A stretch of DNA of 39,395 bases from Acidimicrobiia bacterium. Lineage in GTDB: Bacteria; Actinomycetota; Acidimicrobiia; Acidimicrobiales; JANYDT01. Of this stretch, positions 1-39,395 are shown piece by piece. The stretch spans positions 1 through 39,395 of the forward strand of contig JAYUVJ010000093.1 in the NCBI GenBank assembly GCA_043754155.1. The letters run 5' to 3'. Position 1 is the first letter of the stretch; every line of letters starts with the position of its first letter. The notes under the pieces were generated by a model. That model ran no database searches and was not told where the DNA came from. It worked only from the letters and a program-made list of their open reading frames with translations. Both the position numbers and the translations under genes were made by a program.

Positions 1-428
1 GGGTCTTCGGCAACGTTTTCGCCAGCGTCGGGACTGTCGTTGTTTTGCTGCTGATGGCGCTCCCCTAGCGACCAAGCACTCAACTCGCCCATGGTTTCGT
101 CCCCGGACTGCAAAAACCGGAGGAGGATGCCGTCAATTTCGCGAGATCCGTCGTCATTTGTAACCGGAATCAGTGTGGCAAGTTCGCACGCTCGCCTACG
201 TACTCGCAGGTCCTCATCATCGAGAGCGTGGGAGATTTTGCTCGAAGTGAGAGTTCCGAGTCGATGTAACGCGGAGAGGGCGGCGGCGCGAACGGTCGGG
301 TCGGGATCGTTTAGTGCTGAACTGACGGGTTCTTCGCGGCCGTTGAAGCCCGCCAATGTGACTTCAGTGCGTCGAAGTTGGGCGTGCTCAAACGGTGAAG
401 CAACCGAACGGTCGACGGTGCTGGACAT
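1..428 (-). CDS. HEAT-repeat protein, N-terminal part (gene runs off the left edge of the window)
   Basis: Absent from the ORF track because there is no stop in the window. The reverse complement from ATG at 428 reads MSSTVDRSVASPFEHAQLRRTEVTLAGFNGREEPVSSALNDPDPTVRAAALSALHRLGTLTSSKISHALDDEDLRVRRRACELATLIPVTNDDG... and stays open to position 1. An in-frame TAG lies 4 codons upstream of the ATG. DPDPTVRAAALSAL and DDEDLRVRRRACEL are HEAT/PBS-lyase-type repeat signatures. Confidence 0.6.
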   Translation of the reverse strand, partial: MSSTVDRSVASPFEHAQLRRTEVTLAGFNGREEPVSSALNDPDPTVRAAALSALHRLGTLTSSKISHALDDEDLRVRRRACELATLIPVTNDDGSREIDGILLRFLQSGDETMGELSAWSLGERHQQQNNDSPDAGENVAED

Positions 429-627
429 AGGGGGAACCTAGCGCGTCGCTGCAAGAGGGTTCTTCGCATGGATAGTGAGAACACTTCGTTTTATGCCCTT
501 CCGCTGTCCATCAACGAGCAGCGATGGGATGGCGTCGCAGTTGCATTGGTACGTGGGAGGCTCTTTCTACGGGTTTGCGGAAGTTGTTCGTAGACCGCTT
601 TCGCTTCAATATGTGTGACGGTGCTCA

Positions 628-2001
628 ATGTCTGCTGAAATTCCCAATCCTGCTCAACCGCCAAGTGCTTCGAGCCCAGGGCAAGCGGCTGAGGCTTGGA
701 GTGAAGCTGAGCGTGAGGTACACCGTCGGCAAACAAAAAACGGGTTCGCCATAAACGCTTTTGATGGGGATGTCAGCGATGGTGGCCAAGGTGGACCTGG
801 CGAAACTGAGGGGAACAAATCCGTTCCAGAGTCTGAGGGTCTTCGTCGTAAAAAGGGTGAGATGTTCAAGCTGGTGGGCCTGATTGGGTTCCTTGGTGCC
901 TGGATCTTCTTCAACTTTTACAAGTTCGATTACGTGGTGATTCTACCGGGTGGAACCGACATTGTGAATGAGCGGATTACTGTTAAGCCCAGCACCGCAC
1001 CAGGCGCGGGAACAGTTGCAGGGACAAGCACGGGGAGCGGCGCACCAAACTCAACAAACGCAAATGCCGGGTCGGGGAATCCCAAAACCTATCCAGCGAA
1101 GGGCGAGTTGCTGTGGGCCACCGTCGGCGTAAAGAACGATGTGCGCGGGCTAGATCTGCTTATGGGTTGGGTCAAGGGAGATTCGGATGTGTTTAAACGA
1201 GAACTCCTCTACGGCAAAGCCGATCGTAAGCAAGCGGCTCAGCAAAGTCGTGAGGAGATGGACGACGCGAAATCGGTAGCGAAAGTGTTGGCAGCTCGTC
1301 GGTTAGGAATTGCCACCGTTGAGGGTGGAGCGGAGGTGCTTGATCGGGAAAAGGGTCGTCCGGTAGAGAAGCTCCTCGCTACCGGTGATGTGATCGTGAC
1401 TGCCGACGGTAGATCGATCTGTTTGAGTGGCGACCTGCGGGAATTGATGCTGACCAAGAAGAAGGGCGATTCGGTGACTCTTTCCGTCCTTTCGGGATTG
1501 TCGAGCCCTTCGGGTGCTTCGAAAGAGAAAACAAATCAGAAACCTACAGAGCGGACGGTGGTGGTGCCGTTGCATTCGGTCAAGGGAATCAATCGCCAGT
1601 TGATGGGTGTGATTCTTGGTCCTTCGAAAATCCGTCCGTGCCGGTTGCCCTTTGATCTCGAAGTGAACACCGATCGGATTGGCGGACCTTCGGCGGGGTT
1701 GGCCATGACGCTCGCCGTGTTGGATCGTTTGAGCCCGGGTGAGCTCACTGGTGGGGGCAAAGTTGGGGCCACGGGGACCATTGAGGCCGACGGTTCAGTA
1801 GGGGAAGTCGGCGGTGTTAAGCAGAAGACCGCCAGTGTGCGGGCAAGTGGTGCGAAACTATTCATAGTGCCCCTTGCAGAGGTCGCACTTGCGAAACCCC
1901 ATGCGGGGAAGATGCAGGTGATTGGTGTCCGCAATCTTGAAGAGGCACTCGCTGCTCTCCGTAAGGCGGGTGGTGATCCGCTTCCTTCCCCAAGTAGGTG
2001 A
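628..2001 (+). CDS. Membrane-anchored PDZ domain / Lon-like S16 serine protease (YlbL/SepM/Rv3194c type)
   Basis: 457-aa ORF with a TM segment (FKLVGLIGFLGAWIFFNFY) and a central PDZ-like region. The C-terminal Lon proteolytic domain carries the Ser motif DRIGGPSAGLAMTLAVLD and the Lys motif GGVKQKTASV. The start could be internal (the ATG of MFKLVG). Confidence 0.85.
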   Translation: MSAEIPNPAQPPSASSPGQAAEAWSEAEREVHRRQTKNGFAINAFDGDVSDGGQGGPGETEGNKSVPESEGLRRKKGEMFKLVGLIGFLGAWIFFNFYKFDYVVILPGGTDIVNERITVKPSTAPGAGTVAGTSTGSGAPNSTNANAGSGNPKTYPAKGELLWATVGVKNDVRGLDLLMGWVKGDSDVFKRELLYGKADRKQAAQQSREEMDDAKSVAKVLAARRLGIATVEGGAEVLDREKGRPVEKLLATGDVIVTADGRSICLSGDLRELMLTKKKGDSVTLSVLSGLSSPSGASKEKTNQKPTERTVVVPLHSVKGINRQLMGVILGPSKIRPCRLPFDLEVNTDRIGGPSAGLAMTLAVLDRLSPGELTGGGKVGATGTIEADGSVGEVGGVKQKTASVRASGAKLFIVPLAEVALAKPHAGKMQVIGVRNLEEALAALRKAGGDPLPSPSR

Positions 2002-2007
2002 ACTTCA

Positions 2008-4287
2008 ATGTCCAGTGCGTCAACCTCGGCGACTCCAACAACCCCATCCAGTTCGTCGGGCTCCTCCGGCACTTCCGGCTCGTCAAGCTTTGGCAACGGT
2101 GCCTTTCGGTCTGCATCAAATGCGTCGGCAAAGCCTGGCACCCCAACCTCGACTCTTGTCGACGATCTTCGCAATGCCAAATTCACTTCAGCATTTCGTG
2201 GGTATGACCCATCTGAAGTTCGAGCGTTCGTTCAGCGCATGGCTACCCGAGTTGAAGCCGAGTTGGGCCTTATGGATCGAGTGGTTCTTACACCGATCAC
2301 GAGTGATGGCGAGTTGGTTCTCGATGAGGCCGCGTATCTTGCAGCAACGGAGGCGGCGGATTCTTCGGCGGATTCTGTGCCTGATACGGGCCCTCGGCAA
2401 ACCCCCGATGAGGTGTTGCTGGCAGCTCAAAGTGAGTATGAATCGATTTTGGCGTCGGCTCGTAATGAGGCCAATGCCATCGTGGTGAAAGCCAATGATG
2501 ATGCGGCGCGGATCATTTTGCGCGCTCGTGCTGAATCGCGGGGAAAGCCTTCGGCCGATAGTTCTGCAGTGGTTGAAGCGGCCTATGCGCAAGCGGCTTC
2601 TGATCCTGAGTTGGCACGCGAGCAGGCTCGTTTGATGATTACCGAGGCTCGGGCGGTGCGTGAGCGGATTCTTACTGATCTCAACAAGCGTCGCCGGGTT
2701 GCCCATGTGCAGTTGGAGCAGTTGCGGGTGGCTCGTGAAAAGTTGACCGAGACACTTCGCGAGGCGCGCAGAATTGTGGATGATTCGGCCCGTGATCTTT
2801 CGACCGCTGAGGTTGAAGCCCGCCTAGCCGCCGATGCCGCTGGCCGACGCATTTCTGCTGAGGCGCTGCCCTCGATTGGTGAACTTGAAGTTGAGTTGTG
2901 GGGCGGTCGGCATATGCCAAGTACGCGTACCTTTACCGATTCCTCTACTCCCGTTTCTGATGCGGATGACAGCTTCGAAACTTCCCGTCCTGAAGCATTG
3001 GCAACCCCAGTGAGTACCGCCCAGGGCGAAGTTCTAGGTGCATCCAGCTTTGAGGCCTCCAAACCCACGTCTGAGCCTGCCGTGGAGCAAGCAGCGGCAG
3101 AAGTAGCGTCAGAGGTCCAAGCGGCTGCCAATACTGAAGTTGCTGAAGTTGCTGAAGTTGCTGAAGTTGCTGAAGTTGCTGAAGTTGCTGAAGTTGATCG
3201 TGGGGGAAGTGCCGCTCTCGTAAACGAGGATTATGCAGCGCACGTTGAAGCCGAAGTGTTGAGTGGAGAGGGCGGCCTAAATGAGGTCGCAGTTCATGCT
3301 GGAGAAGCGGGTGAATCTGTAGCTGAGGTTCAAACTGCAGAAGCAATTGAGGTTACCAAGAAGCGTCCCGCCAATGTCGATGACCTGTTTGCTCGTCTTC
3401 GAGCCGATCGTGAACGCGCGGCGATTCAGGCTCGATCGGTTCTTGCTGTAAAGGAAAGTGATGAGGGCGATTCCCTTGAGGGAGCCGTTCTTGATCTTCG
3501 ACCCAGCAATGGCGACGATAGTGGACACTCTATTTCTCATGGCAAAAACGGAAGCAACGGAGGTGGCGGTTCGAAGCGTTTAAAGGGCACGCAGGGAACA
3601 CCAAAGCCGCTTGGCCGCGGCGATTATTCCGACCACGCCTCAGAATCTGTGCCGGTTCAAGCGGGGGGCGTGGCGATTCTTGACCGCGCTGACGCCGATG
3701 AACAAATCACTGCGATTGTGCTTGATCTCCGGCCCTCGAAATCGCCGATTGAGCTTCGAAACGCATCGGCTGGTAGTTCGATCGCGGATACGGAACACAC
3801 GGTTTCCGAAGCCGACGATGGGATGGATTTTGTGGTTGGTCCACTGCACAGCAGTTTGATCCGAACCGTGAAACGTCGGTTGCATGATGAGCAAAGCTCG
3901 ATTTTGGCGTTACTCCGTAGCCACCGTGGCACACTCGATGTCGACCGCCTTCTGGGTTCGGCTCACGACCATCAGCTTCGATTGATTGCCGAGATTCAAC
4001 CGATCTTCGTTGATGCTTTTCGTGTGGGCGCCGAGAAAAGTGGCGCAACGAGGTCTGAGGCTGAAATCAATGATTTGCTACGTGAGCATATTGAAAGTGT
4101 TGCTGCGTCTGTCACGGCAAAGATTCGTGCTGAGGTCGCCACGATCGTTGCTGAACAGGGTAGCAATGACAGCCGAGCACTTGGGGAATCGCTAACCTCC
4201 ACCTATCGCACGTGGACCACTGAACGGATCGGGACAGTAGTAACGGGTGCAGTGGTGGAGACTTACCGCTTGGGTACTGCTGCTTAG
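2008..4287 (+). CDS. Large DivIVA-domain protein with an acidic low-complexity centre
   Basis: 759-aa ORF starting 7 nt after the protease stop. DivIVA-domain signature FRGYDPSEVRAFVQRMA lies near residue 60. Ala/Arg/Glu-rich coiled-coil-like stretches follow (LAREQARLMITEARAVRERILTDLNKRRRVAHVQLEQLRVAREKL), then (EVA)6, and the peptide VLDLRPS occurs twice. No more specific product name is supportable. Confidence 0.7.
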   Translation: MSSASTSATPTTPSSSSGSSGTSGSSSFGNGAFRSASNASAKPGTPTSTLVDDLRNAKFTSAFRGYDPSEVRAFVQRMATRVEAELGLMDRVVLTPITSDGELVLDEAAYLAATEAADSSADSVPDTGPRQTPDEVLLAAQSEYESILASARNEANAIVVKANDDAARIILRARAESRGKPSADSSAVVEAAYAQAASDPELAREQARLMITEARAVRERILTDLNKRRRVAHVQLEQLRVAREKLTETLREARRIVDDSARDLSTAEVEARLAADAAGRRISAEALPSIGELEVELWGGRHMPSTRTFTDSSTPVSDADDSFETSRPEALATPVSTAQGEVLGASSFEASKPTSEPAVEQAAAEVASEVQAAANTEVAEVAEVAEVAEVAEVAEVDRGGSAALVNEDYAAHVEAEVLSGEGGLNEVAVHAGEAGESVAEVQTAEAIEVTKKRPANVDDLFARLRADRERAAIQARSVLAVKESDEGDSLEGAVLDLRPSNGDDSGHSISHGKNGSNGGGGSKRLKGTQGTPKPLGRGDYSDHASESVPVQAGGVAILDRADADEQITAIVLDLRPSKSPIELRNASAGSSIADTEHTVSEADDGMDFVVGPLHSSLIRTVKRRLHDEQSSILALLRSHRGTLDVDRLLGSAHDHQLRLIAEIQPIFVDAFRVGAEKSGATRSEAEINDLLREHIESVAASVTAKIRAEVATIVAEQGSNDSRALGESLTSTYRTWTTERIGTVVTGAVVETYRLGTAA
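3136..3198 (+). repeat. 9-bp tandem repeat gaagttgct x6 plus one variant (gaagttgat), in frame, encoding (EVA)6-EVD
   Basis: Read directly: six perfect consecutive copies at 3136-3189 and an imperfect seventh at 3190-3198. Confidence 0.95.
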
Positions 4288-4423
4288 ATTCTTCCCGCGA
4301 CTTCTGCAGCACAGGGCCGAGATGGTGATCGCGTGCGGTCGCCTCGTTCGTCATTGCCGTTCGCTGAATCCTTCTGACATGTCTACGTACTGATTTGACC
4401 GCACACGCACTAGCGTCGGAACC

Positions 4424-7400
4424 ATGTCATCACCGATGGATATGCCGGGACAGCCGCAGCAGCCGAGAATGCGAGTGGTTCGTCCGCCGTCGTCGGGGGT
4501 AGGTCGGCGACGTGGAGGTCTGGGCGCAATTGTGCTCGGGATCTTTGTTTTCGTGGGTCTGCTGCGGGCTTTGGCCGGTGTCTATACCGATTATTTGTGG
4601 TTTGACCGGTTGTCCTTCACCTCGGTTTGGAGCCAGCTGTTAACAGTCAAATTGGTGCTTGGTCTGGGTGCTGCGATGCTTTCCGGGTTTAGCGTTTGGC
4701 TCACGATTGGTATCTGTGCCAAAGCAGCGCCTAAGACTGTTCGTTTCGCTCCGAATGAAGAGTTGGTGGCGGCGCTGCGTGAAGTGTTGGTGGCGCATAC
4801 CCGGGCCATTCGGATTGGTGTTTCAGTGCTGATGGGTCTTTTGGTGGGCCCGGTGATGGCATCGCATTGGAACGAGTGGATTCTGTTTCGCAATGGTGGT
4901 TCGGTGGGTCAATCCGTTCCGCGTTTTGGTGGTGATGTTGGCTTCTATCTTTTCAAACTGCCGTTTCTTTCCAGTGTTGGTTCATGGTTCTTTGCGCTGT
5001 TGATCGTGTTGGTTCTTGTTGCGTTGGTGTTTCATACCGTCTTCGCCAGTTTGCGGTTTGGTATGGGTTTCCCTAAGGGTACCCATTTCGTACGTATGCA
5101 TATTACCATTCTGCTGGTATTGATTGCCTTGGTAAAAGCTGTTCTGTATTGGTTCGATCGCTTTGCCCTCACTACGTCGACAAATGGTTTCGTGGTTGGT
5201 GCCTCGTATACGGATTTGGTGGCTCGTCGGCGGGGTCTTGAGCTTCTGGTGTTGGTTTCCCTTGCCGCCGCAGTGTTGCTGATCGTGAGCCTACGGAGAA
5301 ACGATTGGATGCTCCACGGCGTGGGAGCGGGTGTTTGGCTTTTGGTGGTGATTGTGGCGACGGGAATCTACCCGCGAGTGTTGGCGCGAATTGTCCAGTC
5401 TGATGAACAGAACCGCGAACGTGCGTCAATCACGAACAACATTGCGGCCACCCGTATGGCGTTTGGTCTCAACGGGGTTACCACCTCGATTTTGCCTCTA
5501 AGTGATGAGCTGCCAACTGCAGATGCGGCAAAGAAAAATGCGGCGAGTACTGCGGCGATTCTTGCCAACATTCGGCTGTGGGAACCCCGGGCCGATATTG
5601 CGGCCAACACCTTCACCTCAACCCAAAAGGTGAACGACAACTTTTCGCTTCAAAATGTTGACGTTGATCGATACACCATCGATGGCTTAGCGACGCCGGT
5701 GATCGTGGCTGCTCGTGAACTAAATCTGTCGCCAGAAACGCGAAGCTCTTGGCTGAAATCTCGGTTGGCCTATACCCACGGTTTTGGTTTGGTGGTGGCT
5801 AAGGCCAATCGTGCCGGTAACGCTGGCCTGCCTTCGTTTGTAGCCAAGGATCTACCACCTACCGGGCAGCTTTCGGTGAAGCAACCACGGATCTACTTTG
5901 GTGAGCAGACAGATTCCTATGCGGTCGTAGGATCCAAAACCCCAGAAGTTGATTTCCCCGGGCCTGATGGTGCAGAGCTCACGTCTAGCTATGCGGGCAA
6001 GGGCGGTGTTGCGGTGGGAGGACCTTTGCGACGGTTGGCATTTGCTTTGCGTTTTGGTGATGCGAACTTGATCATCTCCAAGGAAGTTACCTCCAAGGCC
6101 AAACTGCTCTATGTGCGTGATGTGCGGGCCCGTGCCAAAGCCGTCGCCCCGTTTTTGCAATTCGATAATGACCCCTATCCGGTGTTTGCCAACGACCGGA
6201 TTGTATGGGTACTTGATGCCTATACAACCAGTAGTCACTACCCAAATTCGCAATACGCGCCGATTGGTTCAGTGTTTCCTGAGAGTGGTTTGTACCGCAA
6301 GCTCAATTACGTGCGGAACTCGGCAAAAGTCATTGTTGATGCCTATGACGGTTCGGTTCGCTTGTATACAACCGAAGCGTTATCGTCAAAACGCAAAAAC
6401 GAAAAGTCAACTGCGACCGCGAATACAGATGCGAATACCGGTGTAGACCCCATGATTGCGGCCTACCGTAAAGCCTTTCCGAAGCTCTTCCGCACCAATT
6501 CACAGCTCGATACCGATTATCCGGAGCTACGTTCCCACCTTCGCTACCCACAGGATCTGTTCCGTATGCAAACGGCGATGATTGGTCGGTATCACGTTGA
6601 AAAGTCTGATCAGTTTTACAAAAACTCCAGCCGTTGGGAACTCAGCGCCAACCCCGGCGATTCACCAGCGGTAAAGAAGGACGAGGGCACGCTTAGCAAT
6701 GGATTGGTTGCCCCCGTGCTCTCCAGTGCTCCAATCAATATGCGCCCCTACTATTTGCAGAGTGCTTTGCCAGGAAGTAGTAAGGCTGAATTCTTCTTGC
6801 AGTCGAACTTGGTCACGTGGTCGGAAAATCGTGATCAGCAGAACCTTCGTGCGGTCTTCGTCGCCCAATCAGATCCGGCGAACTACGGCCAGCTCAAGAT
6901 CCTCACCGCACCCACGGATCGACAGGTAAGCGGCCCGGCATTGGTAGGGCGGTCGATGAGTTCCAATGCTGATATTTCTGCTCAGGAATCGTTGTTGGGT
7001 ACGGGTGGTTCCCAAGTTCGCTACGGCAACATGCAGGTGCTGCCCGTGAATGGTTCGTTGTTGTTTGTGCGGCCCATGTTTGTGGAGGCCAGTAACTCGA
7101 ATTTGCCGTCGTTACGTTTTGTTGCGGTGAGTTATCGGGACAAGATTGGCTTTGATCCCACCATTGAGGGCGCGCTGGCCAAGGTTGGTCTTGATGCGCA
7201 AACCGGTGAACTTACGCCTGCCGTGGGCAAGGGCGGTTCAACCAAACCGGGCGGATCTGGTGCAGGTGGATCTGGTGGTTCGGGTGCCGGTGGATCGTCA
7301 ACCGATGTCGCGGTATTGAGCGATGTTGCCGATTTGCTCGATGCTGCGCAAGCCGCGCTTGATTCCGGTGATCTGGGCACCTACCAGTCGCGAGTCGATG

Positions 7401-7588
7401 ATGCCCGCAAGCTTCTCGAAGAGCGAGCCGCTGCGGTGGCCACAGCACCTTCCACCCTGGCACCTTCCACCTCTGCATCTTCCAGGCCAGCACCTTCCAC
7501 CCTGGCACCTTCTACCCTGGCACCTTCAACGACGGTCCCGTCCGCTTCTAAACCATCGATCGTCCCACCGATAACCGTAAAGCCCTAG
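4424..7588 (+). CDS. UPF0182 family multi-pass membrane protein (Rv3193c-like)
   Basis: 1054-aa ORF. The N-terminal multi-TM region carries YTDYLWFDRLSF, typical of UPF0182. A large soluble part follows, then a Gly/Ser-rich stretch and an (APSTL)n tail. Confidence 0.8.
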   Translation: MSSPMDMPGQPQQPRMRVVRPPSSGVGRRRGGLGAIVLGIFVFVGLLRALAGVYTDYLWFDRLSFTSVWSQLLTVKLVLGLGAAMLSGFSVWLTIGICAKAAPKTVRFAPNEELVAALREVLVAHTRAIRIGVSVLMGLLVGPVMASHWNEWILFRNGGSVGQSVPRFGGDVGFYLFKLPFLSSVGSWFFALLIVLVLVALVFHTVFASLRFGMGFPKGTHFVRMHITILLVLIALVKAVLYWFDRFALTTSTNGFVVGASYTDLVARRRGLELLVLVSLAAAVLLIVSLRRNDWMLHGVGAGVWLLVVIVATGIYPRVLARIVQSDEQNRERASITNNIAATRMAFGLNGVTTSILPLSDELPTADAAKKNAASTAAILANIRLWEPRADIAANTFTSTQKVNDNFSLQNVDVDRYTIDGLATPVIVAARELNLSPETRSSWLKSRLAYTHGFGLVVAKANRAGNAGLPSFVAKDLPPTGQLSVKQPRIYFGEQTDSYAVVGSKTPEVDFPGPDGAELTSSYAGKGGVAVGGPLRRLAFALRFGDANLIISKEVTSKAKLLYVRDVRARAKAVAPFLQFDNDPYPVFANDRIVWVLDAYTTSSHYPNSQYAPIGSVFPESGLYRKLNYVRNSAKVIVDAYDGSVRLYTTEALSSKRKNEKSTATANTDANTGVDPMIAAYRKAFPKLFRTNSQLDTDYPELRSHLRYPQDLFRMQTAMIGRYHVEKSDQFYKNSSRWELSANPGDSPAVKKDEGTLSNGLVAPVLSSAPINMRPYYLQSALPGSSKAEFFLQSNLVTWSENRDQQNLRAVFVAQSDPANYGQLKILTAPTDRQVSGPALVGRSMSSNADISAQESLLGTGGSQVRYGNMQVLPVNGSLLFVRPMFVEASNSNLPSLRFVAVSYRDKIGFDPTIEGALAKVGLDAQTGELTPAVGKGGSTKPGGSGAGGSGGSGAGGSSTDVAVLSDVADLLDAAQAALDSGDLGTYQSRVDDARKLLEERAAAVATAPSTLAPSTSASSRPAPSTLAPSTLAPSTTVPSASKPSIVPPITVKP
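7445..7534 (+). repeat. 15-bp tandem repeat (gcaccttccaccctg and variants) x6 inside the UPF0182 3' end
   Basis: Six consecutive 15-nt units were read directly. They encode APSTL-APSTS-ASSRP-APSTL-APSTL-APSTT. Confidence 0.9.
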
Positions 7589-7678
7589 CTGGCCAGTACT
7601 TTTGAAGGCTTTTCGGTGGACCTCCACGGGCCGCAACAGGCATTTTCGCTCTGTGACGAGTGGCGCTCGCCAATTCGG

Positions 7679-7707
7679 TTGTGTGTGTGGTTTTGCTCTG
7701 CTATCAT
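7679..7707 (+). promoter_or_regulatory. Candidate sigma-70-type promoter for the tRNA gene
   Basis: TTGTGT (7679-7684), a 17-nt spacer, then TATCAT (7702-7707), ending 13 nt before tRNA position 1. Pattern match only. Confidence 0.3.
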
Positions 7708-7719
7708 TTGAATTCCCAA

Positions 7720-7793
<74 letters not shown>

Positions 7794-7800
7794 CGAAGGA

Positions 7801-7837
7801 AACGCCCCAGGCTGAAAAGCTCGGGGCGTTTTTGTTT
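7801..7837 (+). terminator. Rho-independent terminator after the tRNA
   Basis: AACGCCCC (7801-7808) pairs with GGGGCGTT (7823-7830) across a 14-nt loop. The run TTTTTGTTTG follows. Confidence 0.7.
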
Positions 7838-7856
7838 GCCTGTTTGCCTGTTTGCC
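7833..7856 (+). repeat. 8-bp tandem repeat tgtttgcc x3
   Basis: Three perfect consecutive copies were read directly. The first copy overlaps the terminator T-tract. Confidence 0.9.
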
Positions 7857-7862
7857 GTAGAG

Positions 7863-7897
7863 ACGGGGGACGGGGAACGGGGAACGGGAGACGGGGG
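7863..7897 (+). repeat. G-rich 7-bp tandem repeat (acggggg/acgggga/acgggag) x5; G-quadruplex-type motif
   Basis: acggggg acgggga acgggga acgggag acggggg gives five G3-5 tracts separated by 2-4 nt. This meets the usual G3+N1-7 x4 rule. Confidence 0.85.
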
Positions 7898-8177
7898 ATA
7901 TCGATGAGTTCGACGTCGGTTCGCGCGACGGCATTTTTGATGATGTTGCGCTCAAAGCCCGAAGCTGAGAACAGTAGAAGGCGCAGGTCTCAAGGCTTGG
8001 GTTGGGGAGTAACGATCGAATGTGTTCGAGGCGTTCAAGGCTCAGCCGTCCAGCGAGGCGCAAGGGTGTGTTTTTTGGCTCACCGATAGCGATGATCGCG
8101 CCAGAGGGATTTGTGGCTACAACGTCAAGCTCGTGGCGGTGTCGTCCTTTCGCGTCGGTGACCTCGCAAAGTACCAA
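7891..8177 (-). pseudogene. Remnant of a DUF234-type (archaeal-ATPase family) ATPase gene: C-terminal nuclease-like module only, frameshifted
   Basis: The track ORF 7704..8177(-) begins ...GRHRHELDVVATNPSGAIIAIGEPKNTPLRLAGRLSLERLEHIRSLLP, matching the E-[IL]-D-[IV]-V-A...G-E-C-K-W pattern but with ECKW degraded to EPKN. Near 7980 the homology moves to another frame, which reads LLLFSASGFERNIIKNAVARTDVELIDIPRL, the typical C-terminus of this family. The whole N-terminal ATPase domain is missing, because the fragment starts 14 nt after the peptidase stop. No stop codon precedes the read-through, which runs antisense into the tRNA. Confidence 0.6.
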
Positions 8178-8190
8178 ACGATTGACTGGT

Positions 8191-10170
8191 TTAGATGAAG
8201 CGGGCGAGGAACGTGTCGATGCGGTTGATTTCGTCTATGCGGGTTTCTGGTTTGCGCCAGCCGTGGCCTTCGCCTTCGTAGATCACGAGTTCTACATCGC
8301 GGCCAAGAGTGGTAAGGCGGTCGGCAATGGCCCGTGACTGGTCTACGCCGACGACGGGATCTGCGGCGCCGTGCAGAATTAACAGTGGTGCCGTAATCAG
8401 CGAAACGCGGGTTATAGGGGAACGTTCGGCGTAGAGGGAATCAGTACGTGCACCTACGAGTGACGCGTTGTAGTACTTCTCATATCGGTGGGTGGTGGCA
8501 TCGAGGGCGTCGAGATCGGTGACGGGGTAAAGCACGATCCCACCGGCGAACAATTCACCGAAACGAGCGAGTAAATGCAGCGCAGTGAGTCCGCCGGCGG
8601 ATCCACCCATCATCACGATTCGAGCAGGATCAGCCCAGCCTTGTGCGATGGCGTGGCGAACTCCGTCGGCGCAATCGGTTACGTCAATTTCGCCCCAGCA
8701 GCCTCGCATGGACCTGGTGTATTCGCGACCCCAGCCGGTTGAACCGCGATAGTCGGGGACGAGAATCGACCACCCCTGGCCCAGCCAATGCACGAATCGT
8801 GGATTGAAGGTCACGATGTTCTGATCCGTCGGACCGCCATGCGCACTCACGATCATTGGTGTTGGACCGGTTACGTTTGCCGGCCGATAGATGCGTCCGT
8901 GAACGGTGGCGCCATCGGTTGCCGTCCACGAAATCACTTCTGGTTCGGGGATGGTGAATCCGTCCCACGCGCCCACAGGTCCTCGGGCGATTGTGGTTTT
9001 CGAGCCGGTGGCAACATCGTAAACAACCAGTTGTGCTGGGGTCTTTCCGCCGGTTCGCACCGCGGCAATTCGGCTCGATCCGCCGGGTGTTGTGGCCCAT
9101 GAAACTCCGATATGCACGGCTCGAGCAAGTTCGCGGACCTCTGACACTTGGGAGTCGTTGTCATCGTTTCCTGGAGCGGCGTTGGCGATACACAACTTGG
9201 CGAATCCGCCCTCGTTCCGCACAAAAGCGACCTGGTCACCGGTTGGAGACCAGCACCATGAGCGATTGCCGGGTCCCCAGGTTGGTCCACCATGTTCGAA
9301 TGTTTCGAGCGCCGGGCTGTGGACCGCTGAACCGAGAACCGATGAGGACTGTATGCGCACATTGCGATAACCGCTGCGGTCATCGAGCCAACCAAGAGCC
9401 CCCGTTGAGGCGAAGCGGGGCTGGCTTGTGGAAAGCTCCGTCGACCCCGCAACAACTTCGATCGGACCGACTAGTGCCGGCGAAGCGTCGTTGACTCCCA
9501 CAGTGCTACGTGTACAGACGATTCGCGATTCATCCCAAGGCATATGCGGGTCAGACCATTCGTGCCACGTCAACAATCCGTCGGGTCCCCATGCCGGGTC
9601 GCACCGAAAGTTTGCCGCAGAAGGGCCAACACTATTGCCCGCAACCACAAGTATTGAGCCCTGGGCAGCTGAACGGCGTTGGGCGACGCCAATGGATTGG
9701 GTGGCTTCATCGTCGATCACGAAAGCGACATAGCGGCCATCAGGAGAGACGGTTGGTGACCAAAGCCGTGCCGTTTCCGGTGCGGCGACTACGAGACGTC
9801 CCAAACTCCCAGCGCGGTCAATCTCGTAAAGACCACCGCTCTTGGCCACGTAGATCAACCCGGAGGAATCGGGTAGCCAGTCATAGCTGCCGCCGCCGTT
9901 TGGATGGGCTCCGGCAACGGGTGGATCGACGGTCAGGATGGTTTCGTGTCCAAACCCAGCTAGTTGGGGGCCTTCAGGGAGGTCGATCCCGACCAACGCG
10001 GTTCCGCTTGCCGTGGCGGTAGAGAACACCACGGTCAGTCCGTCAGGCGACAGCTTCGGTTCAGCGAGCGGGCGATCTGAACCAACAAGCACCGCGGATG
10101 ACCTGATGGGACGTGTTTTCACGGTCAGGAATCCTACGGCGCTCTCTCGTCGAACGACGCTGAATCGCAC
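8191..10170 (-). CDS. S9 family serine peptidase (prolyl oligopeptidase / acylaminoacyl-peptidase type) with N-terminal beta-propeller
   Basis: 659-aa ORF with repeated SPDG motifs in the N-terminal half. The C-terminal alpha/beta-hydrolase part carries HGGP, nucleophile motif MMGGSAGG (GxSxGG), LILHGAADPVV and EGEGHGW. The track start is GTG 10170; GTG 10122 (VKTRPI...) is an alternative. Confidence 0.85.
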   Translation of the reverse strand: MRFSVVRRESAVGFLTVKTRPIRSSAVLVGSDRPLAEPKLSPDGLTVVFSTATASGTALVGIDLPEGPQLAGFGHETILTVDPPVAGAHPNGGGSYDWLPDSSGLIYVAKSGGLYEIDRAGSLGRLVVAAPETARLWSPTVSPDGRYVAFVIDDEATQSIGVAQRRSAAQGSILVVAGNSVGPSAANFRCDPAWGPDGLLTWHEWSDPHMPWDESRIVCTRSTVGVNDASPALVGPIEVVAGSTELSTSQPRFASTGALGWLDDRSGYRNVRIQSSSVLGSAVHSPALETFEHGGPTWGPGNRSWCWSPTGDQVAFVRNEGGFAKLCIANAAPGNDDNDSQVSEVRELARAVHIGVSWATTPGGSSRIAAVRTGGKTPAQLVVYDVATGSKTTIARGPVGAWDGFTIPEPEVISWTATDGATVHGRIYRPANVTGPTPMIVSAHGGPTDQNIVTFNPRFVHWLGQGWSILVPDYRGSTGWGREYTRSMRGCWGEIDVTDCADGVRHAIAQGWADPARIVMMGGSAGGLTALHLLARFGELFAGGIVLYPVTDLDALDATTHRYEKYYNASLVGARTDSLYAERSPITRVSLITAPLLILHGAADPVVGVDQSRAIADRLTTLGRDVELVIYEGEGHGWRKPETRIDEINRIDTFLARFI

Positions 10171-10370
10171 ATGATCTGCGAACGAGCCGACGCTGGAAGT
10201 TTCGGTCCACCGTTAATCCATGCCCGTTCTGTGTTGACGTGAAGATACACCCGGTAGTTATCGCCGCGGCTTGTCGACCCAGTGTTGTTTAGTGATCGCC
10301 GACTAACTTCAATCAACGCCTGCGCCCACGTCACGTTGTGGTTTCCTGCCCGGTACAAAGCGTCTTTCAC
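10134..10370 (-). pseudogene. Remnant of a DUF222 / HNH endonuclease (13E12-repeat-type) gene, middle portion only
   Basis: The 78-aa ORF ...TWAQALIEVSRRSLNNTGSTSRGDNYRVYLHVNTERAWINGGPKLPASARSQIMCDSA matches the DUF222 pattern (..ADALVELCRR.. / v.VHVD / G..I....AR.LACDA) that normally precedes the HNH domain. The HNH part is absent and the fragment runs into the peptidase start. No DUF222 N-terminus is recognisable upstream. Confidence 0.5.
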
Positions 10371-10957
10371 TTCGTTCAGGGCTGCTTCAATCTCCCTACC
10401 GCTTCATTCAATGCCGTTTCAAGGGCAAGCGTGGAAGTTGAAGTCATCATGACCGCTTTTTTTTGTGGCTGGGTCCGAGTTCCAAACTAAGCTCCGGCGA
10501 GGATCGTGAAGTCCGCCATCAAAAAGAAGCCGGCTACTGAGCATTAGCGACTCGTTGCTTTCGAGGGGCTGATCCTGATATTGGCCGCCGGTACAACCCC
10601 TCATCACGAACGTTCCGGACTCGCGACACAATATGGGTCCATTGCTAACTCCATTCAATGTTAATAGGTACACCTACGGTTTTAACAATTCGTTGCCGTG
10701 CTCAGATCTCACTGCTCATTACGCCGAGGTTGCTGGTTGTTATCTCAGATCACTTGCTGGATGAGCCGCTGACCTTTGCAGGCTAAACCCGGGGAAAAAT
10801 GGTTCGTTGCTTTTGAGCTCGCCTCTGCCGGAACCTTGATGGCAAGGGTATCGGTGGGTGGGCAAGGACTGTTGCCTCAACGAAGATAGGCATGTGCGCG
10901 AAATTCAAAGATTCGGCCTGTACTCCGCCGAGTTGGAATTTGTAGATGTGACCAAAG

Positions 10958-10976
10958 TTGAAACTGTAGGTTTCAA
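10958..10976. promoter_or_regulatory. Inverted repeat TTGAAAC-tgtag-GTTTCAA upstream of the ATPase gene
   Basis: Perfect 7-bp arms with a 5-bp spacer, 34 bp before the annotated start at 11010. TGTAG also occurs at 10941 and 10977. The function is not established. Confidence 0.3.
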
Positions 10977-11009
10977 TGTAGAGAAAATGGTGGTTAGCTA
11001 CTAGATAAT

Positions 11010-12308
11010 TTGCTGGTTAGGGTGCATACTTTGGAGGTGGAAGAGCGTCTCATTCAGCGTCGTGCATTGGCAACGGCAGTCGAATCGTTGACGGGTTTTC
11101 GGGCGGTCGTCGTACAGGGTGCACGTCAAGTGGGAAAGTCCACAATTGCCGAGTTGATTGCCACAAAAATCGGTGCTTCGGAGGTGAGTTTGGACCGTGA
11201 GGAAGACCTCTCTTCGGCGATTGATGATCCGTTGTTGTTTCTTCAGTCTCTCGGCGTGCCAGCAGTGATTGACGAGATTCAGCGTGGTGGCGAGCCGCTT
11301 GTCTTGGCCATCAAACAACGGCTGGATCAGTCGAGGAAGCCGGGCCAGTACCTACTAACTGGCTCTACTAATTTTCTCACCACCCCAGCGGTATCGGAGA
11401 GCTTGGCTGGCCGGATTGATCTGGTCACGCTGTGGCCGCTCTCGATGGGAGAAATGCAAGATGGCGCAGATGACTTCGTAGATCGGGCGTTTAGCAATCC
11501 AGCGGGACTCCTCGCTCACCGAGGGGAAACTCCGACAAGAGACGAGTATGTGCAGCGGGTTTGCGCTGGCGGCTACCCGGAAGTTCAAGGGCTTTCAGAA
11601 CGCCTCCGGCGTCGATGGTTCGAGCGATATCTCGAAACGGTGCTGCGCCGAGAAGTTGAAACCGCCTCTGACCTTCGTCGGTTTGAGTCGCTTGTCGCCA
11701 TGGCCCGCCTCCTGATCGCTACAACGGGTTCCGAACTTGTGATGTCTCGCCTTGCTCAAGATTTGGGGATTGATCGGTCGACGGCGGAGACCTATGAGCC
11801 ATGGATCGAGACCACCTTTCTCGTGCATCGAATCCCAGCATGGAGTCGGAAAGTCGCGTCGAAAACCATTCACCGCGCCAAGCTTCACGTTTGTGACTCC
11901 GGGTTGGCTGCGGGGATCATTGGAAAGAATTCTGAAGCCTTGCAACGCCGCAACGATCCGTCGTTAGGGCCGTTGCTGGAATCATTCGTGATTGCCGAGC
12001 TGGCCAAGCAGCTCACCTGGTCTGAAACATCGGGAAGGTTGCACCACTATCGGGACGCTAACGGGCTGGAAATCGATGCCATCGTGGAGGCGCCCGATGG
12101 TCGTGTTATGGCCATCAAGATTAAATCGTCGACGGTCCCTCGAAGCGATGATGCAGCTCCTATGGCGCAGTTCCGCAACAAGCTTGATCGAGTTGGACAA
12201 GATTTTGTCATTGGGGTGGTTTTCCATACCGGCGACAGGCGGGTTTCGCTAGGCGACCGCCTAATTGGCTTGCCGATCTCCGATTTGTGGACCGGGTCGG
12301 CACGGTAA
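11010..12308 (+). CDS. AAA-family ATPase with C-terminal DUF4143-type module (COG1373-like)
   Basis: 432-aa ORF with Walker A VVVQGARQVGKSTIA and Walker-B-like VIDEIQR. The C-terminal part reads HHYRDANGLEIDAIVEAPDGRVMAIKIKSS. The track start is TTG and the true start is uncertain (GTG at 11022 is possible). Confidence 0.8.
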   Translation: MLVRVHTLEVEERLIQRRALATAVESLTGFRAVVVQGARQVGKSTIAELIATKIGASEVSLDREEDLSSAIDDPLLFLQSLGVPAVIDEIQRGGEPLVLAIKQRLDQSRKPGQYLLTGSTNFLTTPAVSESLAGRIDLVTLWPLSMGEMQDGADDFVDRAFSNPAGLLAHRGETPTRDEYVQRVCAGGYPEVQGLSERLRRRWFERYLETVLRREVETASDLRRFESLVAMARLLIATTGSELVMSRLAQDLGIDRSTAETYEPWIETTFLVHRIPAWSRKVASKTIHRAKLHVCDSGLAAGIIGKNSEALQRRNDPSLGPLLESFVIAELAKQLTWSETSGRLHHYRDANGLEIDAIVEAPDGRVMAIKIKSSTVPRSDDAAPMAQFRNKLDRVGQDFVIGVVFHTGDRRVSLGDRLIGLPISDLWTGSAR

Positions 12309-12322
12309 GGCGAACTTTCTCT

Positions 12323-12367
12323 CAAGGTCGGTCTGTGCAAGGTCGGTCGCTACAAGGTCGTCTTGCA
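12323..12367 (+). repeat. 15-bp direct repeat x3 with core CAAGGTCG
   Basis: caaggtcggtctgtg / caaggtcggtcgcta / caaggtcgtcttgca, with cores at 12323, 12338 and 12353. It lies in the 220-bp gap between the ATPase gene and the sulfite reductase gene. Confidence 0.85.
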
Positions 12368-12528
12368 TCATCAAAATCGTCGTTATGACTTGTTGATTAG
12401 CCGCCGTTCACCTACGTTACTCGTAGCCGTGCGCCGGACCATTGGCTTTTGAGGGCGCAAACGAAGGTCACAACCTAATCCCGACCAATCTTGTCGGCTT
12501 TAACGACAATCGAGGGTAAACTGGACGA

Positions 12529-14343
12529 GTGAACGCTCCAGCTGAACGTATGCCCACCGCCGTTGAAGGTTTGAAGGCCGCTAGTCGTGGGCTTCTTGGC
12601 ACCCTGGTCGAAGAATTGGCCAACGACGCTCCGGATTTTACCGGGGATGCCACCAACCTCATCAAGTTCCACGGTTTCTACCAGCAGGATGACAGAGATA
12701 TCCGCCGTGAGAGGGCATCCAAGAAGCTGCCGCTCGAATACTCCTGCATGGTTCGTGCCAGCCTCCCCGGTGGCACCGTAACTGCCGATCAGTGGATTGC
12801 CATGGACAACCTGGCCTCCGAAATTGCCGACGGCTCGCTAAGAATCACCACCCGCCAAGGCATCCAGTTTCACTTCGTCCACAAGCCAGAGCTACGTTCA
12901 CTTATTAACACTCTGAACAAACACCTCGTCACTACCTTGGCAGCCTGTGGCGACGTAGTGCGTAACGTGATGGCCGATCCTGCACCCCACGCGGAGCGAG
13001 CCAACATCGATCTCGGACACTATGCACGCGAACTATCTGCTGCCTTTAAGCCGACGACGCGTTCTTACTATGACTTGTTCATTGATCATGAGTCGGCCGC
13101 ATCGGCAGTAGAAACGGCTCCTGAAATCGATGCGCTCTACGGAGAAACGTATTTGCCCCGCAAGTTCAAGATTGCTTTCGCGTGGCCCGGCGATAACTGC
13201 GTTGATCTGTACGCACATGATCTTGGCTTGATTCCGATTTTGTCCAACGGCCTCACCGGCGATGTGCAAGGTTGGATCGTGTTGGCCGGCGGCGGTATGG
13301 GCCAAAACCACGCCCGCGAAGGCGAAACCTATCCTCGTGTTGCCTCCATCATCGGCGCAGTTGGCGTGAACGATCTGCGTGCCGTGGGCGAAGAAGTCAT
13401 TGGCATCTTCCGTGATTTTGGTGACCGCACCGATCGTGGCCGAGCCCGCCTTAAGTACCTCATGGATGACCGCGGCCTGGATTGGTTCATCGCTGAAACC
13501 CGCACCCGCCTGGCCGCTCGTACGCAACCCGTTGAGCTGCAAGAAGCTCCCGCTCTACAACCTTGGGACGACTGCGATGAGCACCTGGGCTGGCACCCAC
13601 AAACCCTGGCTGCCGACGGAACCGGTGATACTTATTTCATTGGCATTCACGTTGAATCCGGTCGAGTGCGTGATGTCGCCGAAACCAGGGCCGACGAACA
13701 TCACGGCCAAGTTCGTACTGCCCTGCGAGCCATTGCTGATTCAGGCCTGGTTCCCGAGTTCCGTTTCACCGCCCGCCAAGATGTGCTGCTGTGTGGTGTG
13801 AACGTTTTTGATCGCATCAAGGTGGAAAATATTCTCCGTGCACATAGCGTTCCTCTCGCTCATCACTACACGCCAGTACGTCGCTTGGCTATGGCTTGCC
13901 CCGCACTCCCAACCTGTGGTCAGGCCCTCGCCGAAGCCGAACGGATCCTTCCGCGTCTCGCCGACGATGCCGCCAATGCACTCGATAAAGCTGGTATTGG
14001 CTCACAAGAACTTCGCATCAACGTCACCGGTTGCCCTAATGGTTGCGCACGTCCGTATACGTCGGAAGTCGGCCTGGTTGGTCGAGGTAAGCGCACGTAT
14101 GATCTTTACATCGGTGGTTCAGTAAGCGGGGACCGGTTGAACAAGCGTCTCGTCGCCGATATGCACGTCGATGATCTCGGCCCGGCCATGTCCACCCTGT
14201 TTGACCGTTACAGCCGTGAACGAAACAACGCCAAGGAAACCTTTGGTGACTGGTCGGCCCGTGTCGATCAAGCCGAGTTGCTGGGTTCACTACCGGCGCC
14301 AACCAAGAAGCGCCGTGCGACCAGCGCAGCTGATGCTGAGTAG
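12529..14343 (+). CDS. cysI: Assimilatory sulfite reductase hemoprotein (siroheme/[4Fe-4S]; CysI/Sir family)
   Basis: 604-aa ORF with a GTG start. LIKFHGFYQQDDRDIRRER parallels E. coli CysI RFHGMYQQDDRD. The cluster-binding motifs MACPALPTCGQALAEAER and INVTGCPNGCARPY (C-x5-C ... C-x3-C) are present. The electron donor (NADPH flavoprotein versus ferredoxin) cannot be decided here. Confidence 0.85.
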   Translation: MNAPAERMPTAVEGLKAASRGLLGTLVEELANDAPDFTGDATNLIKFHGFYQQDDRDIRRERASKKLPLEYSCMVRASLPGGTVTADQWIAMDNLASEIADGSLRITTRQGIQFHFVHKPELRSLINTLNKHLVTTLAACGDVVRNVMADPAPHAERANIDLGHYARELSAAFKPTTRSYYDLFIDHESAASAVETAPEIDALYGETYLPRKFKIAFAWPGDNCVDLYAHDLGLIPILSNGLTGDVQGWIVLAGGGMGQNHAREGETYPRVASIIGAVGVNDLRAVGEEVIGIFRDFGDRTDRGRARLKYLMDDRGLDWFIAETRTRLAARTQPVELQEAPALQPWDDCDEHLGWHPQTLAADGTGDTYFIGIHVESGRVRDVAETRADEHHGQVRTALRAIADSGLVPEFRFTARQDVLLCGVNVFDRIKVENILRAHSVPLAHHYTPVRRLAMACPALPTCGQALAEAERILPRLADDAANALDKAGIGSQELRINVTGCPNGCARPYTSEVGLVGRGKRTYDLYIGGSVSGDRLNKRLVADMHVDDLGPAMSTLFDRYSRERNNAKETFGDWSARVDQAELLGSLPAPTKKRRATSAADAE

Positions 14344-14432
14344 CTCAACGAGTCAACTAGGTTCACCTGCGAACACGCGCCAAGTCGGAACAGCGGTACC
14401 GTTGGCTCGATTCGACTGCCAGGCTGGTCACC

Positions 14433-15263
14433 ATGACTGGATCTAACGACTCCCCAGATTGGCGTGCACCAGTTCCGGTGGAAATACCGTCGGCCCAGCA
14501 ACCCATTTGGTTCCCGATTCTCCTTTCCCTTGGCGGACGGAAATGCGTAGTGGTGGGTGGCGGACCAATTGGTGCTCGCAAAGCCATCGGCCTTCGTGAT
14601 GCCGGCGCCGAAGTAGTTCTCGTGGCCACCAAACTCAGCCCCGAGGCCTTAGCGCTCACCGGTGTCACGCTCATCGAACGGCCCTACCTAAGCGCTGATT
14701 TGGAGGGTGCCTGGTTAGTGATCACGGCCGTCGACAATCAGGAAACCACCGCCCAAGTTGCCGTTGACGCAGCCGCTGCCCAAGTGTTCATGAACGCTTC
14801 GGATGACCCACCGTTTTGTACCTCGATTCTTCCGGCTACTCATCGCGACGGTGACGTAATCGTGGCCGTATCAACCGGCGGTGCCAGTCCGGCCGCAGCA
14901 TCGTGGATTCGTGACCGCATTGCTCACAGCCTGGGCTCCACTCCATCGCAGGTGGTGCGCCATGTCAGGGCGGTACGTGACCAGATTCGCCAAACCCGAA
15001 CCAGCGAAGGGCTGCCCTGGCGACCACTGATTTCCCAGGCTGCACAGGCGCTCGAAGCCCACGACCCAGACGAACTGCAACGTGCCACGACTGCCTGGAC
15101 CAACACACTGGGATATCGATGTGACCAGAGCGACTGCTCGGCACCATCATGTGGTTCACGCAACTGTGTGCGCTACGAAACAGCCCTGCAACAAGAAGTC
15201 CGTAGGTTGGAAGCACAAGCAGGACATAGCCGATTACCAGTCGAGGAGGCCACCACACCATGA
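14433..15263 (+). CDS. Precorrin-2 dehydrogenase / sirohydrochlorin ferrochelatase (CysG N-terminal domain / SirC-Met8 type) with a Cys-rich C-terminal extension
   Basis: 276-aa ORF with Rossmann motif GRKCVVVGGGPIGARKAIGLRDAGAEVVLVA, then VITAVDN..., then IVAVSTGGASPAAASWIR, typical of this family. The tail contains YRCDQSDCSAPSCGSRNCV. Confidence 0.8.
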   Translation: MTGSNDSPDWRAPVPVEIPSAQQPIWFPILLSLGGRKCVVVGGGPIGARKAIGLRDAGAEVVLVATKLSPEALALTGVTLIERPYLSADLEGAWLVITAVDNQETTAQVAVDAAAAQVFMNASDDPPFCTSILPATHRDGDVIVAVSTGGASPAAASWIRDRIAHSLGSTPSQVVRHVRAVRDQIRQTRTSEGLPWRPLISQAAQALEAHDPDELQRATTAWTNTLGYRCDQSDCSAPSCGSRNCVRYETALQQEVRRLEAQAGHSRLPVEEATTP

Positions 15264-16228
15264 TTGAGCTTACCGAACCCAACACCACTGCTCACGGTCT
15301 CCCTCGAGTGCTGGAAACCCCTGGCGATACAAAGCAAGGCGTTACAAAGCAAGGCGTTACCGTTACTAAACAAGGCGTTACAAAGCAAGGCGGTGCAAAG
15401 CAAGGCGGTGCAAAGCAAGGCGGGATCCTGGAGAGCACCGTAGATGCCAGGCTTGTCGAAGTTGCTGCCATTGATGCATCAACGGCCATAACCCCAGGCT
15501 TGACCTACCTTGTTGGAGCTGGGCCTGGCGATGTTGATCTCTTGACGGTTCGTGCCGTTCGAGTTTTGGGTTTGGCCGATGTGGTGTTGCATGATGCGCT
15601 CGTTGGCCCGGGCATCCTCGAACTTGCGCCTCTCGATGCCGAGTTGATTGATGTTGGTAAGCGTGCTGGCAATTCCTCGTCACAAGACATTATCTGTGCA
15701 CTAATGATTGAACTGGCTCGTCAGGGAAAAACCGTCGTTCGGCTCAAAGGTGGCGACCCGTTTGTGTTTGGCCGTGGCGGCGAAGAAATTGAGGCATTGC
15801 GCCAAGCCGGTCTCAACTACAGCGTTGTACCAGGTATCTCCTCATCGATTGCCGCCCCAGCAGCAGCAGGAATTCCCGTCACACACCGCAAGGTTTCTGC
15901 CGCCTACACCGTAGTAACAGGCCACCGAACCGAAGGTGCCGATCCTGTCGATTGGTCGGCACTAGCTAAAGTTGGCGGCACCATCGTGTTGTTGATGGCA
16001 GTCGGTCGACGTGGTGAAATAGCACGTGCGCTTATCGAAGGTGGGTTGCCTGGTACTACCCCAGTCGCTGCAATAACCAACGGTTCGCGAAACGACCAAA
16101 TCGATATTCGCACTACCCTCGCCGAGCTGCATCTCACCCCAGTTGAAGCCCCAGCAACGATTGTCGTCGGGGCCGTCGCCGCCATGGACCTCCGCGACCA
16201 AACGCGCTTCATTTCGACCGTCGGCTGA
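15260..16228 (+). CDS. cobA: Uroporphyrinogen-III C-methyltransferase (SUMT; CobA / CysG C-terminal domain)
   Basis: Motifs YLVGAGPGDVDLLTVRAVRVLGLADVVLHDALV, VVRLKGGDPFVFGRGGEE and VPGISSSIAAPAAAGIPVTHR. The ATG at 15260 overlaps the upstream stop (ATGA), but the conserved domain only begins near 15500, where an in-frame TTG gives (M)TYLVGAGPGD. The 5' 240 nt contain the 15-bp repeat, so the start is uncertain. Confidence 0.85.
   Translation: MIELTEPNTTAHGLPRVLETPGDTKQGVTKQGVTVTKQGVTKQGGAKQGGAKQGGILESTVDARLVEVAAIDASTAITPGLTYLVGAGPGDVDLLTVRAVRVLGLADVVLHDALVGPGILELAPLDAELIDVGKRAGNSSSQDIICALMIELARQGKTVVRLKGGDPFVFGRGGEEIEALRQAGLNYSVVPGISSSIAAPAAAGIPVTHRKVSAAYTVVTGHRTEGADPVDWSALAKVGGTIVLLMAVGRRGEIARALIEGGLPGTTPVAAITNGSRNDQIDIRTTLAELHLTPVEAPATIVVGAVAAMDLRDQTRFISTVG
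15331..15426 (+). repeat. 15-bp tandem repeat (aaagcaaggcgttac / aaagcaaggcggtgc) of about 6 copies plus a 6-nt partial insert
   Basis: Units at 15331, 15346, (cgttac 15361-15366), 15367, 15382, 15397 and 15412. In the cobA frame they read KQGVT-KQGVT-VT-KQGVT-KQGGA-KQGGA-KQGG. Confidence 0.95.
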
Positions 16229-16474
16229 AGCGAGAAAACCTACAGAGTTTGGTGCCCGCCAAGCGTATTGCAATGAGTTCGAACTAGCTGTTAGGTCTAG
16301 GCGTGTGGATGGCTTTGGGTAGTGGTTGCACAGAACCACCCACACGCTTGCCGGTCTCGGCGTACACAGGTCCTTGGGCGCACCACTTGACGTCAAAATC
16401 GTGAGCCATCCAAGGTCTTACAACATCGCAAAGGGGCGGAGATCGAAGGAACCCGTCCTAAGGGGTAACGCGAC

Positions 16475-16499
16475 AAACGCCGCCCGAAGGACGGCGTTT
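16475..16499. terminator. GC-rich hairpin, candidate bidirectional terminator between cobA and the MarR gene
   Basis: AAACGCCG (16475-16482) pairs with CGGCGTTT (16492-16499). The A/T runs on the two sides give a short U-tract on either strand. It lies 58 nt beyond the MarR stop. Confidence 0.5.
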
Positions 16500-16556
16500 G
16501 AATGGGTGCTTTGAGCGATCACCGACAGAATCGGCGGGAAGCAGCGGAGGAGGTGC

Positions 16557-17000
16557 TTAGGCCTCTACGCCTGCAAGTGCTGCGAGAGCCGAGGTGATGG
16601 CACCCTGGTTCTTGCCGGCAACTGCGAAGAAATCAGCATCGGCCTTGTCAACTTTTGGAAGGGCCTTACGTACAAGCGCACGACCAGCGGTGGTGAGAGT
16701 TACTCGCTGTGCACGCTTATCTTCGGCACTGGCGGCACGGGCAACAAGCTCACGGGCTTCGAGATTGCGAATTACTTGCGAGGTGGTCATTGGATCTACG
16801 CCTGAACGACCACTTACTTCTGCTTGTGAGAGGCCCTTGCGAGCATCGTCTGCTGCCAGTGTGGCGAGAAGCGCGTACTGCACGTGGGTGAGACCAAATG
16901 CCTCAAGTGCAGCGCGCTGGGCACGCTGCCAGGCATTGGTGGCACGCCACATAAGAAAGCCGGCACTTGACGGGGTGGCTACTGATCCTTGACCGCTCAT
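16557..17000 (-). CDS. MarR family transcriptional regulator
   Basis: Winged-helix region LTHVQYALLATLA...LSQAEVSGRSGVDPMTTSQVIRNLEARELVARAASAEDKRAQRVTLTTAGRAL. I place the start at ATG 17000 (MSGQGS...), which has AGGAG 10 nt upstream, rather than at the track start 17063. Confidence 0.85.
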   Translation of the reverse strand: MSGQGSVATPSSAGFLMWRATNAWQRAQRAALEAFGLTHVQYALLATLAADDARKGLSQAEVSGRSGVDPMTTSQVIRNLEARELVARAASAEDKRAQRVTLTTAGRALVRKALPKVDKADADFFAVAGKNQGAITSALAALAGVEA

Positions 17001-17444
17001 TTGAATGGTGCTCCTGAAGGTAGAGAGAGAAGGGACATTGTTTTTGCCAGCAGGTGCTTGCAAATCGGTACGACAGCATAGCGATAAATTCAGTATGCGT
17101 TCTTACGGCTGTTCTGGAATCTTTTTCGGCGCCGGAAGTGCAACAATTTTCTGGCGGCGAAAAACTAGTCGTGGAGCGGCAAGCTTGCAATCCAAAAGTG
17201 GGTGAGTGAACTACATGCGTGGAACTCGCAAAGCCTGCGCGCGCCCCAACGGACGACCGCCAACAGTGTTTGCCCAGCGTGTAAAGAGTATTGGCAAAGA
17301 AAGTGTGAGAAAGCTGAGGCCTTTCAATGGAAACCTACACAACAACTTTCGCCCACTAGCGTTCTCGTGTCTTCTTGGAAGAAGTTGGTTTTACTGAGCC
17401 AATTTCCCGATGCGTTCCCCCGCACTTTACGAAAGATCCTCCTC

Positions 17445-18224
17445 ATGCACTCTCCTCTGGCTGAATCTGTCTCGTCCACCCCAGTCACCCGTTCAGCATT
17501 ACGATGGCATCTTGCCGCCCCCTTGGGTTTGGTAACCGGGTGTGTCGCAACCGTGTGTGCGCTTATCGTAGGGAGTTTTTCGCCAGCGAGTGCGGCAAAG
17601 GTCCCAACTAAGCCGGCAAGTTCCACAACGATCACAACAAACTCCGCCCCTGGTTCATCCGTAGCTCCCGTGATCGCTTCTGTTCCCCCGGCTAAACCCA
17701 CTACCGATCTAAAGGGTGATATCGAGGCCAAGATTGCTTCTGTGCAACGAGAAGCTGCTCCAGGTTTGAAAGTGGGTGCGGTTTCTTGCCCAGCCACGTT
17801 GGCGGGGAAGAAGGCCAAGGTCCCGGTTGGAAATTACTCTTGCACCATCAGCATCGAGGGCGTACCCGCTCCCTATACGGTTATCGTTAAAGAGGGAGGT
17901 TCGCTGAAAGGTGGCGTGTTCCAGATCGCTCCCGCGAAAGCCATCATCGACATTTCTAAAATCGTTTCGTTTGTAAAGACCTCACTGGAGCCTGCCGACG
18001 CTGCTAAGGCAAAAATTTCGTGTGGAGCTGCAACAGTTGTGGTTGCCGATCCGGGAGCGCCGATCCTTTGCACGCTTACCCGTGGCAAAGCCGTTGAGAA
18101 GTTGGAATTCGAAATTCGCACCGTCAATGGTTTGGTCGCACTGAAAACCGGCGCTAAATCTGCTGTGCCTTCAACCATCCCTGCGGTTGTAGCTCCGTCA
18201 ACTATCGCCGTGCCCAAGTCATAA
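17445..18224 (+). CDS. Membrane-anchored/secreted protein with two DUF4333-like domains
   Basis: From ATG 17445 the protein has a hydrophobic anchor (LAAPLGLVTGCVATVCALIVGSF) and a Ser/Thr/Pro linker. Two modules follow, each with two Cys in the DUF4333 pattern (VSCPATLAGKKAKVPVGNYSCTISI... and ISCGAATVVVADPGAPILCTLTRG...). The track start at 17202 adds 81 implausible residues. Confidence 0.55.
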   Translation: MHSPLAESVSSTPVTRSALRWHLAAPLGLVTGCVATVCALIVGSFSPASAAKVPTKPASSTTITTNSAPGSSVAPVIASVPPAKPTTDLKGDIEAKIASVQREAAPGLKVGAVSCPATLAGKKAKVPVGNYSCTISIEGVPAPYTVIVKEGGSLKGGVFQIAPAKAIIDISKIVSFVKTSLEPADAAKAKISCGAATVVVADPGAPILCTLTRGKAVEKLEFEIRTVNGLVALKTGAKSAVPSTIPAVVAPSTIAVPKS

Positions 18225-18290
18225 GCGTTCCGCGTACTTAGGGTTGGCCTACTTTAACGTTGGTTCGTCGCTCCTCCAGATCCTTCTTGT

Positions 18291-19142
18291 TTAACCGTCG
18301 ACTCTCTCTTCGTTGACGTTGAGACCTTCAACCTGTTCGAGTACTTCGAGGTGATCGTTGTGCGAGTGAGTAAATCCCAGCGAACGTTCCTTTCGCACCG
18401 CCTCGCTCGACCGTAGGGCCACGATGTACGCGCGCCGATAGGAATCGGTGGAGTAGTTCCCGCCCGATCCGTGGAGGACACCCTCGTTGTGGACGGTGAT
18501 ATCGCCTCGAGCAATCGGTACTGCCGTCATCTGGTCACCGGCGCGAAGATCCGTCACCAGCGTGTGGCTTTTCGTGCGGTCCTCATGCAGCGGCCGGTGA
18601 GGACGGACTGGTTCGAGATGTGATCCGGCGAGGAACTGCATGCAGCCGTTCTCTTCCGTGGAGTCTTCAACAGCCAACCAACACGTGGCGGTTCGGCGAT
18701 CGTCGGTATCGATCCAATACGCCTGATCCTGATGCCAACCAAAAATCGCTTCAGGCCGGTTAGGGCTCTTGGCTAGAAGCTGATCGAAATCAATAGCCAT
18801 ACCTTCACCGCAGAGTTGATCGGCAATGGATTGTGCCCGTTGCTCGAAGATGTTGCCCACCCAGGCGGGGTAATAGCGCCTGGGCAGCATCACGTTGACT
18901 ATGGCGTATCCGGTGGGATCGGTGCCGTGTTCGCCGGTAGTCATATCGTTGAGGTCCTTACCGTCAACAGCGATTTCGCGGCGAAGAAATGCGTTGTAAA
19001 TCGTCTCAATCTCGTCAACTTCTTTGGGCGATAACACTCCTCGTAAGTGCACATACCCTCGCTTTGTGAAAGCGTCTATCTCTTCTGGGCTAACGAGGTA
19101 GCTTGCACCTTGGCGACGATTTTCAGAAGTAGTGCTGCTCAT
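18291..19142 (-). CDS. Phytanoyl-CoA dioxygenase (PhyH) family Fe(II)/2-oxoglutarate oxygenase
   Basis: 283-aa ORF. It has WHQDQAYW (His-x-Asp), a distal His in ITVHNEGVLHGSGGN, and family-typical length. Confidence 0.75.
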   Translation of the reverse strand: MSSTTSENRRQGASYLVSPEEIDAFTKRGYVHLRGVLSPKEVDEIETIYNAFLRREIAVDGKDLNDMTTGEHGTDPTGYAIVNVMLPRRYYPAWVGNIFEQRAQSIADQLCGEGMAIDFDQLLAKSPNRPEAIFGWHQDQAYWIDTDDRRTATCWLAVEDSTEENGCMQFLAGSHLEPVRPHRPLHEDRTKSHTLVTDLRAGDQMTAVPIARGDITVHNEGVLHGSGGNYSTDSYRRAYIVALRSSEAVRKERSLGFTHSHNDHLEVLEQVEGLNVNEERVDG

Positions 19143-19224
19143 GTCGAACCTCCTGTGTTGCTAACGATTTCGATGAAGATGAAGTTGGGCGGCATTTCAC
19201 AGCCGGTTGTTGCGATGTGGGTGC

Positions 19225-19265
19225 AAAAATAAAACTGGCGTTGAGGGAAGTCCCCCAACGCCAGT
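19225..19265 (-). terminator. Rho-independent terminator after the gpx gene
   Basis: On the minus strand ACTGGCGTTG (19265-19256) pairs with CAACGCCAGT (19243-19234) in a 10-bp perfect stem. TTTTATTTTT follows. Confidence 0.75.
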
Positions 19266-19311
19266 CTTTCATTCGGTGAAACCTTCAGCAGCGGTTGCCG
19301 AACCAATAGTT

Positions 19312-19785
19312 TCAGAGGTACTTGGCAACCTCAACCTGAAGCTCTTCGGGTGTGGACATGGGGGAGAAGCGGGCGACAGCCTTCCCTTCCTTGTCAACGA
19401 TGAACTTGGCGAAGTTCCACTTAATTTCAGCGGATTCTTCTTCGCCCGGTTGTTCATCTTTGAGCCACTTGTAAAGGTCGCAGGCATCGTCGCCGTTGAC
19501 TTCGATTTTGGAGAACATCGGGAAGGCCACGTCGTACTTCGTTTTGGCGAATTCGGCGATCTCTGCATCGGTGCCGGGCTCTTGGGCGCCGAACTGGTTA
19601 CAAGGAAATCCGAGGACGGTTACGCCTTCGGTTGTTTCATGAAGCGCACGCAGACCTGCGTACTGAGGCGTGAGGCCTCAAGCGGAAGCGACGTTGACGA
19701 TCAGGCAAACCTGACCGGCATACGCCGAAAGTGCCACTGCTTCGCCCGTTATGGACGTCATGGTGAAGTCGGAGAGAGTAGTCAT
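19312..19785 (-). CDS. gpx: Glutathione peroxidase with in-frame TGA at the catalytic position (predicted selenocysteine; transl_except at 19678-19680)
   Basis: ATG 19785 has GAGGG 4 nt upstream. Translation: MTTLSDFTMTSITGEAVALSAYAGQVCLIVNVASA-[TGA]-GLTPQYAGLRALHETTEGVTVLGFPCNQFGAQEPGTDAEIAEFAKTKYDVAFPMFSKIEVNG...IKWNFAKFIVDKEGKAVARF.... There is a single frame throughout (157 codons) and the TGA is codon 36. The track lists only the last 72 aa. The alternative reading is a recent nonsense pseudogene. Confidence 0.7.
19646..19663 (-). promoter_or_regulatory. Candidate bacterial SECIS hairpin
   Basis: The minus-strand RNA GUACGCA-GGUC-UGCGUGC forms a 7-bp stem (one G-U pair) with a GGUC loop and starts 14 nt after the UGA. 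Its core GCAGGUCUGC equals the apical core of the E. coli fdhF SECIS as I recall it. Confidence 0.55.
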
Positions 19786-19923
19786 AAGACCCTCGACGGT
19801 AGTTGGTTCCGCAAGGCAATGTCACACATTGAGGCCTACGCTGCATTTAGGACGACCATGTAGGACCCTTACAACCCTTACCTCGACGGACAGCCAACCC
19901 GGAGAGCACCGTTCTAGGAATCG

Positions 19924-22509
19924 TTACGCAGCGGGCTCCGGATCGGCGAGCGTTACTTCGTAGATCGCTTCTTTGAGCCCAGCATCTTCCCGATAGGTCA
20001 GCTCCGCTACTCCACCCGAGTCACGAAGATCTTGCTCAACGAGTTTCAGCTCGGCAATACGCTCCGGGGTGTCCCGGATGATCATGCTCGAAACTACGGT
20101 CTTCATGCTGCGTTTAGCTTCGGTTTTGGTACGTCTTGCCGCTCCTAGGGCGTCACCAACAATGCTGAGCAATGCCTGATTGCCCTTTGTTGGAGTGGCA
20201 ATTTCGGCCGTAGCCGGCCAGGTTTGGGCATGTACGGATTCTGTGTTCCACCAAGAGTACACCTCGTCGGTAACGAAGGGTAGGAAGGGGGCAAACAGTC
20301 GTTGCAGTACGCGGAGGATGGCAGCCAATGTGGCCTTAGCGCTGTCGGCCTCTGGATCACCAATCAGTCCGTAAGCGCGCTTCTTAACCAGTTCTACGTA
20401 GTCGTCGCAAAAGAACCAGAAGAACGATTCGGTACGTTCCAAAGCACGGGCATAGTCATAGGCGGTAAAGGCCGTGGTTGCTTCATCGATAAGCGCGCTG
20501 AGCTTTGCTAAAACCGCCATGTCGACGGGGGCCGTAACCGCACTGATAGGAGGAGCTTCATCATCGCCCAGGATGGTGAGCACGAACTTGGAAGCATTGA
20601 GCAACTTGATGGCCAGTTTGCGGCCGATCCTCATCTGTCCGGTATCAAAGGTGGTGTCTACGCCGGGGCGTGCCGAGGAAGCCCAGTAACGAACTGCGTC
20701 GGAGCCATGTTCAACCAACAGGTCGACGGGGGTAACTACGTTACCCTTTGATTTCGACATTTTCTTGCGATCCGGGTCAAGAATCCATCCGCTAATAGCG
20801 ATGTTCCTCCACGGAACCGAGTTGTGCTCAAAATGCGCACGAACCGTCGAGGAAAACAGCCACGTACGAATGATGTCGTGACCCTGCGGGCGAAGATCCA
20901 TCGGGAACATGCGGGAAAAAAGATCCGGATCGTCTTCCCAACGGCCAGCGATTTGGGGACTCAACGATGACGTAGCCCAGGTATCGAGCACGTCGGCATC
21001 GCCCTGGAATCCGCCCGGCGTGCCGCGTTGATCGGCTGAGTACCCATCCGGAACATCGGTCGACGGATCGATTGGTAAGCGCGCTTCGTTGGGCTTGAGC
21101 GGCACGTCGTAGTTGGGTTCACCGTCGGCGTCGAGGGCGTACCAAAGCGGGATGGGTACACCGAAGAAACGTTGACGGCTGATAAGCCAATCGCCGTTCA
21201 AACCACCAACCCAATTCTCGTAGCGGTGCCACATGAATTCGGGCACCCATTGCAGTTCACGTCCCCGGACTTGAAATTCTTCGCGCAGTTTCTCTTCGCG
21301 GCCACCGTTGCGGATATACCACTGGCGGCTCGACACGATTTCGAGGGGACGATCGCCCTTTTCAAAGAACTTCACCGGATGGCTGATCGGTTTCGGCTCG
21401 CCCAGCATTTCGCCGGTGGCCCGCAGCTGTTCGACGATCTTTACCTGCGCCTGTTTAACGCTCAACCCAACGAGTTGTTGATAGGCGTCTTTACCTTCTG
21501 GCGACGTGATGATCTCGGGGCAGTCGCTGAGGATACGACCGTCTCGGCCAATGACAGTCCGGGTTGGGAGGTTGAGCTCGCGCCACCAAATTACGTCGGT
21601 GAGATCACCAAACGTACAGATCATGGCAATACCCGAACCCTTATCGGGCTGGGCTAATGGGTGGGCCAGAACGGGAACTTCAGCACCGAACAACGGGGTG
21701 CGGACCATGGTGCCGAACAGGGGTTTGTAGCGGGCATCGTCGGGATGGGCAACGATAGCGACACAGGCAGGGAGCAACTCTGGACGAGTGGTTTCGATGA
21801 TGATGTCGCCAGCACCGGTCGGTGAGCCCTCGGCTTTGTGGAACGCGAGGCAATGATATGCACCCGGACGTTCGCGGTCCTCCAACTCGGCTTGGGCCAC
21901 AGCGGTTTTGAAGTCGACGTCCCAGAGCGTTGGTGCGTCTTGGCTATAAGCCTCGCCGCGTTCCAGGTTGCGAAGGAAGGCGCGCTGTGAAGCCCTGCGC
22001 GAACGCTCATCAATCGTGGCGTACTGCAGGTTCCAATCGACCGAAAGACCAAGCGTGCGGAACAGGGCCTCGAAGGCTTTTTCGTCCTCTTTGGTGAGTT
22101 CTTCGCACAGCGCGATGAAGTTGGGGCGGCTAACCGGGATGGGCTGCTTGCCGGGTTCAGCGGGTGGCTTGAATGAAGGATCAAACGGCAGAGAAGGATC
22201 ACAGGAAACGCCGTAATAGTTTTGGACGCGACGCTCCGTAGGGAGGCCGTTGTCGTCCCAGCCCATTGGATAGAAAACCTTCTTGCCGGTCATGCGTTGG
22301 AAACGGGCAATCGTGTCGGTATGGGTATAGCTGAACACGTGGCCAACATGGAGCGAGCCACTGGCCGTTGGGGGAGGGGTGTCGATCGAATACACATCGG
22401 CCCGCACGGCCGTCCGGTCGAAGTCGTACACGCCGCTGGCTTCCCAACGTTCGCCCCACTTTTGCTCGACTCCGTCTAACGACGGCTTTTCCGGAATGTT
22501 CGTACCCAT
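19924..22509 (-). CDS. valS: Valine--tRNA ligase
   Basis: 861-aa ORF with the HIGH-type motif PPPTASGSLHVGHVFSYTHTD and KMSKS (RKKMSKSKGNVV). FYPMGWDDNGLPTERRVQNYYGV is typical of the actinobacterial/archaeal-like ValRS type. Confidence 0.9.
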   Translation of the reverse strand: MGTNIPEKPSLDGVEQKWGERWEASGVYDFDRTAVRADVYSIDTPPPTASGSLHVGHVFSYTHTDTIARFQRMTGKKVFYPMGWDDNGLPTERRVQNYYGVSCDPSLPFDPSFKPPAEPGKQPIPVSRPNFIALCEELTKEDEKAFEALFRTLGLSVDWNLQYATIDERSRRASQRAFLRNLERGEAYSQDAPTLWDVDFKTAVAQAELEDRERPGAYHCLAFHKAEGSPTGAGDIIIETTRPELLPACVAIVAHPDDARYKPLFGTMVRTPLFGAEVPVLAHPLAQPDKGSGIAMICTFGDLTDVIWWRELNLPTRTVIGRDGRILSDCPEIITSPEGKDAYQQLVGLSVKQAQVKIVEQLRATGEMLGEPKPISHPVKFFEKGDRPLEIVSSRQWYIRNGGREEKLREEFQVRGRELQWVPEFMWHRYENWVGGLNGDWLISRQRFFGVPIPLWYALDADGEPNYDVPLKPNEARLPIDPSTDVPDGYSADQRGTPGGFQGDADVLDTWATSSLSPQIAGRWEDDPDLFSRMFPMDLRPQGHDIIRTWLFSSTVRAHFEHNSVPWRNIAISGWILDPDRKKMSKSKGNVVTPVDLLVEHGSDAVRYWASSARPGVDTTFDTGQMRIGRKLAIKLLNASKFVLTILGDDEAPPISAVTAPVDMAVLAKLSALIDEATTAFTAYDYARALERTESFFWFFCDDYVELVKKRAYGLIGDPEADSAKATLAAILRVLQRLFAPFLPFVTDEVYSWWNTESVHAQTWPATAEIATPTKGNQALLSIVGDALGAARRTKTEAKRSMKTVVSSMIIRDTPERIAELKLVEQDLRDSGGVAELTYREDAGLKEAIYEVTLADPEPAA

Positions 22510-22690
22510 AGGCCGTCAAGGATAGAACCCCCGCCTACTCGCCCCGGTGGCTTTGTTGCGCTTGTCCGATTTCAGATTCGGATTGTGTTGAGGCCCCGGA
22601 GCAACGACCACGATTTGCTCCCTTCGCTCCCCGTAACGAAATGATCCGCACCCGTCGCCTCAGCCGCTGCACTATGAATGGCAACCAAAG

Positions 22691-22755
22691 CCGGTGCCCC
22701 AAGCCGGTACCCCACGTCGGTGCCGTAAGCCCGTGCCGTAAGCCGGTGCCCCAAG
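22691..22755. repeat. 13-bp tandem repeat x5 (ccggtgccccaag and variants)
   Basis: ccggtgccccaag / ccggtaccccacg / tcggtgccgtaag / cccgtgccgtaag / ccggtgccccaag, read directly. The unit is not a multiple of 3. It lies 182-246 bp upstream of the valS start. Confidence 0.9.
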
Positions 22756-22805
22756 TCATGCAAGGTCGATCCGCTTTGCTGCATTTCTTCGGTCATCGAA
22801 ACGAT

Positions 22806-22958
22806 CTACAGCGAATTGACGGCCCACACCGAACTGAACCGGGGTAGATCCTTTCCAAGCTCGGCGGGAACTTCAATCTCCGAAAGCTGGTGGGTACAAG
22901 CGGAGTTAAAGGCATCCCAAACTGCTGCACCTTTGTTACCGGCCTCACCGGGAACCAT
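22806..22958 (-). CDS. Possible 50-aa ORF of unknown function
   Basis: MVPGEAGNKGAAVWDAFNSACTHQLSEIEVPAELGKDLPRFSSVWAVNSL. The codon third positions look like those of neighbouring genes. There is no SD and no recognisable family, so it could be a gene remnant or not coding at all. Confidence 0.2.
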   Translation of the reverse strand: MVPGEAGNKGAAVWDAFNSACTHQLSEIEVPAELGKDLPRFSSVWAVNSL

Positions 22959-23004
22959 GATGGGAGCTGGAGGTTGGGTTGAGTCAGCCCTGTCGCAGTA
23001 GGTT

Positions 23005-23883
23005 TTGGGCATGGACTGGTGGGAAAAACGAGCTGGGCTTCGAGACACGGTTGTGGTTGTTACGGGTGGGGCTGGTGGGTTGGGTGAAGCGGTGTCGCTT
23101 GATTTGGTGGCCAATGGGGCGAAAGTGGCCCTGGTCGATCGGGATGCTGCGGCGGTTGAAAAGATCCGTGCCGCGCTCGAAGCAAGCGGTGCCGATGCCA
23201 TCACCCACGTTGGCGATGCCCGTGACCGTGCGGTGCTTGAAACATTGTTTGCCGCATCGAATGAACGATGGGGCCGCCTTGATGGGTTGGTCAATGTGGT
23301 GGGCGGAACCTTTCGCGCTGCGTTCACTGATACCAATGAACGCGGTTGGGATGCGCTTATTCGTACCAATCTCGATCACGTCCTCCATGCCTGTTCAATT
23401 GCTATACCCCTTATGCGCGCTGGTGGTCGGGGTGGCAGCATTGTGAACCTCACCACCGTTGAAGCTCACCGTGCCGCACCGAACTTTGCCGTTTACAGTG
23501 CTGCGAAAGCCGCCGTTGCCCACTTCGCCCGGAGCTTGGCCATTGAACTTGCCCCTGAGGGGATACGGGTAAACAACGTCGCCCCCGACATCACCCCAAC
23601 TGTGGGCATGGGGGACATCAGTGCGGAGGGCTCTAGTTTCCTTGATCCGCTGGGCGCACAAATTGCTATCCCTATGGGTCGCTTTGGTATTCCATCGGAC
23701 GTTTCGAGTTCGGTGGTGTTCCTGCTTTCGAATATGGCTTCCTACATAACCGGAAGCACGCTGCATCCCGACGGCGGTACCTTCAGCGCATCGGGTTGGT
23801 TCAACTGGCCCGGATCAGGTTTCGGCAACACCATCCCCACTTCGCTCATGCCAGCCATGCACGAGGCCAACAAGTCGTCGTAG
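23005..23883 (+). CDS. Short-chain dehydrogenase/reductase (SDR) family oxidoreductase
   Basis: Cofactor motif VVVVTGGAGGLGEA (TGxxxGxG), active-site YSAAKAAV (YxxxK) and the downstream element APDITPT. Confidence 0.85.
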   Translation: MGMDWWEKRAGLRDTVVVVTGGAGGLGEAVSLDLVANGAKVALVDRDAAAVEKIRAALEASGADAITHVGDARDRAVLETLFAASNERWGRLDGLVNVVGGTFRAAFTDTNERGWDALIRTNLDHVLHACSIAIPLMRAGGRGGSIVNLTTVEAHRAAPNFAVYSAAKAAVAHFARSLAIELAPEGIRVNNVAPDITPTVGMGDISAEGSSFLDPLGAQIAIPMGRFGIPSDVSSSVVFLLSNMASYITGSTLHPDGGTFSASGWFNWPGSGFGNTIPTSLMPAMHEANKSS

Positions 23884-23916
23884 AAACGCTCTCCCGATTT
23901 CGTTCATCGGCGAAAC

Positions 23917-24858
23917 TTAGGCAGGCTGCGCCAAAACGGTTGGGAGGCCCATGGGATTTGGGTAGCGGATCGTCCCCGATTCTGCGACGACACGGGCAAG
24001 AGGATCAAGGATCGCAACCAGACGAGCGATGCTTTGGCTGGGCGTGCCTCCCGATGTGTCGGCAAGAAGGTGAAAGGGTTGGGTTGCGAGTTGGTTAGTC
24101 ATCGTTTCGATGTTTCGTCGCATTTCTCTACCAAACTCCGTCATCTGCCAATCAGCTTTGTGGGTCACAAGACCACGGGCTTGGAGACCTGCGAGGCAGT
24201 TGTTCCATTGTTCGACTGACCAACCTCTTGTGCGAGCCAGATCGTCGAAGGAGTTCTGTTGTTCCACAGCGATTAGTACGTGCGCTTCTAATCCTGAAAG
24301 AGCGGAGGCGGTGTAGGCAACGACATGACCATCGCCGCGATGTTCCCGCAGCAACGTGCAGAGTTGCCAAAGCCGCTCGACAACATCAACCGGTAGCGCA
24401 ACATCACGGTTTGCGGCAAACACCGGTCGGCCAGACCAGTAGCAATGTTCAAGCACTTCTTCAATGATGGGGTTTGCTACTGCAGCAACTGGCGAGAGAT
24501 CGAAGCCAGTGGCTTCGGCGCACCGACGAAGAGTGGATGCCGCAGCAGCAGACCGAGTGGCAAGCGCTATTTCCGGGGTGGTTGACTCCCAAATTGTTGG
24601 GATCCAACGCCGGACAAACGGGAGGGAGAAACTGTTGAAGGCCGCGTCGTAGACCCCAGCGGTGGCGAGGCCAAGCGGCGCGCCTCGAAATGCAAAGTAG
24701 CCCTTCCACCAGGAGTCAAGTCCAATCGACTTCGCGGCTTCGGCCGATTCCGCGCCGAAGTAGGTAACAGCGTGAATCGTCTCATAGCGCATCCACAGCG
24801 CCCGAGCTGCCGGCGTTGGTGTGAGAGGAACTTCTTCAATCATCGTCTCAATCTCCAA
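23917..24858 (-). CDS. SCO6745-family protein (function unknown), paralog 1
   Basis: 313-aa ORF with IHAVTYFGAE...YFAFRGAPLG...LLREHRGDGHVVAY...RTRGWSVEQWNNCLAGLQARGLV. It shares this motif order with the ORF at 34517-35353. The family assignment is from memory of the LREHRGDGH / RGW...W...L..RG pattern. Confidence 0.6.
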   Translation of the reverse strand: MEIETMIEEVPLTPTPAARALWMRYETIHAVTYFGAESAEAAKSIGLDSWWKGYFAFRGAPLGLATAGVYDAAFNSFSLPFVRRWIPTIWESTTPEIALATRSAAAASTLRRCAEATGFDLSPVAAVANPIIEEVLEHCYWSGRPVFAANRDVALPVDVVERLWQLCTLLREHRGDGHVVAYTASALSGLEAHVLIAVEQQNSFDDLARTRGWSVEQWNNCLAGLQARGLVTHKADWQMTEFGREMRRNIETMTNQLATQPFHLLADTSGGTPSQSIARLVAILDPLARVVAESGTIRYPNPMGLPTVLAQPA

Positions 24859-24997
24859 CGATCTCTAGCAAACGGTTTGAGGTCGCAAACTTCTGTTGTG
24901 CTTTTCAAGCCAGTACATGAAAAATTCAAGGTCATCTAGCCCCGGTCTTTCTGACACAACCAAATTGGGCGCAGCTCCAGAGTGAAGTCGCTCCGAA

Positions 24998-26422
24998 CTA
25001 TAGCGGGGCTAATTCGTAGGTGTCTTTGCCGTCTTTCATTGACCATCCTACGGTGGTTAGCTCTGCGCGCAGACGATCAGCTTCTGCCCAATCCTTGGCC
25101 AGGCGGGCACTCCAGCGCTGCTCTGCCAACAGCTTTATTTCGTCGCTGGCTGGTTCGAAGACCCGAAAGTGCGTTCCGAAATTGAGCCCGAACGCTGTAT
25201 CGAAAAAGCTGAGAGTCGCAGCCTTAACAGCATCTGGTAGGTCTGTTTTGGTCAGCTCCCATGCGAGCGCAAGTGCCCTTGGGAAATTGAGATCATTGTT
25301 CAGAAATTCTAGAAACTGGCTCACGTATTCTGGATCGGGTTGTTCGACAATAGGTTTGATGGCCCCAGTTTTTGACCCGTCAGCTGTCCAGGTCATGAAG
25401 AATGCGTCCAGCCGAGCGAATGCCCGAGCCGACGCATCGAGTGACTCCCAGGAGAAATCGAGCTGAGTCCGGTAGTGTGCAGTGAGGTTCATGTACCGAT
25501 AGTGAATGGGGAGATACCCACGATCAATCAGTACCTGGAGTCTTAAAAACTCGCCGGTGGATTTCGACATTTTGTCGCTGTTAAACAGCATGAAAAAGCC
25601 GTGCATCCAGTAGTTGGCAAGCCGGGTTTCATACGCAGCTTCGGTTTGGGAAATCTCGTTGGTGTGGTGAATCGCTACGTGGTCTTCGCCGCCGCAATGG
25701 ATATCGAACAACGCGCCCAAATACTTTTGCGCCATGGCTGAGCATTCGATGTGCCAACCCGGGAAACCCCGTCCCCAGGGTGAGTCCCATTCCATTTGGC
25801 GTTGCTCGACCGATTCGCCATCCTTTGCAACGGGAGAGAACTTCCACAACGCGTAGTCGGTGAGGTTGCGTTTCTCGCCCAACTCAACGCGTGCCCCACC
25901 TTGGAGACCGTCGATATCAACTCGGCCTAAGTAGCCATAGTCATCCTGTTTGGAAGTATCGAAGTACACGCCGTCACTGGTGACGTAGGTGAACCCGCGA
26001 TCCTCGATGCGTTGAATGAAATCGATTTGTTCGGGGATGTGGTCGGTGGCTTTGCACCAGATGGTCGGCGACACAATGTTCAGTGCACGTAGGTCTTTTT
26101 CAAACGCAACGGTGTATTCCTCGGCGATATCCCATGCCGTTTTGCCGGTTCTGCGTGAACCAGCTTCCATCTTGTCTTCGCCATCGTTGCCATCGGAAAC
26201 CAAATGGCCCACATCAGTGATGTTCATCACGTGGTTCACCTTGTAGCCGTTGAGACGCAGTACGCGGGTGAGGCCGTCCTCAAACAGATAGGTGCGCAGA
26301 TTTCCTATGTGGGCATAGTTGTAAACCGTGGGCCCACAGGTATACAAACCCACCTGCCCGGGGACGAGCGGAATGAATTCGCGTAGGGATCGGGTCCAGG
26401 TGTCGTACAACTTGAGTGCCAC
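24998..26422 (-). CDS. cysS: Cysteine--tRNA ligase
   Basis: Motifs [20 protein letters not shown] (HIGH-type) and KMSKSTG, with a C-terminal [20 protein letters not shown] tail typical of CysRS rather than MshC. I place the start at GTG 26422 ((M)[15 protein letters not shown], aligning with E. coli MLKIFNTLTRQKEEF). GGAGG sits only 1 nt upstream, so the start is not certain. The track's 56-codon N-terminal extension reads through the 84-bp repeat. Confidence 0.85.
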
Positions 26423-26530
26423 GCCTCCAAGGTTAGAGGGGCAAGTGACTATCGAATGCTCAGAATTCGTATCATTTAGCCGCTGACCCCGCACCGATCC
26501 AGCCGTCGAACTCTCACCGATCGAGCCGTT

Positions 26531-26690
26531 GGGCTCTTGGCGAGTGCGGTCGATTTGCCTGTCCAGAGATGCCGTTGTAACCGGAATCAAGAGTTGAGTG
26601 TGAGGACTGGTGTATTCCCAGCAGCGAGTGCGGTCGATTTGCCTGTCCAGAAGAGGGGTGTTGACCGGATTCGAGATTTAGGTGTGTGCA
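26531..26690. repeat. Tandem duplication with an 84-bp period, two copies
   Basis: cgagtgcggtcgatttgcctgtccaga occurs identically at 26531 and 26615. The next ~40 nt of each copy align with scattered substitutions (gatgccgttgtaaccggaatcaagagttgagtgtgagga versus agaggggtgttgaccggattcgagatttaggtgtgtgca). Confidence 0.9.
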
Positions 26691-26747
26691 CAGCCGTAAC
26701 CCAGGCAGCACCACGCTGGCCCCGAGGCAGGTAGCGTTGGGTCCCTT

Positions 26748-28112
26748 ATGTCTGGAGCCCCTACGTCTGCCGAAACGCCGCCGTCGCCAGTGGCCCCCAG
26801 CGCTCCCGGCTCGAAACGCGGTAGATCTAACAAGGCAGGAAAACCTGAGCGTGAGCCCTTGCCCGCGGGATTTTGGGTGGTGTGGACGACCGTTGTGATC
26901 GACCTCATCGGCTTCGGCATCGCCATCCCCGTACTCAATCCTTTCGCTCGCCAACTGGGTTCCACGCCGCTGATGATTGGTTTCATCGGTGCCGCGTTTT
27001 CCCTCGCCCAGTTTGTTGTGGCTCCCATGCTCGGCCGTCTTTCAGACCGGATCGGGCGCAAACCGGTGTTGATCCTGTCGCTCGCGGGCACGGCTGTTGG
27101 TTCGTTGGCGACGGGGTTGGCGACGGCTCCGTGGATGCTCATGGCTGCCCGAGCGTTCGATGGGGCTTCCGGGGCGACGCTTGGGGTAGCGCAAGCGGCC
27201 GTGGCGGATATTGCTCCACCAAGGCGAAGGGCTGCACTGTTGGGAATGTTGGGTGCGGCCTTCGGTATTGGCTTCACCATTGGCCCGGCCATTTCCGGTG
27301 TGGCGGTGTTGTTGGGCGGTCGGCGTGCTCCGTTCTTCGTAGCCGCAGCCATTGCCGCGGCCAACGGCATCGCAACCGTGGTGCGATTCCCCAACACGAA
27401 AACCCTGCACGACCGGCTCACCATCGAATCAGCAGACAAATCAGCAGACAAATCAGCGGCGATCGGGTCGTTAGGAGGTCTCACCTTTGCGGACGGTATT
27501 TCCCCAGGTGGTGAGCTGAAACTCGCGAAGACATGGCGTGAAAATGGGCTCCCGGTGTTAATTGTCATCGGCGGCATCACCACGTTGGCTTTCACCATGT
27601 TTGAGCAGATGTTCGCGCTGTACGGCGAGGACCGAATCGGCTTTACGAAGTCGTCGGCACCTTGGGCGTTTGTGATTATTGGGATCGTAGTGAGTGTGGT
27701 GCAGGGCGGACTGCTTCGTCCGGCCATTGCTGCTGCAGGGGAGAGGAAGTTGCTGCTGGGCGGTACGGTGGCTGTTGGTTTGAGTTTGGCGTTGGTAAGC
27801 GTGACCCGATCATGGCCGGTGTTGGTTCCCGTGTTGGTGCTGCTTTCCCTGGGCCAAGGATTTGCCTCGCCCACCATGCAAGCCACCATGACCAACGCAA
27901 TTTCGGCCGACGTTCGTGGTGAGTTACTCGGTGTCGTGGCGCGGTGGGGTTCCTTGGCTCGGGTGGCTGGGCCGATCTTGGGCGGCTTTTTGTTCCAAAA
28001 GGTTGGGAAGGGTTCCCCGTTTTTGGTGGGCGCAGCACTCTATGCAGTGTCAGTTCTTGTTTTGTCGGGCCGTTCACGGGTTGAACGGGAAGTTAGCCCA
28101 AAGGTTCGCTAA
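26748..28112 (+). CDS. MFS transporter
   Basis: 454-aa ORF with many hydrophobic spans. MFS motif A reads MLGRLSDRIGRKPVLILS. It contains an in-frame 12-bp duplication (tcagcagacaaa x2, 27429-27452, ADKSADKS). Confidence 0.85.
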   Translation: MSGAPTSAETPPSPVAPSAPGSKRGRSNKAGKPEREPLPAGFWVVWTTVVIDLIGFGIAIPVLNPFARQLGSTPLMIGFIGAAFSLAQFVVAPMLGRLSDRIGRKPVLILSLAGTAVGSLATGLATAPWMLMAARAFDGASGATLGVAQAAVADIAPPRRRAALLGMLGAAFGIGFTIGPAISGVAVLLGGRRAPFFVAAAIAAANGIATVVRFPNTKTLHDRLTIESADKSADKSAAIGSLGGLTFADGISPGGELKLAKTWRENGLPVLIVIGGITTLAFTMFEQMFALYGEDRIGFTKSSAPWAFVIIGIVVSVVQGGLLRPAIAAAGERKLLLGGTVAVGLSLALVSVTRSWPVLVPVLVLLSLGQGFASPTMQATMTNAISADVRGELLGVVARWGSLARVAGPILGGFLFQKVGKGSPFLVGAALYAVSVLVLSGRSRVEREVSPKVR

Positions 28113-28321
28113 CTCTTGGGCTGAATGGCCTCAACTCTGCACGGTTTTTTACCGATATTGCTTTCAACACCAGGTCGTTGGCCCAATTGACCGGCATAAC
28201 GTTTCCAAATAGTTGCTTGCTAGCTGTATGCTAACTATAGTTTGCACCTCGGTTTCCGAGACATTTGGTGGTCAACCTCCAACGCAGATAGCCGTTAGAC
28301 CTCTTTCCTACTGGAGTTCCC

Positions 28322-29557
28322 ATGACCGATTTTTCCATGAGCCTTAACGAGGATCAGCTACAAATTCAGAAGTGGTGTCACGACTTTGCGGAGAAGTCCA
28401 TGCGCCCGGTTGCTGAGGAGTGGGACGAGCGCGAAGAGTTCCCTTGGCCAGTTGTTCAGGAGGCCGCTTCGATTGGGTTGTATGGCTGGGAGTTCTTAAT
28501 GAACGCCATGAGCGACCCGACCGGTCTCACGATGCCCGTTGCCATCGAGGAAATCTTCTGGGGCGACGCTGGTTTAGGTATGGCCATCATGGGTACCGGG
28601 TTGGCCGCAGCGGGAATTGCCGCCAACGGAACGCCTGAGCAAGTCATGGAATGGGTGCCCCAGTGTTACGGCACCGCCACTGATGTGAAGCTCGGCGCCT
28701 TTTGTGTTTCGGAGCCCGACGCAGGATCCGATGTTTCTTCACTTCGTACGCGCGCTGTCTTTAACGAGGCGAAGGACGAGTGGACTCTCAATGGGACCAA
28801 AGCTTGGATTACCAACGGTGGTATCGCCGACATCCACGTGGTGGTTGCTGCCGTTGATCCAGTGCTCAAAGGCCGCGGACAAGCATCGTTTGTGATTCCT
28901 AAGGAAGCCAAGGGTCTCTCCATGGGCCAGAAGTACAAAAAGCATGGCATCCGCGCTTCACATACCGCTGAAGTAGTGCTCGACGATGTTCGCATTCCCG
29001 GCGCTTTTCTCCTCGGTGGCTCAGCGAAGCTCGAAGCGAAATTGGCCAAGGCCCGCGAATCCGCAACCGCCGGTGGAGCCATTATTGCTTCAGGAACGAA
29101 GCAGCCAGCTATGGCCACCTTCGAGGCCACTCGTCCGGCCGTAGGCGCGCAGGCTTTAGGAATTGCTAGAGCCGCATACGAATACTCGTTGGAGTACGCA
29201 AAGAATCGTGTGGCCTTTGGTCGTCCGATCATCATGAATCAAGCCATTGCTTTCAAGCTGGCCAAAATGGTTACTGATATTGATGCCTCACGTCTATTGA
29301 TTTGGCGGGCAGCATGGTTGGCGAAAAACGGTGGCTTCAAGAATGCTGAAGGTTCCATGTCCAAGTGGTTCGCCTCCGAGACTGCAGTCCGCGTAACCGA
29401 AGAAGCCATCCAAATTCTCGGCGGCTACGGCTACACCCGCGAGTACCCCGTGGAGCGCTGGCACCGGGACGCAAAGATCCACACGATCTTTGAAGGAACC
29501 TCGGAGATCCAGCAGCTCGTTATCTCGCGAGCCATATCCGGATTGAGGATTGAGTAG
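28322..29557 (+). CDS. Acyl-CoA dehydrogenase family protein
   Basis: FCVSEPDAGSDVSSLRTRA, WITNGG, and C-terminal IHTIFEGTSEIQQLVISRAI. GGAG lies 6 nt upstream of the ATG. Confidence 0.85.
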   Translation: MTDFSMSLNEDQLQIQKWCHDFAEKSMRPVAEEWDEREEFPWPVVQEAASIGLYGWEFLMNAMSDPTGLTMPVAIEEIFWGDAGLGMAIMGTGLAAAGIAANGTPEQVMEWVPQCYGTATDVKLGAFCVSEPDAGSDVSSLRTRAVFNEAKDEWTLNGTKAWITNGGIADIHVVVAAVDPVLKGRGQASFVIPKEAKGLSMGQKYKKHGIRASHTAEVVLDDVRIPGAFLLGGSAKLEAKLAKARESATAGGAIIASGTKQPAMATFEATRPAVGAQALGIARAAYEYSLEYAKNRVAFGRPIIMNQAIAFKLAKMVTDIDASRLLIWRAAWLAKNGGFKNAEGSMSKWFASETAVRVTEEAIQILGGYGYTREYPVERWHRDAKIHTIFEGTSEIQQLVISRAISGLRIE

Positions 29558-29611
29558 TTTTCGTCCGCCTGGTGTTGGGGTTGTCTCGAAGCCATCCCTA
29601 CTCCTATCCCT

Positions 29612-30700
29612 ATGTCAAAGATCGTCGCTACACTTTCGGGTGTGGTGACGATTCACGAACGCAAGCCTGCGGTGGGAAGTGCGCGCGTTCACGGGGCGCT
29701 CTGTTTCGGGAGTACCGACGCAAGTTTCGCGAACGGTTCACGGCACGAAGAAGGATGCGCGGCGCATTGCTGCTGAGTTGACGGTTGCACCGTCGGGTCG
29801 TGCCGCTGGTCGTTCGGTGTCGGATGTGTTGGAGGCGTGGGTGCGCAAGCACGATGCAACTTGGGCACCGGCATCGCGTCGTGATCAGTTGTCGCGTGTG
29901 GCGCGGATCAACGGCGATCGGATCGCTCGTTTGTCGGTTGCGCGGTTGACGATCGAGGATGTCGAGCGTTGGCATGCGCGCTTACGAGACGAGGGATTGG
30001 CCGACGTCTCGATTCGGAACATTCATGGCGTGTTGCGTGCGGCGTTAACGCAGGCGGTTCGGTGGGGTTGGATTTCGCGCAACGTTGCGTCGCTGGCGGA
30101 GTTGTCGTCTCGCAAGGTTGTGGCTCGTGGGGTGATGAGTGCTTCGGAGATTCGTGCAGTGATAGCTGCCGGTGATGCGATCGGTTCTGAGGTTGGGTTG
30201 ATGCTGCGGATTGCGGCGGTGACTGGAGCGCGTCGTGCGGAGCTGGCGGCGTTGCAGTGGGCGGACGTGGTGGACGGTGTGTTGACGATTGACTCAGCGA
30301 TTGAGATTGATCGCCGTCGCGGAAAGGTGGCGTTGGCTGATGCGCCGACGAAGACTGCAAATCAAAGGCGACTAACGCTTGATGCGGCGACGTTGGTTGT
30401 CGTTGAGCGCGAGCGGGTGGAACGTGAGGAGTTCGGCCCGTGGATGTTCACGGTCGGCGACGTGCCCCCGAACCCGGATCGCATTGGCTATTGGTGGCGG
30501 ATCGCCCGTGAGAAGTCGGGCATCAAGGTGAAGTGGCGTCTCCACGACTTGCGTCACTGGTCGGCGTCGGCGGCAATCGCCGCGGGCCACGACATCAAGA
30601 CCGTTGCGGATCGTTTGGGTTGCAAGTCTTACTTTTGATACGCGAGGCGTTGACCGGGATAAGTCTGATCGTCTGGCGATCCGGCGGGCGCTCGCCGTTG
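29612..30700 (+). pseudogene. Decayed tyrosine recombinase (phage-type integrase)
   Basis: The main ORF (29679-30638) has the core-binding and catalytic regions (LRIAAVTGARRAELAALQWADV; WRLHDLRHWSASAAIAAGHDIKTVADRLG). It stops at ...GCKSYF*, before the catalytic Tyr. The expected tail continues in the +1 frame as SLTFDTRGVDRDKSDRLAIRRAL, in which the Tyr position of the usual T-L-D-T-Y-G/A-H motif reads Arg. At the 5' end the motif WEVRAFTGRSVSGVPTQVSRTVHGTKKDA is preceded by an in-frame TGA (29646), and a plausible N-terminus (MSKIVATLSGVVTIHERKPAVGS, ATG 29612) lies in another frame. Confidence 0.7.
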
Positions 30701-30877
30701 TCGGTGATGTCGAGTTGCTTTATGTTCATCGCGGATCGCGAGACGAAGTGCTCCTAGGTCTTCCCGATTGCATCGGTTGGGCAGTGGTCGAATTCGGGCT
30801 CGGTTACGTCGACTCTTAACGCCGAAGCAGACTCAAAACGTTACTAGTAGATCTCAACAATCGCATACTGTGGACTG

Positions 30878-31738
30878 ATGGACGTTGCTGTTGTTGACTA
30901 CCAGGCTTCTGATGCTCACGCTCAGTTTGCTCACTCGTTGAAGGAAACTGGATTCGCGGTAATCGTGAATCATCCAATCGCCCCCAAACTCATCGAGCGG
31001 GTGCAGGACGGATGGCTGGAGTACTTCACCTCATCACACGACAAGCACGCTTACCTTCAGAGCAAAGATGGGGATGGCTACTACCCGCCCAATGTCTCTG
31101 AAACGGCGAAGGGTGCAAGCATCAAGGACCTCAAAGAGTTCTTCCACGTGTATCCGGAGTGGGGTTGCTATCCGGCCGAGGTTGACAGAACCGCCCACGA
31201 TCTTTTCGCCCAGGCGACCGACGTGGCCAAGACCCTCCTGGGATGGGTAGAGCGCCACACTCCTGAGGAGGTGGCTAAGGGTTACTCGATGCCTCTTTCG
31301 CAGATGGTCCATGCGAGCCGCCGTACGCTCCTGCGTATTCTTCACTATCCACCACTGCGAGGTGACGAACCTAGCGGAGCCGTGCGTGCGGCTGCTCATG
31401 AAGATATCAACCTGATCACGGTCTTGCCCGCTGCTAACGAACCCGGTCTTCAGGTTAAAGATTTCGATGGAAAGTGGCACGACGTTCCCTGCGATCTCGG
31501 ATCACTCGCCATCAATGCCGGTGACATGCTCCAGTATGCGAGCGGTGGCTACTTTCCTTCAACGACCCATCGTGTGGTTAACCCCACAGGGGAGTCGGCA
31601 ATGCGCTCACGTATATCTATGCCACTGTTCCTGCATCCTCAGGACGATGTTGTGCTTGCCGACGGTCGGACCGCATCAAGCTTCCTGAACGAACGAATCG
31701 CGATTTTGCGTGGTGAACTCCCTAAAACAACGACATAA
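30878..31738 (+). CDS. 2-oxoglutarate/Fe(II)-dependent oxygenase (isopenicillin-N-synthase-like family)
   Basis: 286-aa ORF. The facial triad is AAHEDINLITVL (H-x-D) plus TTHRVVNP. LQVKDFDGKWHDVP and RISMPLFLHP are typical of the family. Confidence 0.75.
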   Translation: MDVAVVDYQASDAHAQFAHSLKETGFAVIVNHPIAPKLIERVQDGWLEYFTSSHDKHAYLQSKDGDGYYPPNVSETAKGASIKDLKEFFHVYPEWGCYPAEVDRTAHDLFAQATDVAKTLLGWVERHTPEEVAKGYSMPLSQMVHASRRTLLRILHYPPLRGDEPSGAVRAAAHEDINLITVLPAANEPGLQVKDFDGKWHDVPCDLGSLAINAGDMLQYASGGYFPSTTHRVVNPTGESAMRSRISMPLFLHPQDDVVLADGRTASSFLNERIAILRGELPKTTT

Positions 31739-31827
31739 CTATCGCGTGTGCGCAAATCATTACGTGGTGAACTCTTTAAGCGGCGACGCAATTAGCTCGT
31801 TTGCGCGAATCATTGCGTAATGATCTC
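31694..31827 (+). repeat. Three degenerate direct copies (period ~53-57 bp) spanning the oxygenase stop codon
   Basis: cgaatcgcgattttgcgtggtgaactc (31694-31720, inside the CDS), cgcaaatcattacgtggtgaactc (31751-31774) and cgcgaatcattgcgtaatgatctc (31804-31827). Copy 3 contains the small hairpin ATCATT-gcgt-AATGAT. Confidence 0.7.
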
Positions 31828-31906
31828 GGAGTGAAATCCGCAGTGGTGCTGGAGGCCGGAGGTAACACTCGCAAGGATTGACGCTTCTGTGCTCTGGCCG
31901 AGCGGT

Positions 31907-32600
31907 TTATCGAAAAGTCACGCTATGCCCGAAGGGAAAGAGTGGCGGAACATCGTCGCTCGGTCGGTCGCAGGGTTGCTTGAGGACAGACTCCATAGAG
32001 GTGGGAAGGCGGAATGGCAGTTTGCCGACCGGTGTAGCAATGCCACTCAGCACGTCGACGATGGTAGAATCTGATGCGCGAAACTCGGCAATGAGTGTTG
32101 AAGCGTGATTAGCAATTGGCCCGAGCACGGCTGGGCGAACCATATGTACAATTACGACTGTTGGGACCACACCACTGAGCTTGTTGACCAGTTTCGCGTG
32201 ATGGCCAATCCGACAGCACCAAACCCCTGTAGCCGTATGTTCCCTGGAGTAGACCAGCAATCAACTCGTGACTGAACCCTGCTCCAACTTGCTCGATTTT
32301 GCGACCCTCTAGTCACTATGGGAAATGGCTTGTCCTCGCTGTCGCACGTGAAGTCGTAAGCATTTGTCGTCACCGCTCCAGTTATGTAAGTAAGTGCGGC
32401 GCTGTGACGCGTAGCTGATGCTGTGGCTCCATGGCTCGCCAAGTAAGTGAGTCGCACTCTGTTCACGACTGCGCCGAAGGTGAGCCGGTGTCGAGCAATC
32501 TTCGGTAGGGTTTCGGTGTGAAGCTGCAGCGGTTCGTGGAACACAGAAAGATGCCTTGGGTCAACGGACGGGGTGTCACGCATGAGGTGGCCGTTGCCCA
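31907..32600 (-). pseudogene. Decayed glycoside hydrolase family 3 (beta-glucosidase-like) gene
   Basis: ORF 31907-32260(-) ends with a GH3 C-terminal pattern: KLVNKLSGVVPTVVIVHMVRPAVL...IVDVLSGIATPVGKLPFRLPTS...PLFPFGHSVTF. Immediately upstream, in another frame, is the GH3 nucleophile motif GFSHELIAGLLQGTYGYRGLVLSDW (SDW at about 32205-32213). In intact enzymes these two regions lie hundreds of residues apart, so there is a large internal deletion plus frameshifts. The upstream extent (to about 32600) is uncertain. Confidence 0.6.
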
Positions 32601-33117
32601 AGTTGGTGATACCTGGGATTGGCGTTTGAGCATTGCCGAGGTGGCGGAAGATGGCCCGTTTTCAGTTCTGCCGGGTGTTGATCGAGTTCTTGTGGTTGCC
32701 ACTGGAAACGGTATGACCCTCACTATCGACGGACGTTCCCACAAGCTCGCTCGTTTCGAAGTCGCGAGCTTTGACGGCGGATCCGAAACCCTAGGTGAGC
32801 TTATGAATGGATCTGTTTACGATCTCAATCTGATGGTCTACCGTTCGGCCAACATCGGCAAGCCCATGATTGAAGTGAAACATCTTGAACGCAATGAGCC
32901 TGTTCGTGTTGAAACAATAGAAAATTTGCTGGCGCTCGTCGTGCTCGAAGGATCTATCGCTGTGGAAACCGCTGGCGACGGGTTCCCGTTCAATCCAGTC
33001 AAAGCCCGAGCTTCACGACTCGATGCGTTTCTTCCCACTCTCGACCTCAAATCCAAAAGCTCATCTTTGTACGCAGCGACAAAATCCGTCGTTGCGATGG
33101 CGACTCTGACCGAGTGA
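32518..33117 (+). CDS. HutD/Ves family protein
   Basis: 199-aa ORF with a GTG start. MPWVNGRGVTHEVAV...WDWRLSIAEVAEDGPFSVLPGVDRVLVVATGNGMTL matches the HutD pattern (W.NGgG.T.Ei / WR.S.A.v...GpFS.fpG.dR). Confidence 0.65.
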   Translation: MKLQRFVEHRKMPWVNGRGVTHEVAVAQVGDTWDWRLSIAEVAEDGPFSVLPGVDRVLVVATGNGMTLTIDGRSHKLARFEVASFDGGSETLGELMNGSVYDLNLMVYRSANIGKPMIEVKHLERNEPVRVETIENLLALVVLEGSIAVETAGDGFPFNPVKARASRLDAFLPTLDLKSKSSSLYAATKSVVAMATLTE

Positions 33118-33321
33118 ATCAAGCAACGTTTGAAGAGCCACTCCGAACCCAACGCGGTGGAGTTCCTTGGATCACCCGCCCATGGTTTGACCCGGGTAGC
33201 GCTATTCGATCGAGTGGCTATCGGGCTTCGTTCCGAGGATGTCGACACATCGGGTAGGCCACCGAGGGTGAGAATTGCGGCGGGGCGCTTCGGGCGATTG
33301 CGGCCGCTCGGTTGGCGGAGC

Positions 33322-34395
33322 TCACTCGGTGACGAAACCTTTCCAACCGCGCATGTAGTTGAGGAATGGTTCGGACAGGCCCTCGTTGGCTAGGTAGGCG
33401 GCTGAGACGGGAATTTTTGACGGCACAAAACTGGCGTCAAAAGCAAGACGTTTTGGGTAGTCGTGGTGGAGAATCGCTGCTCGACCCAAGAAGGCGAAAT
33501 CGGCGCCCAACGACAATGCCCGTTCGATATCGGCAGGATTTTGCAATTTTCCGGCAACACCGAGGGGAACCCGTCGGCCACTTGGTGCAGTGCGACGCTC
33601 AACCGCCGTTGCCACTTCGATAAGTGTGCTTCCTTTGTGTCCAGCGTCCTCGGGCTCCTTAAAACAATCCCAAAGCGAGAGATCCACAAAGTCAACCTGA
33701 TCAGAGTCGATCAGTTGCTGAGTGACCGTCAGGATCTCGCCGATGTGCATACCGAAACGCTCAGGTGATACACGCACGCCCAGAATGAAATCGTGTTGAC
33801 ACTGCGCACGAATTCCAGCGATGATCTCAAATAACAACCGGCTGCGATTTTCTAACGATCCGCCATACTGATCGTGGCGATGATTCAATGAGCTACTCAA
33901 GAACTGGCAAATCATGTACCCGTGGGCGCCGTGCAGTTCGACACCGTCAAAACCTGCAACCTCACAGCGCTTGGCGGCGGCCACGAAATCTTCGACCAGT
34001 TCAGCCACTTCCTGGGTGCTTAAAGCTCGGGCACCTGTCTCTGCGTCATCGGATGGACAGACCGGGATCCCACCGGTCAATGCCGCGGGTGCGCGATTAC
34101 CGGCGTGATGCAACTGCGCGATGGACACGCTTTGTGTGGCGTTGATTTGCAAAGCCAATTCACGAAGGCCCTCGATATGGTCGTCAGAGAAGGTACCAAG
34201 CTGCCCGGCGAAACCTTGCCCGATGGCTTGCACATGTGCGGCTGCGGTCATGGTGAGCCCGAAACCACCACGAGCCCGCATTGCTAACCAATTCCTTTCG
34301 GCATCGCTAAGCGTGCCATCGGGATTGCTTTGCTGGTTCGTGAGCGGAGCGAGGGCGAAATGATTCGGCATGGCCTTGCCACGCGGAAAGGACAC
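33322..34395 (-). CDS. NADH:flavin oxidoreductase (Old Yellow Enzyme family)
   Basis: GFDGVELHGAHGYMICQFLSSSLNHRHDQYGGSLENRSRLLFEII is the OYE signature. The first canonical start is GTG 34395, but the conserved N-terminal KLFTPVSF... begins 7 codons upstream, where only ATC (34416) is available. Confidence 0.8.
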   Translation of the reverse strand: MSFPRGKAMPNHFALAPLTNQQSNPDGTLSDAERNWLAMRARGGFGLTMTAAAHVQAIGQGFAGQLGTFSDDHIEGLRELALQINATQSVSIAQLHHAGNRAPAALTGGIPVCPSDDAETGARALSTQEVAELVEDFVAAAKRCEVAGFDGVELHGAHGYMICQFLSSSLNHRHDQYGGSLENRSRLLFEIIAGIRAQCQHDFILGVRVSPERFGMHIGEILTVTQQLIDSDQVDFVDLSLWDCFKEPEDAGHKGSTLIEVATAVERRTAPSGRRVPLGVAGKLQNPADIERALSLGADFAFLGRAAILHHDYPKRLAFDASFVPSKIPVSAAYLANEGLSEPFLNYMRGWKGFVTE

Positions 34396-34516
34396 AGGAG
34401 TGAAAAGCTTTTCGATCCGTACATCCTTGTCAATGAACTTCCCGAACGCAAAAGGGGGTGAGCTTTAGCGTTCGATGGGACAACCTCAATGACGCATTTC
34501 TTATTGTGGACTTCTC

Positions 34517-35353
34517 TTAGGCAAGAGACCCGTAGGTTCCGGCGCCAGTCATGGCTACGTGGATTGGATCGAGCAACTCGGCCAGACGTTTTGCTCCTGC
34601 TTCGCCGATCGGCTTCCAGATTGATTCGCACAGCCGATCGGTTTCGTCCTCTAGGTGTTCCCGAGCGGTAACACCGGCTTCGGTCATTGCTCCATTGTTG
34701 GTCACCCATCCACGAGCATTTAAACCAACAATGGCCTTCGCCCACTCCTGCTCGTTCCACATCCGTGTTGCCTGGGTAATGGCGAGCGGAAAACGGCCGG
34801 TGCCAACTTGGAGAACCATGGACTCGCACGGACCAATGTCGTTGGCGACCAGGAGCGCAATGTGGACATCACCACGCCATTCGCGAATGATCGTCACCTG
34901 TTGCCATAACGCTAGTAGTGCATCATCGGGTAGGGGCACCGCCGAGTTAGCCCCAGCCAGTGGCTTGCCCGCCAAACTTAATCCAGCGACGACGGGATCA
35001 ATAAGCGCGCGTGCCTCTGCGATTTGTTCTGGTGACGGGGCGCAGTCCACGCGGTCAAACGATCGTCGAATCGCGCGAAAGCGCGCGGCTTGCAGTTCCT
35101 GTGGCGTAGCACCGGCCCAGACTTTGCCGATCTCTGCTGTACGTACGGCTTTTTCGCTGAAGTTATAAAACGTGGCGAGAATTACCTCATCGGGAACCAC
35201 CCCTATCGGAGCAGTTCGTGAAGCAAAGTACGTGCCTCGACCTGGCTCTACCCCAAGCGTCGCGTATTCTTCGTTGGCCTCAGGTACAAAGTACACAGGG
35301 CGATGAGCCATGCTGATTGCTGCGTGAACACTGCGAACGATTGAGCGATCCAT
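34517..35353 (-). CDS. SCO6745-family protein (function unknown), paralog 2
   Basis: 278-aa ORF with HRPVYFVPEA...YFASRTAPIG...IIREWRGDVHIALL...TRMWNEQEWAKAIVGLNARGWV. The motif order is the same as in 23917-24858. Confidence 0.6.
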   Translation of the reverse strand: MDRSIVRSVHAAISMAHRPVYFVPEANEEYATLGVEPGRGTYFASRTAPIGVVPDEVILATFYNFSEKAVRTAEIGKVWAGATPQELQAARFRAIRRSFDRVDCAPSPEQIAEARALIDPVVAGLSLAGKPLAGANSAVPLPDDALLALWQQVTIIREWRGDVHIALLVANDIGPCESMVLQVGTGRFPLAITQATRMWNEQEWAKAIVGLNARGWVTNNGAMTEAGVTAREHLEDETDRLCESIWKPIGEAGAKRLAELLDPIHVAMTGAGTYGSLA

Positions 35354-35674
35354 CCCCGCATACTATCGATCGATTTTCACCCCAACCCCATCCAATTGGG
35401 ACAACGTGTTTTGAGCAGTTCTGGAAAGTGGGTCGAACCGGTTCTGTACACAAAGAAGTTGCAAATAAGCAAATGTTCGTCGAGAGTGCGGTCGAAATAC
35501 CTGTCGGGAAACGCGAAATTCACCGGACTCGACTTGTGAACCTAAACATTGCAGACCCTCAAGATCGAACCGTGGTGGTCTCGGTTTAGACGGCGAGGCC
35601 CCGATAAAGCTGGGCTATCGCCTTCGTTTACGGGCTGTGAGTTTCACCAGGGGGACCGCCAGTACGCTTGACGG

Positions 35675-37192
35675 GTGGTTGCTAACAGTTCCGATCCCAT
35701 CGAGCAGTTCCTTTTGATTACGGAGCGTTCGATTTTGGAGGGAACGTTTACCAAAGCGGTGTTGGCGAAACCCCGAGCGGGAACTGATGTGGAGCGAGTA
35801 ACCATCCGTTTGGTTGCCGTCCGCGGTGAAAGCGTTTTGTCGTGCGTGTACAGCCATGCCACCAAAGACATCACCAAGAACATTCCCATCGCCGACGTGC
35901 GCGCCACATTACGTGGATTGTTGCAAGGTTCGTTCCTCCGCGGGCATTTGCTTTCGACGACGGAAAATATTGATCTGTCGATTTCCAAAAAGGGCAAGGC
36001 GGTGATGCATCAGGTAAAGGTGAACCCGCTAGCAAAGCCATCATCGAATTCCACAGCAAATTCCAAAACGAGTCCGCTTAATGGTGCTGCGGATCCGCGT
36101 TATGTGTCTACGCAGAATAGGTTTACCGAGCCCTCGCGGGAAGCTGAGTCCGATTCAGTTGCTCACCAAGCTTCAGAGGCTGCGCCTGCTGTGACGGTGA
36201 CAGCTAGCCGCGATCGACCCTGGTCTACGCAACGGGCAACCACACAATCGGTGACTCAGCAGACGGCAACCGGCGAGACGGCAGTGCCTTTGGGTGCAAC
36301 GGTAACGCCCGGAGATTCGAGCGTTCATGATTCCTCATCTCCAATTTCCCAAAGCTCGGTCTCGCTTGCTCCCGAAGGGCATGATCGCATAAAGCAACGT
36401 TTTGTCGACGTGAACCGTGCGTACCTGGTGGATCTTGGGGTAACGCTTGAAGATGGTCGAGTGGTCCCGGCGATGGCTCGAAAGTGGAAGCAGATCAACA
36501 GGTTTGTCGAAACTCTCGACGGCGCACTGAAAACAAGTGCACTTAGGAAATCGGATTCTGTACGTGTTGTTGATTTTGGGGCTGGAAGGGGATACCTCAC
36601 GTTTGCCTTGCACGATCATTTGCTGAACACGCTCGCCAAGAAAACAATGGTCACTGGAGTGGAACTCCGCGAATCTCTCGTTGCCGAGGCCAATGCGATT
36701 GCGCTCAAAAACAATTCCGACGGGCTGCAATTCGTATGCGGTGATATCGCAACGGTCGCTGGCGAGGGCACCGTTGATGTGATGGTTGCCTTGCACGCCT
36801 GTGATGTGGCCACCGATATGGCTATTCACCGGGGCATCAGAGCCGGGGCGGCGATCATTGTGTGTTCACCGTGCTGTCATAAAGATGTTCGTCGGCAGAT
36901 GCAAAGCCCTGAAGTGTTGCAACCGCTTCTTCAGTTTGGCGTTCATCTCGGCCAAGAGGCTGACATGGTGACGGATACGATCCGCGCTCTGCTCCTCGAA
37001 GCCAACGGGTACGACACCAAGGTGTTCGAGTTTGTCGGCCTTGAACATTCCGGCAAGAACAAGATGATTCTCGGTGTCGCTCGAACCCAACCGGATGAAG
37101 CCCGAGCCGAGCAAGCACTCGCGCAAGTGGCCGCGCTCAAAAAGTTTTACAGCATCAGTCACCAACGCCTTGAAACCCTCCTCAACGGCTAA
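35675..37192 (+). CDS. Class I SAM-dependent methyltransferase (Methyltransf_32-like) with an N-terminal domain and a Ser/Thr/Ala-rich insert
   Basis: 505-aa ORF with a GTG start. It has motif I VRVVDFGAGRGYLTFALH, VTGVELRE, LQFVCGDI and DVMVALHACDVATD...IVCSPCCHK. A low-complexity segment of about 130 aa separates the N-terminal module from the MTase fold. Confidence 0.7.
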   Translation: MVANSSDPIEQFLLITERSILEGTFTKAVLAKPRAGTDVERVTIRLVAVRGESVLSCVYSHATKDITKNIPIADVRATLRGLLQGSFLRGHLLSTTENIDLSISKKGKAVMHQVKVNPLAKPSSNSTANSKTSPLNGAADPRYVSTQNRFTEPSREAESDSVAHQASEAAPAVTVTASRDRPWSTQRATTQSVTQQTATGETAVPLGATVTPGDSSVHDSSSPISQSSVSLAPEGHDRIKQRFVDVNRAYLVDLGVTLEDGRVVPAMARKWKQINRFVETLDGALKTSALRKSDSVRVVDFGAGRGYLTFALHDHLLNTLAKKTMVTGVELRESLVAEANAIALKNNSDGLQFVCGDIATVAGEGTVDVMVALHACDVATDMAIHRGIRAGAAIIVCSPCCHKDVRRQMQSPEVLQPLLQFGVHLGQEADMVTDTIRALLLEANGYDTKVFEFVGLEHSGKNKMILGVARTQPDEARAEQALAQVAALKKFYSISHQRLETLLNG

Positions 37193-37229
37193 GGCCGCGA
37201 ACCCGTTCGAAGTGCACTAAAACGGGAGG

Positions 37230-38018
37230 GTGCTGATTGTTGTTTCGCCTGCCAAATCCCTCGATTACGAATCGCCCTTAGCGACGAAAAAGTTCAGTGA
37301 GCCCGCACACTTGGAGCGCGCCGCTGAACTGATTGAAGTGATGCGGACAAAGTCGCCTGGTCAGATAGCAGAGCTGATGGACATCTCCCCGGCGTTGGCT
37401 CAGCTGAACTTTGACCGCTATCACGATTGGGATCGGGCGTTCACCTCTAAGAATTCCCGTGCTGCGCTGCTTGCCTTCAACGGTGATGTCTACGACGGAA
37501 TGGATGCCCGCAACTCATTTTCCGAGCGGGATTTCACTCACGCGCAGAAAACTTTGCGAATATTGTCGGGCCTCTATGGCGTGTTGCGGCCGCTCGATTT
37601 GATGATGCCCTACCGGCTGGAGATGGGTACCAAGCTCACCACAAAAATGGGTAAAGATCTTTACGGTTTTTGGGGAGATACCATCACCAACGCAATTCGT
37701 GAAGCATTGGCCGAAAGTCCCGGGGACGGAGCCCTGGTCAATTTGGCTTCAATAGAATATTTTGGTTCGGTAAAGCCGGCGAAGCTTGATGCCCCGGTTA
37801 TAGCTCCGGCCTTTTACGACGCTGACAAATCTGGCAAACCCAAGATCATTAGCTTCTTCGCTAAGCGAGCCCGTGGCGTCATGTCTGCTTGGATCATACG
37901 TGAACGGATTACATCCCGCAAAGCCCTGGTCAATTTCGACGGCATGGGTTACCGTTACGACAAAATTCAATCCACCGAGTTACGGCCCGTTTTCACCCGG
38001 GTGGAGTCTGCACTTTGA
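37230..38018 (+). CDS. yaaA: Peroxide stress protein YaaA (UPF0246)
   Basis: (M)LIVVSPAKSLDYESP aligns with E. coli YaaA MLILISPAKTLDYQSP, and the 262-aa length fits. The GTG start is abutted by GGGAGG with no spacer, so the SD assignment is doubtful. Confidence 0.85.
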   Translation: MLIVVSPAKSLDYESPLATKKFSEPAHLERAAELIEVMRTKSPGQIAELMDISPALAQLNFDRYHDWDRAFTSKNSRAALLAFNGDVYDGMDARNSFSERDFTHAQKTLRILSGLYGVLRPLDLMMPYRLEMGTKLTTKMGKDLYGFWGDTITNAIREALAESPGDGALVNLASIEYFGSVKPAKLDAPVIAPAFYDADKSGKPKIISFFAKRARGVMSAWIIRERITSRKALVNFDGMGYRYDKIQSTELRPVFTRVESAL

Positions 38019-38056
38019 GAAGTGGAGATCGGTATGTCAACCGGTTTGGGCCCGGT

Positions 38057-39271
38057 TCAAATACCGAACTCGGCACGAAAGGCTTCGATTTTTCGCACAG
38101 AACGGAACTCACCGGCGCGAGCCCAACCGAGCGCGATGAATCCCAGCATGATGATCGAAGCGGATCCATAGGCGCGAACTGGACCAAAGGATTCGTAAGC
38201 CGCTGCGGCAGCAACTGCGGCCAAACCCCCGGTGAGGGTCATCACGCCCCCCAGCAAGCCTTGCGCACCCGCAAGCTGATCAACCGGCGCAGTGAGTGTT
38301 ACCCCGACGGCCGCGCTCGATGCCGTAAAAGAATCGTTAATGGCATGCAGCACACCAATAAAGATCAAAATCTGCGGAACAGCAATCGAACCATAGAGGG
38401 TCACGAACACCGCTCCTAACAAAAGACCTGCCGCGCCGGTCACGAACGGCCCCCGGCGCTCGATGAACACCCCGCCCCGTTCGCCGAGAAACACCATCGG
38501 CAAAGCGAAAACAATGATGCCAATGGTGGTGAATTTATACGATGCGTGCATGTCTTTAATGCGCAGTGCCCATAGCGAGTCAAACACCCCAATCATGATG
38601 AAAAAGGCAATCCCGTAACAGCATGCCGATTGCATCCACCGGAACTTCAATAGGCCGAGTGCAAAACGCGGAACGGTGCTCGGGCCGCGCGCAATAGCAT
38701 CGGCCTCGGAACCATCAGCGTTACGTTCATCGAGATGCAATTGCGCAACAAACGGGATACTCCCAGCGATAACGGCGGCGATGCCGTAAAAGGGCCAACG
38801 CAAACCAAGCGGCCCTACCAGAATCGCTGCGATGGCGGGCCCGCAAAGAAACCCGGCGACATCGTAGGAGAGCAAACCACCCTGGTTCCTGCCCACATTT
38901 TCAGGATCCGCCAAAGCCACAGCCCGGCGGATCGCTGGATACGCAGCGCCAATTCCCAGACCCATCAATGCCCGTCCGCTGAGCAGCCCAACCGCACCCG
39001 AAGAAGCGCCCATCAAGGCAATACCGAGCACATTGCCCCCGATTCCACCAACCAACAACGATCGGGCATGACCGCGATCTGCCATAGGAGCAACGAGAAT
39101 CTGCGCGGCGAACGAAGTGAAGAAACCCACGCCAACGATCCAGCCAATCATTGACGACGACAGCCCATAGGCATCGCGCAACTTCGCTGTCAGGGCAAAC
39201 ATTAGCCCGTATCCACTAGAAAGCGTGGCCGCCACCAGCTTCAACATCAATATCACTCGCTTGGCGCTCAC
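38057..39271 (-). CDS. MFS transporter
   Basis: 404-aa ORF with a GTG start and about 12 hydrophobic spans. A motif-A-like sequence is APMADRGHARSLLVGG. Confidence 0.75.
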   Translation of the reverse strand: MSAKRVILMLKLVAATLSSGYGLMFALTAKLRDAYGLSSSMIGWIVGVGFFTSFAAQILVAPMADRGHARSLLVGGIGGNVLGIALMGASSGAVGLLSGRALMGLGIGAAYPAIRRAVALADPENVGRNQGGLLSYDVAGFLCGPAIAAILVGPLGLRWPFYGIAAVIAGSIPFVAQLHLDERNADGSEADAIARGPSTVPRFALGLLKFRWMQSACCYGIAFFIMIGVFDSLWALRIKDMHASYKFTTIGIIVFALPMVFLGERGGVFIERRGPFVTGAAGLLLGAVFVTLYGSIAVPQILIFIGVLHAINDSFTASSAAVGVTLTAPVDQLAGAQGLLGGVMTLTGGLAAVAAAAAYESFGPVRAYGSASIIMLGFIALGWARAGEFRSVRKIEAFRAEFGI

Positions 39272-39297
39272 TTACTCAACGGTAGCGGGCAAAGCGA

Positions 39298-39316
39298 AGA
39301 AATTCCCGGGATTTCT
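39298..39316. promoter_or_regulatory. 19-bp near-perfect palindrome AGAAATTCCCGGGATTTCT, candidate operator
   Basis: 8 of 9 arm positions are complementary (one T/G). It lies 27-45 bp upstream of the MFS start at 39271. Confidence 0.3.
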
Positions 39317-39395
39317 GTAATTGGATGCCTGTTTGTCAGCGAGCAAGTTGTAGGGCAGTAATAAGTATACAGATGATCAACATGAGGCCGGCGGG

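Follow-up and report, generated by a model that had tools for sequence, protein, structure and literature searches.

Selenocysteine (Sec)-containing glutathione peroxidases (GPx) of bacteria have been predicted since 2004-2005 and now form an established predicted family. One genome case, that of Treponema denticola, was known in 2006 (PMC1794560). The Sargasso Sea data contributed five Sec-GPx sequences endowed with bacterial SECIS elements (PMC1088965), and the GOS data 40 Sec forms as against 3,287 forms with cysteine (Cys) (PMC2398784). A 2026 review lists a 'GPX-like protein, PF00255, UxxT' and grades it as predicted with high confidence (PMC13188914). In the literature searched, no link was found between Sec-GPx and Acidimicrobiia or Ilumatobacter.

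The gene considered here lies in a stretch of 39,395 nucleotides from an Acidimicrobiia bacterium, hereafter called the window. Its reading frame is crossed by a single UGA codon, which very probably encodes selenocysteine. An earlier note on this DNA had already judged Sec recoding likelier than a random nonsense mutation. Three lines of comparison agree with that judgement: the TGA column in homologous genes, the coding constraint on both sides of the codon and a linked hairpin that is conserved in TGA forms only. The note had also supposed that Sec-GPx had been reported in only a few bacteria and in metagenomes. This rarity was overstated, given the family listed in PMC13188914, the five Sargasso Sea and 40 GOS sequences, and the 59 genomes and at least 120 metagenome contigs that are added here.

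The reading frame and its internal UGA codon

The complete coding sequence occupies 19312..19785 on the minus strand and comprises 157 sense codons, Sec being codon 36. It starts with the ATG at 19783..19785 (minus strand), the N-terminus MTTLSDF being common to the window and to its closest relative, locus L001, and it ends with its own TGA stop codon at 19314-19312 (minus strand). The internal in-frame UGA, the predicted Sec codon U36, is found at 19678..19680 on the same strand, within the motif NVASA-U-GLT (UxxT). In minus-strand translation its context is ...QVCLIVNVASA-TGA-GLTPQYAGLRALHE.... Thirty-five codons precede it and 121 follow it, with no other interruption of the frame. A Shine-Dalgarno-like GAGGG, as read from the sequence, lies 4 nt 5' of the ATG (19790..19794, minus strand), and a terminator-like 17-bp stem-loop with a T run begins 43 nt 3' of the stop codon (19231..19268, minus strand). 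This description bears out what had been proposed beforehand, namely an intact minus-strand GPx of 157 codons, a single TGA at 19680-19678 at the catalytic position of the NVAS motif, 35 and 121 codons in one frame around it, a putative Shine-Dalgarno sequence upstream and a putative terminator downstream. The frame was re-read and translated with the same result. It had likewise been foreseen that annotation would reduce the gene to a 72-aa fragment; indeed, the list of open reading frames has just a C-terminal fragment of that size at this locus, 19312..19530.

When U is replaced by C, the protein matches the Pfam family GSHPx (PF00255) with an E-value of 2.3e-39 and 133.7 bits (cutoff 27), and the match spans profile positions 3-108 of 108. 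The scores against NCBIfam NF007900 (160.2 vs a cutoff of 270) and TIGR02540 (130.9 vs a cutoff of 207.3) are below the equivalog thresholds. As judged from these profiles, the product is a member of the family, yet no equivalog of BtuE or Gpx7.

The catalytic tetrad of GPx4 consists of U46, Q81, W136 and N137. All four predicted counterparts, to which roles are assigned by homology to GPx4, are present in the window protein as U36, Q68, W123 and N124. The Trp123-Asn124 codons (motif KWNF; 19414..19419, minus strand) were located by translation and homology and had been correctly pointed out in the earlier note. The note's choice of catalytic Gln, the one in FPCNQFG, did not hold. The predicted catalytic residue is Gln68 in the motif GAQEP instead (codon at 19582..19584, minus strand), which we take to be the equivalent of GPx4 Q81.

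A collection of related species genomes was scanned with a query made of only the 121 residues 3' of the TGA, so that the scan was unable to favour either a TGA or a Cys codon. It returned 80 loci. The codon before G-L-T-P-Q-Y is TGA in 59 of these and TGC or TGT in the other 21; all non-TGA homologues in the genome set hence have Cys at the catalytic column. The alignment of orthologues, a check that had been suggested from the outset, accordingly consists of 60 TGA sequences, window included, and 21 Cys sequences (TGC/TGT). TGA forms occur in Acidimicrobiia, in several gammaproteobacterial groups (Pseudomonadales, OM182, Azotimanducaceae and Halioglobus), in Myxococcota and in one alphaproteobacterium. 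Metagenomes scanned with an exact signature that combines TGA and hairpin, TGAGGNNTNACNNNNCAGTACGCAGGTCTGCGT, yielded at least 120 contigs, and the signature is in-frame within a GPx gene in all 80 contigs that were fetched.

The segment that precedes the UGA is under constraint as well. The 28 codons 5' of the TGA are stop-free in 59 of 59 loci, and their entropy across these TGA loci amounts to 0.98, 0.72 and 1.45 bits at codon positions 1, 2 and 3, respectively. On sequence grounds, this pattern is what purifying selection leaves in a translated segment. When the window is compared with L001, the 35 upstream codons differ by three synonymous changes and one non-synonymous change, and the 121 downstream codons by 24 synonymous and 12 non-synonymous changes. 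No second lesion was present in any GPx copy examined. The earlier note had held that TGC in close relatives, together with a decayed allele here, would speak against recoding; L001 keeps the TGA, and the changes on both sides of it are mostly synonymous. It is from these comparative data, and not from the single sequence, that the more-than-chance status of the TGA follows.

The hairpin downstream of the UGA codon

Bacterial SECIS elements have been generalised as a stem of 6-8 bp whose small apical loop contains a conserved G, some 20 nt past the UGA (PMC4605307; PMC1088965). The predicted SECIS hairpin of the window gene, GUACGCA-GGUC-UGCGUGC (19646..19663, minus strand), has a 7-bp stem and spans the codons for Q-Y-A-G-L-R-A. 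It begins 14 nt after the UGA. Its GGUC loop, placed by fold and alignment at 19656-19653 (minus strand), brings the loop Gs to nt 22-23 after the UGA. This geometry agrees with the 6-8 bp stem and the loop G at about 20 nt of the generalisation in PMC4605307. The SECIS search that had been proposed at the start has in this way led to a SECIS-type hairpin at the expected distance from the codon, conserved in TGA forms only.

Taken alone, the minimal hairpin has a folding energy of -8.5 kcal/mol, and the fold energy of the 69-nt region on its own does not differ significantly from that of shuffled sequences (z -0.83). The case for a SECIS therefore rests on comparative data. The hairpin lies at an identical distance from the UGA in all 60 TGA sequences, and no GPx copy departs from the common UGA-to-apex spacing. 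If the structure is imposed, 98.7% of the cells are paired in the TGA alignment vs 48.3% in the Cys alignment. Without an imposed structure, RNAalifold recovers the helix in the TGA alignment (-8.87 kcal/mol), whereas it finds nothing at the same site in the Cys alignment (-0.09 kcal/mol). Third codon positions within the hairpin have an entropy of 0.39 bits if the gene carries TGA and of 1.23 bits if it carries a Cys codon; for the flanks, the corresponding values are 1.6-1.8 bits and 1.35-1.6 bits. Since third positions over the hairpin are frozen in the TGA genes alone, the RNA is constrained only where it accompanies the UGA codon.

Variants that preserve pairing comprise a change from U-A to U-G at the second pair and the wobble pairs of locus L035. 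A double change from G-C to A-U is seen in four distinct sequences, in which the protein goes from QYAGLR to QYTGLC, that is, with two amino acid changes. Covariation proper is thin (this one pair, four distinct sequences) because the stem is nearly invariant. Rfam gave no SECIS match, either for the window at the gathering threshold or for 19550-19800 at E<=10.

A search for further genes in which an in-frame TGA is followed by the SECIS apex of the GPx gene gave GPx copies only, plus a single match in locus L019. The latter was not retained as a further selenoprotein, as it looks like wrong-frame GC-rich noise. Other ORFs of the window that are split by TGA include many chance cases, none of which has a SECIS-like apex. 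In the fold of the window sequence, the UGA itself is paired in a 6-bp hairpin, UGAGGC/GCCUCA (19664-19680), directly before the SECIS stem. This hairpin, whose third positions vary freely, was not counted as part of the SECIS. The Pro codon in the same stretch is CCU in 58% of the TGA loci, and in Cys loci its third position is most often G (67%).

The apex of the window hairpin has a known counterpart. The SECIS of E. coli fdhF (NC_000913) carries an identical apical 10-mer, GCAGGUCUGC. In both genes this 10-mer makes up the three top pairs and the GGUC loop (GCA/UGC being the closing pairs), its reading frame is the same (Ala-Gly-Leu), and it is located within the coding sequence shortly 3' of the UGA. 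There are also differences. The distance from the apex to the U of the UGA is 21 nt in the window GPx vs 18 nt in fdhF, one codon further. The window stem is a perfect 7-bp helix, whereas the fdhF SECIS has a bulged U. Unlike fdhF, the window GPx has no conserved long lower helix, and its minimal hairpin is the more stable of the two (-8.5 vs -4.2 kcal/mol). To judge by this alignment of features, the window hairpin would work like the fdhF element and is no copy of it.

These features can be assembled into a model of decoding. The UGA at codon 36 would not be taken as a stop, and the hairpin 14 nt 3' would act as a bacterial SECIS. SelB carrying Sec-tRNA(Sec) would bind this hairpin and bring selenocysteine to the ribosome. 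The second UGA (19314-19312) is followed by no such hairpin and would lead to normal termination.

Host, Sec machinery and other readings of the codon

The window has a G+C content of about 56%. The closest of the 80 loci, L001, comes from the MAG of an Acidimicrobiia bacterium (JAYTWN01); its GPx is 90% identical in protein, and its synteny with the window, at a nucleotide identity of 75-86%, covers 12467-22557. Ilumatobacteraceae or Acidimicrobiales account for the nine loci that come next. The host belongs to the Acidimicrobiia, as shown by the closest loci and the synteny with L001, which fits the earlier description of the genome as actinobacterial-looking. By the same comparison, it probably stands near the Ilumatobacteraceae.

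The GPx gene is preceded by valS (19924-22509, minus strand) and followed by a gene for a PhyH-family dioxygenase (18291-19142, minus strand). Synteny with L001 extends over the region 12529-16228, where a gene for a sulfite reductase hemoprotein (CysI-like, 593 bits) is followed by the siroheme synthase halves as separate genes. Redox or stress genes located apart from the GPx gene encode a MarR-family regulator (16557-17063), an Old-Yellow-Enzyme-type flavin oxidoreductase (33322-34395) and the peroxide stress protein YaaA (37230-38018; NF002542, 335 bits vs a cutoff of 278). Two HTH_67 paralogues (PF21863; E-values of 5e-74 and 1e-80) are encoded on the minus strand about 10 kb apart, at 23917-24858 and 34517-35353. 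A phage-integrase-family gene (29679-30638; PF00589, E 5e-10) stands between acyl-CoA dehydrogenase and 2OG-Fe(II) oxygenase genes, and its surroundings show no obvious prophage. The only RNA gene detected in the window by ARAGORN and Rfam is that of a tRNA-Met (7720-7794). Before it, a 15-nt tandem repeat, GCACCTTCCACCCTG, present in 5.5 copies with 80% matches (7445-7527), is situated at the 3' end of a 1054-aa UPF0182-like gene (4424-7588), and two further short repeats come after the tRNA (7833-7856 and 7862-7898).

Neither the 39-kb window nor the flanks of 160 homologous loci contain a tRNA-Sec detectable by ARAGORN. Similarly, tblastn with E. coli SelA, SelB and SelD gave no match in the window or in the flanks, i.e. 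the sequence within 10 kb of the 160 homologous loci, about 1.8 Mb. This absence of sel genes from window and flanks is weak evidence because their linkage to client genes is not expected. Indirect support comes from the same class, as selA, selB, selC and selD are reported for all 84 complete genomes of Actinomarina (Actinomarinales, Acidimicrobiia; 2026 preprint, bioRxiv 10.64898/2026.04.03.716425). The retention of UGA, SECIS and downstream ORF in many lineages, as deduced from the sequences, would be hard to explain without a working Sec system.

Could the UGA be read as a standard amino acid, with no Sec involved? Trp or Cys might be inserted by a near-cognate or suppressor tRNA or as a result of lineage-wide reassignment. 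What gives this idea some substance is that Trp occupies the catalytic position in 23 of the best 120 full-length GPx matches in the protein database. However, the resolving-Cys column of these 23 Trp forms holds Ala or Val in all but one, where the motif is unreadable. From these residues, the Trp forms are best read as Sec forms whose TGA was translated with a genetic code that does not apply. In a GPx, Trp at the redox position would moreover abolish catalysis, which counts against readthrough as Trp. TGA ends nine of the 25 confident window genes, this GPx gene among them, and, being an ordinary stop there, indicates that UGA is not reassigned in this organism. Furthermore, a hairpin with the SelB-binding apex of fdhF has no part in simple readthrough, and the non-TGA homologues all have Cys, as expected of the known Sec/Cys pair. 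Decoding as a standard amino acid is accordingly improbable.

If the Trp forms are indeed Sec forms, public protein sets contain mistranslated selenoproteins. Apart from such copies, intact Sec forms are absent from the database of 5.8 billion proteins, among the best 120 matches listed. Identity to the window GPx does not exceed 68% even for the best full-length database proteins.

A dead gene, inactivated by a chance nonsense mutation in its catalytic Cys codon, is a slightly poorer candidate still. Viewed alone, the sequence is an ORF broken by a stop, from which gene callers obtain a 72-aa fragment, and the window lacks sel genes. Against this, the same TGA recurs in the genomes of 59 other species and in at least 120 contigs from metagenomes, both sides of it display codon-position constraint and an excess of synonymous changes, the linked RNA hairpin is conserved in TGA forms only, and the copies examined are free of a second lesion. 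That the TGA, one base away from TGC or TGT, is a sequencing or assembly error is hardly credible, as the same base appears in independent assemblies from many projects and technologies and is accompanied by the hairpin as well as by Ala or Val in the resolving-Cys column. We are left with selenocysteine as the preferred meaning of codon 36.

The resolving cysteine, the reductant and known peroxidases

Alignment of Sec and Cys forms places Ala80 of the window GPx (codon at 19546..19548, minus strand) in the column of the resolving Cys of Cys-type GPx. This column separates the two forms. All 61 Sec forms carry Ala or Val in it, whereas 19 of the 21 Cys forms carry Cys; among the metagenome Sec forms, none of 80 has Cys there. 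In a neighbour-joining tree, all Sec forms make up one clade, with the Acidimicrobiia largely together. Four Cys forms (from loci L054, L022, L026 and L071) are nested inside this clade, which points to Sec-to-Cys reversions.

Locus L071 (10001-10900 of an Ilumatobacteraceae MAG, JBEBGL010000007.1) carries a tandem GPx pair in which a Cys form, beginning near 9,900, is immediately followed by a Sec form whose TGA lies at 10465 and which has the SECIS apex in common with the window gene. The two are sisters in the tree. In the Cys copy, a Cys is found three residues before the usual resolving position (EVCEF). By sequence, the tandem looks as if the gene had recently been duplicated and one copy then converted from Sec to Cys.

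Among solved structures, the best matches of the window GPx (E-values from 1e-44 to 1e-38) are 2v1m, a GPx of Schistosoma mansoni (E 7.7e-44), and human GPX4 entries (about 1e-38). Together with the Ala or Val at the resolving-Cys column, these matches to monomeric GPx4-type enzymes suggest a GPx4-like cycle that operates without an internal disulfide passed to thioredoxin. The product would then be a small GPx4-like selenoenzyme of the glutathione-peroxidase family. Its substrates would be H2O2 or organic hydroperoxides, reduced in a cycle between selenolate and selenenic acid that relies on the tetrad U36, Q68, W123 and N124. In a clade without resolving Cys, it is probably an external thiol that reduces the oxidised Sec directly, as happens in GPx4; for the window enzyme, this means that Sec36 would be regenerated without recourse to an internal disulfide and thioredoxin.

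The nature of the thiol was approached through a CysRS-like gene of the window (24998-26590), since a mycothiol ligase, MshC, would have pointed to mycothiol as the GPx reductant. The gene scores 191 against an MshC cutoff of 485 and is a true CysRS (403 bits vs a cutoff of 340). Another cysteine of the GPx itself, Cys102 (DACDLY; codon 19480-19482), occurs in 44 of 61 Sec forms as against three of 21 Cys forms, the latter having mostly His, Ala or Asp at this position. From its distribution, Cys102 could be an alternative partner of the oxidised Sec, or it could be unrelated.

Current understanding of selenoproteins is left unchanged by the window GPx, which will not surprise a selenoprotein specialist. 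The new points are modest: the host lineage, an apex identical to that of fdhF and frozen across phyla, and the strict absence of the resolving Cys. Standard annotation hides a predicted functional antioxidant enzyme, although dozens of species and many metagenomes contain its gene, and the combination of TGA and hairpin provides a clean, searchable SECIS signature for the re-annotation of MAGs. For the host lineage, a working selenocysteine system is predicted and therefore a requirement for selenium. A more ambitious, joint interpretation may be offered as a tentative one, which we consider possible and rather less than probable. It assumes that aquatic and soil bacteria of several phyla share a large clade of GPx4-like selenoperoxidases, most of it unannotated, to which the gene belongs. 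The clade would represent a distinct mechanistic class, without resolving Cys, often with Cys102, and with a frozen fdhF-type SECIS that dictates QYAGLR; it would imply an undescribed Sec-decoding trait in Ilumatobacteraceae-like Acidimicrobiia and maybe, in an actinobacterial host, the use of a non-glutathione thiol. If this were true, the fact that eukaryotic GPx4-type enzymes are so similar could be relevant to the origin of Sec-GPx.

How does the window GPx compare with known peroxidases? The bacterial UxxT family, as described from T. denticola, the Sargasso Sea and GOS, has the same Pfam domain, the U-G-L-T motif and Sec in place of the peroxidatic Cys. It also shares a bacterial-type SECIS within the coding region, with a G in a small apical loop. 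The window gene differs by its host lineage, Acidimicrobiia, which the papers retrieved do not connect with Sec-GPx.

The Cys-type, thioredoxin-dependent GPx of bacteria, yeast and plants (atypical 2-Cys enzymes) belong to the same fold family, possess the catalytic Gln, Trp and Asn, and are the neighbouring homologues of the window GPx in the alignment. They differ from it at two sites: the window enzyme has a predicted Sec at the peroxidatic site, and it has Ala80 and no resolving Cys after the FPCNQFG block (the E-I-x-x-F-C column). With the GPx4-type enzymes, exemplified by human GPX4 and the S. mansoni GPx (2v1m), the window protein has in common a size of about 160 aa, a catalytic Sec (predicted in the window) and Ala at the resolving-Cys column; the motifs EFA and VNGDDA are also shared with human GPX4. 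In eukaryotes, too, GPx fall into Sec and Cys types, a split mirrored by the strict association of Sec with a missing resolving Cys seen here; this association makes the predicted type of reductant testable. The means of decoding are different, however. Eukaryotic GPx4-type genes carry their SECIS in the 3'-UTR and depend on different factors, whereas that of the window GPx lies inside the coding sequence.

Follow-up and report, generated by a model that had tools for sequence, protein, structure and literature searches.

The window analysed here, a stretch of 39,395 nucleotides from an Acidimicrobiia bacterium, carries valS, a gene of the class-I Cys-tRNA-synthetase family, a UPF0182 gene, a gene for a DivIVA-domain protein, a sulfite/nitrite reductase gene with sirohaem genes, and others. 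On the minus strand it also contains a gene for a glutathione peroxidase (GPx) with an in-frame UGA at the catalytic position, followed shortly by an RNA hairpin which we examined as a candidate selenocysteine (Sec) insertion sequence (SECIS). The features of this locus, in window coordinates, are as follows:

19312..19785, minus strand: GPx gene of 157 codons, one of them an in-frame UGA (from translation and Pfam)
19790..19794, minus strand: Shine-Dalgarno-like GAGGG, 4 nt 5' of the ATG at 19785-19783 (inferred from sequence only)
19678..19680, minus strand: in-frame UGA, codon 36, the catalytic Cys/Sec position in the motif NVASA-U-GLT
19664..19680, minus strand: small spacer hairpin UGAGGC-CUCAC-GCCUCA, nt +1..+17, including the UGA (from the minimum free energy structure)
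19646..19663, minus strand: predicted SECIS hairpin GUACGCA-GGUC-UGCGUGC, with 5' arm 19663-19657, loop 19656-19653 and 3' arm 19652-19646 (from folding, conservation and compensatory changes)
19314-19312, minus strand: terminal TGA stop of the GPx gene (read from sequence)

With the TGA read as Cys, the open reading frame matches the Pfam family GSHPx (PF00255) at E=2.3e-39, and homologues of 155-159 aa found in a protein database search span 99-100% of its product in end-to-end alignment. The active-site motif around the TGA is NVASA-U-GLTPQY, and the FPCNQFGAQEPG and KWNFAKF motifs are present 3' of the active site. The features by which a selenoprotein GPx is recognised (PF00255 with UxxT, a Sec codon at the peroxidatic site, the NQFG and WNF motifs) are all found in this product. 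The gene also ends in TGA, and no SECIS-type hairpin follows that terminal codon. Since the same triplet serves as Sec codon and as terminator within one gene, its context must distinguish the two. A mechanical list of the open reading frames of the window splits the gene at the internal TGA.

Structure of the hairpin downstream of the UGA

The minus-strand RNA from 19680 to 19642 reads UGA GGCCUCACGCCUCA GUACGCA GGUC UGCGUGC GCUU, so that a spacer of 14 nt (GGCCUCACGCCUCA) separates the UGA from the hairpin and GCUU lies directly 3' of it. When the U of UGA is taken as +1, the hairpin spans nt +18..+35, coding for part of Q-Y-A-G-L-R-A, and a recount placed the GGUC loop at +25..+28, exactly where the initial annotation had put it. 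The first loop G lies 22 nt after the UGA, and 21 nt separate the A of the UGA from the loop. RNA folding, which had been suggested as a check of the proposed 7-bp stem and GGUC tetraloop after the GPx TGA, returned this very hairpin, with the exact same sequence, in both the minimum free energy (MFE) and the centroid structure (RNAfold). The 18-nt hairpin has a folding energy of -8.5 kcal/mol (z=-2.83), which 2 of 200 shuffled sequences reach. The stem is a perfect 7 bp. No bulged U equivalent to U17 of the Escherichia coli fdhF element is present, as had been remarked for the window hairpin, and the same was found for all 131 distinct related sequences described below.

Across the whole window, on both strands, this is the only GGUC-tetraloop hairpin of at least 5 bp with a TGA no more than 40 nt 5' of its loop. 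A second SECIS-like element was not found in the window, whether searched for as GCAGGTCTGC with up to one mismatch or as any GGUC hairpin with an upstream TGA. The SECIS families of Rfam gave no match to the whole window at the gathering threshold, or to positions 19560-19760 at E values up to 10. Nothing can be concluded from this negative result, since Rfam represents and models bacterial SECIS elements poorly (Actinomarina preprint).

Purifying selection acts on the hairpin RNA over and above the protein

Orthologues were collected at the DNA level by a scan in which each species was represented by one genome and hits were confirmed with tblastn; it gave 80 loci. Codon 36 of the window gene aligns with TGA in 51 orthologues, belonging to Acidimicrobiia, Gammaproteobacteria and Myxococcota, and with TGC or TGT in 30 homologous genes. 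The closest of the 80 loci comes from an Acidimicrobiia MAG (91% amino-acid identity), in which valS and gpx are syntenic with the window at 84-90% nucleotide identity. A second, metagenomic scan used the degenerate pattern N-x-A-S-x-TGA-G-x-T-x-Q-Y, in which the hairpin has no part, and retrieved 120 stretches, 117 of them real TGA-containing GPx genes. They fall into the following classes:

window-type hairpin (class A): 96
different hairpin, CCUGC-AGUU-GCAGG: 4 (L087, L129, L149, L154)
different hairpin, CUCC-GGUCU-GGAG: 3 (L117, L118, L141)
eukaryote-like (NAL motif, introns apparent in several) and devoid of a local hairpin: 12
unclear: 2 (L083, L106)
false positives: 3 (L091, L142, L162)

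The recurrence of the hairpin in TGA-carrying GPx homologues, which had been named as a check, was borne out: it is present at the same offset (+18..+35) in 51/51 genome orthologues and in 96/117 metagenomic genes, and in 0/30 Cys homologues, whose mean 18-nt MFE is -1.0 kcal/mol versus -8.2 kcal/mol in TGA genes. Both alternative bacterial hairpin classes (7 genes) occupy the same place, with the loop G-U at about +26..+28. The 12 genes with the NAL motif appear to be eukaryote-like and would be expected to carry their SECIS in the 3'-UTR; as TGA-containing GPx genes devoid of a post-UGA hairpin they provide a natural negative control.

These data bear directly on the possibility of an incidental hairpin behind a TGA that is a true stop codon, damage in a pseudogene or an error of sequencing. 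Gene callers do split or truncate such genes, and when we searched the protein database with U replaced by C, the top matches listed were all full-length Cys forms, at no more than 68% identity. However, 51 species-level genomes and about 100 contigs from metagenomes have the TGA at this very codon, each time with an intact in-frame GPx domain downstream that is under protein-level conservation. The protein search was useless for finding TGA orthologues because the matches listed were Cys forms, while the DNA-level scans worked. We regard the idea of a stop, pseudogene or sequencing error as effectively refuted by the comparative data, its probability being next to nil.

Third-codon-position entropy in the Sec group is 0-0.39 bit in codons +5..+10 versus 1.3-1.9 bit in the flanks, and reaches 1.0-1.6 bit at the corresponding codons of the Cys homologues. 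It follows that synonymous sites are saturated everywhere but inside the hairpin. In the genome set alone, 98.9% of the cells of the stem alignment are paired and one pair shows compensatory changes. The genome and metagenome sets were then pooled to 131 distinct sequences, in which pairing extends to 98% of cells. The informative positions among them are:

pair 19-34: UA 94, UG 37
pair 21-32: CG 128, UA 2, UG 1
pair 22-31: GC 122, AU 7, GU 2
loop: GGUC 115, GGGU 15, GGCU 1

The covariance comparison proposed at the outset thus shows compensatory changes in two stem pairs, 21-32 and 22-31. Neither contains a single non-pair, and this was matched by 4 and 0 of 10000 column shuffles, respectively, a test that ignores relatedness and so overstates significance. 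Because the stem hardly varies, few sequences contribute to the covariation, and these are probably related. In one case GCA->ACA (Ala->Thr) accompanies CGU->UGU (Arg->Cys), and in another CGU->CAU (Arg->His) accompanies the synonymous UAC->UAU. Since these changes alter the peptide, RNA pairing overrides the protein sequence here. In the loop variant GCC-GGG-UUG, Ala-Gly-Leu is kept through three synonymous changes, and the loop GU is shifted one position further 3'.

Could the nucleotide conservation reflect nothing but selection on the peptide QYAGLR(A/T), with no RNA structure involved? QY and GL are indeed conserved in all GPx proteins, the Cys forms included. The near-invariance of synonymous third positions, however, is confined to the hairpin and to TGA genes, and at the corresponding place Sec genes have QYAGLR versus QY[EAKT]GL[EQ] in Cys homologues, i.e., the latter have E/K/A/T and E/Q where the former fix A and R. 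Moreover, the paired substitutions (A->T with R->C, and R->H with UAC->UAU) restore pairing, and the three synonymous changes of the loop variant keep the loop G-U. On this synonymous-site and compensatory evidence we reject the coding-only explanation, to which we give very little credence.

The hairpin is also an inverted repeat at the DNA level, which would suit a protein-binding palindrome or an intragenic transcription terminator or attenuator. The G-U wobbles at pairs 19-34, 22-31 and 21-32 nevertheless become C-A mismatches on the opposite strand. The U19-G34 wobble is found in 37/131 sequences, that of the window among them; as wobble pairs form on the sense strand only, they point to RNA structure and not to a DNA palindrome. 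Further, no U-tract follows the hairpin, which is strictly tied to the TGA at a fixed distance. The DNA palindrome reading is rejected on the sense-strand-only wobble pairs, and the chance that this whole group of explanations is correct is negligible. We conclude that purifying selection acts on the hairpin RNA over and above the protein.

Comparison with known SECIS elements and predicted decoding

The sequence of the E. coli fdhF element given in the initial annotation (TGACACGGCCCATCGGTTGCAGGTCTGCACC...), used here as TGACACGGCCCATCGGTTGCAGGTCTGCACCAATCGGTCGGTAATG, proved correct: it is matched at 99% identity or more in 5413 E. coli genome records, and the matches listed fall within fdhF. 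The fdhF SECIS, which has been defined by experiment, consists of a 17-nt minihelix (nt 15-31), placed 11 nt from the UGA and containing bulged U17, and of a lower stem in which nt 4-14 pair with nt 32-41; its conserved positions are U17, G23 and U24, of which U17 and G23 are SelB-binding sites (PMC8659212). Like fdhF, the window element is a coding-region hairpin straight after a Sec UGA for which SelB tethering is presumed, and its apical 10 nt (GCAGGUCUGC) are identical to the fdhF apex, as had been claimed, including the GGUC loop with the equivalents of G23 and U24. The loop does lie one codon further from the UGA (+25..+28 versus +22..+25). Unlike fdhF, the window stem is a perfect 7 bp with no bulged U17, the spacer is 14 nt instead of 11, a length invariant across the GPx family, and there is no lower stem; in the MFE structure the spacer folds on itself and does not pair with the 3' flank. 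The description as 'fdhF-like' therefore holds for the shared apical 10 nt and fails on the bulge at U17, the spacer length of 11 nt and the lower stem. With these three absent, the element fits the general bacterial SECIS consensus and not the strict fdhF type.

The absence of a bulged U from the window hairpin speaks against a SECIS, since in E. coli the UGA is reported to be no longer read through once U17 or G23 has been mutated (PMC8659212).

The consensus model for bacterial SECIS elements is that of bSECISearch, by Zhang and Gladyshev. It describes a loop of 3-9 nt, a stem of 4-16 bp, a G in the first two loop positions (G[G|U]), a UGA-to-loop distance of 16-37 nt and an MFE of -7.5 kcal/mol or lower (PMC13188914 Fig. 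2). The window hairpin, with its 4-nt loop, 7-bp stem, GGUC sequence, distance of 21 nt and -8.5 kcal/mol, agrees on every point and shows no structural difference from this consensus. As the consensus is permissive, such agreement alone is weak evidence, and it is the comparative data that carry the weight. General bacterial SECIS elements are also described as having a stem of 6-8 bp and, in the loop, a conserved G that follows the UGA at a distance of about 20 nt (PMC4605307), which the 7-bp stem and first loop G at 22 nt resemble closely.

Taken together, the TGA orthologues, the absence of the hairpin from Cys homologues, the compensatory changes and the fdhF apex support the original proposal of a SECIS belonging to a Sec-containing GPx. 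We are highly confident in predicting that the 18-nt hairpin is a bacterial SECIS embedded in the coding sequence of a GPx that contains selenocysteine.

For the contact between SelB and such elements, the structure of Moorella thermoacetica SelB WH3-4 with SECIS RNA (PDB 1WSU/2UWM) serves as a model. In the ribosome model of Aquifex SelB, the SECIS is held by WH3-4 near the mRNA entrance, and the WH2-WH3 hinge absorbs differences in spacing (PMC4605307). Given the fit to the consensus and to this description, standard SelB tethering is most likely at the window hairpin as well. If the system works as in E. coli and Moorella, SelB, loaded with GTP and Sec-tRNASec, would use its C-terminal winged-helix domains to bind the GGUC loop and the upper stem. 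With the UGA in the A site, the base of the hairpin, 14 nt downstream, would be located just outside the mRNA entrance, and the tethered SelB would deliver Sec-tRNASec ahead of termination by RF2. The terminal TGA of the GPx gene, which has no hairpin, would act as a stop.

Such decoding assumes that the source organism is competent for Sec synthesis. ARAGORN found no tRNA-Sec in the 39-kb window or in all 200 loci fetched, and selA, selB and selD were not found by Pfam among 20 ORFs of the window, a set that leaves out about six ORFs of at least 150 aa at 32.5-39.3 kb. In the flanks of the 200 fetched loci no selA, selB, selC or selD was seen. Sec machinery has been reported in another order of Acidimicrobiia (bioRxiv 10.64898/2026.04.03.716425). 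That no Sec machinery was found among the window ORFs scanned would be compatible with a hairpin that stimulates selenium-independent readthrough of the UGA by near-cognate Trp or Cys, in place of SelB-mediated Sec insertion. Against this stand a loop identical to the SelB-binding loop of fdhF, the placement of the UGA at the redox-active Cys/Sec site, and the match of the family to published bacterial selenoprotein GPx (PMC1088965, PMC2398784). We thus judge readthrough of this kind to be very improbable, and SelB-mediated insertion remains our preferred reading.

Bacterial Sec-GPx genes with a SECIS have been reported since 2005, and both the mechanism and the gene family are already described. 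Five sequences were found in the Sargasso Sea data, with the GPx SECIS given in Fig. 7 (AACY01190440) (PMC1088965), and 40 in the GOS data (PMC2398784); Treponema denticola has a Sec-GPx too (PMC1794560), and GPX-like proteins are listed as 'predicted with high confidence' among bacterial selenoproteins (PMC13188914). The window gene shares with the marine-metagenome and Treponema denticola genes the family (COG0386/PF00255), the UxxT motif, a catalytic-site UGA and, just downstream, a SECIS of bacterial type. A published description of Sec-GPx in Acidimicrobiia was not found in our literature search. The eukaryotic GPx SECIS resides in the 3'-UTR, contains a kink-turn and depends on SBP2. Here, the enzyme family and the recoded codon are alike, whereas the element and its location are completely different.

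The spacer hairpin and the evolution of Sec and Cys forms

The UGA itself lies within the small hairpin UGAGGC-CUCAC-GCCUCA, whose DNA had been described as a perfect palindrome (TGAGGCCTCA), and we verified that it is one. It had also been suspected of competing with the SECIS. This suspicion did not hold: the spacer hairpin occupies nt 1-17, the SECIS takes up nt 18-35, and the MFE structure contains the two side by side. As their arms share no nucleotide, there is no competition between them. In Acidimicrobiia the spacer hairpin directly adjoins the SECIS helix. With the UGA occupying the A site, most of the 14 spacer nucleotides are within the ribosome or at its entry and unable to fold.

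Across orthologues the covariation of the spacer hairpin was not distinguishable from chance, with 73% of cells paired and column shuffles performing equally well, and we rejected it as a universal conserved part of the element on this ground; it is lineage-enriched and not universal. Codon usage in the spacer presents some further bias. The third base of the Pro+4 codon would pair with the A of the UGA, and this codon is CCU in 55/104 Sec genes (53%) versus 93/1018 (9%) at their other Pro codons, while CCG is depleted (5% versus 45%). The CCU bias amounts to 15/17 versus 6/142 in Actinomycetota and to 7/19 versus 21/193 in Gammaproteobacteria. Nucleotides 1-17 also fold better than synonymous-codon nulls (-4.29 versus -2.40 kcal/mol); for unique 17-mers the values are -3.07 versus -2.36 kcal/mol, with 0/500 nulls as low. 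The bias hints at selection for some local structure, as a weak and unexplained signal.

A spacer hairpin that sequesters the UGA may act as a fold insulator or cause a pause before decoding. As for the bulge-less 18-nt hairpin, it may work as a SelB ligand across species even though it lacks the bulged U on which E. coli depends, and its near-invariance over three phyla together with the fdhF-identical apex make a near-universal ligand possible. The combined proposal, in which the spacer hairpin is a second selected SECIS element and the bulge-less 18-mer a near-universal high-affinity SelB ligand, seems to us rather doubtful.

In a rough neighbour-joining (NJ) tree, built without bootstrap, all Sec-GPx sequences fall into one clade apart from other Cys-GPx, and within it the sequences of Acidimicrobiia and Gammaproteobacteria are largely grouped. 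In the same tree without bootstrap, two Cys genes, L036 and L039, are nested in the Sec clade. The former directly precedes a Sec copy, as its tandem paralogue, and in both genes the hairpin survives in decayed form (GUACACGGGUCUGGUUGC and GUACACAGGCCUGCGUAC). Remnant SECIS-like structures after Sec-to-Cys conversion have been described (PMC1794560).

The window element leaves existing knowledge of how Sec is inserted unchanged. What is noteworthy is an 18-mer near-invariant across three phyla, an fdhF apex that occurs without the bulged U, and the codon bias of the spacer. For annotation, what gene calling would break into a fragment of 35 aa and a truncated ORF is, when taken in full, a predicted 157-aa selenoenzyme, and the hairpin consensus CAGUACGCAGGUCUGCGUAC at +16..+35 is a simple and specific search pattern for the Sec-GPx clade. 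The QYAGLR of Sec genes illustrates clearly how an RNA element can dictate the sequence of a protein, and a single, very tightly conserved predicted SECIS characterises the monophyletic Sec-GPx clade across Acidimicrobiia, Gammaproteobacteria and Myxococcota.

Proline codon usage between the UGA and the SECIS hairpin

The small spacer hairpin of the window gpx (UGAGGC-CUCAC-GCCUCA), which contains the UGA itself, also takes in the proline codon located four codons 3' of the UGA (+4):
19668-19666, minus strand: Pro codon +4, within the small spacer hairpin at 19664-19680

In the Sec-GPx genes, i.e., those with TGA at the catalytic position, CCU was found at Pro codon +4 in 53% of genes, compared to 9% at the remaining Pro codons of the same genes, and CCG was under-used at this position. 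In the small hairpin, the predicted partner of the third-base U of this CCU is the A of UGA. In Cys homologues codon +4 is mostly CCG, near the background usage there, with the C of UGC as the potential pairing partner of this CCG.

Hairpins of other TGA-containing GPx genes

Two further bacterial-type subfamilies of TGA-GPx, classes B and C, carry hairpins unlike that of the window (GUACGCA-GGUC-UGCGUGC, nt +18 to +35 from the U of UGA), with the offset unchanged:
L087, L129, L149, L154: class B, hairpin CCUGC-AGUU-GCAGG, peptide QYLQLQ
L117, L118, L141: class C, hairpin CUCC-GGUCU-GGAG, peptide QYSGLE

A loop G-U at approximately +26 to +28 is present in both classes. Position and loop GU are common to these hairpins and the window SECIS, whereas the stem sequence differs.

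No hairpin was found 3' of the UGA in 12 TGA-GPx genes with the ...LNAL... motif (L094, L104, L114, L127, L132, L138, L169, L174, L177, L183, L185 and L191). In several of them the ORF is interrupted, in an intron-like manner, right after CNQFG. For the ...LNAL... genes, a eukaryotic origin, from algae or protists, and a SECIS located in the 3'-UTR are probable. Nothing recognisable as a hairpin was observed at +18 to +35 in the TGA-GPx genes L083 and L106; a different type of SECIS, a eukaryotic source of the genes or an error in sequencing could account for this. Farther 3', at approximately +33 to +51, a hairpin is possible in L083.

Cys-GPx genes nested in the Sec clade

The Sec-GPx group of the neighbour-joining tree (no bootstrap) includes two Cys-GPx genes, one from an Ilumatobacteraceae MAG (L036) and one from L039:
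L036:3001-3465: Cys-GPx copy
L036, Sec codon at about 3573, motif from 3558: Sec-GPx copy
L039:3001-3447: Cys-GPx

The two L036 copies form a tandem pair, with the Sec-GPx directly after the Cys-GPx. Decayed relics of the SECIS hairpin are found in the L036 Cys copy and the L039 gene (GUACACGGGUCUGGUUGC and GUACACAGGCCUGCGUAC), and this, together with the nesting, is consistent with Sec-to-Cys reversion.

Genomic surroundings and possible reductant

In L001, the closest relative, valS and gpx as well as the region 16468-17226 are syntenic with the window, and synteny is interrupted between these blocks, at 17227-19313 of the window. L001 has no counterpart of the window PhyH-family dioxygenase gene (18291-19142) or of the ORF at 17202-18224, which is without a Pfam match. 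Other genes of the window include:
12529-16228, plus strand: sulfite/nitrite reductase (NIR_SIR) cluster
29679-30638, plus strand: phage-integrase family ORF (family match, E=5e-10)
24998-26590, minus strand: class-I Cys-tRNA-synthetase family protein, 530 aa

In the first, NIR_SIR is accompanied by a gene resembling sirohaem synthase (NAD_binding_7/Sirohm_synth_M) and by a tetrapyrrole methylase, a set suggestive of a module for the assimilatory reduction of sulfite or nitrite. The integrase-family ORF, with an acyl-CoA dehydrogenase gene upstream of it, may lie at the border of a mobile element. As to the third, the mycothiol ligase MshC of Actinomycetota belongs to the same synthetase family. 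Should mycothiol take the place of glutathione in this organism, a thioredoxin-type protein would be the more likely physiological reductant of the 'GPx'.
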